Source: Macrostomum lignano (taxonomy: Eukaryota). Taken from it: 64,000 nt of DNA. Under the pieces are notes generated by a model. That model saw only the letters and a list, made by a program, of their open reading frames with translations, had not been told where the DNA came from and made no database searches. This document shows, piece after piece, positions 1 through 64,000 of this stretch. The stretch covers positions 1 through 64,000 of the forward strand of contig NIVC01000493.1 of the NCBI GenBank assembly GCA_002269645.1, read 5' to 3'. Position 1 is the stretch's first letter. Every line of letters starts with the position of its first letter. Position numbers and translations under genes: made by a program.

Positions 1-109
1 TTCAGATTTCTTTATCCAAAATACTCAACAGCGGTCGGATCAGTAGCTGGAACGGCATATGATTTCGAATTTCTGTTGACTAAAATTATTATCGATTTAA
101 AATAAATCA

Positions 110-1842
110 TCATCGATTTCCCGAGGCGCCGCGGTCTCGGCCGCCGCCTCCGCCTCCTCCTGCAGCTCCTGCAGCCGGCGCTTCTCCTCCTTCTCCCTGA
201 TCTTGCGCGTTTCTCTCCTCGGCCTCGGGTGTGATCAGATTGTGCCAGCGGGCCACCGCCCGGTTCGGCGTCTGCAGCAGCTCGCGCCAGTGCAGCAGCG
301 GCAGACTGTCAGGGTCGGCGCCTGCGTGCAGCTCCAGAGAGCCGACGGGCCGCTTGAGCCGCAGGGTCTCGTCTTGTGCACCAGAGTGATGCGCAGGATG
401 CACGTCTCCAGCATGTCGCGAGCGCCAACTTCGAACACGAACTGCTGGTTGAAGTAGGGATTCCTGGTGCCCGAGACCTGCTTGGATCGTTTCACCTGTT
501 CGCGTTTCAGCTGCGGATGCCGCAGGCTCAGGCGCACAAAGGTGTTTGGTAGGTCTCGAGGTCCGGCTCCTCGGAGCGACCCTTGGCGACGAAGACGCCC
601 TTGCATTCGATGATGCTCACGGTTAGCGACATGTTCTTGGCGGCGTAGTACAGCGACAGGCAGATGTCGCCTGGCCGCGCGTTCGTCGCGTGGCAAGCCG
701 CGGCGCAGCGCCTTCGAGAAGTCGGCTGTCCGCCCGAGAATCTCGTCCAGACCTTCGCCCAGGCGACGTAGGTGGACAACTTTGCGTGCCACCATGTCGT
801 GCTTGATTCCGTAGTCCCAATCGAATACCTCGAACACGACAATCTTCTCCTTGAGCTCTGACTTCTTCTTTACTGGGAAGACGCAGGAGAAGTTGAATAC
901 CGGGTTCCCGCTGTTGCGCACAGTTTTCGACGTTTTTGGCTTTGTGCCGCGCGTCTTGCCAGCAGCCTCGTCCTTCTCGCTCATCATGCTCACCACCACG
1001 TACGGGTCTAAGCTGTCCAGGCCTTTTGGCAGATCCTGACAGTTGGACACGGTCACTATGAGGTTGTCCTTCTTTAGATCGTACTCCAGCGAGTAGTTGA
1101 TCATGCCGAACTGGGGCCGGTTTGCGCCGGTCAGGTCCAGGTCCTTGTACAGCACCGACTGGGCGGGCGGCTGCATCCGGCTTCGGCTGGACTTGCTGCG
1201 GCAACAGCAGCAGTAGATGAGCAGCGCTAGCAGCAGCAGAAAAATGAGACCGATACCGGAAAATATTAAAATAATGGCCCACAGAGGCAATATTTTGCGC
1301 AGCTTCTGCCACAGAGTAGCGAAAAAGTTTTTCTGCTTCTTTTTCTTCTTTTTCTTCTTGTGCTTCTTGTCCTCTTTAGAGACAGCTTTGCCCAGCTTTG
1401 AGGCTCCGCTGACAACGTCAGAAAGATGCGCACCCTTCTTCTCGATCTGGCTGACCGCTTTACGACGCTGTAGCTCCTTGTGCAGCACGGTTTTTAGCTG
1501 CCGTAGCAGCTCCTTGTGGTCGCCACCCTCGGGAGGCGGTGCCAACTCTTCTTTTGATCGTCTCTCTAGGCCAATCTCGCTGTCTTCGTCGTCCAGGTCT
1601 GGAACCTCTTCCAGCTGAATGGAGTCGGCACCGGCGGCGGGGATGGCGGTGGCCACAGCGGCTACTGGCGGCGGCGACGGCAGCAGCAGCGGCAGCAGAA
1701 GCAACAGCAGCGGAAGCAGCGGCCCGCCCTGCCGCCGCCGCATCCTTTGTCCGCGTCGGGCCGCCTTTCCCGAGGCTTCGCCGACTGCAGCGATGGCTAA
1801 AAATGGATGTCCGATGGCGTACGCTGATAACTCCCGAGCCAA
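110..1842 (-). CDS. Synaptotagmin-like protein (signal-like N-terminus, TM helix, C2A, C2B); intronless and frameshifted, so either a pseudogene/retrocopy or indel errors
   Basis: TM ILPLWAIILIFSGIGLIFLLLLALLIY followed by CCCC. C2A motifs: FGMINYSLEYD, LDPYVVV, NPVFNFSCVF, FEVFDWD...HD. C2B is spread over three frames: PGDICLSLYY (ORF 528-842), PNTFVRLSL...RNPYFNQQFVFEV (ORF 235-1842) and HWRELLQTPNRAVARWHNL (ORF 110-403). Frame changes near 680-730, 555 and 373. The likelier start is the ATG at 1743. Confidence 0.85.
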
Positions 1843-3032
1843 TGCAGTTTTTTAGAAGTGATCTCAGCTGGAAAATTTACTGAGCCTCAGCGCTGCTGGC
1901 TCTGCTTATCCACTGCTTTGAGTTCCAGTCCGCTCTTGTCTTGCGTGTTCAAAAGCCCCAGCCTAGCCAGCGTCTCCCCCCTCTGCGCTCGCTCGGCATT
2001 GTAAAATTTTTGTTTGCGCGCGCATTCTGCAGCGGCTGCAGCCTAGCACAGCACGTGTTCTGCAGTCTCACGTGTGGCAACTGGGCCCCCACCCCTAGCC
2101 CGCTTGCCTGTCATCCAAGCACGTTTTCTATTCAACAAGCCTGCCTGTCCTCTGTTGCTATTCGAAGCGGTTGGTGAAGAAGACGCCTAAGAATTGAAAT
2201 CGCATAGTAGGCTCATGCGCCCCCTGCACAGCCAACCGAGATTCGTATTGTTCTGCCCCTGATCTGGCGAGCCTCTCATTTCTCTTCTCCTGTGTGCAGC
2301 CATCGGTTTTGGCTAAACTGTCTTATCTTCTTTCTATTTCTCATCTCTCTGTTACATGCATTTGCACCAACCAACTTGGGTCATGCTATGCTAAGCATTC
2401 TCAATATTACACTGCTGCGTATGCTATTATAATTTACTAACATCTCTACTTTCAGTAGTTATATACTAATAAAGAACTAGCTTAGATCCTTATGATGGCG
2501 TGATAGGTAACATGCAAGATTAAAGAAACAAGTTTTTCTTTCTTAAGTCCCTGGTGAGTCAGCTGCTTCACGCCGACGTTCAATCGTTTGCTCACAGCAA
2601 GATGACTGCTCTTTTGAAATTGGCTCTGCCCGTGCGAGAGCTTCTCCTGGGACCAACTCCCCAATGCTAGGAAGGAAAATCAAGTTGCTTGTGAAAGATA
2701 AAAGCTCCGTTCTAAACTCTAAGTAATTTTTTGGCGTATAAGAGACAGAATCACTGCTGTAAATGAGTTTCACACCCTGCTGAGACGCATAAATATATTT
2801 ATCGTATTGCTGATTGAGATGATGAAACTTTTCCACGTACGTCTGGGTATGTTTTTGTTCTGCAGAAAATAGAAGCCACCTGCTAATCAAAGGGAAATCG
2901 GTGCAAAAAACAATTAAAGTCGCCTACAGCTCAACTGTTGCATCAAATAGATAGGGGAATCCGTTCCCCAGGGCCCGGGAAGGCATAAAGTCTACAGCTG
3001 TAAGCAGAAAACACGCTGTTATCGAGATGCTC

Positions 3033-3165
3033 AGTCGTCCGAATCAGCCAGCGGAACGACTAGACAGCCGGCCTCCTCAATGGATTCGTTTGTGTAGCTG
3101 AGGTCTGCAGCTTCATCTGTCTGCAGCTGCTTCTGACGCTTCTGTTCGATGAAGAAGAGCTGCGG
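3033..3165 (-). CDS. Unassigned terminal-exon candidate (possibly the GPCR tail)
   Basis: cgcag acceptor, then LFFIEQKRQKQLQTDEAADLSYTNESIEEAGCLVVPLADSDD*. Coordinates are approximate. Confidence 0.25.
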
Positions 3166-4462
3166 GTTTCAGTTTTGTGCAAAAATTTTGGTTTATTAGC
3201 AGACCTTGAGCACGCACTCACACAGACTCACACGGCCTGTGAGGCCGTACATCCGCACCGCATCCAATGCATTTGAATGCTGACAATTTAGGCTAGGGCT
3301 GGTAGGGTTAGTGCTTCGGTTACGGTCCGCAGTCGGGTCAGAGGAGCTCTGCGGTAAAGGCGTCTGACTCTCAGGCCGCGACCACATTAAAGTTGTCATG
3401 CAGGCTGCCAGACCGTGTTAGCAGACCGTGTTGTCTGCCAAGGTTGATTGGCCCGTCAAAGCGAGACGCCTTGATGCTGCATCGACGACTTCATCGGTGC
3501 CCAGTCGGCTCAACAGTCTTTACCGGAGGTGCTGCTGCTGACGCTGCAGGCACTCAACTGCCTACTGGTTTAAAAGTACAGGCGCGCCCAGAACTTTAGG
3601 CGCTCCTTTGTTTTGATTTTTATGCCGGCTTCAAGTTAGACTCATCAAAGATTGAGATGACGGAGAAGCTGGCCCCATAAGAGCGCAGAAACTCCTAAAC
3701 AGGGTCATTTAGTATTGCCATTTCAGAACAGATTGCTGGAGATGTCTAAATATATGACCATGCGATTCGTAGACCTCACCCAGCTACGAGCCATCTCGAA
3801 TTTCCTGAAAAAATCTTTTATCAATTTTTAAACGATATTTTGATTGCGACTGCTCACCCCACCCCCTGCTGGAGGCTGAGGATCAGGTTTTTAACAAAGC
3901 ATACTTCAAGATCAGATTTCGACTCGATAATATTATAATAAAAAATGGCAAGGAAGCCTCACAGATGTTGACGAATAATTTAACTCAACCTTCTCAAACC
4001 TAACAGACCTGAGTATTTATTAATAGGACTCCAATCAGGATACTCTGGCTTCGAATCAGTGTTCGTGTTTAGCGTTCAGTTGCCTGATTAAAAGACATCC
4101 TGCGCCCGCTGTTTGCCTTTCTCCGCCTTCTCTTTAAGCTCGTGTCTCTAAATTCCCAGGCAATATCCTTTATCCCGTGCCACAGGTAGCTACGCGTTAT
4201 CATCACATTCCGTGTCCAGATATTTATTCCAGCCAGGACGACTTGAGTAGGAGAAATGGGAAACTTCGTTTCTTGGAAAACGAATTGCATCAATTGCAAT
4301 GCCATTCAGTTTGCGGCAGGCAAGTGTCGTAGACCATTGACACAGCATCAGCATGATTATGTAATCAAGCCCTGCATCATTTATTAAAATAGTTTCTAAG
4401 GGAAAATATTAAATATTAAAAGGATTTCTACAAGTGCAGATCAATTAAAAACCGCTGCTCAC

Positions 4463-4681
4463 ATCCTCGTGTCCGGGCAGCTGCAGCTGATCCTGCATCA
4501 GGCGCATCCGTTTCGTTCTTCGGCATTCGGCGCTGCAACGTCGAGCCTCCGGCGCCTTCGCAGCGCCGATAGCGCCGCGCCGGCAAAGCCAGGCGCCCAG
4601 ACGGGTAGCCAGAAGAGTCTCGCGCAGCTCCCGGTGCACCTCAGCATTCACGAAGCAGTAGAGCAGGGCTACCAGGAAGCC
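4463..4681 (-). CDS. GPCR exon: TM7-helix 8 and proximal tail
   Basis: GFLVALLYCFVNAEVHRELRE...GHED followed by a GTGAG donor. Confidence 0.92.
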
Positions 4682-7600
4682 CTGGGTTGTTAAGAATGGA
4701 TTATCAAGATTTCTAAGAATTATTTGCTTTCCTTAATGCTATTCAGCTTCACTGAATAGGTTTCGATTCAGTAGCTACCTGAAATGAGCTGAAAAAGTGC
4801 TCGTAGTAGAGTCGGACAAACTCCAGTTTCGCTCCGAGACGGTCTTTCGGGATCATAGCCACGGGTAGGAAGATCAGGTAGTAGATCCCGAATACCAGCA
4901 CAAGCACTGATGTGGACTTCCACAACTTTCTGCAATCGATGGAATGGTATTGTCTTCTGTATGCTCCCAAGCCATCCACTCCCTGCCCCGCTATCCAACA
5001 CCCTCCGTTTTACGGCCACTCCCTGCCCCGCTATCCAACACCCTCCGTTTTACGGCCACTCCCTGCCCCGCTATCCAACACCCTCCGTTTTACGGCCACT
5101 CCCTGCCCCGCTATCCAACACCCTCCGTTTTACGGCCACTCCCTGCCCCCTCTTTTCAAGACCCCTCAGTTTTGTAGCCACTCCCTACCCCCTCTTTCCA
5201 ACAGCCCTCAGTTTTACAGCCACTTCCTACCTCCTCTTTTCAAGACCCCTCAGTTTTGTAGCCACTCCCTACCCCCTCTTTTCAAGACCCCTCAGTTTTG
5301 TAGCCACTCCCTACCCCCTATTTCCAACACCCCTCAGTTTTACGGCCACTCCCTACCCCCTCTTTCCAACACCCCTCAGTTTTACAGCCACTCCCTACCT
5401 CCTCTTTTCAAGACCCCTCAGTTTTGTAGCGACTCCCTACCCCCTCTTTTCAAGACCCCTCAGTTTTGTAGCCACTCCCTACCCCCTCTTTCCAACACCC
5501 CTCAGTTTTGTAGCCACTCCCTACCCCCTCTTTCCAACACCCCTCAGTTTTACAGCCACTCCCTACCTCCTCTTTTCAAGACCCCTCAGTTTTGTAGCCA
5601 CTCCCTACCCCCTCTTTCCAACACCCCTCAGTTTTGTAGCCACTCCCTACCCCCTCTTTCCAACACCCCTCAGTTTTGTAGTCACTCCCGCCCCTCCATC
5701 CAACACCCCTCAGTTTTACAGCCACCTCACTCCCTGCTTCAACACTTTACTCAGAGTTTCTTTTAATCCTTAATTAAAAGTGCATTAGTAGAAGCTCGAG
5801 AGCGAGGCACGAACCTATAAGTCTGCGTAGCTTCCATAGCTGCTGTTTGCAGTCTTAATTTTTTGAAAATTTCTCGAACAATTCGAACAAATAACACTGC
5901 GTTCACCTGAAAAAGACAACAGAAAAATGAAAATGAAAATGAATGTCCGGTATAGTGTTCTTGATAACAATACGAGTATTTGCAGCAGGATAATCCAAAT
6001 TTGTTTTGCTCCTGTAAGAGTCCTGTTCTTATTTCTGCTTATCTAAGTTTCTGAACTTTCTACAACGTAACGGTGAAGACGTCTGATATCTCGCCACGAC
6101 CTTGGTTCGATTCCGAGTGCCAACACCTTCATTTGGAGCTCGTGCATGAATAATTGGCCAGGAGGGTTTGTACGAGTAGTCGTAGTGCGATTCAAACCCA
6201 TGAGGGCGAGCCCCCAAGACAGTGAAGTGTACATGCCTGATGATTAGAAAGTCAGGGCTGCTGTACACCCTGTGTGAGCGTGTGCATGAGTGCGCGCCCG
6301 CGTACAGTATTGGTGCGCCTGTATGTTCTCAGGAGTCAGCGGAATGGGCAGAATTGCTTCAGCACTGGCTGGCCTGCAGCCCTCCTGGCAACATTTATGA
6401 ATTTTAATCAACTCCCCGAACAAACTAACAAGGTATTTAACTGACTGGCTCTGCTCACCAGAACCAGCACGCAAAGGTAGGAGTTGATCAGCCAGATGTC
6501 CGCTCCGAGAGGCCTGAACTGTCTCCAACAGTCGCGGTTGTCAAAAAGAATTCGCAGCAGTATCCAGACTGCCGTGATGCACGCTGACGCACCTATTAGT
6601 GAGGCCGTTTTAGGGAGGAGGCATGAAATAGTGCTTGGCCTGGATTCTGCCAGGGCAGCACTGCCAAGGCTCTATAAAAATCCAGTCAGTAGAACTCCTA
6701 AAAAGGGATCTTAATACCCTGTTAGCCTCAATAGCTATTAATTCGGTTTCTTTATCCGTTTATCTAATCCTCGGATTTTCTTCGAAAGGAGACTTTCGAA
6801 TCGATGCCTCAAAGAGGAAATTACGTGTGCTTATTGAGAAGGAGAAAATTCTGGAGTAAATTAGGAAATTGAGCCAACCCGGCTTAAACTGACACGTTAA
6901 ATGTGAATAGAAGCCGAGGATCTGTGAAGCTGAGGATCTGTGAAGCCGAGGATCTGTGAAGCTGAGGATCTGTGAAGCTGAGGATCTGTGAAGCTGAGGA
7001 TCTGTGAAGCTGAGGATCTGTGAATCTGAGGATCTTTGAAACTGAGGATATGTAAAATGAACTCTAATCAAATTCAAGGCATTGTGAAATATTGTTATCG
7101 TGGAAGTTGGCAGCTCACCCCAGCCCAGAACAGCGTAGGTCTTTGTTGACCTTGTCTTGTGCGACAGCGCACTGACAAAGATTAGCGAGTGCAGGTGCAA
7201 AGCCTCAACAAAGACCCAGGTGAAGCTGCTAACTACAGCAAAGGTCATCGCTGATTGGTCCGCCCGGCAGGCCAGCATCTGAAAACAGCAGTTCGTTTTA
7301 GGTTTTATTCAAATATGAAATTAGTCAAGTCCACTGAGCTAAACTAGAGACTGGCTGAAAATGACAGCTTTTTATAGCTCGTATGTACGAGCGTATTCCC
7401 GATCTACATATTCTCCGCCCGCTGCCATAGACAGCACTCTCCACATTCTCCGCCCGCTGCCATAGACAGCACTCTCCACATTCTCCGCCCGCTGCCATAG
7501 ACAGCACTCTCCACATTCTCCGCCCGCTGCCATAGACAGCACTCTCCACATTCTCCGCCCGCTGCCATAGACAGCACTCTCCACATTCTCCGCCCGCTGC

Positions 7601-10600
7601 CATAGACAGCACTCTCCATATTCTCCGCCCGCTGCCATAGACAGCACTCTCCACATTCTCCGCCCGCTGCCATAGACAGCACTCTCCACATTCTCCGCCC
7701 GCTGCCATAGACAGCACTCTCCACATTCTCCGCCCGCTGCCATAGACAGCACTCTCCACATTCTCCGCCCGCTGCCATAGACAGCACTCTTCATATTCTC
7801 CGCCCGCTGCCATAGACAGCACTCTCTATATTCTCCGCCCGCTGCCATAGACAGCACTCTCCATATTCTCCGCCCGCTGCCATAGACAGCACTCTCCATA
7901 TTCTCCGCCCGCTGCCATAGACAGCACTCTCCATATTCTCCGCCCGCTGCCATAGACAGCACTCTCCTCATTCTCCGCCCGCTGCCATAGACAGCACTCT
8001 CCACATTCTCCGCCCGCTGCCATAGACAGCACTCTTCATATTCTCCGCCCGCTGCCATAGACAGCACTCTCCACATTCTCCGCCCGCTGCCATAGACAGC
8101 ACTCTCCACATTCTCCGCCAGCTGCCATAGACAGCACTCTCCACATTCTCCGCCAGCTGCCATAGACAGCACTCTCCTCATTCTCCGCCCGCTGCCATAG
8201 ACAGCACTCTCCACATTCTCCGCCAGCTGCCATAGACAGCACTCTCCACATTCTCCGCCCGCTGCCATAGACAGCACTCTCCACATTCTCCGCCCGCTGC
8301 CATAGACAGCACTCTCCACATTCTCCGCCCGCTGCCATAGACAGCACTCTCCACATTCTCCGCCCGCTGCCATAGACAGCACTCTCCATATTCTCCGATG
8401 GTGGTGTGAATAAAAAAATCGATTAAAGTTAAATTTTTTCAGATCAACACAGTGTGAAAGGCATTCCAGCTTGCTTCATTTGCTATTCGGTTATCTGGGT
8501 ATCGGTAGAGAAATTTTCATTTTGCCAGTAATAAACCTAAGAATTGCTATCTCGGTAATTGCATTCGGGGCAGAATATTCATGTTATTATCACCAATTGC
8601 ACAGTGCAATGTCCTGTCTGCATATTCGTAGAAAAATTAGCAATCCAATGCGAGCGAGCTATCTGAGAGCTTTTGAGACAAGGCGACCCGCAGCTAGCGA
8701 CGAGGCGGGCAGGCATATGCCCACCCGCAGACCACTGAGCACTTACACTGCACGGGCACGCGCAGGCGCACGCTGGGTGTACAGGGGACCTGACTTGCCT
8801 CTGCACCTTAAGAGATTGGCCCTAGCCTGACGATTAGCTTCACGCAAAGGTCTGTACACCTGTGCAGAATCGAACCCCGGACTTTGGCGCTCCGCTGCCT
8901 TATAATACTACATGCGTTTTAAGTGGCTATAAGTAGCTGTAATGTGCTGTAAGTGGCAAGTGCTGTAACTGAATTTAAGGTGCTGTAAGTGGCTGTAACG
9001 TGCTGTAAGTGGTTGTAAGTGGCTGTAAGTGGCTGTAAGTGGCTGTAAGTGGCTGTAAGCGGCTGTAAGTGGCTGTAAGTGGCTGTAAGTGGCTGTAAGC
9101 GGCTGTAAGTGGCTGTAAGCGGCTGTAAGTGGCTGTAAGTGGCTGTAAGTGGCTGTAAGCGGCTGTAAGTGGCTGTAAGTGGCTATAAGTGGCTGTAAGC
9201 GGCTGTAAGTGGCTGTAAGTGGCTGAAAGTGGCTGTAAGCGGCTATAAGTGGCTGTAAGTGGCTATAAGTGGCTGTAAGTGGCTGTAAGTGGCTGTAAGT
9301 GGCTGTAAGTGGCTGTAAGCAGCTGTAAGTGGCTTAGTGCATCTCCGCTAGTATTTCTTGCTCAGCAAACAGTCAATGGGAAGTTATTTATTCACCTGGC
9401 CATCCAGCGGAGCGAGCTTGTTCACGAAGTACCTGCCAGCTCGAAGGCTGAACGCGGCGAACAGGTTCACGTGAATAGCATTTCGCTGGCAGTGCAGCCG
9501 TCTGCAAGGCAAAAGTATTGCTGCGATGAAGATTAGCAGTTGATTATCTATCGTAACTGCACACACGCTGCCACCTGAACAAATAAATCGGAAAGCAGAA
9601 CTCGAAAGCAATTTCTTCTACTGCCTTCTCTGCTCCCGGGAGAGCTTAAGAAGACACAACAACAGCTTGCAGTCTGATCGCACCTGAAAGCGGCCAAAAT
9701 GCAGATGGCCGTCAGCAGCGAAGCCAACGACAGGCCGAAGCCGGCGAACCCGATGCCGTCCAGAATGGTGATGTGCATCTGCGGCGTTTCATGGGAGCAT
9801 TAAACTGTTTTACACGAGTGACACTGTTTACATGTGTCACTCACATCTGCCCTATGTGCCACTCACATCTGTCCTATGTGTCACTCACATCTGCCCTATG
9901 TGTCACTCACATCTGCCCTATGTGTCACTCACATCTGCTTTATGTGTCACTCACATCTACTTTATGTGTCACCCACATTCTGTCCTATGTCACTCACATC
10001 TGCCCTATGTGTCACTCATATCTGCCCTATGTGTCACTCACATCTGCCCTATGTGTCACTCATATCTGCCCTATGTGTCACTCACATCTGCCCTATGTGT
10101 CACTCACATCTGCTTTATGTGTCACTCACATCTACTTTATGTGTCACCCACATTCTGTCCTATGTGTCACTCATATTCTGTCCTATGTGTCACTCACATT
10201 CTGTCCATGTGTCACTCAAATCTGTTATATGTGTCACTCGCATCTATTATATGTGTCACTCTCACCTGCATCATGTGACTAACCGAGCACCTCTTCAGCC
10301 TCATCTGCTCTCAGCGCTCCGCCGCAGCTCACCTTAATCCACTCAGAGCCGGCCGGCATCTTCACCGGTGCCGGCTCGATGAGGCATTCGCTAAAGTTGG
10401 TCCAGCCGCCGCCGCCGGCACCGCCGCTGTCGTCAACGTCATCGCCGTCAAACTCGGTTGGCCTTCGCTGCCAGACGCCTCGGTCGGTGCACAGCCGGCT
10501 GGCGCGCCGATGGCGCAGGACGTCGTTCAAATAGTCGGGGCAAGGCGCCGAGACCCTGGCGCCGGCCTCCGCGCTCGGCCAGCAGACGGCGACATCGAAC

Positions 10601-13112
10601 TCGGGCGGGCAGCGCGGCCAGGCGGCCGAGACGGATTCGTTCCGCTCGGATCGGCCTCCAATCGAGAACTCGGCCACTCGGCGACGGCAGATCAGCCTCT
10701 CCAGCAGCAATCGCTGGCGCTGCGTGCTGTTGGAGATGCTGGTCCGGCGCATCTGCAGTTGTTGGGTTTGGAGTTTTGGAGGGCGGATTTGGAGTTTTGG
10801 AGGGTGGATTTGGAGTTTTGGAGGGCGGATTTGGAGTTTTAGAAGGCGTATTTGGAGTTTGAAGGGCGGATTTGGAGTTTTAGAGAGCGGATTTGAAGTT
10901 TAAGAGGGCGGATTTGGAGTTTTAGAGGGCGGATTTGGAGTTTTAGAGGGCGGATTTGGAGTTTTAGAGGGCGGATTTGGAGTTTTAGAGGGCGGATTTG
11001 GAGTTTTAGAGGGCGGATTTGGAGTTTAAGAGGGCGGATTTGGAGTTTTAGAAGGCGGATTTGGAGTTTTAGAGAGCGGGTTTGGAGTTTTAGAGAGCGG
11101 GTTTGGACTTTTGGAGCGGATTTGGAGTTGTGGAGAGCGGATTTGGAGTTGTGGAGAGCGGATTTGGAGTTTAAGAGGGCGGATTTGGAGTTTAAGAGGG
11201 CGGATTTGGAGTTTTAGAAAGTGGATTTGGAGTTTAAGAGGGCGGATTTGGAGTTTAAGAGGGCGGATTTGGAGTTTTAGAAAGTGGATTTGGAGTTTAA
11301 GAGGGCGGATTTGGAGTTTTGGAGAGCGGGTTTGGAGTTTTAGAGGGCGGATTTGGAGTTTTAGAGAGCGGGTTTGGAGTTTTAGAGAGCGGGTTTGGAG
11401 TTTTAAAGGGCGGATTTGGAGTTTTAGACAGTGGGTTTGGAGTTTAAGAGGGTGGAGTTGGAGTTTTAGAGGGCGGATTGGAAGTTTAACAGGGCGGATT
11501 GTTGAGTAGAGGAGAGCGAATTGCAAATTTCGAAGCGAATTTGAATTTTGCTTTTTGTGATGCCATTAGAGTAGCTCTAGGAATTCTGAGAAAGAGAACT
11601 TTTAGAAAGCAAAGCAGTCACCGGTCTTCCACTAAATCAACCGCTTTCTATAACTGCAAAGGTACTACGCTCGTAATTAGTAGTTGCCAGGTATACTCGT
11701 AGGAGAATTGTGACGATCTGTCATTTTATTACTAGCATATATTAGTTTCCTTTCTAATTTCCGAATGCTGACAAGCATTCAGTGAATTATTTCCTTCGAC
11801 TATGTCAATGCTACTGCCATTCTAGTATTGAGACATTTAATCTGTGCCCAGGTTATTAATCTGGGTGTGGGGTTTTGTCAGGCGAGCACAAGGTGAGCAG
11901 GTGGGCAGGGCACATGTGATCCTGGATTGCGTGCTCAGGACAGATCGCGGCTCCTCTGCACATAGTAGCCTGATTGCGTATATTAGAAAAGATGAGGTGT
12001 GGCAGGGAGTGAGGTGGGGCAGGGAGTGAGGTGGGGCAGGGAGTGAGGTGTGGCAGGGAGTGAGGGGGGCAGGGAGTGAGGTGTGGCAGGGAGTGAGGTG
12101 TGGAAGGGAGTGAGGGGGGCAGGGAGTGAGGTGGGGCAGGGAGTGAGGTGTGGCAGGGAGTGAGGTGGGGCAGGGAGTGAGGTGTGGCAGGGAGTGAGGT
12201 GGGGCAGGGAGTGAGGTGTGGCAGGGAGTGAGGTGGGGCAGGGAGTGAGGTGTGGAAGGGAGTGAGGGGGGCAGGGAGTGAAGTGGGGCAGGGAGTGAGG
12301 TGTGGCAGGGAGTGAGGTGGGGCAGGGAGTGAGGTGTGGCAGGGAGTGAGGGGGGCAGGGAGTGAGGTGGGGCAGGGAGTGAGGTGTGGAAGGGAGTGAG
12401 GGGGGCAGGGAGTGAGGTGGGGCAGGGAGTGAGGTGTGGCAGGGAGTGAGGTGGGGCAGGGAGTGAGGTGTGGCAGGGAGTGAGGTGGGGCAGGGAGTGA
12501 GGTGTGGAAGGGAGTGAGGGGAGCAGGGAGTGAAGTGGGGCAGGGAGTGAGGTGTGGCAGGGAGTGAGGTGTGGCAGGGAGTGAGGTGGGGCAGGGAGTG
12601 AAGTGGGGCAGGGAATGAGGTGGGGCAGGGAGTGAGGTGGGGAGGGAGTGAGGAAGAAGAGAGGCGAATGAAGTAAGGGGAAATTAGCGGATGTAGCAGG
12701 GAGTGGGGAGCTGTATTCAGCAGCTTCTCACCTCCTCAACAACTTGAGCAAAGATTTTCTTATCCTTCGGTTTGCATTCGGTCAAGTCGGTAACCGCTTC
12801 GACGACGGCCGCCTTGCTGTCGCTGCCGTTGACAGTCGCGGGGGGAGGCCCGGGTGGGCATTGGCGCCAGGCCGACGCGGTGCCGTTGCCGCTGAAGAGG
12901 CTGGGCGGGCAGGCCGCTGCCATTTCGGCGCCGCTTCGGAGCGGCGGCCAGCAGAGGAGGCCGTCGAAGCTGCCGGGGCAGTCGGGGAGGTTGTCGGAGC
13001 GCCAGTCGTCGAGGCGTCGCTCCAGCAGCGACATCTGGCAGGCGGCTTCGACGTCGCGCAGTTCGTCGATGATTTGAAGGACTGCATCAGCTGCATCTGT
13101 GTCGGCTGCGGC
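4463..13112 (-). CDS. Family-B1 (secretin/PTH-receptor-like) GPCR with two tandem hormone-binding domains; gene span, with 5' and 3' ends unresolved
   Basis: Exons on the minus strand: 13112-12732, 10752-10333, 9778-9684, 9501-9396, 7278-7119, 6592-6459, 5906-5815, 4929-4779, 4681-4463. All have GT-AG boundaries and compatible phases, giving 586 open codons. Family motifs: RRLHCQRNAIHVNLF, WVFVEALHLH, LGWG, VNAVLF..IVR, YRKLWKSTSVLV..FG, FQGFLVALLYCFVNAEV. Confidence 0.93.
4779..4929 (-). CDS. GPCR exon: TM6-ECL3-TM7
   Basis: RKLWKSTSVLVLVFGIYYLIF...YYEHFFSSFQ; phase 2-0. Confidence 0.92.
4975..5745. repeat. Minisatellite with ~40-41-bp unit (GPCR intron)
   Basis: CCACTCCCT(G/A)CCCC...CAACACCCCTCAGTTTT tandem units. 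Confidence 0.95.
5815..5906 (-). CDS. GPCR exon: TM5-ICL3
   Basis: VNAVLFVRIVREIFKKLRLQTAAMEATQTY(R); strong polypyrimidine acceptor; phase 0-2. Confidence 0.9.
6060..6305 (+). mobile_element. tRNA-derived SINE, family 2, copy 1
   Basis: B-box GGTTCGATTCC near 6103 and shared core AGTCAGGGCTGCTGTACACCCTGTGTGAGCGTG near 6250. Confidence 0.65.
6459..6592 (-). CDS. GPCR exon: TM4-ECL2-TM5
   Basis: GASACITAVWILLRILFDNRDCWRQFRPLGADIWLINSYLCVLVL, containing the ECL2 CW motif; phase 1-0. Confidence 0.88.
6918..7050. repeat. Minisatellite, 16-bp unit GCTGAGGATCTGTGAA
   Basis: About 8 tandem copies. Confidence 0.9.
7119..7278 (-). CDS. GPCR exon: TM3-ICL2-TM4
   Basis: LACRADQSAMTFAVVSSFTWVFVEALHLHSLIF...YAVLGW(G); the C-x16-W spacing matches family B. 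Confidence 0.92.
7408..8396. repeat. Minisatellite, 35-bp unit TTCTCCGCCCGCTGCCATAGACAGCACTCTCCACA
   Basis: About 28 tandem copies. Confidence 0.97.
8735..8900 (-). mobile_element. tRNA-derived SINE, family 2, copy 2
   Basis: Antisense B-box GCAGAATCGAACCCC and core GCTGGGTGTACAGGGGACCTGACT. Confidence 0.6.
8935..9330. repeat. 10-bp tandem repeat AAGTGGCTGT
   Basis: Visible tandem array. Confidence 0.95.
9396..9501 (-). CDS. GPCR exon: ICL1-TM2
   Basis: RLHCQRNAIHVNLFAAFSLRAGRYFVNKLAPLDGQ; phase 2-0. Confidence 0.92.
9684..9778 (-). CDS. GPCR exon: TM1
   Basis: MHITILDGIGFAGFGLSLASLLTAICILAAF(R); phase 0-2. Confidence 0.9.
9832..10275. repeat. Minisatellite, 22-bp unit TGTGTCACTCACATCTGCCCTA
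   Basis: Visible tandem array. Confidence 0.95.
10333..10752 (-). CDS. GPCR exon: hormone-binding domain 2 (canonical)
   Basis: LIC...RCPPEFDVAVCWP...APCPDYL...RLCTDRGVW...WTNFSEC. ctgcag acceptor and GTGAG donor; phase 0-0. Confidence 0.92.
10768..11490. repeat. Minisatellite, 21-bp unit TTGGAGTTTTAGAGGGCGGAT
   Basis: Begins ~15 nt from the ECD2 exon acceptor. Confidence 0.95.
11995..12650. repeat. G-rich minisatellite, 17-bp unit GGGAGTGAGGTG(G/T)GGCA
   Basis: Visible tandem array. Confidence 0.95.
12732..13112 (-). CDS. GPCR exon: hormone-binding domain 1 (divergent)
   Basis: AAC...DCPGSFDGLLCWPP...AACP...RQC...DLTEC gives six Cys. ttcag acceptor and GTGAG donor; phase 0-0. Confidence 0.85.
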
Positions 13113-13234
13113 CTGAATGTGAATAGAGATGGCTGAGTATTCAGAATGGGATCAGATGCAAACGATAACTTTGATAATGATGCTGTTGTTTTTTGCTTGA
13201 GATTCAATTATGTCGGGTGAGATTTGGTTCGTGT

Positions 13235-13800
13235 ATAGAGTTAGATTCGATTGGCGAGGGTGAGATTCGATTGGGGAGGTTGAGATTCGATTGGAGAGGG
13301 TGAGATTCGATTGGGGAGGTTGAGATTCGATTGATGAGGGTGAGATTCGATTAGAAAGGGTGAGATTCGATTAGAAAGGGTGAGATTCGATTGATGAGGG
13401 TGAGATTCGATTAGAAAGGGTGAGATTCGATTGGTGAGGGTGAGATTCGATTAGAAAGGGTGAGATTTGATTGATGAGGGTGAGATTCGATTGGGAGGGT
13501 AAGATTCGATTGGTGAAGGTGAAATCCGATTGGTGAAGGTGAGATTCGATTGACGAGAGTGAGATTCGATTGGGGAGGGTAAGATTTGATTGATAAGGGT
13601 GAGATTCGATTTCGAAAAGTGAGATTCGCTCTGGGAGGGTGAGATTCGATTTCGAAAAGTGAGATTCGATTGGGGAGGGTGAAAATTCGATTTCGGAAAG
13701 TGAGATTCGCTCTGGGAGGGTAAGATTCAATTGAGGAGGGTAAGATTCGATTGCAGAGAGTAAGCTTTGATTGGGGAGGAGAAAATTCAATTGAGCATTG
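13235..13800. repeat. Minisatellite, 20-bp unit GAGATTCGATTGGGGAGGGT
   Basis: Tandem array that degenerates towards the right. Confidence 0.93.
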
Positions 13801-14369
13801 AAGCTTGAAGAAGTCTGTGAGTGAAATCTTGGAAGCGGCACAAAGGACGAGAGCAGGAGTTGTTTCAGATCGGCCCAGCCTTTGTTCCTCTTGTTCCTCT
13901 CTTCAAAAGACAAATGAATCCTACTTCGTTCTCAAAGCCGCTTCGAAAATGTTTTTTTGAGTCAAGGAAAAGCGAGGCGGGGGAAAAGTGGCGGAAATTT
14001 CCAAATTTGTCCCGCACGCCTCTGCCCGCCTCTGCCCCGCTTTTCTGTCCGTCTATCGGCGCACCTTTTTCTGGCCTGCTTTGCAATATTTCAGCACGGG
14101 CTGTTTGCTTTTTGAGCAGATTGCAGCTTCACATTTTTGTGGGAAAATGCCCTGCCCAAACTTTGTCTTCTTTTTCCCTTGGCCCAGCCTAATTGCCGAG
14201 AGCTTGCAGAAGGCGGGCATCCCCCTGCTGGACAGAGAAATTGAGGGAGCGGCAAAGCAACACTTTTATATAGGAATTCGCGTGCAGAGATAGACAAGAG
14301 GATAAAGGAGAGAGACGGAGGAGGAAGTCAACAATACTAAAATATAAAAAATTCTGCCGACCCCTGTCA

Positions 14370-15120
14370 TTGTGTTGTCAAGTAAGCATGCTGCATGCGC
14401 ACCAGCATCATGCCTAGTTACCAGAAGTACGTATTGCAATGTACATTCGCTCGGGCCACGGTGCCTACTACTACAAAATATTGAGGTGTTTCATCACAAT
14501 TGATTTCACTCCGAAATAGGGACATGACTTTGCTACGCTGTTACAATTGGTAACGAGAATGGCTTTAGTTGGACAACTAGAGCATTACGAGGAAGGCAAA
14601 GATTGGGACGCCCATCAAAGGCGAATGGACTCTATTTGCTTGTAAATGGAAAAATTAATAATATGCAAATTAATAAAATGCAAACGACAGCTCAGCCGCA
14701 GCTATTGCGCGGCGCATCTGAAGGCTGCGTACGGCTGTTCAGTCCAAGGACTAAGGGGGGTCGCCACGCACGCCCTCAATTACTCCATCTAACGCTGGCA
14801 CCCATTTTACAGCTGGGTGAACTGAAGCAATGCAGAGTTAAGTGTCTTGCTCCAGCGTCTTGCTCTTGCTCGAATCCTCGACCTTTCAGTCGTGAGTCCG
14901 ACGCCCTAACCACTACAACCCGTCATGGAAGGCGAAGACAAGAAGAACACGATGTTTGACATTGATGATCTGCTGGATTTCTGCAGTCTGGCCAAGCCAA
15001 CAGGTCCGCAATACAGCGTTCTCACAGAGCACCTTGAAAAGTACTTCAAACCGAAGAAGCCATGCAGTGATCGCGGAACGGTTCAAGTTCTATAAGCGAG
15101 CTCAAAAAGATGAAGAGACA
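14370..15120 (+). mobile_element. Ty3/gypsy (Mag-like) LTR retrotransposon 5' remnant: LTR end, PBS, degraded gag
   Basis: LTR end ...TGTTACA (14545), then AT, then PBS TGGTAACGAG (14548-14557) and ATG at 14559 (MALVGQLEHYEEGKDWDAHQRRM). After an insertion the gag resumes as LAKPTGPQYSVLTEHLEKYFKPKK/VIAERFKFYKRAQKDEE. The LTR 5' limit is approximate. Confidence 0.85.
14705..14920 (-). mobile_element. tRNA-derived SINE with CORE-like domain, inserted in the gypsy gag
   Basis: The minus strand reads GGTTGTAGTGGTTAGGGCGTCGGACTCACGACTGAAAGGTCGAGGATTCGAG (A/B-box head), then GAGCAAGACACTTAACTCTGCATTGCTTCAGTTCACCCAGCTGTAAAATGGGT, which resembles the CORE-SINE consensus. Confidence 0.75.
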
Positions 15121-15121
15121 A

Positions 15122-15822
15122 GGGAGTGAGGAGGGGCAAGGGAGTGAGGAGGGGCAAGGGAGTGAGGAGGGGCAAGGGAGTGAGGAGAGGCAAGGGAGTG
15201 AGGAGGGGCAAGGGAGTGAGGAGGGGCAAGGGAGTGAGGAGGGGCAAGGGAGTGAGGAGGGGCAAGGGAGTGAGGAGGGGCAAGGGAGTGAGGAGGGGCA
15301 AGGGAGTGAGGAGGGGCAAGGGAGTGAGGAGGGGCAAGGGAGTGAGGAGGGGCAAGGGAGTGAGGAGGGGCAAGGGAGTGAGGAGGGGCAAGGGAGTGAG
15401 GAGGGGCAAGGGAGTGAGGAGGGGCAAGGGAGTGAGGAGGGGCAAGGGAGTGAGGAGGGGCAAGGGAGTGAGGAGGGGCAAGGGAGTGAGGAGGGGCAAG
15501 GGAGTGAGGAGGGGCAAGGGAGTGAGGAGGGGCAAGGGAGTGAGGAGGGGCAAGGGAGTGAGGAGGGGCAAGGGAGTGAGGAGGGGCAAGGGAGTGAGGA
15601 GGGGCAAGGGAGTGAGGAGGGGCAAGGGAGTGAGGAGGGGCAAGGGAGTGAGGAGGGGCAAGGGAGTGAGGAGGGGCAAGGGAGTGAGGAGGGGCAAGGG
15701 AGTGAGGAGGGGCAAGGGAGTGAGGAGGGGCAAGGGAGTGAGGAGGGGCAAGGGAGTGAGGAGGGGCAAGGGAGTGAGGAGGGGCAAGGGAGTGAGGAGG
15801 GGCAAGGGAGTGAGGAGGGGCA
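15122..15822. repeat. Highly homogeneous G-rich 18-bp array GGGAGTGAGGAGGGGCAA
   Basis: About 39 copies, with one visible variant near 15185. Confidence 0.97.
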
Positions 15823-15874
15823 GGGCTAAGGACTACCGGCGTAATGAGACTCGATTGCAACCCCTGAATAAGCA

Positions 15875-16010
15875 CGCAACACGCTCACACTGAGTGTACT
15901 AACGGCCCTGATTTCTCATCGTATGTGTCGTTGGGGGATGGTGTTTGTGTTACTCGAATCGCCACCCAAATTAATTTAGGGCCTTTTGCGAAATCGAACT
16001 CAGGTTGTTT
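15875..16010 (-). mobile_element. tRNA-derived SINE, family 2, copy 3 (degenerate)
   Basis: CGCTCACACTGAGTGTACTAACGGCCCTGATTTC core and AAATCGAACTC antisense B-box. Confidence 0.5.
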
Positions 16011-16407
16011 AGCGCATGTTAGAGTTTGGGTTAGGGCGATAAAACTATGGGCGACAGAGAGGAGAGGGTGGCCAAAACAACGGAAAAAGCCGGTTAGCAT
16101 TGAGGCAAAGTAGGGTGCTTAATAAATTCCTATAATTTTGGCACTCAAAATTCTAAATCTGAAAGAGCCGCGTCACTTACACTGACAGCATCGGATGCCG
16201 CAACCAGATAGATGACGCAGTGGATGGCTGCTCGAAAATTCATGTCGAACAAATTTCCCCAGACTTGGCTGGAAGTTCTCTTGCCGGCAGTGGGCGGAAG
16301 GAGAAAAAGATACGTTAAATACACTTGTTGAAGTGCTCGGGTTCGAGGACCAATAGAAACCGACTCGAATTGAGATTGGCCGACTGCCAGAGCTGGGGAT
16401 GCCAGCT

Positions 16408-16844
<437 letters not shown>

Positions 16845-16846
<2 letters not shown>

Positions 16847-17010
16847 GTGTACAGCGGCCCTGACTTTCAAATTTCGGGCATCTCTCTTTGCCTTGGGGGT
16901 TGGCCCTCGTGGACGCGAATCGCAGAGGTCCCAGGCCCAATTTCGGCGCACGAACCCTAACCGTGAGCGCAGAATCGAACCCGGGCGACTCTGGCGCTCC
17001 GACACTCCCA
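16845..17010 (-). mobile_element. tRNA-derived SINE, family 2, copy 4
   Basis: GTGTACAGCGGCCCTGACTTTC core and GCAGAATCGAACCCGGG antisense B-box; abuts the (TTAG)n array. Confidence 0.62.
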
Positions 17011-17267
17011 GCCCCGCCAATGGTCTTTCACAATTTGCAGAATGCCACTGATCTCGAATGTCTTTCCCTGCAGTGGCTTGTAGTTGCCGCGTACACAAGT
17101 ACAAAAACACAAAGGGATTAACTCTGTCCTGCTAATTAATGAGAAATACTTCCCGGCAGCGGCTGTTCAAGCATTAATAAGGGAGATTCGTTGACAAAAG
17201 GCACGAAGGAGTGCAGGCGATCAGCTCACTGAGCAGTGCCCGACACAGCTCTTTCTGCCTTCCCTAC

Positions 17268-17428
17268 CTCGCCGCTGACTTTCATAGCTTGCAAGAGTCC
17301 TCCTAAATCATTAGTGCAGCTCATCGGTGAGCCGCCTGCCTGCTGGAGATAAGCGGCTTTGAGTACCCGCCGCTCTGCCGCTCTGAGCACTTCATCAACT
17401 GCTCTGGCGGGACCGAGTCTGCCGGAAC
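17268..17428 (-). CDS. Candidate upstream exon of the GPCR
   Basis: Open frame GSGRLGPARAVDEVLRAAERRVLKAAYLQQAGGSPMSCTNDLGGLLQAMKVSGE. It ends in phase 0 at a GTAGGG donor, compatible with the exon at 13112. No family motif. Confidence 0.3.
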
Positions 17429-17445
17429 CTGACTCTGACGCATTC

Positions 17446-17905
17446 AGTCTACTCCACCTAGTCTACTCTACTCCACCTAGTCTACTCTACTCCACCTAGT
17501 CTACTCTACTCCACCTAGTCTACTCTACTCCACCTAGTCTACTCTACTCCACCTAGTCTACTCTACTCCACCTAGTCTATTCTACTCCACCTAGTCTACT
17601 CTACTCCACCTATTCTACTCTACTCCACCTAGTCTACTCTACTCCACCTAGTCTACTCTACTCCACCTAGTCTACTCTACTCCACCTAGTCTACTCTACT
17701 CCACCTAGCCTACTCTACTCCACCTAGTCTACTCTACTCCACCTAGTCTACTCTACTCCACCTAGTCTACTCTACTCCACCTAGTCTACTCTACTCCACC
17801 TAGTCTACTCTACTCCACCTAGTCTACTCTACTCCACCTAGTCTACTCTACCCCACCCAGTCTACTCTACTCTACCCAGTCTGCTCTACTCTACCCAGTC
17901 TACTC
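17446..17905. repeat. Minisatellite, 19-bp unit AGTCTACTCTACTCCACCT
   Basis: Visible tandem array. Confidence 0.95.
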
Positions 17906-18359
17906 TACTCTACCCAGTGTACTCATCAGCAAAAGTCCAAACCATCATCAAGTTTGTTGTTATGGTTGCGTGATTTCGAAAGAACCAACTGTAATTAGCC
18001 ATCAGAGCAGCTGCGTCTCAGTCTTTTAAGAAAATGCTCATATCAGGCAAGCAAGATGCTTCCGTCTCAAGGGCATTCGCGGGCTCCCGTTTAGATTAAA
18101 TTGAATTTTCTGTTTATCTCGTCTGTTGCTCTCGCTACAGATTCAGGTAGTGATGAGGCGGGCTTAATTAAAAGAAATTCATCTAAGTCTTCAATTTCGG
18201 CAGGAAATTTCTCATAACAAAAAACCTTTAATCTCAGGGTGTTGGATTCTTTGAAAATTATATTCAAGACAGTCTACTTTAAGTAGTTGATTGAAGTTAT
18301 TGTTTTCTTGAGGAGAGAAAAAATCGTCTAGTTGCTTGAAAATGTAGATTTAATACATT

Positions 18360-18750
18360 AGGGATCTCTGAGTGATTTGGGATCTCTAAACAATTTGAGA
18401 TCTCGGAGTGATTTGGGATCTCGGAGTGATTTGGGATCTAGGAGTGATTTGGGATCTCGGAGTGATTTGAGATCTCTGAGTGTTTTGGGATCTTTGAGAG
18501 ACTTGGAATCTCATAGAGATTTAGGGGATCGAATCTGAGATTTCTAGGATTTGAGGAATTTGGGATCTGAGGAACCTGAAGGATTTGGATCTGAGGGATC
18601 TGGGACCTGAGGGATCTGGGACCTGAGGGATCTGGGACCTGAGGGACCTGGGACCTGTCATTGAGGATCTGGGACCTGAGGGATCTGGGACCTGTCATTG
18701 AGGATCTGGGATCTGAGGGATCTGGGACCTGTCATTGCGGATCTGGGATC
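18360..18750. repeat. Degenerate GGGATCT-rich tandem repeats
   Basis: GATTTGGGATCTCGGAGT and GAGGGATCTGGGACCT units. Confidence 0.85.
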
Positions 18751-19127
18751 TGAAGATGTGTTCTACAATAGTAAGGGATTTAGGATGCCATTTTTGTAAC
18801 ATTTTATTAATCCAAACTTTGATTCCTTTCCCATCGAATTGCGAAGTTATAGTTTCTGTTATTCTCTCAATTCTCCAGCAAAAGAATACCTAAGCCAAAG
18901 CTTTTCAATTTTAAAAATCCTTCTAGCAGCATTCGAAAGACACACCGGATGCCTCGAACCCGGCCCAAAATGCTACAGTCTCCCTGCGGCCTGGCGGTGA
19001 TTCATGTTTGCTAGCAAAGCGTTTCGATTGAACTGGCTTAGCGGAAGCCCTTCTTCAAACTTTGAAAAATATGAATGTTAACTTTAGAAATCAAGTTAAA
19101 ATTTGAGAAAGACAGATGATCTGGGAT

Positions 19128-20733
19128 CTAACACTGAGGATCTGGGATCTGACATTGAGGATCTGGGATCTGACATTGAGGATCTAGGATCTGACATAGA
19201 CTTTGGGACCTGACATTGAGGATCTAGGGTCTGACATTGAGTATCTGGGATCTGACATTGATTATCAGTAATCTGACATAGAGGATCTGGGATCTGACAT
19301 AGAGGATCTGGGATCTGACATAGAGGATCTAAAATCCGACATTGATTATCAGGGATCTGACATTGAGGATCTAGGATCTGACATTGATTATCAGGGATCT
19401 GACATAGAGGATCTGGGATCTGACATTGAGGATCTCGGATCTGACATTGAGGATCTGGGATCTGACATTGAGGATCTGGGATCTGACATTGAGGATCTAG
19501 GATCTGACATTGAGGATCTGGGGTCTGACATTGAGGATCTAGGATCTGACATTGAGGATCTGGGATCTGACATTGAGGATCTGGGATCTGACATTGAGGA
19601 TCTAGGATCCGACATTGAGGATCGGGAATCTGACATTGAGGATCTAGGATCCGACATTGAGGATCTGGGATCTGACATTGAGGATCTGGGATCTGACATT
19701 GAGGATCTGGGATCTGACATTGAGGATCTAGGATCTGACATTGAGGATCGGGAATCTGACATTGAGGATCGGGAATCTGACATTGAGGATCTAGGATCCG
19801 ACATTGAGGATCGGGAATCTGACATTGAGGATCTAGGATCCGACATTGAGGATCTGGGATCTGACATTGAGGATCTGGGATCTGACATTGAGGATCTGGG
19901 ATCTGACATTGAGGATCTGGGATCTGACATTGAGGATCGGGAATCTGACATTGAGGATCTAGGATCCGACATTGAGGATCGGGAATCTGACATTGAGGAT
20001 CTAGGATCCGACATTGAGGATCTGGGATCTGACATTGAGGATCTGGGATCTGACATTGAGGATCTGGGATCTGACATTGAGGATCTGGGATCTGACATTG
20101 AGGATCTGAGATCTAACATTGAGGATCTGGGATCTGACATTGAGGATCTGGGATCCGACATTGAGGATCTGGGATCCGACATTGAGGATCTGGGATCTGA
20201 CATTGAGGATCTGGGATCTGACATTGAGGATCTGGGATCTGACATTGAGGATCTGGGATCTGACATTGAGGATCTGGGATCTGACATTGAGGATCTGGGA
20301 TCTGACATTGAGGATCTGGGATCTGACATTGAGGATCTGGGATCTGACATTGAGGATCTGAGATCTAACATTGAGGATCTGGGATCTGACATTGAGGATC
20401 TGGGATCCGACATTGAGGATCTGGGATCCGACATTGAGGATCTGGGATCTGACATTGAGGATCTGGGATCTGACATTGAGGATCTGGGATCTGACATTGA
20501 GGATCTGGGATCTGACATTGAGGATCTGGGATCTGACATTGAGGATCTGGGATCTGACATTGAGGATCTGGGATCTTACATTGAGGATCTGGGATCTGAC
20601 ATTGAGGATCTGAGATCTAACATTGAGGATCTGGGATCTGACATTGAGGATCTGGGATCTGACATTGAGGATCTGGGATCTGACATTGAGGATCTGGGAT
20701 CCGACATTGAGGATCTGGGATCTGACATTGAGG
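19128..20733. repeat. Minisatellite, 21-bp unit GAGGATCTGGGATCTGACATT
   Basis: About 75 copies. Confidence 0.97.
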
Positions 20734-21339
20734 AGATACGAGAGCCTGCTCTCGGACAAGCTGGAATTGCCTGTTTCAGAACGAAGGAGGCTCAAGGCAG
20801 AACAGTGCACAGCCAGCAGTAGTGTAGGCCTGACAGCCCATGACATCCGTAGAGACGGAAATAAGCGATTTCGATGGCGATGTATTAGCAAGGATTACTT
20901 TTTCTGCATGATGGGTTTGGGATAATGGCTGCAAAATATCCCTTCAGCCTTTGTCGGGCTCCGCAATGCGGCTATGGGGATCAGGACCCCAGGCCCCCTC
21001 TCCGTCCCTCTCTATATAAACACAGGCAGACAGTTGCTGATACAGAAATTGGGATCGGGGAGATCGAGAAATCCCATTAGTGGGGAGTCTTGAATCCCCC
21101 AACCTGGGAGGCCTGCACCTGTCCAGCTCCGATCCCAAAATCGTCTAATTTCTCATTTTTTATTCGAAATCTTCCACTAAAAGATGAAATGCAAAAATAA
21201 ACTCTGGATTAAAAGTTTGAGGCAAGAAGGGGCCGGTGGATGGGAGGCGGTCGGCTGTATTCCCAACAGAATACAATAAATGGGTTGTCTGGGGCGATTT
21301 CCCTAGAACAGGTGGGCCGAAGAGGCTTAAAAGCAGGAA

Positions 21340-22192
21340 AAGTCAGGAACTCAATGGGTCAGGACTAAAGTGGGTCAGGAATAAAATGGGTCAGGAACTC
21401 AATGGGTCAGGAACTCAATGGGTCAGGAACTCAATGGGTCAGGAATATAATGGGTCAGGAATATAATGGGTCAGGAATATAATGGGTCAGGAATATAATG
21501 GGTCAAGAATATAATGGGTCAGGAATATAATGGGTCAGGAATATAATGGGTCAAGAATATAATGGGTCAGGAATATAATGGGTCAGGAACTCAATGGGTC
21601 AGGAATATAATGGGTCAGGAATATAATGGGTCAGGAATATAATGGGTCAGGAACTCAATGGGTCAGGAATATAATGGGTCAGGAACAGTGTGGGCCAGGA
21701 ACAGTGTGGGCCAGGAACAGCGTGGGCCAGGAATAGTATGGGTCAGGAACAGTGTGGGTCAGGAACAGTGTGGGTCAGGAACAGTGTGGGTCAGGAACAG
21801 TGTGGGTCAGGAACAGTGTGGGTCAGGAACAGTGTGGGTCAGGAACAGTGTGGGTCAGGAACAGTGTGGGTCAGGAACAGTGTGGGTCAGGAACAGTGTG
21901 GGTCAGGAACAGCGTGGGCCAGGAACAGTGTGGGTCAGGAACAGTGTGGGTCAGGAACAGTGTGGGTCAGGAACAGCGTGGGCCAGGAACAGTGTGGGTC
22001 AGGAACAGTGTGGGTCAGGAACAGTGTGGGTCAGGAACAGTGTGGGTCAGGAACAGTGTGGGCCAGGAACAGTGTGGGTCAGGAACAGTGTGGGTCAGGA
22101 ACAGTGTGGGTCAGGAACAGTGTGGGTCAGGAACAGCGTGGGCCAGGAACAGTGTGGGTCAGGAACAGTGTGGGTCAGGAACAGTGTGGGTC
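21340..22192. repeat. Bipartite 16-bp array GGGTCAGGAATATAAT, then GGGTCAGGAACAGTGT
   Basis: The unit variant switches near 21680. Confidence 0.95.
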
Positions 22193-22999
22193 ATAGTCAC
22201 GGGGGTTTGCAGAGGTTCTCCTTCTCAAGAAGTGTCAAAGACAAAGTCGAGCATGCAGTTAAGCTAGAAGCAACTGCCAGCCACTTGCAAGCAGAAATTA
22301 ATTAATTTTCATTACTGAGTCGCACAGTCATTCTCTGCCGAAGCCGGAAATTTTTCTAAGAAACAAGCTTTGATCCGTTGCAGGCATTGCTCAAACGGGG
22401 GGGGTGGGCGCGAGTTGGTGGAGGTTGAAGAAGATCAGAAGCGGATTAAAAACTCGCGTGAGGCTTCGCGTCCTCGCGGCCTGTGGCATCTCGAAGAAGG
22501 CAGGCAGAGAGTTGAGCGCGAAATTTTGTCACCACGCGATGCTGCCGCAGGGGGGGGGCAGGCGCTTATCGCAAAGTCTGCCAGCCCGTTATTTAGGCTC
22601 CGTATTTAACAGCCGAGCGGGCAAAGGGGCAAGCCATGCGTGCAGATTAATGTGCGCCCTTCCTATCCATTCCTCCATACACTTTTCCTCGCTTAGGAAG
22701 TCTACCGGCAGCCGCCCTCCCCAGAGACGGTGGAAGCCATTTAGCTAGTGAGCAGCTGCAGCGATTTCTTTCATGAGTAGCTTCATTGTCAGGGAATTGA
22801 GAAGCCCCTAACGAAGTTGCTTGTCTCGAACGGTTGAGCAACTATCCTCCTTGTAGGTTAACTAACATTTTGTGCCTCGTAAACACTTACATTTTCTACT
22901 TAGCCTTAACCGAAGAGAAAATTAAACAGTTGCCAATCTGCTTTACAACCGAATTCGGGTCACTCACTGTTCTGCCTCTGTTCGGACTGGCAATCCTAA

Positions 23000-23380
23000 G
23001 TAATAAAGTCACTTTCCAGTCTGTCACACTGTTGTCTGTCACTCTTTGGTCTGTCCTTTTCTAGTAAGCCACTCTCCTCATCTGTCACTATCGTCTGTCA
23101 TTCTCTAGTCTGTCACTCTCTAGTCTGTCACTTTGGTCTATCACTCTCTATCCTGTCACTTTCTCGTCCGTCACTCTCTAGCCTGTCACTCTCGAGTCTG
23201 TCACTCTCTACTCTGTCACTCTCTATCCTGTCACTCTCTAGTCTGTCACTCTCTACTTGTCACTCTCTACTCTGTCACTCTCTATCCTGTCCCTCTCTAT
23301 CCTGTCACTCTCTAGTCTGTCACTCTCTACTCTGTCACTCTCTACTCACTCTCTAGTCTATCACTTTCTAGCCTGTCACA
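23000..23380. repeat. 15-bp tandem repeat TGTCACTCTCTAGTC
   Basis: Visible. Confidence 0.9.
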
Positions 23381-23734
23381 CCTAATAGGAAACGCGCAAG
23401 ACAAGATTCCAATATCTCAAGGTGCCAGGTGCTCCAGTCTGATCCAGAGCACCCAGAGCTTTCAGAAAATCAATATTTTTTTCATTTCAATGCAAAACAC
23501 AAAGCGTTTATTTACAGGAAAGACAAGTCAAGTTATTGACGGAACAGTCAGAACCGAAAATATACGAACGGAAACACTGACATAAAAAAGCAATTAGACA
23601 AGCAATTAGTGCGAAAAATCGATTGAGTTTTTAGAAGTGGTGAGCAGCCTTAACTCTGTAAGTCTCGGTAGGAGGCCTAAGCTCGATAAGCATAGATAAC
23701 AATAAGCTCTGCTCTAGCGGCGATCATTTCAGGG

Positions 23735-24380
23735 GTGCCATTTCATTTGAGGAGAGGCGCCATTTCAAATGAGGAGAGGCGCCATTTCATTTGAGGAGAG
23801 GCGCCATTTCATTCGGGGAGAGGCGCCATTTCATTTGAGGAGAGGCGCCATTTCATTTGAGGAGAGGCGCCATTTCATTCGGGGAGAGGCGCCATTTCAT
23901 TTGAGGAGAGGCGCCATTTCAATTGAGGAGAGGCGCCATTTCATTTGGGGAGAGGCGCCATTTCATTTTGAGGAGAGGCGCCATTTCATTTTGAGGAGAG
24001 GCACCATTTTGTTAAGGAGAGGCGCCATTTCATTTGGGGAGAGGCGCCATTTTATTCGGGGAGAGGCACCATTTCATTTGGGGAGAGGCGCCATTTCATT
24101 TGAGGAGAGGCGCCATTTTATTTGAGGAGAGGCGCCATTTCATTTGGGGAGAGGCGCCATTTCATTCGAGGAGAGGCGCCATTTTATTTGAGGAGAGGCG
24201 CCATTTCATTTGGGGAGAGGCGCCATTTCATTCGAGGAGAGGCGCCATCTCAATTAAGGAGAGGGGCCATTTCATTTGGGGAGAGGCGCCATTTCATTTT
24301 AAGGAGAGGCGCTATTTCATTTTGAGAAGAGGCACCATTTCATTTGAGGAAAGGCGCCATTTCTTTTGAGAAGTGGCGCC
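23735..24380. repeat. 22-23-bp tandem repeat GAGGAGAGGCGCCATTTCATTT
   Basis: Visible. Confidence 0.93.
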
Positions 24381-24927
24381 CTATTAAGTGAAGAGGCGCG
24401 CCGTGAAAGACGCGCGTCCTCCAATAAAAAATCGCCCCCCACCTGATCATTCTAACTCATAATTTACTGCATACACAATGGACAAGTTAGTGCAAACGCT
24501 TAGGTGGCGCAAAGTATTAAAACACGAAATTACAAAACTGCTCACAATCACAACCTTAATGTCTAGAATTATTTTTTTAACAGAACAAAATCGCTGCAAC
24601 AAAAGTTAGTACAGCCAAAAAACTCTATTTGCTCCAATTGTTCTAAAAAAGACAAGTTCAGGGACGAAAGCAGAGCACACTGGTTGCAAACGATGAACAA
24701 TGGCTCGACTGTTTTAGTCAGAAAAAAGTTTTTGTCCAGACAGACTCAAATACTCTGAACCAAATGCTCGGCCTCAAACGCGAGACCAGCGAGAGACTGG
24801 GGGTGAGCGCGAAGTTGAGACAGGAAACAGCTGACAGCCAGTCAGTCTCCAGTGTGTTCGGGATGATGGCGCTTGGGGATATGGGCAGGACTGCTCCACG
24901 AGCAAGCTATTCAGACACTGCACTTCT

Positions 24928-25220
24928 GAAGATGTACATTGTCGGTGTACACTTAAAGATGTACATTGTTGGATGTACACTTGAAGAGTTACATTGTTGG
25001 GTGTACACTTGAAGAGGTACATTGCCGGTGTACACTTGAAGATGTACACTTGAAGATGTACACTTGAAGATGTACACTTGAAGATGTACACTTGAAGATG
25101 TACACTTGAAGATGTACAATCAAAGATGTACATAGCCGGTGTACACTTGAAGACGTAAGAGTACATTGCCTTCGAACTAATTAGATAAACATTATCGATG
25201 TACACTTGAAGACGTACATT
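24928..25220. repeat. 14-bp tandem repeat GATGTACACTTGAA
   Basis: Visible. Confidence 0.88.
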
Positions 25221-26277
25221 CCTGAAGCTGTGCATAGCCAGTAAAAAAATCGATGGGTGCGCAGAAATCAGACACTGACTGACTAATCGGCCACAACACT
25301 TGCCAGGTACGCCAGGTACAGTTAAGATAAAGCAAAGCGACATCTCCATGGACACCTACTGGACAGAATTCGACGCTAGAAGCAGAACCACGGTGGCAGC
25401 GACGGCGGCGGCTGCTGCGACCAGTCGGAGGCTCGGGACGGCTCCGAGCGGCGAGCCTGTGATGAGGCGCAGCTTCTTTGAGTCCTGCTTGGCCAAGTCT
25501 GTGGATGGAGCGGGGAGTTTGGAGTAGATGGATGGAATGGGATAGAGAATGACCAAGATAGAATTGGAGGAGAATGACCAAGATAGAATCGGAGGAGAAT
25601 GACCAAGATAGAATCGGGGAGAGCTCTCCAAGACTGCAGTGGAAGAGGTGTGACCTGAGACGCCCCGGACCCAATCCAATTACAAAATACGCATTTCTCA
25701 GGTGCAACCCAGCTCGGTAAGGATCCCATTAGATCAGTGATTACGCAATACGCCCCACAGCATACAAACAGGCCTGACTATGCATTCTGATATGAACGGA
25801 AATGAATTGGCCCGGCATAAATCAATTATAGCAGAAGAATTTATTAGAAAGCTACATATTTAATGCTGTCATACGGCCGCAGCGGCTTCATAATATTAAT
25901 AATTAATCATTCTAACTTCCCCGAGACAATCATCAACAATAGTTTATAAATTGAAGGGAAAATGCCGGGATGAGGGCGGGTCACCAGTGCCCTTCAAGTG
26001 CCCCGAAACTTTTCCTATTGTCAATTTCTGCAGTAGAAATGCCGGGAGGCTGCAGCCCCACACCCACATGGCCCACATTTCCCTGCCGCTGAAATTTTTG
26101 TGATAGACGCGGTTTGGAAGGGGCTATTGAATTCCCATGGTCAGCCGCTAGAGTTAGACCATCCTCCTGCCCCCAATGAAATTTTCAAACAGGCAGTCAG
26201 CTGTCCAATCTTCCTAATCAGCCGGGATGAAGGCGCTTGTTATTAAGGGCGCTTGACAGGATTGAAATTCTCGATTT

Positions 26278-26610
26278 TTCGAAAGTTTCGATTCTGTGAA
26301 GTTTCAATTCTGTGAAGTTTCGTATTTGTGAAGTTTCGATTCTGTGAAGTTTCGAATTTGTGAAGTTTCAATTCTGTGAAGTTTCAATTCTGTGAAGTTT
26401 CGTATTTGTGAAGTTTCGATTCTGTGAAGTTTCGAATTTGTGAAGTTTCAATTCTGTGAAGTTTCAATTCTGTGAAGTTTCGTATTTGTGAAGTTTCGAT
26501 TCTGTGAAGTTTCGAATTTGTGAAGTTTCAATTCTGTGAAGTTTCGTATTTGTGAAGTTTCGAATTTGTGAAGTTTCGAATTTGTGAATTTTCATATTTG
26601 TGAAGTTCGA
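26278..26610. repeat. 16-bp tandem repeat TGTGAAGTTTCGATTC
   Basis: Visible. Confidence 0.92.
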
Positions 26611-28023
26611 GCTTTAAAAAGCGATCCGCTGCATTGCCGTTGAAAAAATCATTTTGACACCTCCTTGATTCCACCCGACTTTCACCGCCTGCCCTCAGTT
26701 ACAAACATCTCCCTTTTTATGAGCGCCGCCTTCTCCTGTTGCCCATCTTCATCATCTCCCTTTGTCCAGCCTCAACCACAGAGAGAGGATATCAGCTGAG
26801 GTAGGGAGGGAGGTTTTGAAGCGGCCCGTGAAGAAGAGCTTTCGCGAAAACACGCAACTCAAATTTCGCGCTGAGCCCGGGTGCACCGCGCCTTCTAATT
26901 ATGGTTGTGCCGTGGCCTGCTGCTTCGCTCCCTCCTGGCCAGGGGGACCACTGTAACAGCACGGAACTGAACCAGGGGGTCGTAGTGGCACTGAGTTGAG
27001 TTAGGGGGGTGTCAGTTCCATACTCCTTGGTTCCTAGCGACTACTAATGAGGAGTCCTTGGCTTGAATCGCCAGGCCAGAGCGTTGTTAGGGGCGGGTGG
27101 ATGCGGGCCACTTCAAGCCGCCGTCGCCGCCGCCCCATCCAATTTCCGCCTTGTTTCAAATTTTTCTCTTTATCAATGCCCAGACAAAGGGCTCTCTTTG
27201 TTATTCGCTTTTTCTGCCCATCTTCTTGTCGGCAAACAGGGGAGAGAGGCATTTAAAAAATAATCTAAAAAGTAACTGGCAATTATTGAGGCTCTTGCCT
27301 ATTTATAATTACAAGCTAGTCTGATTTTGCCGATATTTCTAACCGAGAGCGAGAGGCGACTCGTAGAGACAGAGGAAAATCCCAGCATGGCAACTAAAAT
27401 GAGTAGCCCTGTTAATTAGACTCAAATATTGTAAAACAATAGCTGATATCAATTTGTTATCGATGATTGCAGCCACTTTAGTATGCATGTAAGTTTGACA
27501 GCTTTGGGATGATGATGATGAGGAGTACAGGATTCTGGGGACGAATTCCGCAACTCAATGCAGATTGGTCACGCAACTGACTGCCGGATATCAAAGGGAT
27601 CTCCCACCTCGCAGCTTCCTTCCTTCATCGCGTGATCAGAAGCATTGGTTTGTTAATTAAGGCGCCAAGCCCCAGCGCCATCAGTTCTCTCCACAGCACA
27701 TTAATTCCAGCGCTCAGTCAGCTCCTGATTGATAGCGGGGGGGGGCAGCGAGAGATTGGAGAACAAAACACAACAAAAACAGCCGGCGAAAACCCGACGC
27801 TTGCACGCGAGACGAGATGGAGAATCGATTTTCTAAGAAATGGCGGAGAAGCTGGATGGGAAGATCTGATTAACCGGGAGTTCTATCTCATTGAATCGCT
27901 TGCAAGATCTGGTTCCATTCGATTCAAGCTGCCTCTCTAAATGTTAAAGTGAATGGCAGATATGCCTTTAGACTTGCTTTGAAGGTAGAACTTAAGTTGT
28001 TTGCAAAAATATTTCCAGAGGAA

Positions 28024-29380
28024 CATGGAGTATCGGGATCATGGAGTATCGGGATCATAGAGTATCGGGATCATGGAGTATCGGGATCATAGAGTATCGG
28101 GATCATAGAGTATCGGGATCATGGAGTATCGGGATCATGGAGTATCGGGATCATAGAGTATCGGGATCATAGAGTATCGGGATCATGGAGTATCGGGATC
28201 ATAGAGTATCGGGATCATGGAGTATCGGGATCATGGAGTATCGGGATCATAGAGTATCGGGATCATAGAGTATCGGGATCATAGAGTATCGGGATCATAG
28301 AGTATCGGGATCATAGAGTATCGGGATCATAGAGTATCGGGATCGTAGAGTATCGGGATCGTAGAGTATCGGGATCATAGAGTATCGGGATCATAGAGTA
28401 TCGGGATCGTAGAGTATCGGGATCTTGGAGTATCGGGATCATAGAGTATCGGGATCATGGAGTATCGGGATCATAGAGTATCGGGATCATAGAGTATCGG
28501 GATCATAGAGTATCGGGATCATGGAGTATCGGGATCATAGAGTATGGGGATCATGGAGTATCGGGATCATGGAGTATCGGGATCATAGGGTATCGGGATC
28601 ATGGAGTATCGGGATCATAGAGTATCGGGATCATAGAGTATCGGGATCATCGAGTATCGGGATCATCGAGTATCGGGATCATGGAGTATCGGGATCATGG
28701 AGTATCGGGATCATAGAGTATCGGGATCATAGAGTATCGGGATCATAGAGTATCGGGATCATAGAGTATCGGGATCATAGAGTATCGGGATCATGGAGTA
28801 TGGGGTCGGGATCATGGAGTATGGGGATCATGGAGTATCGGGATCATAGAGTATCGGGATCATAGAGTATCGGGATCATAGAGTATCGGGATCATAGAGT
28901 ATCGGGATCATGGAGTATGGGGTCGGGATCATGGAGTATGGGGATCATGGAGTATCGGGATCATAGAGTATCGGGATCATGGAGTATCGGGATCATGGAG
29001 TATCGGGATCATAGAGTATCGGGATCATAGAGTATCGGGATCATAGAGTATCGGGATCATGGAGTATCGGGATCATGGAGTATCGGGATCTTGGAGTATC
29101 GGGATCATGGAGTATCGGGATCATGGAGTATCGGGATCATGGAGTATCGGGATCATAGAGTATCGGGATCATAGAGTATCGGGATCATAGAGTATCGGGA
29201 TCATAGAGTATTGGGATCATAGAGTATCGGGATCATAGAGTATCGGGATCATAGAGTATCGGGATCATAGAGTATCGGGATCATAGAGTATCGGGATCAT
29301 AGAGTATCGGGATCATAGAGTATCGGGATCATAGAGTATCGGGATCATAGAGTATCGGGATCATAGAGTATCGGGATCAT
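28024..29380. repeat. 16-bp tandem repeat GAGTATCGGGATCAT(A/G)
   Basis: About 85 copies. Confidence 0.97.
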
Positions 29381-32289
29381 ATAGCATCGCAATCAAAAAG
29401 TTTAGCCTCATGATCAGAAGGCTTGTACGATGAGAGAGGGTCGTACCACTACCCGTGTCAGTTCTTTAATCTTTTTCAGTTGTGGTTTGATGTGTTTTTT
29501 CTCTGTTGTAAAAAAGACGAAACAAATTTTCAAACACGCAGGCCCAACTTCCGGGCTGCTTCAGCAGAAAATTACAAGGAGCCGGACTGAAAAAACTTGG
29601 AAAATGATGAAAGAAGGAAGCGAAAAAAGGGTGGCCCAACTGTGTGAATCATGCGCTGGGAGTTGCGCTAAGGGAAGTGGGAACTCCCGTAGTGACGGGG
29701 GGACCTGAGATTTTGCTAGAGCGAAGGAGGCGCGCCGTAATTGAGGCCTTTTTCTTGCAAGGAAGCGCTTCATCTTCTGCTTTTTCTTCAATACTCTTTT
29801 ACCCGTTAACTTCTCATCTTAGTTTGCCCTATCGCCGCATGGCTTTTTTCAAATTGATTAATTATGCTTCCTAGATTACTTGGGAATTTATTAAACTTTC
29901 GCATTGAAGTTTCTGTTAGATCGAACTGATCGGGGTCATTAAGCAGAACTGCCTCAGACGGTCATGCATTAGAGACGCCACGCCACGCCCCTTCGGGGGG
30001 GGGGCAGATGGCTAGTCCGCCAATACTAATCTTAACTAGAAATTTTACAACGTAGAGGCATTTGAAATTTCACCAACTAAAAAGTATCGAATAAAACGTT
30101 TTAAAAAAGTTTTTGACAAGGATTTTTCTGTTGATCCGTTTCTATCCGAAAAAAACTGGCTACAGTGCGGCGTAAAGTGTCAGACACATGGAGACAGAGG
30201 AAGCCGTATGCAGCTCACATAAAATCCAGCTATACACCTCACACTGCACTGCCTTCTCCATTGCATATCTAATTCATTAGACGGCGGGTGGTAACTGAGC
30301 CCGAGAATTTCTTAATCGATTCCCCTAGGCAGACAGGGGAGACAAGATCATAGAAAAGTCGGTAAGCTGCCGATGTCTCACTAACAATGAGATTATTTAC
30401 AATGCTGAGATTGAATCCTAGACGCTAGATCCCAGAGGTAGGTTTAAAAAAATACCAGATGTACATGCAGCTAATTGAAAAGAAGTGTCAAGTCAAGTAA
30501 GTATAGGCACGTGCACTGATCCTACTGAGAGTTGATCCGCTGACTCACCGCACGCGCACAGGAAAGTGAGTGGCCGGTTTATAATAATAGAGAAATGAGA
30601 ACATTAATGTAAAGTGATCGAGTGGGTGCTCAATAATAATGAGGCTCATTGTCAGCCCCGGAGACACGACAGGCAAGTGTTTTCCTGGGCAACCCGCCAC
30701 CTCCCAGACTAAGAAGGATGAGCTCACGGCTCTGACAGCCCCGCGATTGACAATTGAAAATTGCAGCATGCAGTGCACCTGACAGGCGCGCACCCCTTGC
30801 GTCTGTCTGCAGCAGCGCAAGTCTGACATGTTTTTTCTGCTCTCCGGCTAGCCCTCCTCTCTGCTGCCAGTTGGCACAGAGCGCAGCCGTGGCGGCAGCA
30901 GCGGCGGCGGCGGCGGCTGCGGCAGCCTCAATGCGACTGGCTGGCGCCACAGCTTCGGCTCAGGCGGACAGGGGGTTGGGGTTGGGAGGCGAGAGGAGGC
31001 GGTGGGGCGGCGGCTCACGACAACTCATAGCAGTGTATGAGCGGCCACACCAGCAAGCGGGGGGAGAAACCAAGAGACACTAGAGGGAGAGGGTGGTTGG
31101 CAGAATAGGTGACACAGCGGAAGGTGCCGATCGTGGCGGCGGCGGCGGTGAAGGCCGCGTGTAATGAAGGCGGGGCAGAGTTTAGCGCCGCGAGACAGAC
31201 GGACCTACCGGTAGACGCGCGCTCACAATTGGATATAAAGGAGCCGTTTCTCCTCGCGTCGAAGTCTCTTAGAGTCTCTGACACGCAAGGCGTCTCATAT
31301 ATGCTTACTCTAAAACGCTTACACTTTTTGTAGGACAGGGGGGGGGGCAGGTACCATGCCGCAACAATGAGTTCCGCTGCTGTCTCCGACTGAGGAGCTG
31401 CGTGCAGAGGAGGTGATGGCGCTGCAGTTGTCTCCTGTTCTTCTGTCTCTGACACACTCCGGTAGCAGTCAAATTGTATCTGACTGCCCCTCCCTCCACC
31501 TGAGTGCGTGACAAGAGTCCCAGGAAATTTGTTTCTGCCAATACTAGAATAGCCGCAGATCTTGGCGTTAGCGTAGATAGGTAAAGTGAGCGAACCGAGG
31601 TAGCAGACTGACTGATTGACATGTGGCTGGCTGACAAATGCTTTGCAGATAAATGCACTCTCCAAGGAGAGAAAGTATAGACAGAAATTAGCTTAGTTAT
31701 TGGATTGGATTGACTCAGTTTCTTCGAAACGAATTGCACCGATCGATTCATAGCGAGACATGCAGTTCTAATCTCCACTGCTTGATAAATTAGGAAAGTA
31801 GAACGATCCTCTCTAATAGAAAACGTGCCAGCATGCAAGTCTGTGCTTGGAATTGTAAATTTTTCGAATTCAATAAGTTTTTGCGCCAACTGCCCGATGC
31901 CAAGACAGAAACCGGCACTGCTGTTTGTCCAAGCCTCGAGATTTTACTCTGCGAGACATTTGTGTTTAAAATGAAAACTGTTCGTGTTCGCTGAAGATTA
32001 GCTGGCTTCGGGGCTAATTTTCTTTGTTTGCAGTTCCTTCTCGCCCGCGGCTCTGTCACTCCGCGGCCCCAAAGCACTGGCTATTCGCTACAATCTTAAG
32101 ACCCTTGGTCTGTTTGCATTGCGACATTTCGAGTTCGGACCGCACGGCTCGCACACTAAAGTTGGCCTGGTCACTAAAGACTGCTCGAAACTTGCTGTCA
32201 TGGTTAAATAAAGTCGTGGGGCTGAGCAGCTGAGCAGCTGAGCGGTAACGCGTCCGACTCGTGACAGAAATCTCTGGGTCTGATTTTGC

Positions 32290-32365
32290 TAACTTACTGA
32301 CTAACTAACTGACTAAGTAACTATCTAGCTAACTGACTAAGTAACTATCTAGCTAACTGACTAAG

Positions 32366-32408
<43 letters not shown>

Positions 32409-32491
32409 CTAGCTAACTGATTAAGTAACTATCTAGCTAACTGACTAAGTAACTATCTAGCTAACTGACTAAGTAACTATCTAGCTAACTG

Positions 32492-32522
<31 letters not shown>

Positions 32523-32612
32523 GACTAACTAACCAACTAACTAGCTGACTGACTAACTAACTAACTAACTAACTAATTAACTTACTAATTAACTAACTAA
32601 CTAACTAACTAA
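32290..32612. repeat. (CTAA)n microsatellite with 20-bp higher-order variants
   Basis: Visible. Confidence 0.93.
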
Positions 32613-34344
32613 ACTGATAAAGCAGTCACTCCAGTGCAACAAAACTTGACAGCTGACTGACACACGGACTGTCCACTGCGAATGCCATTACAGGTGGAAA
32701 TTCGGCAGCAACTAATCTGCAGGTGAATCTGCTTTGACGCACGGGGATTAAGCTTCTCCGCCTACAGCAGTGGATACGGGGGAGAAGATTAAGTCGGCAA
32801 AGTGGATAGCTGCGGGGAAGCCGCTCAGTCGGTTGATGAGGCGAGTGACGCAACAGCATGGAGTGAGTCACTGAGGAATCAGCAGAGGCAGGAAAATGAG
32901 CTGCCTCAAAATTGATATATTTTAAGACTTCTAAATCAGTCGCTTTTAAATTTTTTCTACAAGGCCCTCATCTCGCAGGCTCTGTGCTTTCCGCAGTTCC
33001 TGCCCCTATCGTTCGGGCAGCTGAAATTTGAAACACAGCATCCGACATCATCCCTGCGATTCCTCCGCAAAGGTAAAGACATTTTTCAAGATGCTGGCGA
33101 CTTTGTAATTCCATTCTACACAAAGAGAGACGATGTAAATCTATAAAAAAATTCCTTCAGTTAAAAGCATTCTCAGTTAACCAATGCTCGGACGCTAATC
33201 AAAGACGTCTATATAGATAGTATCTGGACCGAATTAGAGGTCCTCGGACCGGACTGTTCGAAGTCCACTCAGTGGAATAGAAATGCTCACGTGAAACAAA
33301 AAAACGCAGAATGAATTCAGTCTAGTCTACCCATTCGCAGACCTATTGTTAGTATCCGCACGACCCACATCGCATTGAGAGCTAGAATAATCACGGATCT
33401 CTGCTATCAATCAGCAGATTTTGGTGAACAGGGCAGAAAATGAAATACACTTTAGATCGCAGGGCACTCGCCAGCCTGTTCTATCAGGCTAGGAGCGCAA
33501 GAGGCCTTGTGCTGCAACAGAAACCAAGATTGACTTACTGACTTCCCAATGGCTTCTGAATTTTCTCACTTCCTGTTGCCCTGTTGCTGTTGTACCTTCG
33601 GGCAATTCGTCACCGGGGTTGGGGGTTGCGTCAGACCCTCAGTCTTGGCGCGAAGCCCCTCGTAAATCGAGGCAATTTTATCGTTTGCTTTTCGGCCCCG
33701 TGCAGAAAGCGAGGAATTGTACAGGAATCTCCCCATTTGCTTCGGTTGTCAAGGAAGTCGTGTAGTTGCTAATTGAATGTCTCCCAAAAGATAAGGTTCC
33801 GCGGGATCAATTTCAGGCTCTCTGGCGAATCCTGGGAATTCTGTTGGGCCTCTCCCAAGTTTCTAGAGTAAGCGCGTGGCAAATATCCCACGGTAAGGAC
33901 ACGTCATGGCCTGCTAAAACAAAGGCCCTTAGGGTCAGTGGATAAAAGCCCATTATAAAAGTGTACAACAGCAGCGCCAGCAGCAGAGGTTAATTGTTCT
34001 CTCCAATTTCTGGTTCCCGCCAAGAGGAGCCTCACAAAGAGTAGAACAAAAATTGTGGCGAAGTCTCAGTCAGAGACACAAGAAAGGAAGCAGCCAAGAA
34101 CTGGGTCTGCAGACACGGCACCATATCAGATTGTAATTGCTGCTATGATACCGGCAGACTCCATCATCTTCTGTGGCGAGAATTTGTGACTTTTCTCTCT
34201 CTGGCGCATCATATTGAAAAAAACCCGGTAAAACTGTTGTGCCAGGTCCGGACCTGGGCGGCAATTGGGCCGCGAAAATCTCAACACTAGAGTGGGACTG
34301 CTTTGGAAAGAATTTTTCACTCTTCACATAGCAACGCCTTCAGC

Positions 34345-34530
34345 GATACCGTCCCGTACGCAGGCGCGCACTCACACACACGCTCACACAGGGTGTACAG
34401 CAGCCCTGGCTTTGGAGGGAATTGGAGGGAATGAGAACCATGAGGTTGGTCCTCATGGCTGCGAATGGTACGATCAACCCCCCCCCCCATGAATGTGGCG
34501 AATCGAACCAGGGACCTTGTTGTGTAAACT
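34345..34530 (-). mobile_element. tRNA-derived SINE, family 2, copy 5
   Basis: CGTACGCAGGCGCGCACTCACACACACGCTCACACAGGGTGTACAGCAGCCCTGG closely matches the reverse complement of 6250-6305; GAATCGAACC antisense B-box at ~34500. Confidence 0.7.
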
Positions 34531-35292
34531 GAACAAAATGCTATAGCCTGCAGTGTCTGAAAATAAGGGCCATAGACAGCCTTCCGGATTCTGGCCCAAG
34601 GCCGTCCGCGCCCCCGAGCATTGAAAACTGACTGCTTTTTACTCTAGATGAAGAGCTGCGCAATATGCTTGATAATACTGTTTTATAATTGTCGATAGGA
34701 TTGGTGAATGAAAATGTTGATTTCCCTTTTATATGCAGCCTGTGTTTATGTTATGCTTCGCTTAATTCCTAATAAAGTCGAATGCCGATCCCGCTGACTT
34801 GTTAAACGCAGCAGTTTAGACCCGGCAACAGCTTTTAGTCCCGCGAATTGTTTTGGCAATGAAAACAATGGGCCGGGCCTGTGTCATCGCATCTGCGGTG
34901 CCTACGAGCCTGAATATCCCCCAGCCCGTGCAAATCCCAGGGGCGCAATTGACGAAAGCCATGCGAGAGTCTGGCCTGGAGGCTTCTGTTCCCAGCGGGC
35001 CCCGCGCCTGGCAACCCACCGGATAGATGAAGGATCTTTCAGCCTCTCGTAAGGGAATAAGAATATAAAAACTCCGTCAAAATATTTGTTTTAAACATCA
35101 GACGGAAGCCAGAAACGATGCATCATTATAATATTATTCTAAAAAATAGAAATTCTTACCTTGGTAACCGACTTGTCCCGGAGGCGTCTGCCGAGCGCTG
35201 GGCAGAGGCTGGTGGGCCGAAAGCAAAGGGGAATCGTCTACTGACTGCGGCGGCGGCTGTGGCGGCGGCTGGGAGTCTGCGGGTGCGTTCAG

Positions 35293-35825
35293 ATGAGGAT
35301 GAGGCTGGGGATGAGAATGAAGATGAGGCTGGGATCAGAATGAAGATGAGGCTGTGGATCAGAATGAAGATGAGGCTGTGGATCAGAATGAAGATGAGGC
35401 TGTGGATCAGAATGAAGATGAGGCTGTGGATCAGAATGAAGATGAGGCTGTGGATCAGAATGAAGATGAGGCTGTGGATCAGAATGAAGATGAGGCTGTG
35501 GATCAGAATGAAGATGAGGCTGTGAATCAGAATGAAGATGAGGCTGTGAATCAGAATGAAGATGAGGCTGTGAATCAGAATGAAGATGAGGATGGTGATG
35601 AGGATGAAGATGAGGCTGTTGATGAGGATGAAGATGAGGCTGTGGATCAGAATGAAGATGAGGCTGTGAATCAGAATGAAGATGAGGCTGGTGATGAGGA
35701 TGAAGATGAGGCTGGTGATGAGGATGAAGATGAGGCTGTTGATGAGGATGAAGATGAGGCTGTGGGTGAGGATGAAGATGAGGCTGTGGGTGAGGATGAA
35801 GATGAGGCTGTGGATGAGGATGCTG
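35293..35825. repeat. 24-bp tandem repeat GAGGCTGTGGATCAGAATGAAGAT
   Basis: Visible. Confidence 0.95.
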
Positions 35826-37508
35826 AAAAGAATGCACACAAAAGAATGAATTTAAACATTGTTTAGATGTGATTAAATTAAGTACGAGGATGGGAACAAG
35901 TTAAAGCAGTACCCAAAAGACAATTAAAAAAGATATTTTCGCTTTTTTCAGTGTCCATTTATCAAATGAAAGATACAATCTTATATTAATCTCCATTCTC
36001 GCTTCTCCCCCCGAGAGTTCGAGCTGGGAAATCCCGGGCCGACCAGAGACTAGCGCAGCAAAAAAGGAAGTGGTCAGCCATGATAAAAGAGTAAAAAAAA
36101 TCAACCAGACAAAGCCAGCTGGAGACTGGATGATGAAGCCTCTCGGAAGTCCAGGCGCCAGTTAGCGGCCCCGGTAATTTATCATCACGAATCGACATTC
36201 GCTGGAGATGCGGGAGGGAAAGCAGCAGCGACCTTTGATTGCGTCATCACTGGCTGGCCAGGGGGTTTCTTGGGTTTGGCAGTTTTGGGAGAAAGCGACG
36301 CGGGTCAGGAATCGGGACAATAGGACTGAGACTGGCACATGAAGACAATGGCTCTGCCAAGCTCATTCAGGCGAAAAAATAGAGTTGAGCTTATCGCTTA
36401 GTTAAATATTAAAATATCGTAAATATTACACAGTGCGGAGGAAAACTTTAACGCCAACCGCTTCATCTGCTCAGCGGGGCAGTTTTTAGTCAAGGAAAAA
36501 AAACTTTTTTTATCCCATCTGCTAAGCACGCAGCCATTTGCGTTATCCATTATTCACAAAGAAATGCCAATCCTCAATCTAGGCCTGAGTGCCCGAGTCA
36601 GCAGCGCACAATGGGATTATCAACCTCAAGATGGGCAGGAAGATAAGCTCGCTGTGGGAAAAAATTTTTTCGATTGATGGAGCAAAAGAAAATCGAAAAA
36701 AAGAGACGTAAAAAGCCAGAAGGAATTCGTGTGCATTTTTTTTGGATTGGCCAAAAAGCTCATGCATCAAATCCAGCGGCTCTGGCATTGTCAAGCGTCA
36801 ACAATATCGTCTGGCCATTTGGACCGACCGAGCGGCACAGGCAGGGGAGGCGAGTCCTGGTGCGGCTGGGCGGATACGAGTCTGATGAGGAATAATGTTA
36901 CTGCTCAGCGCTGATCAAAGGGCTTTCAATATTCGGCCTAGCAGGCATGGGTGCTACAGGCAGTCCGCTGTCTGTTTGACCGGCTTTTCTCAATGCCCAT
37001 CTGCTCATCCACCGCCCCTCTCAGCCTCCTGTTTGCAATTAATAAGCTGCTCCTCTACCCTCGAGGGTAAGAATGCAAAGCTCTCGTTTGTCTGCGCAAT
37101 TAGAAATACAAAACACACACACAGACGCATGAACCGAGGGGTTCGGGTGAGCTAATGGGGATCTGGGAGGAGGGGGGATAAATCTGACATGCTGCAGTCC
37201 GGTAGGGAAGAGGAGGGGAGAGAGATTATCCTCAGCGTGTTATCCTAAACATCTGTGCAGTACAGAATGCTACCTGTTTGGCTAGCATGCCTCAGAATGT
37301 AAGGACAAGCGAATCAAAACTCGGTAGTTGCACCGATCAAGCGACAGACTGACAGAAAAAATTCAATTTCTGATAAATTTATCAAGCTCTAGATGATGAA
37401 CTGGGAAGCTGGACAAGGAAAATGTGGCGGTGCTGGCAAAGCGATGGAAATTGAAGGCCACTTTGAGCAGGGGCGAAGACGAGCGGTGAGCCTCAGGTGC
37501 AGCGGCTC

Positions 37509-37617
37509 ACCAATCCAGGTGAAGTCGCCATTATTATTGTAAGAATTTTTTTCAATTGAGCAACGCCAGGGCTGATTAGAGCCCGGCCAGCAGGGCTGAG
37601 GGCGAGGCGGCGCATCT
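37509..37617 (-). CDS. Candidate ephrin linker exon
   Basis: Phase 1-1 open frame DAPPRPQPCWPGSNQPWRCSIEKNSYNNNGDFTWI between a cacag acceptor and a GTGAGC donor. Coordinates are approximate. Confidence 0.3.
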
Positions 37618-37847
37618 GTGACGCGATTTTATTTCCCTAAACGCCGCGATTTTCATCTGGGCCAAGCAAGCACAGCTGGTGCCAACCTGAACAGTGATTT
37701 GACGATAGGCTCGACTCAAAATATCGGTTGCTGAAGCCTCGGTATGAAGAGATCCGGGCTGTTTACTTTAGCAGGCAGATTCCCCTGGGGCAGCTGCGGC
37801 TGAACATGCGGGGTGGGGACGGATTTCTGTCTGCGCAAGAGAAAAAA

Positions 37848-37884
<37 letters not shown>

Positions 37885-38302
37885 AGGGTGCGAAATTCAA
37901 TCGGCGGATGATGCGTCACAAATTTTTAGATAAATTTTCAATTTTTCATTTTTTTAAAGAGCCAGAGGCGAGAAGACGAGCCCGTGGAGACAGGCGCCCA
38001 AGGGGGGTATGAATCACATGCTGCAACAGCAGCTATTTATAAATATAGATAAATCTTCCCCAAAACTACTTCGAGCGGAAACTATTCCAGCCTGACTTTC
38101 TTAAGAAGAATCACAGGGGGGATGCAGAAAATCAGTAAGACTACGAAATGCTTTCAAGGAGTCAGCTTTAGGGAGTCTGAAGTGTCTATGAAAACATGAA
38201 ATAGTATAGTTTCTTTTTGCGATTCAACTTTCTCGACTAAAGCGTGTTTCGCACGACTACTTAGCGGCTCCCTCCGCGACAAAAGAACTCATCTCAACTC
38301 AC

Positions 38303-38398
38303 CGGGATCGCCAATCGCCACCATGAGTCGCATGTGCTTCTGCTGACAGGCGCCGCCGCTCAACTGCTCCAGGCCGGACCGATCGCCTGTTGACGGGC
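38303..38398 (-). CDS. Efn: Ephrin exon 4
   Basis: SPSTGDRSGLEQLSGGACQQKHMRLMVAIGDP; GTGAGT donor in phase 1. Confidence 0.9.
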
Positions 38399-41300
38399 CT
38401 GCGAGAGGCGAAGGAGCACTTGAGATATGACTTGTTGAGTGTGACACACTGTGAAACTAACCAATGCCCAGGAAACTAACAACTTTAAACTATAGCTGTA
38501 GGAAATGAAAGGCACTTCAATAAGCTAATAGCAATTTGTGTCCTCACTTACTGAACAAAAACACGGGCCTGTCAAAAGTTGGCGCATCCGGAATCGGCGA
38601 AAAGTCCGTCACTAGATAGGCCCCTGTGCTGCCGGCGTGCCGGCACTCCAGCAGGAAGAAAACCTGAGGAGCCTCCACGAGACACTTGGCGGCAGCTGCG
38701 GAGCTGTGGGTCTGCGAGCGGGAGTTGGGAGGCTGGTTTTACTCGTAGCCAAATCAGTGTCATTTTTGTCTCAACTAAAATTCCAACGGAAAACGGCCAT
38801 CTCGCATACTTTAGAATACTTTGGCTAGACGCACAAGTAAACAGAGTACCGAGTCTAAGATTGCCTCAAACGAAGACAAAGACCACTGACTCACCCAGTA
38901 GATCTTGTAGAACTCTGTCCCACTAGTCGGGCAGACGATGACAAGGCGATCATTTTTTGGTACGAAGAAGCCGCCGCGGGCAGCCGACTGCACGAAGCTG
39001 CAAGTAAACGATCAAGAGCGACCATTTTTGAAGCATCGTTGAATTCTTTTAGTTCGAGTGAAAAGCAAAGCTAGAAAAAAGACAAAGCGATTCTGTACGC
39101 TTGGTCGCGCGTTAATGCTTGTTTCTAGGCCTGAAATACTCGCAGGTGTTACCATAGACACGGACAGCTAGTGTTTAGTTCGAGTTCGACCCACCGTAAC
39201 CCGCAACCGTGCCGCTCTTTAGTCCAATGCCAATCATGCAAACACATTGGGCTACAGCAGGCTGCTTGTCAAGCCCGGCATGCGGGGCCCGGCGGGTCCG
39301 CAACGAGTTGCCGGTCACGCAAACTCCAGCTGTAGGCAGACCGGCTATTTGGGAGCTAAGAGAGTGGAGAATCGGAGCGCCGCCTGCAGAGAGGAAGAGT
39401 TACTGGACCGAAGGGGGGACCGTCAGGACGCGCGGCGGGGGGCCACAAGGTGCCCGACAGTGGGCCAACCATAGTGTGGGCTTGAGAACACACAGCACTC
39501 CTTCATCATTCACCGACCGTCGACTGGCTGGGCAGCCCACAAGAACGGGAGGGGCGATGGGGCTGAGCAAAATCGCTTTTCCCGGGGCGCAAGGTTTTTC
39601 TTTCTCTACCCACTGTTAGCGATTTCACGCCTGACCACTCGCCGCCGCCTATGCCTGCCGACCATAGGCGTGGGAGGCGAGCGACTTCAAGACACGGAAG
39701 ATAGCTGAGACTGCCCCGAGGGCCCCCCACTCTGTCTCTCTCCTTCTCCCTGCCGCCTTGCTTCTCTATAAAACTTAAGCGACTTCGCGGTTTTCCAACA
39801 TTCTCTTTGTGCCTCCCTCCTCCAAATGCCTCTCAAATTCACCGATGCTGCACGCGAGGTTTCTAGATAGATCATCGCTCTTTCTAGCTAGCCAAGCACT
39901 TATGTTATAGCTCTGTTTGTTGTGTGTTTGCTTGTACGAGTAGAAGCAATCGGACACAATCCCCTGTAGAGGGTTTCAGTGCACTGATTACTCTCGAATG
40001 GTGCAGCTTTCTGCTGCATTCAATTAATAGGAAATATCAATTTTTGCAGCACCAAGTTCCTAATTTCTCAAATCCTGAGCTGACCTTTCGAATAGCAAAT
40101 GAAGCTTTTGTTTGTTTGTGTGGATATTTACAAATAAAAAGCTAATGGCTAAGGATGAGGAACGGACCAGTCTGTCGGAAACTTTACTTCGATTATAGTA
40201 GGCTCTTCTACCATCAGCTTCACAACTCAGTCAAGTAGCTATTTAACTTGTTGTTCGGGCACTGATGAAATTCACACCATTATTCCCAAGCCATATTTAA
40301 TAAATCAGGTAGAAGAGCTTATTGACTTGTCAAGAAAGAGATGGGCTGGCAGGTCCCAACTCCCAACGGAGGTAAGAAAGTTGAGAAAGAGAATCGGAGA
40401 TAGATAGCAATCATTGAGCCGTTCCGCTGCTCAATGGCTCATCACAGCCTAGTGCCAAGCATTAGTGCACCCTGAGACCAGCCTAGGCAATTGCCGCCTC
40501 TTCAGCAGGTAATTTATTTCTCCCAGATTGGCGCCATCAAGTTTCCCGGCGTCCAGACACGCGGGTGGTCCACCCCCTCCCCTGGCCCATCCGTCAGCAG
40601 TCGTCAAAGGGAAAGATTTCCTTCCCTCTTTACTCCAGGTAATCTTCCCCCATCACACAGGTCGTCTCCCGCCACTCTCCCAGATTACAATCTCCTCACT
40701 GCTTTGAGTCATCATGCCAGGCAACAGGTACTCAAGAATCCACACAGCATGGCGAAGTAACCCGAGCGAGACTGTTTCTCCATTTTTTTAAGTCAAACAA
40801 AAGAAGCCACTGAAACATTGTAACATTGAATTTAGAGATTTAGAAGAAGAAAATGCAGGATCCGAAATATAAACAGGATTTTCGAGATTGGAAATGCTAA
40901 ATGGCTAGAATCAGAATGTCAGAACATGGGCACTGTAATTTTAAACTCATGTGTCAATCTTATGATGGCAAGCCAGTCACACTGTCCACAGCTTCTACAG
41001 AAGTTATTTTCTGTTATTTTCAACTTAGAGAAAATTATCCCGGACCTTATCCCGGACCATGTTCATATACTATGTAGTAGTAGGTAGGGACAACATGCAT
41101 TCCTGTCCATTTTTGCGCCGAGTCCTTTGGTAGGAATGGAATGGAATCTAAGCTTGGCAAGTTTGCTAGCTCGTATTGGTCTTCACTCTCTGTCTGCCTC
41201 TCAGGACTGATAAACTATTATCCCCAACCCCTATTAGACTCAGGATTTGCATATCATGAGTGCCGAAGTTCGTCCTATATAGCTTGTTTGCAATTCTCGC

Positions 41301-44300
41301 ATCCCTGCCCGAGCTTGCTTCCCAATGGGAATTCGTTCCCAAACAGCGGATGCCCCCCCCAGCATTACAAAACGAGAGAACCAGATGCAAATCCCAAAAT
41401 CTGATCCCAAAAAGAAACTCGGCAGCGCATCTCAGCAAAACTATTCTCGTTTTTTGAATAGGCTAGCTTTATGGGATGCAGGCAGCGCCAGCGCGAGTTC
41501 ATAGCGTCGTCGTACACAAGTAGCTTTTTGTGTTTCCACGATTCAATCCGGAAGTTTTTGGATAATCCCGCTTGATCTACGGCTCGTAGAAAAAACCTAA
41601 TTTAAAGATTTTTAACAGGAATTTAAAGGGTGAATGTGTGCTGAAATTTTCTTTGCTTCCCAGAAGTACTAAACTTTTTGAGTTTTCTCTAGTATTTCTG
41701 ACTTTGATGGGGTGCCCTTGAATTTAGTAACCGTGAATTTAGTACCGCTTGAATTTAGTACCGCTCGAATTTAGTACCGCTCGAATTTAGTACCGCTTGA
41801 ATTTAGTACCGCTTGAATTTAGTACCGCTTGAATTTAGTACCGCTCGAATTTAGTACCGCTTGAATTTAGTACCGCTCGAATTTAGTACCGCTTGAATTT
41901 AGTACCGCTCGAATTTAGTACCGCTTGAATTTAGTACCGCTTGAATTTAGTACCGCTCGAATTTAGTACCGCTTGAATTTAGTACCGCTTGAATTTAGTA
42001 CCGCTCGAATTTAGTAACGCTTGAATTTAGTAACGCAACAAATGGTGCAGCTGAGAGATATTCCTTATGTATTTGTATAATATGAAGGAAAGGAAGTGAA
42101 TATGGATTGAAGGAAAGTTCTATTGTTCTGCAACTTCACTATATATATATTACTATTCATTGTAATATTATGACTTGTATTATTAACATTGTTGGAATAA
42201 AATATCTACAGTTGCGATTCGCCTCCCAGTCTTCAATTCTAAAAAATCTTAAAAATTCTTAAATTTATGCAGTAATATTGAAATCTCCCATATAAATGAT
42301 AGGTGCATGATAAAACTTTATATTATAATAATACATATGGGATATCTCTCAGCTGCACCATTGTTGCGTTACTAAATTCAGGCGTTACTAAATTCAAGCG
42401 GTACTAAATTCATGGTTACTAAATTTCGGTTACTAAATTCACATAGACCCCTTTGATGTTAGGAGCGTAGTTTCGCAACATTGTTTCCATTTTACAATGA
42501 CATATCACAGAACATTACTTTGCTGCACCAACAAGTACAGGTGTGACTTAACGTTTCAAGTCCATAACGATGTTTGCAACAAAAATATTTCTGTGACATA
42601 AGTTCAACTGCAAACCAGACTAAATCAGATTTTAGTACTCTCGAGAAGCGAAAAAACATTTAGCACATTTCATTTCTAGAAGCTTAAAAATCATTTTTTA
42701 ACCACAGGATGTTTAACTTCAAGTCAATGTGAAGTTTAGGGAATTGTGAAATCCTCTTTCTAAAAGGTTCTAGAATCGATAGTAACTAAAGTACTAAACT
42801 TGCAAAAATGGGGGTTGGACATGTCAGTGACTCAGTGTCGCTTCGCTTCTTTGGGTGTGGATCGAAGCGGACAGTCTTTTCTGTACGGGCTTATCACATT
42901 TGGAACGATAAAAAATAAGCCAATGTACATACATATGTACATTACAAACTGACGAAACTGGCCTACCCCTAGAATTTCTCGTCCCAGCCATACCCCCACC
43001 CCCGCCGCCTAATATCGATTATCGGAGTCAGACAAACAACCCCAAGGGTGGAAGAATGCAACCACCACCCCAAGAGCCGCTGTGCAATAAACGTATAACC
43101 CTCTATAGTAAAATGTAGCACAGCATAAAAGCGATAAACACATGTTTTATACATGCAAGCCCCTTTATTCTGATTAGTGATGAGGACGCCATTGGCAGGG
43201 ACTAGGGATTCCAATCCCGGGATCCCGGGATCCCGGGATCCCGGGATTGGGGCCAAAAATCCGGGATTTGAATCCCGGGATTTTTTTGGGAATCGAATCC
43301 CGGGATTTTTAATCCCGGGATTGCAAAAGTCCGGGATCGGGATCCCGGGATTTCAAGGCCTTAATCCCGGGATTGGTCCGGGATTAGAACAACCTTTCAA
43401 TGCCTAAATTAGATAATTTAAAGTCTAAACGTTTATTTGAATAATAAAACATTTATTTGTTTTTGCTGTTTCTCAATGAAACGCTAAACATTTGCAAAGC
43501 TCCTGTCCTAATTGATCTAAAAATTGTTAATGTGAACTGTAAATGATAGATAATTTTAACTTTTTTCGTTTTCCACCACGAGACGAGACTGAGGGCCTTT
43601 TCATAGTGCTTGTTCTGGTTCCAGAAGCAGAACCAATTTGTGAAGTATAACTTTTTGTCTCCATAACTATAGGGAGATACGTGCTATAAAGTTTTTATTA
43701 TTGAATGACAGTCGCCAAAAAGAAAGTGAAAAATCGTGCAAAGTGAGGCTGTTAAGGCAGTCAAATATTAACAGAGTTTAATAGTTATACTGCTGTTTTT
43801 CTTGGAATTCCGAACCGATTCTGGTTCTGGAATTGGTAACATGAAAAGGCCCTGAGACTCTGAGAGTCGCGAGACCATGACTACTGCACGCGGCACGCCG
43901 CACAGTCCGTCTTAGGATTCCAATCCCGGGATCCCGGGATCCCGGGATTGGGGCCAAAAATCCGGGATTTGAATCCCGGGATTTTTTTTGGAATCGAATC
44001 CCGGGATTTTTAATCCCGGGATTGCAAAAGCACCGGGATTCCGGGATTTTGAATCCCGGGATTTCAACAGCATCGGGATTTCGGGACTATTCAATCCCGG
44101 GATTGTAAAATGTCGGGATTTTGGAATCCCTAGCAGGGACATAGCCAGTGGCCACGAGGCCGCAAGTGTGGCAATGGCAAGGCCCCCCCCGACACCCCCG
44201 CTGGCAAGATCCTGGCGACGCTGAAAATAAAAGTAGAGCCTGTACTTACACAGAACTAGTCGCATTCCAGTAGACAATTCGATCCTTTCTACTGTTAGAA

Positions 44301-44389
44301 GGTGCTGTTGAAACGCAGGAACTCCAGCAGACCAGCAGAAGCACCAGGCAATCAAGCCGGCAGATGCAGCCGAGCTTCTCCAGTCGCAT
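38303..44389 (-). CDS. Efn: Ephrin (Eph-receptor ligand): signal peptide plus receptor-binding domain; 3' exons unresolved
   Basis: Exons 44389-44250, 38997-38895, 38711-38552 and 38398-38303 are in phase. Translation: MRLEKLGCICRLDCLVLLLVCWSSCVSTAPSNSRKDRIVYWNATSSV-FVQSAARGGFFVPKNDRLVIVCPTSGTEFYKIYW-THSSAAAAKC...LLEC...DFSPIP...FLFS-PSTGDRSGLEQLSGGACQQKHMRL. This has four Cys and the VYWN, D.L.I.CP, FSP and GG.C...M.L ephrin motifs. Confidence 0.92.
38552..38711 (-). CDS. Efn: Ephrin exon 3
   Basis: KCLVEAPQVFFLLECRHAGSTGAYLVTDFSPIPDAPTFDRPVFLF; GTAAGT donor. Confidence 0.9.
38895..38997 (-). CDS. Efn: Ephrin exon 2
   Basis: NDRLVIVCPTSGTEFYKIYW; ttgcag acceptor and GTGAGT donor. Confidence 0.9.
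41710..42450. mobile_element. Non-autonomous TIR element (GGGT...ACCC termini) with tandem 16-bp subterminal repeats
   Basis: Exact 8-bp TSD CTTTGATG at 41702-41709 and 42451-42458. GAATTTAGTA(A/C)CGC units on the left are mirrored by GCGGTACTAAATTC on the right. Inner inverted block CAACAAATGGTGCAGCTGAGAGATAT / ATATCTCTCAGCTGCACCATTGTTG. Confidence 0.9.
43203..44132. mobile_element. Non-autonomous hAT-like element in ephrin intron 1
   Basis: TIRs TAGGGATTCCA / TGGAATCCCTA; exact 8-bp TSD GCAGGGAC at 43195-43202 and 44133-44140; many ATCCCGGGAT subterminal palindromes. Confidence 0.92.
44250..44389 (-). CDS. Efn: Ephrin exon 1 (signal peptide, VYWN)
   Basis: ATG at 44389; GTAAGT donor in phase 2, at the usual ephrin intron position after WNxS. 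Confidence 0.88.
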
Positions 44390-45649
44390 GACAACTTTAC
44401 AGTTGTTTTTGGCGTAGTTTTAGGTGGATTATTAATTATTGTGTCTCTTATGATTGGGGCTTTATTATCAAGTAGGCAGACCTTGCATACTTGACTAGAA
44501 AAGGCAAGCAGTTCAGCTTTGTTGGCTATCAAAATATTAATATTCGATCAAGTGCTATATAGCTTGTATGCGGCGAGGAACAATTAGCGTATCGGAGGTA
44601 AGAGGTTGCATTCCACGGCTCTTATATTAATACCTGAGAGCCCAGCCTGCTACCTTACAGCTAGCTCCGACCATTCCTATTGGCTGGCAAGTTGGGACCC
44701 AACTGAAACAGGCGCATGCAGTATAACCATGCATTTTCTACATTCTACGAGCGTACTAACAGTAGTGCAAAGTGATTGTGAAATGCTCCAATGAAAAAAT
44801 GTGAAACGCCAGCTCTACAGGTGCGTGCGACTGCTATTAGAAGCTGGCTGCATCGAGCTGCTTCTCAGAATAGTGCATCGTAGTATTTCAAAAACAAACT
44901 CGCCGCCTCAATCATTAAGCCGTCGCTTCCCAGGGTAACGGGGCAACCACGTCAGGTGGAGCTCAAAAGCCACGCTGGTTTCCTCAAACTGCTGACCTGC
45001 TGGCTAAGGCCGGGCCCTGTCTCGGTGAGACCTCGAGCAGACACTCTGGACAGACTTTAAGCATCTCCATGACACTCGGAATTGCAAGCGATCCCGTGCT
45101 ACCACCCCTGCCCTGCCCTCCCCCTTCTGCGTAGAGCCCTCCTTTGGCTCAACCGCAGGGATCTTAGAGCAGTCAGCATGGCCTCTCAGGCCGTGGCTGC
45201 TTTTTCTCCCCATCGTTTCCTCCAGGGCAAGTTACCTAAGGAGCGATGCACCCTTTTTGCCGTTTAGGCAGTGAAAACGCTGAGAACTTCATCGGTTTTC
45301 ACCAGGGCAAGTCTGATCACTGACATGGGGCCAAACCCAGTTCTCTCCGGCGAATGCAGGCCCGAGAGCATGCCGTTGCTTTCTCGCGTTACATGTACCT
45401 CACGGACACGAAACCAGCTGATTTCTTCCCCACTGCTGTTGGGGACCGCGCGGAAGGCGAGACCGATGGGTTCCCCCTGAACATTACTTCGTTGGATGTT
45501 GCATGTTGGTCGCCAGGGCAGCTAGAGGAATGGGCGGTCTCCGCCTCCACGCTTCATAATCCCTTGCAGCTCCTTGCAACAAAGTCAAGTCAATAAGTCA
45601 TAGATCATCCAATAGGCTTTCCGCTATTTCCGTCTTTTTTCTGTAGTCC

Positions 45650-46172
45650 TCTTTAACGGGCCGCTCACAGTTTCTTATTGTTTCTGTGGTCCTCTAGCGG
45701 GCCGCTCAGTTTTTCATTGTTTCTGTGGTCCTCTAGCGGGCCGCTCACAGTTTCTCATTGTTTCTGTGGTCCTCTAGCGGGCCGCTCACAGTTTCTCATT
45801 GTTTCTGTGGTCTTCTAGCGGGCCGCTCAGTTTTTCATTGTTTCTGTGGTCCTCTAGCGGGCCGCTCAGTTTTTCATTGTTTCTGTGGTCCTCTAGCGGG
45901 CCGCTCACAGTTTCTCATTGTTTCTGTGGTCCTCTAGCGGGCCGCTCAGTTTTTCATTGTTTCTGTGGTCCTCTAGCGGGCCGCTCACAGATTCTCATTG
46001 TTTCTGTGGTCCTCTCAGTTTCTCATTGTTTCTGTGGTCCTCTAGCGGGCCGCTCACAGATTCTCATTGTTTCTGTGGTCCTCTAGCGGGCCGCTCAGTT
46101 TCTCTTTGTTTCTGTGGTCCTCTCACAGTTTCTCATTGTTTCTGTGGTCCTCTAACGGGACCCTCACAGTTT
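45650..46172. repeat. ~39-41-bp tandem repeat TTGTTTCTGTGGTCCTCTAGCGGGCCGCTCACAGTTTCTCA
   Basis: Visible. Confidence 0.93.
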
Positions 46173-46639
46173 CTGCTTGTTGGCCAAGATTGGTGCAAGC
46201 AAATTAACAAAGTCAAACGTCATTCGAAATTGTATAAGTTTTTTTAAAATGATTGATAGACAGCAGGGTGAAACACGCCACTGCTCACACTAATTTCTAT
46301 TCAAACGATATCTGTGCATTTTATTTATTTCTATCATAGGGCCGGCATGGCATAACTACTGTTAGTAATAAAACAAGTACTTCATGCCTATAGCGTGTGG
46401 TTAATGCTAAATTGAAAGAAAAATTAATAATATAACTCCTACTAGCGTTACCAGTCTGTACTTTAAAGGAGAGGGAGTCGCAGGTGTCAATCCAAGCCGA
46501 TTTATTTTATTTATTTTACACTACGATGAGTACTACAGCCTTCATGCACAATATGAACAGAGTTAAAACTATATCGCCTTCTCTAAACGTGGGTCCAAAT
46601 AGGCGATCAAACAAGCAGTCTCTACGCTCCAAAAAAACT

Positions 46640-46789
46640 TCACAGGTACTTCTCCAGGTAGTGCTCTTCCTGCTTGCGATAGGGATTTATTGTGTCGTAG
46701 TGGCGCGGACCCAAGGTGCGGTCCAACGGGACCATTCCGTAGGATGTTACCGGGTGGCCTTGCAGTGGCTTGTCGTAGATAACGGCGAT
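46640..46789 (-). CDS. NDUFA11: NDUFA11-like exon 3 (terminal)
   Basis: IAVIYDKPLQGHPVTSYGMVPLDRTLGPRHYDTINPYRKQEEHYLEKYL*. Confidence 0.72.
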   Translation of the reverse strand: MAVIYDKPLQGHPVTSYGMVPLDRTLGPRHYDTINPYRKQEEHYLEKYL

Positions 46790-49700
46790 CTGCAATTTAA
46801 CAGTGATGGAATAGTATTTTTGCTATTCACCGGTTCAGCCTCGCTATTCACCGGTTCAGCCTAGCTATTCACAGGTTCAGCCTCATTATTCACCGGTTCA
46901 GCCTCACTATTAACCAGTTCAGCCTCATTATTCACCGGTTCAGCCTCATTATTCACCGGTTCAGCCTCACTATTCACCAGTTCAGCCTCATTATTCACCG
47001 GTTCAGCCTCACTATTCACCGGTTCAGCCTCACTATTCACCAGTTCAGCCTCGCTATTCACCGCTTCAGCCTCGCTATTCACCAGTTCAGCCTCGCTATT
47101 CACCGGTTCAGCCTCACTATTCACCGGTTCAGCCTCATTATTCACCGGTTTAGCCTCACTATTCACCGGTTCAGCCTCACTATTCACCGGTTCAGCCTCG
47201 CTATTCACCGGTTCAGCCTCATTATTCACCAGTTCAGCCTCATTATTCACCGGTTCAGCCTCACTATTCACCAGTTCAGCCTCATTATTCACCGGTTCAG
47301 CCTCACTATTCACCGGTTCAGCCTCACTATTCACCAGTTCAGCCTGGCTATTCACCGGTTCAGCTTGGCTATTCACCGGTTCAGCCTCATTATTCACCGG
47401 TTCAGCCTTGCTATTCACAGGTTCAGCCTCACTATTCACCGGTTCAGCCTCGCTATTCACCGGTTCAGCCTGGCTATTCACCGGTTCAGCCTCACTATTC
47501 ACCAGTTCAGCCTGGCTATTCACCAGTTCAGCCTGGCTATTCACCAGTTCAGCCTGGCTATTCACCAGTTCAGCCTGGCTATTCACCAGTTCAGCCTGGC
47601 TATTCACCAGTTCAGCCTGGCTATTCACCAGTTCAGCCGCACTTAAAAACAAAACAGCCAATTAGACGATATATAGAAAACCAGCCGAAGCGAAAAGCAA
47701 TCAGACCAACCTTAATAGCGGCGCAGATGGCAGCCAGGGTCAGCGGTACGCGGGCCAGGTAAGACTGCCGAGCGGGCGTCATGCGCACAATAGAATAGAT
47801 GAACGCGCCGGAGACAGCACCACCCAGGGCCCAGTTTCGCACCAGATCGCGGCCGCCCTGCAGCTGCGAGCTGATTGACACGGTGCCAGCGTGTAGCAGA
47901 GAGGCCATGATGCCGCCAGCCCACGAGTACGCTAGTAACGGGATGGGTTGGCTAAGCCAGTGTGAGATTTCCTTACACTACCATTGTTTCATTATTAATT
48001 AGTTCATTTTTAAAGGAAGCATGAAGATTACATGAAGTCTTTAGTTAAGGATGAAGATTACCTGAAGTCTTTAGGGAAGGATGAGAATTGCCTGAAGTCT
48101 TTAGGAAAGGATGCAGATTACCTGAAGTCTTTAGGGAAGGATGAAGATTGCCTGAAGTCTTTAGGGAAGGATGAAGATTACCTGAAGTCTTTAGGGAAGG
48201 ATGGGGATTGCCTGAAGTCTTTAGGGAAGGATGAGGATTGCCTGAAGTCTTTAGGGAAGGATGAGGATTGCCTGAAGTCTTTAGGGAAGGATGAAGATTA
48301 CCTGAAGTCTTTAGGGAAGGATGGGGATTGCCTGAAGTCTTTAGGGAAGGATGAGGATTGCCTGAAGTCTTTAGGGAAGGATGAGGATTGCCTGAAGTCT
48401 TTAGGGAAGGATGAAGATTACCTGAAGTCTTTAGGGAAGGATGAGGATTGCCTGAAGTCTTTAGGGAAGGATGAAGATTACATGAAGTCTTTAGGGAAGG
48501 ATGAGGATTGCCTGAAGTCTTTAGGGAAGGATGAGGATTGCCTGAAGTCTTTAGGGAAGGATGAGGATTGCCTGAAGTCTTTAGGGAAGGATGAAGATTA
48601 CCTGAAGTCTTTAGGGAAGGATGAGGATTGCCTGAAGTCTTTAGGGAAGGATGAAGATTACATGAAGTCTTTAGGGAAGGATGAGGATTGCCTGAAATCT
48701 TTAGGGAAGGATGAGGATTACCTGAAGTCTTTAGGAAAGGATGAAGATTACCTGAAGTCTTTAGGGAAGGATGCAGATTACCTGAAGTCTTTAGGGAAGG
48801 ATGCAGATTACCTGAAGTCTAACTTTGGGAAGGACGCAGATTACCTGAAGTCTTTTGGGAAGGACGCAGATTACCTGAATTCTAATTTAGGGAAGGATGC
48901 AGATTACCTGAAGTCTAATTTAGGGAAGGATGCAGATTACACACTGAAGTCTAATTTAGGGAAGGATGAAGATTACCTGAAGTCTAATTTAGGGAAGGAC
49001 GCAGATTACCTGAAGTCTAATTTAGGGAAGGATGAAGATTACCTGAAGTCTAATTTAGGGAAGGATGCAGATTACCTGAAGTCTTTTGGGAAGGACGCAG
49101 TTTACCTGAAGTCTTTTGGGAAGGATGCAGATTACCTGAAGTCTTTAGGGAAGGATGAAGATTACCTGAAGTCTAATTTAGGGAAGGATGCAGATTACCT
49201 GAAGTCTAACTTTGGGAAGGACGCAGATTACCTGAAGTCTTTTGGGAAGGACGCAGATTACCTGAAGTCTAATTTAGGGAAGGATGCAGATTACCTGAAG
49301 TCTATTTTAGGGAAGGACGCAGATTACCTGAAGTCTAATTTAGGGAAGGATGCAGATTACCTGAAGTCTAATTTAGGGAAGGATGCAGATTACCTGAAGT
49401 CTAATTTAGGGAAGGATGCAGATTACACACTGAAGTCTAATTTAGGGAAGGATGAAGATTACCTGAAGTCTAATTTAGGGAAGGACGCAGATTACCTGAA
49501 GTCTAATTTAGGGAAGGATGAAGATTACCTGAAGTCTAATTTAGGGAAGGATGCAGATTACCTGAAGTCTAACTTTGGGAAGGACGCAGATTACCTGAAG
49601 TCTTTTGGGAAGGATGAAGATTGCCTGAAGTCTAATTTAGGGAAGGATGCAGATTACCTGAAGTCTAACTTTGGGAAGGACGCAGATTACCTGAAGTCTT

Positions 49701-51460
49701 TTGGGAAGGACGCAGATTACCTGAAGTCTAACTTTGGGAAGGACGCAGATTACCTGAAGTCTTTTGGGAAGGACGCAGATTACCTGAAGTCTAATTTAGG
49801 GAAGGATGCAGATTACCTGAAGTCTAATTTAGGGAAGGATGCAGATTACCTGAAGTCTTTTGGGAAGGACGCAGATTACCTGAAGTCTTTTGGGAAGGAT
49901 GCAGATTACCTGAAGTCTTTTGGGAAGGACACAGATTACCTGAAGTCTTTTGGGAAGGATGAAGATTGCCTGAAGTCTTTAGGGAAGGATGAAGATTGCC
50001 TGAAGTCTTTAGGGAAGGATGAAGATTACCTGAAGTCTAATTTAGGGAAGGATGCAGATTACCTGAAGTCTAACTTTGGGAAGGACGCAGATTACCTGAA
50101 GTCTTTTGGGAAGGACGCAGATTACCTGAAGTCTTTTGGGAAGGACGCAGATTACCTGAAGTCTAATTTAGGGAAGGATGCAGATTACCTGAAGTCTAAT
50201 TTAGGGAAGGATGCAGATTACCTGAAGTCTATTTTAGGGAAGGATGCAGATTACCTGAAGTCTTTTGGGAAGGATGCAGATTACCTGAAGTCTTTAGGGA
50301 AGGATGAAGATTACCTGAAGTCTAATTTAGGGAAGGATGCAGATTACCTGAAGTCTAACTTTGGGAAGGACGCAGATTACCTGAAGTCTTTTGGGAAGGA
50401 CGCAGATTACCTGAAGTCTTTTGGGAAGGACGCAGATTACCTGAAGTCTAATTTAGGGAAGGATGCAGATTACCTGAAGTCTTTTGGGAAGGATGCAGAT
50501 TACCTGAAGTCTATTTTAGGGAAGGACGCAGATTACCTGAAGTCTTTTGGAAAGGATGCAGATTACCTGAAGTCTATTTTAGGGAAGGATGCAGATTACC
50601 TGAAGTCTATTTTAGGGAAGGATGCAGATTACCTGAAGTCTAATTTAGGGAAGGACGCAGATTACCTGAAGTGTTATTTAGGGAAGGATGCAGATTACCT
50701 GAAGTCTAATTTAGGGAAGGATGCAGATTACCTGAAGTCTAATTTAGGGAAGGATGAAGATTACCTGAAGTCTAATTTAGGGAAGGATGAAGATTACCTG
50801 AAGTCTAATTTAGGGAAGGACGCAGATTACCTGAAGTCTAATTTAGGGAAGGATGAAGATTACCTGAAGTCTAATTTAGGGAAGGATGCAGATTACCTGA
50901 AGTCTTTTGGGAAGGACGCAGATTAACTGAAGTCTTTTGGGAAGGATGCAGATTACCTGAAGTCTTTTGGGAAGGACACAGATTACCTGAAGTCTTTTGG
51001 GAAGGATGAAGATTGCCTGAAGTCTTTAGGGAAGGATGAAGATTGCCTGAAGTCTTTAGGGAAGGATGAAGATTGCCTGAAGTCTTTAGGGAAGAATGTA
51101 GATTGCCTGAAGTCATTGAATCTAAACAAATCCCTTTTAAAACTGTTTAAAAGCACTCTTAACTACCAAATGCAATCAAGATGCATGAAAATTCTCACCA
51201 ATCTTATAAATTGGTTCCCATCTGCTAGGAAACTTCGGATTGCGACCAAAAGTAGCCAAGTGAAAAATGCCAACCGTAACGCCGAGCGAGCCGCCAACCC
51301 GAACGGCGAGATCTGCCCGCTTCATGAAGTCTTTGTCGCCGTCTTTCAAGTACACGTACTTGTACATGCTGGGGCTCGGTCTGGACCCAACATTGCGAAC
51401 AAATTTTCCATTGACCATGACAGGGTCATCAATGATCTTTTCGTTGCCATTGTAGGCCAT
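46640..51460 (-). CDS. NDUFA11: NDUFA11-like (Tim17/22/23 family) complex I accessory subunit, three exons, ~210 aa
   Basis: Exons 51460-51199, 47931-47711 and 46789-46640 are in phase. DGDKDFMKRADLAVRVGGSLG...ISSQLQGGRDLVRNWALGGAVSG...AAICAAIK resembles the NDUFA11 pattern (PDGxDC.., ISAHVR..DDPLNYFLGGCAGG, AASLVK), recalled from memory. Confidence 0.75.
46822..47637. repeat. 21-bp tandem repeat CTATTCACC(G/A)GTTCAGCCTCA in NDUFA11-like intron 2
   Basis: Visible. Confidence 0.95.
47711..47931 (-). CDS. NDUFA11: NDUFA11-like exon 2
   Basis: AYSWAGGIMASLLHAGTVSISSQLQGGRDLVRNWALGGAVSGAFIYSIVRMTPARQSYLARVPLTLAAICAAIK. Confidence 0.8.
48030..51118 (+). repeat. 30/33/36-bp tandem repeat in NDUFA11-like intron 1, containing a 964-codon ORF (48032-50926)
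   Basis: Units CTGAAGTCT(AAT)TTAGGGAAGGATGCAGATTAC, roughly 90 within the ORF. Confidence 0.95.
51199..51460 (-). CDS. NDUFA11: NDUFA11-like exon 1
   Basis: ATG at 51460; GTGAGA donor in phase 1. Confidence 0.78.
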
Positions 51461-51529
51461 TGTTTAGGCCGCTGAATAATATGAAAACGTTATTATTACA
51501 TTATTACTGCACTATAAATGCATCTGACC

Positions 51530-53290
51530 ATAAAACATAAAAGACCACCATGTGGAACATTAAAGAGCCACCAAGTCAAACATAAAAGAGCCACCATGTC
51601 AAACATTGAAGAGCCAACCATCTCAAACATTAAAGAGCCAACATTTCAAACATAAAAGAACCACCATGACAAACATATATGTGACTCCATGTAAAACATA
51701 TACGTGATTCTATGTCGAACATTAAAGAGCCACCATGTCGAACATCAAAGAGCTACCATGTCAACCATTAAAGAGCCACCATGTCAACCATTAAAGAGCT
51801 ACCATGTCAAACATTAAAGAGCCACCATGTCAAGCATAAAAGAGCCACCATGTCAAGCATAAAAGAGCCACCATGTCAAACATTAAAGAGCCACCATGTC
51901 AAACATATACGTGACTCCATGCCAAACATTAAAGAGACACCATGTCGAACATTAAAGAGCCACCAAGTCAAACATTAAAGAGCCACCATGTCGAACATCA
52001 AAGAGCTACCATGTCAAACATTAAAGAGCCACCATGTCAAGCATAAAAGAGCCACCAAGTCAAGCATAAAAGAGCCACCATGTCAAGCATATAAGAGCCA
52101 CCATGTCAAACATTAAAGAGCCACCATGTCAAACATATACATGACTTCATGTCAAACATATGCGTGACTCCATATACGTGACTTCATGTCAAACATATAC
52201 GTGACTTCATGTCAAACATTAAAGAGCCACCGTGTCGAACATTAACGAGCCAACATATCAAGACTAAAAAAGCTACCATGTCAAACATTAAAAGGCCACC
52301 ATGTCAAACCTAAAAGAACCACCACGTCAAACATATACGTGACTTCATGTCAAACATATACGTGACTTCATGTCAAACATTAAAGAGCCACCATGTCGAA
52401 CATTAAAGAGCCACCATGTCAAAAATTAAAGAGCCACCATGTCAAACATTAAAGGGCCACCATGTTAAACATCATACATGCGCAACAGTCGGCCGAGTCC
52501 GCCGATCCGGCCGACCGATTTGGCGGCCAACCAAGGAAGTCGCAAAAATGCCCACCCGAAAAAACACCAAGTAGTAGTACTAAGTAGCTGACGAGGCATT
52601 TTGGCTTTATAAGACAGTCAAGTTACTCCTGCCGTTTACCCAAAGTTGTGTTAATTTTGCTTTCGGGTTTTTTACATGTAAGTCGCATTTTTGGCCAAAA
52701 CTACGTCGCATTTTTGTTAAAACTAAGTCGCACGGCCGACCGAATTTTGGAGGCTGCGCATGTATGTCAAACATTAAAGAGCCACCATGTCAAACATTAA
52801 AGGGCCACCATGTCAAACATTAAAGAGCCACCATGTCAAACATTAAAGAGCCACCATGTCAAATATGAACGAACCTCAATGTCAAACATATTCGTGACTC
52901 CATGTCAAACATTAATGAGCCACCATGTCAAACATAAAAGAACCACCTTGTTAAACATATACGTGACTCCATGTCAAACGTTAAAGAGCCACCATGTCAA
53001 ACATTAAACAGCCACTGTGTCAAACATAAAAGAGCTATCATGTATAACATAAAAGAGCCACCATGTTAAGCATAAAAGAGCCACCATTTCAAACATTAAG
53101 GAGCCGCCATGCCAAAAATAAATAAGCTACCATGTCAGACATAAAAGAGCCACCATGTCGAACATTAATGAGCCAGCATGCCAAACATAAAAGACCTACT
53201 ATTATGTCAGACATAAAAGAGCCACAATATCAAACATAAAGGAGGCATCATTTCAAACGTAAAAAAATGCGTCATGCCAAACATAAATAA
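51530..53290. repeat. Degenerate 23-bp satellite AAACATTAAAGAGCCACCATGTC
   Basis: Visible; interrupted by a MITE at 52473-52766. Confidence 0.92.
52473..52766. mobile_element. ~295-bp MITE (hAT-like) inserted in a 23-bp satellite
   Basis: TIR CATACATGCGCA / TGCGCATGTATG; flanks TTAAACAT and TCAAACAT form a 7/8-matching TSD. Confidence 0.82.
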
Positions 53291-53359
53291 GCCACTATAA
53301 AGCTAAGGAAATTGTTGCACTAGCTACTTGTTGTCTGGTAGATGCTTGCTATTTAAGAA

Positions 53360-53860
53360 TAGATAATTACTATCAGGGGATGCTGCTATCTGAGGGATGC
53401 TATGGGAGCTATCTGAGCTATTGGAGGGAGGTGCTTGCTATTTGAAGGATTCTTGCTATCTGGGGTAACCTGCTATTGGGGGATGCTTGCTCTTGGGGAA
53501 TGGAGGGTACTTGCTATCTAAGAGGGGGTTGCAAGCTATTGCTGTCTATAAGGATTCTTTGTATCTAGGGATGCTCTGGGGTGTGCTTGCTATCTGGGAG
53601 ATGCCTGCATAGTGTCTGGAGATGCTTGCATACTGATGCTGTCTGGGGATGCTCGCTATCTGGGGGATTCTTGCTATCTGGGATATGCTTGCATGCTGTC
53701 TGGGGATGTTTGCATACTGTCTGGCGATGCCTGCTATCAGGGGATGCTTGATATTGGGGATGCCAGAGGCTTGCTCTCTGGGGGGGGGTACTTGCTATAT
53801 TGAGAAGAGGGGTTGCTAACTGGGGGTGCTTGCTATCTGGGGGGATGTTGGTTGTCTTGG
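53360..53860. repeat. Degenerate repeat TGCTTGCTATCTGGGGGA
   Basis: Loosely periodic. Confidence 0.7.
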
Positions 53861-53929
53861 GATGTTTTCTTTTAGATGTAATGTCTGTTGTCTTTGTGAA
53901 GGCTTTATTTTGCTGTCTTTTTGTTACTT

Positions 53930-56900
53930 GTAGAGAACAGATATTCCATCCAGATGTCCCACATTGGGGGGCGAAAATTGCTAGTAGTTATACTCATTTT
54001 AATGTTTAATTTAAGCTATTATTTAATTGAAAGGGCCATGCTATTGATTTAATATCTACCAAATTCAAAACAAATTGATATTAAAAACTGTTTTATTTTT
54101 TAAATAGCTGTTGAATCTTAAAAGATGGCAAAAATATTGTATATTGTGATATCAAACATTTGACACAAATAACCAAAAATAGTCTTACTTAACATATCTA
54201 TTTTTTTGCATAAAAAACTGCTACGTTTGCTAAAATTTACCACCTTTAATTCACCATTTTGACCTTCTGTTGTTTTGTTTAGACCTCCATATTGTGGACC
54301 CCATATTGTTATGTACTAGAAAAAACAGTTTTAAAGATTTATTACAAATACAAATCTGGTTTAAACTAGTTGAAAATGCCTAGAGCAGCTTTGCCTAGCC
54401 TTTGGCAATAGTACAACTTAGAAAACAACCATTGTACACTGGTTTGCCAAATTTTGTCAATGCCAAGCATTATTTAAAGACATAAAGCCAAGCTGGACAA
54501 GCACAAAGCTCAACAACTGATGATCCATGAACAATGGTTCAACAGTTAGCCACTGCTATTGGCATTTCATCAGGAAGTATATCAACCATTCTGCATAAAA
54601 AGCTTGGGCTAAGCAAAGTGTCTGCCTATGAAGCACTTCTTTACCTAATTGAGGAGCAGAAGCAAGTTCAAGTTGATTGGTGCCAAGCCCAGCTAGACAG
54701 ATTTGATGAAGGTAGGTTAGCAAGCACCTGGGAGGTCATGGTCATTAGTAAAGATGAGACTCAGGTGTAAAGCTTCAACCTCAAAAGTAAATAGCAGTTG
54801 TTGCAACAGGCCCCTGTAGGAAACAGCCTACCTTCAAAATTGGCCTTGTCACCACGTAGATAATGGCTGATTTTTTGCTTGTAGCACTCTAGTAGCAGTT
54901 ATTCTATAATAGAAACACAGCAAAAAGTGACTGACGACTGGTATGTGATATTATATCTACCACAGGTGCAACAAGCTATTGTTGAGAGATGCCCAAAGAT
55001 GCATTGGGGGCTCCTATTCTATCAGGACAATGCCTTGACCTAAATAGCTCAATAAACTATTGAGTTTATATAGTAGAATCAATATCTAGATATTTTAGCA
55101 TCCACTCTATAGCCTTGTACAACTTCTTTGTCTTTCCTTGGGTCAAGTATCTATTCAAAGGAGTTTGATTTGAGTCACCAGAACTGGCTATTATGGTATT
55201 TTGGAATAATATGCATATTTAATCATATTAATAGAATACAAATAAATCTAAAGACACTAAAACACTATACTAATATAGTAAAAATATATATACATACTAT
55301 TATATTATTTAATAATAAAAATGATATAAGCAAGCTTTATATAAATATTTTACTTTTTATGTATAATAACATATGCTTTAAAAATATGCACTTTGAATTT
55401 GAATAAATTAAATCAATATGGAACGTTACTTATTGGCTGGGAAAGGTATTGCTAAATAGATAGAAGTTGAAATACTATACTATAATTTTGATTTTTTGCA
55501 TTATAAATATGAATTATATGGATATAAATCAAAACAGTCACATATAGGATAGCTGCCAAACAACAAAATGGCCCCATATAATTTTTTGTTGTTATGCTGA
55601 TGCACAAATTATCTGCAATGGCATAGCTCATTAGTAGGCATTTAATGTATGTTTTGTTATTATTATAACTATTTAACCTTACAAGTTGGACATAATTTGT
55701 GTATAAAATACATTTTGATATAGCTCAGTATGATAATTTTTGCAGAAATAGCAGAATTAAATGTTTCTATATATATAAAGTGTTACACAATTCATTCAAA
55801 TTGACATTCTAACATTCCAATAAAATTATTAGAAAGTTCTAAATTGCAATTGTAAATAAACAAAAAATTGAACAAAAAAACTAAAAATAAAACAGAAATA
55901 AAATGAAACAAAAGAAAACAGAAGTTTATAACAACACTATTTTTAAATTAAAAGCATATTTTAGTTTTTTCGCAGCTTTTTCTGTTCTGCTGAAGCCGTA
56001 CTTGTACTATGAGCTTTGCGCTTCCTGGCAGCTTGAAGTAATACCTGTTGGGCTTTGCACCAGTGATGTAAACGCAGGCGTGTATACAAAGATGAGAGAG
56101 ATGAATAAAGAAATTTATTTGGAGTGGCTAAAAGGGGTATAAATCTAAGGAATGCAGGCAACTAAGCTGAGTTATTATATACTAGGCATCAAATAGATAG
56201 GATATATAGACAGAAAGACAAGCGAAAAACATAGTCTATGGCAAAATAAATCTCAATACATTCAGGTTGATGAAAAAAGCCAGCACTACTCACAAATCAC
56301 TTTACCTTAGAAGTAGCATAGCTAGCAAACAGTTTTTGCCTCAAAATTTTTTTGCAGGGACCTTGATTGAGCATTCTGGTGTATTCTGTGGTTATAATGA
56401 ACTATTTCTAGAAAGACTTTTAAATGATTATAAAATTGAAGAACTATTAAAAGACTGTCAATAAAATTATTTTAACAGGAATAATGTTATTGATAATATT
56501 TTAAAGCTAACTTTCTAAGTGTTTTTAAAGTTTTTGTTGTAGCCATTTTTGTTTGAATATAAGTCAATATTACCCTTTCTTTCATTGCTTAAGAACTGTA
56601 AAATGCCCAAGGGCAAGGCAAAGGATATTAGGTAATAAATAGACTTGGTATCATAGTTAATAAAATAGGTAGGACATGGATTGTATCAGTCATTTACTTC
56701 AGAGCAATATATATTCATCAAAATATGCTTTTTTAATAATCATAAAATATAATATACTAAACAAACATAAAGAGTAGGCCTACCCTACCATTCAAATTAT
56801 GTAATAGGCCTACCCATTTCTATTTTGGTACTTTTTAAGTCAATACTTAAAATGGCCCTTTCAATTAAATAATAGCTTAAATTAAACATTAAAATGAGTA

Positions 56901-56961
56901 TAACTACTAGCAATTTTCGCCCCCCAATGTGGGACATCTGGATGGAATATCTGTTCTCTAC
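53930..56961. repeat. Pair of ~125-135-bp inverted repeats ~3 kb apart (53930-54065 and 56825-56961)
   Basis: GTAGAGAACAGATATTCCATCCAGATGTCCCACATTGGGGGGCGAAAATTGCTAGTAG... is a near-perfect reverse complement of 56850-56961. Confidence 0.88.
54420..55165 (+). mobile_element. Degraded mariner transposase remnant
   Basis: QQLATAIGISSGSISTILHKKLGLSKVSA (HTH, normally followed by RWVP), LDRF...SKDETQV (first catalytic D region) and LLFYQDNA (second D); many stop codons. Confidence 0.85.
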
Positions 56962-59900
56962 TTATTGGTTTGACCTAGCTAGATATTATGCATATATATT
57001 AGTAAGCCTATTTATTTAAAGTAAATTACTTAAAACTTAAATTCCAAACAATTATAAATTGGTATTTTTCAAGGCAAATATTATTATTACAATGACTATA
57101 TAAATAGCAAGACAGTTATTTTTATGGTCAACACTTAATACAAATACCATCTAAATAAAGTGATAAACTTGCTATGCAAATACTAGGATGGTTAAATTTA
57201 AAAAAAAAGAAACATGTTATTAATAAATACAATGATATCTTCTAGTGGTTCTTGTCATGGTAGCTTACTTTATGCAATTGTTAACTTTTACAAGGGGTGT
57301 CCAAAAAGTAATGATACTTTTAACCGTAGCTCTCATTCTATAGCTTCCTGTGATTTAAAATTTTATGAACTGATAGCGGCAAATCTCTTCTACAGACTGC
57401 TTTTTGAATTTTTAAAATTGATACTAGAGAACAAAAGTTATACCCACAAAAGTAACAGTACCTGTACCATAGAGTTACACAAACTATATTGAAATTTATA
57501 ATAGTTGACTTCTGCACTCATTCATTAAGAAGGCATCGATAAATGTCTTATTTAAGCAATACTAAAGCCCAATTGCAAAATGATGCTCACTGTGACTGAC
57601 TAAAATTTGTCTATGGATGGAATCATGCGCAGAAAAATAAAGCATTTAATTCATTACTTTACTTGCAAACAAAGGAGCTTGCATTTTGCGATTCATTCAT
57701 GAGTTCATTGCCCATACTCAACAACACACATGGATGTGCACTCAGTTGTTGCTCAGCAAAGTACCATCTTCACTCCTTGGGATGCTGGCCATAGTGTCTC
57801 AGAAATTCACGCAAAACTTTGCTCTGTGTAGGGATTCTCTGCAGTCAGCAAAATGACAGTTTATCGATGGATGGAGCAGTTCAGCAAAGGAAGGACTGAC
57901 TTGGTAGATCAGCATTGGACAGGGCAGCCATACGTTCATAAACCTAATCTACTGGTGGACTCCATTTTGAATTTTCTTGACGAGGACTCCCAAATGACCA
58001 TTAAAGAGATTGCCGACAGGTTGGACAAGCCAAAATCAACAATTCATTGAAGCTTACTTGGCATGGATCTTGTGAAGCTCAGCCTATAATTTGTGTAACT
58101 CTATCTATGGTATATATACTGTTACTTTTATGGGTATAACTTTTGTTCTCTGGTATCAATTTTTAAAAATTCAAAAAGCAGTTTATAGAAGAGATTTGCT
58201 GCTATCAGTTCATAAAATTTTAAATCACAGGAAGCTATAAAATGAGAGCTATGGTTAAAAGTATCACTACTTTTTGAAGACCCCTTGTACATTATAATTA
58301 AACTGAAATTTTTTATATGACTATAAAAATAGCCTATTTGCTTCCTACCTATAGTGACTATAAAATAACAGTTTTGCTATTTATACAGTTATATTAAGTA
58401 CAGACCATAGGCCCAGATAGTGTCTTATACATTAACTATAAAAATAACTGTTTTGTTATTTATATATGGTCACCATAATAATAACAACTGCCATTTTTCA
58501 AAAGTGAAAAGACAAACCCATTTTGCATTTATTAATTTAAGTCAATTAAGGTATTGAAATGCAACTAAGATTAGAATAAGCTCAGCTGTTTAAAAGTCAT
58601 AATATTTTTTTGGAATCAGATTATAAAAGTTATATATTATGACATGTTAATATTAGGCCTAATGCCTAAATATTAAGTCTCTGAAGCATAGCATCTAGAA
58701 TCTAAATTATGTGTAGGTTATGTGTGCATCTAAAGAAACTTGGAGCTTTTAAAATAGGACTTCATTGTATTTGTATGAACAGAACATACCAAGCATTTTT
58801 GCTATAGCCATAGGCCTAGTTTAGAATAGCTATTGTACATTGATTAGGCCTAGAGTATTATTGCTATTAGGGTTCTCTTATAGTTTTGCATAGGCCTATT
58901 AAATTTTTGGTTTCAACCTACTTTGGCGAAAGAATTTTCGGCGAAAGTCAATAACGGAGAAAAATACTTTCGCAATGACCATTTTGTTTAAAGCTGACCA
59001 TTTCGGCGAAAATTTTATTCCAAGCTTCGCTGAAGAGTTTTTTGTTTTAGAAGAAAGTTAAAAAAGACGACGAACTTAAAAAAGACTAATTTTATCGTGA
59101 CATGATTTTGTTTTGTCGCAATTTAATTTAGTTGTTTTATTAGATGCCCTTCGAATATGGCGGAATTTCAAAGTACGATTTTAGGAGCCTGCCACGGGAT
59201 TTAATCTGAAAAACCGCACCGTCATCATCCCTAATCTATCGACTGCATATCGATAGATCGCATGTACATAACATAGCTACGAGCTAAGTCATGAGTTTTT
59301 TAATTTTCTAACTGCAAATAATTTGCAGCAATGAACAATTTAGGCCTATTAAAAGCTTCAATCACCAAAGTGGTATATTTGCAATATAATACGTAGCCCA
59401 TATTTTCGCCGAACTGGTCACTTTCTTTCGCCGAAATGTACATCTATTGAAACTTAAAATTCACTTTCGCTGAAGCGTCTTTTGCCGAAAATTCCTTCGT
59501 CGAAATAAGCTGCACCCAAATTTTTTTGTTATAAATAATAAATTTTGAGTAACTTTAAGCAAAGTAAGTAGTAGAATAGTCAATAATAGAAAACAAACAT
59601 AAAATGTCATTGAGTGCCTACTTTGTTTAACTGTGATGTTCTTTACATTCATGTAAAGCTACCCAACCATGCCATTATAATTCATCTTTTGAACCTAGTA
59701 GACTTGATTGTTCACACAAATAACATACTATTGAAGACACATGGGCTCTTCATTGGTAAGACACGTGAAGACCAGAGCGCGGTCTAATTTTGACAGTTAA
59801 GTGCAGAAAAATCATAATTTTGTAAATATTGAAAATATAAGCCTGAAAATTTACATATAAAAAGCAAAGTTTAATGCCCGCATATTTTGACAAAAAAAAA

Positions 59901-60912
59901 TTAAAGGCAGTGCTTATCCCCACGGTACCGTTGGAATAAGACAGAAATTATTCCTACGGTACCGTGGGGATAAGCACTGCCAAAATTTAAAATCTAGCAA
60001 AATAATTTTTTCGTCTAATTTTCTGGGCAATGCAAAGCTTGGTCAGCAAAGAAATAGGTAAAAACTTATATTTAAATGGCATCGGTTTCTTAAAAAAATT
60101 GATCAAACAAAATTTTATATAAAAATTATAACTTAAGCGATTAACTTGGCTGCTTTTATTCGTGGCACGTAAAACTGACTTTTTGGCTTGTTAATGTTTA
60201 GTAAAATTCTATGTTTAGAAAATACACGAGATAGTGGAAATTCAAGTGCGGAAAAATTCAATTTATTGTACCTTAGACATCCTATAAGTTCTGCATCTGG
60301 CGTTTTTTTGCAGCAAAAATTTGTCTAGAAAGGTCAACTATTAAAATCTATAAATGAAACTAATTGGCATATTTTGATGTTGAATGAAAGGTCATTCTTT
60401 TAAGATTTATCATAGCAAATACTCGTAATAATATCATGTATAAAGCCCCCAAAAATAGCGAATTTTCTGCACTTCTCTGAAATAGCGCCCCAAATTTTTC
60501 TAGATGCATCATGCATGGCGTTCTAATTATTATCCATTGTAATGTGTTTCATTTGCAGACTAACAAAACTAGATACTTGTTTCCATGTTAATTTTATTTC
60601 TTTTAACCTCCTAATATTTAATTTTACATTCTAAAAGTTACTTAGTCTTAAAATTTATCCATTTTTTGAAAAAATAAAAATGTAAAACTTAGTCAGGATT
60701 GCCACTATTAGTTTTGATATATAATTTTTCAATTTGCAATGTACAAAAAGCTATACCTAAAGAATCTACTTCTAAATATACTAAATCTTCTATATACTAT
60801 AGTATTAAATCACAAATCAAGGGGTTATTTATCTTACCATATTAAAGGGCCTCTTGTTTTGGTGCATGGTCATTTCGTCTGCTGCCTTTTTGTCTGCCGG
60901 CAGATGAAACAA
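55961..60912 (-). CDS. Hypothetical small spliced gene (four phase-compatible exons), unidentified basic protein
   Basis: Exons 60912-60838, 56595-56574, 56385-56306 and 56044-55961, with GTAAGA, GTAATA and GTAAAG donors. Translation: LFHLPADKKAADEMTMHQNKRPFNM-FLSNERK-EYTRMLNQGPCKKILRQKLFASYATSK-VLLQAARKRKAHSTSTASAEQKKLRKN*. Confidence 0.42.
57291..58287 (+). mobile_element. Internally deleted mariner element with ~175-bp TIRs and TA target duplication
   Basis: TA|CAAGGGGTGTCC...GACCCCTTG|TA. TIRs at ~57291-57465 and ~58115-58287. Internal SEIHAKL..V..MTVYRWMEQFSKGRTDLVD...MTIKEIADRLDKPKSTIH is a mariner N-terminal HTH. Confidence 0.92.
58909..59517. mobile_element. Foldback-like non-autonomous TIR element (GG...CC termini)
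   Basis: Imperfect TIRs (GGTTTCAACCTACTTTGGCGAAAGAATTTTCGGCGAAAG versus the reverse complement of the right end, GGGTGCAGCTTATTTCGACGAAGGAATTTTCGGCAAAAG), repeated TTCGGCGAAA motifs, and AAATTTTT on both flanks (putative 8-bp TSD). Confidence 0.72.
59906..59980. other. 75-nt near-perfect hairpin
   Basis: GGCAGTGCTTATCCCCACGGTACCGTTGGAATAA-GACAGAAA-TTATTCCTACGGTACCGTGGGATAAGCACTGCC. Confidence 0.9.
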
Positions 60913-61687
60913 CTTTTTAAAAGAAAAGTTAAGGCATAGCTACATAGCTAGCAAAGCTTATTTTTAACAATTAAATATTGCAAGTCATGCAAATAAAGTT
61001 AAAGAGGGATGTCAGCTTTTCCAAATATAATTTTGTTTACACTATACGCTATATATTTTTTGTTATTTTATTGTTTACGCTATATTTTGTTTACCCTATA
61101 TCTAATGTGATGCTTCTTGTATATTTTATACAACTCTTATTTTTTGATACATTTTTTCCTTGATATGACACTTCTTTAAGTTTTATATAATAATTCTTTG
61201 TTTGATATGACTCTTCTTTATATCAAATATGACATTTCCTTTACATTTGACATGATGCTTTTGTTTTTTAATGATAGTTCTTTATGTTTAATATAAAACA
61301 TTTTTTGTTTGACATAATGCTTTTTTATGCCTTTTTGATGCTTTTTCAAAAGCTTTGATCAAATTCCTGATGCTTATAAAAGCTTTCATTCTTATAATAA
61401 CTAATGTATATTATATAATTTGTTATGATTAACATTATTGTCATTGCCATATAACCATTTCTAAATATTGAATATTTAAAATAAAAACTGGCTAAACCTA
61501 TTTTAGTAAAACTATGTCATTTTGTTAAAGGTTTTCTATAAGTGAGTTAATTCAATAAAGGGTTTCTCTTGCAACATAATAGAGAAAAAATAAGAGCTAA
61601 TATATTTAGAAAGTTAGAAGATTCTTAATGCTTGTTTCAGGCACTTTTTAATTAGGCAACTTGAAATAAACATATATTTCAAGTCAC

Positions 61688-62013
61688 ATGATTGAGTCAC
61701 ATGATCTAGGCTAAGAGCTAGAAAAGCTAAAGATTAAAAATGGATCTCTGAGTCTCTGACAATAAGCCTTTAATAATATAGTTAAATTCATGCTTAAAAT
61801 TTATTGGACATAGAACCTATTATTAGAATAGTCTAAACTATTATAAGTTATTTAAAAGCCTAGCAAACACAAAAAATATTTTTATTTAACCTGTTGTTTT
61901 GATTATCTGAAACCATTAGTAATGCTAATTTAGGAATTTTTTGGCCAATAATATTTAACTGTTTGTGTTGGTAGCTTTTCTAGCTCTTAGCCTAGATCAT
62001 GTGACTCGATCAT
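61688..62013. mobile_element. ~325-bp element with 42-bp TIRs immediately upstream of PPP2R3C
   Basis: ATGATTGAGTCACATGATCTAGGCTAAGAGCTAGAAAAGCTA versus TAGCTTTTCTAGCTCTTAGCCTAGATCATGTGACTCGATCAT (one mismatch). Confidence 0.75.
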
Positions 62014-62089
62014 AAAGTTAAGGATTATAAATAAACACAAAAAAGAAACACAAAAGTGTTCAATTTGCAGCCACAGTGCCAAATTGCCA

Positions 62090-64000
62090 ATGTCATCCAA
62101 CGATTTGAAGAGCCGCCTCAGCCGGCTGGCCCAGTCAACTGCAGCCAAGCGACCATTGCTCACCCCAGCGCAGGCACTTGAAGAGGAGGCGCGCCTATTT
62201 AAGGAGCGCTATCAGGCCCTGGCTGGGGAGAGCGCCACTGCACCCAACGCTGCTAATCTGGCCATACCGACTTTCTACCAGCCGCAGCCTAAAGAGGACA
62301 GCCTATTGCAGAAGAAGCTGCGCGAGGAGGCGCGCGCTCTGTTTTTGCAGCGCAAGACTAAACAGTTGTTGGATAATAATGAGCTGCAGGTGAATTCAAT
62401 GCTACATCTTACTACTATCACCCCGCTGACAATTGCTTTTTATAAATAGTTTAGGGCCTAATCTGTATTTAGTAGTTGTTCTTTTGTATCTACCTTTGGT
62501 TGCCTCCTTAACTATCTATACAATAGCCTTTTCTGCCCTATAAATATCGCCCCTCAAAAATGGCTCTCCTGCCGTTTAGAATTGCCATCCAGACTCTGAG
62601 GACCTCCCTCCACTCTCCCTCCACTCTCCCTCAATCCCTTTAAGAATCTCCCTCCACCCCTTTAAGAATCTCCCTCCGCTCCCTTTAAGAATCTCCCTCC
62701 GCTTTCTTTAAGAATCTCCCTCCGCTCCCTTTAAGAATCTCCCTCCGCTCCCTTTAAGAATCTCCCTCCGCTCCCTTTAAGAATCTCCCTCCGCTCCCTT
62801 TCCACTCCCTTTAAGAATCTCCCTCCGCTCCCTTTCCACTCCCTTTAAGAATTGCCCTTTAAGAACAGGGGTCGGCAAAAAATTTACAGAGGGAATAGTC
62901 AGAGGGAATAGCGAAGATAGAAGAAAGGAGAGGCTAGGGAATAAATGAGAACAGAAGAGAGACAAAAAAGGAGAGGAAAAAGAGAAGACGAAAGAAGGGA
63001 CTTGAGAGAAAGGATAAGAGATTATTAGAGAAGAGAGCTGAGAAAAGACAAAGACTTCAGAAGCCTTGCTATTGTGAAGTTCCAAAGAACCCGAGGGCGG
63101 GATAGTGAGGTCCAAAGCCCACTCCACTCCCTTTGAGAATCTACCTCCACTCGGTGAGACTTGCCCTCTATCACTCCAAGAACCGCCCCCGTCCCGTGCA
63201 GGGCCTGTGGTACCTGCTCGGCGCGCACCGGACACCACCGGACGGGCCAGAAGCCGAGCAATTGATTAACTACACGGATTTTCTCAAGGTGCGCCAGGCT
63301 GCCGGGCCAAAATGCGCGCCCTTCTTCCGACCGAGAGTGTTCGCCAAGCTGCTGCAGGACGACCCGTACGGCCGCATTAACATAATGAGCCTGTTTAACT
63401 ACATAATGAAAAAAGTGTGGCTGCACCAGACTCGAATCGGCCTATCCCTGTACGACTTCTCTGGCCAGGGTTACCTGAGAGAGACTGACCTTGAGAACTA
63501 CATTACCGAGTTAATTCCCACCTTGCCGCAGTTGAGCAAATTGGAGAAATTATTTCACAGTTTCTACGTTTGCACGGCTGTTAGAAAGTTTTTCTTCTTC
63601 TTAGACCCGCTGCGAACTGGCCGGATTAAAATCTCGGACATTCTGGCCAGTTCTTTTCTTGACGACCTGCTAGAGCTGCGAGACGAGGAACTGTCCGAGG
63701 CTGCCCAGAGCAGCAACTGGTTCAGCGCTTTGAATGCCCTGCGCGTGTACGGGACGTTTCTTAATCTGGACAAGGACGAGAACGGCATGCTGAGCAAGTC
63801 TGAGCTGGCCAAGTACGGCACTGGCACCCTCACTGAGGTGTTTCTCGATCGCCTGTTCCAGGAGTGCCTCACGTACGAGGGCGAGCTGGACTATAAGTCC
63901 TATCTGGACTTTGTGCTTGGCATGGAGAACAAGGCCGAGCCGCAGTCTCTACAATATTTCTTCCGCATACTAGACATTGACGGCTCCGGCTCGCTCACTG
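62090..64000 (+). CDS. PPP2R3C: PP2A regulatory subunit B'' gamma (G5PR); exon 1 at 62090-62389, exon 2 from 63202 past the window end
   Basis: IPTFY...LLQKKLREEARALFLQRK..LLDNNELQ|GLWYLL...KVWLHQTRIGLSLYD...FYVCTAVRKFFFFLDPLRTG...FLDDLLELRDEEL...NWFSA...LDKDENGMLSK...ECLTYEGELDYK is near-colinear with vertebrate PPP2R3C as I recall it. GT-AG intron in phase 0. Confidence 0.97.
62630..62860. repeat. 23-bp tandem repeat CCCTTTAAGAATCTCCCTCCGCT in the PPP2R3C intron
   Basis: Visible. Confidence 0.9.
63202..64000 (+). CDS. PPP2R3C: PPP2R3C exon 2 (EF-hand region), truncated by the window
   Basis: tgcag acceptor at 63200-63201; open for 266 codons. Confidence 0.96.

Follow-up and report, generated by a model that had tools for sequence, protein, structure and literature searches.

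Class-B1 receptors are the textbook case in which one ectodomain traps the peptide and the 7TM core is activated. Does the class-B1 gene found in the analysed window (64,000 nucleotides of Macrostomum lignano contig NIVC01000493.1) carry two ectodomains in a single receptor, or do its two ectodomain exons have some other meaning? We consider it probable that this gene encodes a class-B1 (secretin-like) peptide-hormone GPCR of the PTH-receptor-like ("cluster B") type with tandem HRM ectodomains.

In an HMM scan covering the 1420 open frames of all six reading frames, the window showed two HRM pieces and one seven-piece 7TM set, all on the minus strand; further HRM or 7TM coding pieces were absent. 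The two HRM pieces lie on two consecutive exons, where the initial annotation had placed a complete six-Cys ectodomain on each. The exon of the distal HRM (ECD1; 12732..13112, 381 nt, 127 codons, phase 0-0) has an acceptor ending in TTCACATTCAG before G and the donor GAG/GTGAGA. The exon of the membrane-proximal, canonical HRM (ECD2; 10333..10752, 420 nt, 140 codons, phase 0-0) has an acceptor ending in CAACTGCAG before A, with a weak pyrimidine tract, and the donor AAG/GTGAGC. Between them is an intron of 1979 nt (10753..12731) which consists mostly of two minisatellite arrays, one of a 21-mer (10767-11500) and one of a 17-mer (11993-12653), and in which the HMM scan found no 7TM or HRM coding piece. 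All splice sites of the ectodomain exons are GT-AG and all junctions between the candidate signal-peptide exon and the TM1 exon are phase 0. Both exons are symmetric multiples of three as had been proposed, and the frame stays intact after skipping of either.

A complete 7tm_2 core is encoded by seven exons 3' of the ECD2 exon (9778-4445, minus strand), each with a 7TM HMM match: TM1 (9684..9778, MHITILDGIGFAGFGLSLASLLTAICILAAF-R, ending in phase 2), TM2 (9396..9501, RLHCQRNAIHVNLFAAFSLRA...), TM3 and the start of TM4 (7119..7278, CRADQ...FTWVFVEALHLHSLIFV...LGWG), TM4 and the start of TM5 (6459..6592), the end of TM5 with intracellular loop 3 (5815..5906), TM6 (4779..4929, KLWKSTSVLVLVFGIYYLIFLP...FFSSFQ), and TM7 with the C-terminal tail and the stop codon at its end (4445..4681). 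The joined translation, for which a profile search had been suggested, gave two HRM stretches and one match to Pfam 7tm_2 (PF00002) of 177.6 bits over profile positions 7-250 of 250, which agrees with the earlier assignment to family B1. Two adjacent genes were considered and rejected, because the window holds one HRM pair and one 7TM set, and a second 7TM set was absent from the scan. The receptor gene has a C2-domain gene as its neighbour, for which a word-index search found no homologues. Searches for Rfam families and tRNAs returned no matches.

For the start of the coding region, the exon at 16181..16243 (minus strand) is a better candidate than the exon ending at 17268 which the initial annotation had used. 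Its product MNFRAAIHCVIYLVAASDAVS has a hydrophobic core and reads as a candidate signal peptide (hydropathy 2.28); it begins with the first ATG of its own open frame and ends in phase 0 at the donor AGT/GTAAGT (donor score 7/9). Among the upstream phase-0 ATG-to-GT candidates, none combines a stronger hydrophobic stretch with a better donor. The junction 17268>13112 would yield MSCTNDLGGLLQAMKVSGE, which has no signal peptide. The exon ending at 17268 was rejected as a coding start; it is probably wrong or untranslated, and may be a 5' untranslated exon.

Each ectodomain exon codes for an N-terminal helix of its own, for six Cys and for a tail after Cys6 of 14 (ECD1) and 17 (ECD2) residues, comparable to the stalk of PTH1R. 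The spacings C2-C3, C3-C4 and C4-C5 are equal in both (9, 14 and 17 residues), and both have the FD..CWP and CP motifs. ECD2 is canonical as described before: it contains the Asp, Trp, Pro, Gly and Trp core residues of HRM with all motifs, including GVW and WTNFSEC, between which lies an acidic and Gly-rich insertion, and it matches Pfam HRM (PF02793) with 57.2 bits (E=2.3e-15). ECD1 retains the six Cys, the Asp, the Trp of CW and the Pro of CP and has CPPGPPP where C..G.W is expected; the replacement of the GxW loop by a PPGPPP segment was thus read correctly. No TGG codon occurs in any frame of this stretch. The ECD1 match to Pfam HRM (28.5 bits, E=2.1e-6) covers only profile positions 4-45 and barely exceeds the cut-off of 26.2 bits. 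The HRM identity of both exons is far above chance, and the two domains share 24% identity.

Structure prediction, another of the proposed checks, gave a class-B ectodomain for both domains. AlphaFold folded ECD1 alone as a class-B ectodomain with pLDDT 85.4, and all 50 Foldseek matches listed from the PDB were class-B GPCR ectodomains or receptors. The Pro-rich loop has block means of pLDDT 50-60, and residues 94-100 fall below 50. Both domains are also folded in the two-domain model (pLDDT 77.5), in which helices 118-130 and 135-164 connect ECD1 to ECD2; the core of ECD2 reaches 80-90 and its insertion (227-241) stays below 50. Having lost the core Trp of Gly-x-Trp, ECD1 probably clamps peptides less well than a canonical domain, and it could be losing function.

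Among solved structures the best relatives are PTH1R (200 bits, the next receptor type reaching 172); PTH1R accounts for the first 14 PDB sequences, and ECD2 aligns to the PTH1R ectodomain with 73 bits. A phylogeny had been called for. A neighbour-joining tree built on the 7TM region places the gene outside the clade of calcitonin-type and PDF receptors (98 of 100 bootstraps), with PTHR-like proteins of Owenia, molluscs and lamprey/hagfish as nearest neighbours. The grouping with vertebrate PTHR, as sister to lamprey, hagfish and bird PTH1R, did not hold firmly, having just 21% bootstrap and a long branch. So the 7TM core appears by sequence to group with the PTHR/GCGR/SCTR type and not with the calcitonin, CRH or PDF types, and the assignment to PTHR itself is soft. 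In human PTH1R the ectodomain is split across several exons, unlike this gene, where each ectodomain occupies a single exon. Receptors like PTHR/GCGR/SCTR form the protostome "cluster B" (Cardoso et al. 2014, PMC3961327). With PTH1R/PTH2R and "cluster B" the gene shares its best 7TM and ECD2 match (PTH1R) and probably the two-domain binding, but those receptors have one ectodomain and this gene has two.

Is the tandem order found elsewhere? Among 1.84 billion representatives, the only full-length match to a double-ectodomain profile was A0A1I8IK20 (P0001; E=7e-138, the next 2.6e-21), an uncharacterised M. lignano protein annotated only as "G_PROTEIN_RECEP_F2_4 domain-containing protein". The full-model search matched three proteins; a search with the double ectodomain of A0A1I8IK20 gave only one further match, a frameshifted M. 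lignano copy. M. lignano proteins were also looked up on contigs, which gave no matches, and a literature search found no functional study of A0A1I8IK20. The protein has the order HRM-HRM-7tm_2, collinear with our gene, so that the two-domain order is conserved between the predicted products. The two share a short ECL1, an EELR..EAAC helix before Cys1 of ECD1 and KLWKSTSVLV.VFGIYYLIFLP in TM6. The ECD1 of A0A1I8IK20 keeps the GxW motif (DGRW), whereas our ECD1 does not. The deposited model is imperfect: TM1 and TM4 are missing and an in-frame insert stands before TM7. It covers 93% of the query, and since identity is just 36-45%, A0A1I8IK20 would either belong to another, rather distant species or be a paralogue of our gene.

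BLAST scores against 161 HRM domains were too flat for a domain tree, and the origin of ECD1 was judged by reciprocal pairwise scores. ECD1 and ECD1 are reciprocal best (score 120, vs 79 and 58), and so are ECD2 and ECD2 (175 vs 66); the ECD1 pair has 33% identity and z=15.9 against shuffles. These reciprocal matches indicate that the ectodomain duplication is old, predating the split of our gene from A0A1I8IK20, and that ECD1 has been under purifying selection since then.

Tandem HRM domains in class-B1 receptors are already known from fish and arthropods, so the caution about novelty in the initial annotation was justified. The calcitonin-type receptor XP_008287491 (P0004) of the damselfish Stegastes partitus has four HRM stretches (251.6 bits in total) before one 7tm_2 core; it belongs to the calcitonin/CGRP-receptor subfamily, while our gene has two domains and lies outside the calcitonin-type clade. 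Nag and colleagues (2007, Gen Comp Endocrinol 154:48, cited in PMC6283891) reportedly described a calcitonin-type receptor of fish in which four hormone-binding domains stand in tandem. Arthropod proteins named "calcitonin gene-related peptide type 1 receptor-like" have two HRM in the order HRM-HRM-7tm_2 as in our gene (Ischnura, Penaeus, Centruroides, Cloeon, Nymphon, Trichonephila and Pycnogonum), and "PDF receptor" isoforms of the fly Condylostylus have the same order. The evidence from other animals consists of single RefSeq models and Logan contigs of 1.0-2.4 kb, which may be transcripts.

In the arthropod tandem receptors, as in our gene, the distal HRM is the more divergent, and in all tandem-HRM proteins elsewhere it is the weaker HRM match. 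The arthropod receptors form a 7TM clade separate from our gene (98% bootstrap), their linkers are longer, and in Cloeon each HRM extends over about three exons, compared with one exon each here. Their distal domains all keep the GxW tryptophan which our ECD1 has lost; among 13 aligned tandem receptors it is the sole distal domain without this Trp, which the 12 others keep. The position of our gene outside the calcitonin-type clade (98/100) indicates that its tandem layout and that of the multi-HRM calcitonin-type receptors have separate origins. Full-text literature searches on two HRM or hormone-binding domains gave no relevant result, and duplicated ectodomains are not mentioned in the mollusc and arthropod/nematode family-B surveys consulted.

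The favoured explanation is a tandem-ectodomain receptor. One symmetric exon encoding a whole ectodomain would have been duplicated long ago to give the two HRM domains, and we infer from gene models and by analogy that one mRNA normally includes both exons. From its N-terminus the product would consist of signal peptide, ECD1, some 35 residues of linker that the model shows mostly as helix, ECD2, stalk and 7TM. In the standard two-domain model of class B1, the ectodomain traps the C-terminus of the peptide and the ligand N-terminus activates the 7TM core. ECD2 keeps all hallmark residues and sits as far from TM1 as is usual. It should serve as affinity trap by capturing the peptide ligand at its C-terminal helix, and the N-terminus of the ligand would then activate the 7TM core. 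ECD1 would be a divergent accessory domain, which might give the ligand or a partner protein another point of contact or modulate access to ECD2.

A rather doubtful alternative is that the two exons are cassette or mutually exclusive exons, by which the 7TM core would be joined with ECD1, ECD2 or both and ligand specificity or affinity would be switched. They are paralogous neighbours of the same phase, each with a complete ectodomain including helix, six Cys and stalk-like tail, and both skip variants would be intact proteins. The weak pyrimidine tract at the ECD2 acceptor points the same way, and single-ectodomain isoforms are mechanically possible because all junctions are phase 0 and the tails after Cys6 are of similar length. 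However, no barrier to co-inclusion is seen: the 1979-nt intron leaves no steric block to joint use, the sites are ordinary GT-AG, and a search for docking/selector RNA pairing found nothing convincing, only five short, imperfect inverted pairs (79-93%). The lengths (381 vs 420 nt) and the 24% identity are unlike those of typical mutually exclusive pairs, and an ECD1-only receptor would be without the core tryptophan. The A0A1I8IK20 model and every other tandem-HRM protein found, among RefSeq models and Logan contigs, hold the domains together. This joining, with no hallmark of exclusive splicing, favours the tandem protein.

ECD1 might otherwise be a decaying relic of the duplication, unspliced or inert, so that the working receptor is effectively single-ectodomain with ECD2, which we regard as quite unlikely. 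The borderline and partial Pfam match, the loss of a tryptophan kept in all 12 other aligned distal domains and the low confidence of the Pro-rich loop would suit such decay. But the 381-nt frame is open with consensus AG and GTGAGA borders, and the conserved Cys, Asp, Trp and Pro stand at exact spacing. ECD1 is also closer to the ECD1 of A0A1I8IK20 than to any ECD2, a similarity that would not survive neutrally because the whole proteins are just 36-45% identical. It is highly improbable that the joined gene model is an artefact in which the ECD1 exon stems from another transcription unit upstream, such as one for a secreted decoy with a single HRM that ends in the next intron. Read-through of the ECD1 donor meets a stop after four codons (VRSC*), which makes a short secreted product of signal peptide and ECD1 conceivable. 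Yet the donor is strong, no polyadenylation signal is evident just 3' of the exon, the window has no separate 7TM set or partner exons, and the ECD1-ECD2 order also occurs in one predicted M. lignano product.

No new kind of receptor or mechanism is revealed by the tandem-ectodomain receptor. It is unlikely that the locus holds a splice-selectable ligand-recognition module with isoforms of differing peptide specificity, or that the tandem form binds two ligands, a bivalent ligand or a co-factor in a manner unlike any characterised class-B1 receptor. Receptors with extra ectodomains put the one-ectodomain model to the test. The tandem layout appears to have arisen independently in the PTH-receptor-like branch and to have persisted in two divergent sequences, our gene and A0A1I8IK20. 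It means that multi-ectodomain receptors would be a recurrent solution and not a one-off of calcitonin receptors. In M. lignano, a flatworm that is tractable in the laboratory, one could test what the distal domain does.

On the minus strand, the class-B1 GPCR gene possesses two consecutive exons which each encode an ectodomain (ECD). Exon A (13112-12732, 381 nt), encoding the distal ECD1, is preceded by ...TTCACATTCAG and ends with GAG/GTGAGA, and exon B (10752-10333, 420 nt), encoding the membrane-proximal ECD2, is preceded by ...CAACTGCAG and ends with AAG/GTGAGC. Both lengths are divisible by three and both exons are in phase 0. The product of exon A is AAADTDAADAVLQIIDELRDVEAAC...CPGSFDGLLCWPP...ACPPS...AWRQCPPGPPPATV...TDLTECKPKDKKIFAQVVEE, and that of exon B is MRRTSISNSTQRQRLLLERLIC...CPPEFDVAVCWPS...PCPDYL...LCTDRGVWQ...GGWTNFSECLIEPAPVKMPAGSEWIK. 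Each contains six cysteines, with the same spacings in A and B (C2-C3 9, C3-C4 14 and C4-C5 17 residues). Scanned alone with the Pfam hormone receptor domain (HRM, PF02793), the ECD2 exon scored 57.2 bits and the ECD1 exon 28.5 bits (cut-off 26.2), the latter over profile positions 4-45 only. Coordinates, borders and HRM matches in both exons thus bear out the initial annotation, which had described two complete six-Cys ectodomains on phase 0-0 exons. Its claim that either exon could be skipped in frame also held, as both single-ECD variants translate cleanly. The Gly-x-Trp loop of ECD1 is replaced, as it had stated; the part of exon A after Cys5 contains no TGG codon in any frame, so the loss is genuine and does not stem from a frameshift. 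In ECD2, GVW and WTNF are separated by an acidic/Gly-rich insertion, EFDGDDVDDSGGAGGGG (10333-10752, minus strand; about residues 227-241 of the model without signal peptide), which is not present in the Macrostomum lignano counterpart and has pLDDT below 50.

Seven further minus-strand exons (9778-9684, 9501-9396, 7278-7119, 6592-6459, 5906-5815, 4929-4779 and 4681-4445), with GT-AG borders and in-frame joins, encode a complete seven-helix core terminated by a stop codon. The joined model matched Pfam 7tm_2 (PF00002) with 177.6 bits over the whole profile, plus the two HRM stretches. Among all 1420 open frames of the window (at least 25 residues, both strands), the HMM scan detected exactly two HRM pieces and one 7TM set; therefore ECD1 is not the head of a neighbouring second receptor gene, and this candidate was ruled out. 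The upstream exon ending at 17268 in the initial annotation did not stand as the coding start, since the protein would begin with MSCTNDLGGLLQAMKVSGE and lack a signal peptide; 17229-17462 (minus strand) could belong to the 5' untranslated region, or be no exon at all. A better candidate for the first coding exon is 16243-16181 (minus strand), which would encode the signal peptide MNFRAAIHCVIYLVAASDAVS from the first ATG of its open frame and ends AGT/GTAAGT in phase 0. Of the upstream ATG-to-GT segments scanned, none surpassed it in both hydrophobic stretch and donor. With this start, all four junctions (signal peptide, ECD1, ECD2, TM1) would be phase 0.

The intron between the ECD exons (1979 nt) consists mainly of two minisatellite arrays. 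Nearly every intron of the receptor gene (4976-24000) has its own array with a distinct unit (periods 10-42, 9-77 copies), and about 30 arrays were found across the 64 kb. The arrays show a strong strand bias (GC skew reaches +0.57 on the plus strand at 12-14 kb), so the receptor pre-mRNA is C-rich and G-poor. At 48015-51114 (plus strand), about 99 copies of a 30-bp unit generate a 964-codon open frame (LKSLGKDEDY...), which seems to be a product of the repeat and not a real gene. A neighbouring gene at 238-1851 (minus strand) is synaptotagmin-like, with a hydrophobic anchor and two stretches matching the C2 domain (82 bits with Pfam C2). Its first C2 region gave no homologue in a word-index search, suggesting that the lineage is poorly sampled. 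At about 54000-62000, GC content falls abruptly to 27-33%, against roughly 39-58% elsewhere, and there are no long open frames.

AlphaFold predicted ECD1 with a mean pLDDT of 85.4, a long N-terminal helix and the expected strands, and confidence fell to about 60 over the Pro-rich loop only. Among the Foldseek matches listed from PDB, 50 of 50 were class-B GPCR ectodomains or receptors, including GHRHR, PAC1R, PTH1R, GLP1R and CLR. The model shows predicted compatibility with the HRM fold but is not independent proof, because the input alignment was itself composed of 43 HRM domains. In the two-domain model (pLDDT 77.5) each domain is predicted to fold, with one helix at 118-130 in the ECD1 tail, another at 135-164 that is the N-terminal helix of ECD2, and low confidence in the PPGPPP loop and the ECD2 insertion.

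Searching with the whole model gave three protein matches. Two were single-ECD PTHR-like proteins (one from Owenia, one a Logan contig), and the third, A0A1I8IK20 of M. lignano, covered 93% of the query with two HRM domains in matching order. It is an uncharacterised public-database counterpart of the window gene, and they have in common an unusually short first extracellular loop and a near-identical TM6. When 1.84 billion representatives were searched with a profile built from both double ectodomains, A0A1I8IK20 was the only end-to-end match (E=7e-138; next 2.6e-21). The public model of A0A1I8IK20 is defective, without TM1 and TM4 and with an in-frame insert ahead of TM7; this receptor also occurs among the M. 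lignano entries as a frameshifted copy, A0A1I8F7Q2, misnamed "Cytochrome b561 domain-containing protein". Pairwise, window ECD1 scored 120 with the counterpart's ECD1 (15.9 standard deviations over shuffles), 79 with its ECD2 and 58 with its own ECD2, while window ECD2 scored 175 with the counterpart's ECD2 and 66 with its ECD1. From these reciprocal matches the duplication is therefore older than the split of the two species.

The best solved relatives were fourteen PTH1R sequences (about 196-200 bits), followed by GIPR and VIPR1 (about 170 bits) and GCGR (about 164 bits), and no calcitonin-type receptor occurred in the best 60 PDB sequence matches. Neighbour-joining of 37-38 complete 7TM regions placed the window gene among PTHR-like and "cluster B" proteins (naming after Cardoso et al. 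2014, PMC3961327), whose source names include lamprey and hagfish PTH1R, mollusc "PTH/PTHrP receptor" and "secretin receptor-like". It was outside the calcitonin-type and PDF-receptor clade in 98 of 100 bootstraps, and its grouping with vertebrate PTHR had 21% support. We call it PTHR-like/cluster B, with orthology to PTHR unproven.

The double ectodomain is not new, and the initial caution about novelty was justified: among the hits of the profile search were class-B1 proteins in which a single 7tm_2 core follows several HRM domains. They were a damselfish (Stegastes partitus) calcitonin/CGRP-type receptor with four HRM and, with two each, "CGRP type 1 receptor-like" proteins of damselfly, shrimp, scorpion, mayfly, sea spiders and spider, "PDF receptor" isoforms of the fly Condylostylus, and short Logan contigs. 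Nag and co-workers reportedly cloned and described, in 2007, a calcitonin receptor from pufferfish that has four hormone-binding domains. In every tandem receptor found, the distal domain was the weaker HRM match. Among 13 aligned tandem receptors only the window gene lacks the GxW tryptophan of the distal domain, whereas the M. lignano counterpart retains DGRW. The window gene uses one exon per ectodomain, while the mayfly Cloeon dipterum uses about three; in its two-HRM calcitonin-type receptor (CADEPI010000076.1; positions 3001-6232 of the stretch analysed) an exon block was duplicated rather than a single exon. Because the multi-HRM proteins recovered besides the M. lignano counterpart all fall in the other 7TM clade, the flatworm-type tandem arose independently.

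The initial annotation had proposed a double-ECD receptor or a system of cassette or mutually exclusive exons, and this interpretation is partly supported. We consider it probable that the receptor is constitutively tandem, with both exons in one protein, where ECD2 would clamp the peptide and ECD1 would be accessory. Two GT-AG exons 2 kb apart would by default both be used, the M. lignano model contains both domains, and co-inclusion is the general pattern in tandem receptors of other taxa. Regulated single-ECD isoforms are less likely: the uniform phase 0 across junctions and the own helix and stalk-length tail in each ECD exon would suit them, but nothing enforcing exclusivity was found at the ECD exons beyond five short inverted pairs (79-93%).

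That ECD1 is inert seems improbable. The whole proteins of the window and counterpart are only 36-45% identical, and at such divergence ECD1 has been kept by selection, contrary to what a dead pseudo-exon would lead one to expect. We regard it as very improbable that ECD1 is a separate secreted product. By its gene layout, the window gene is a new and independently evolved addition to a known group, class-B1 receptors whose hormone-binding domains stand in tandem; it is not a surprise, and is of moderate relevance for specialists in receptor evolution.
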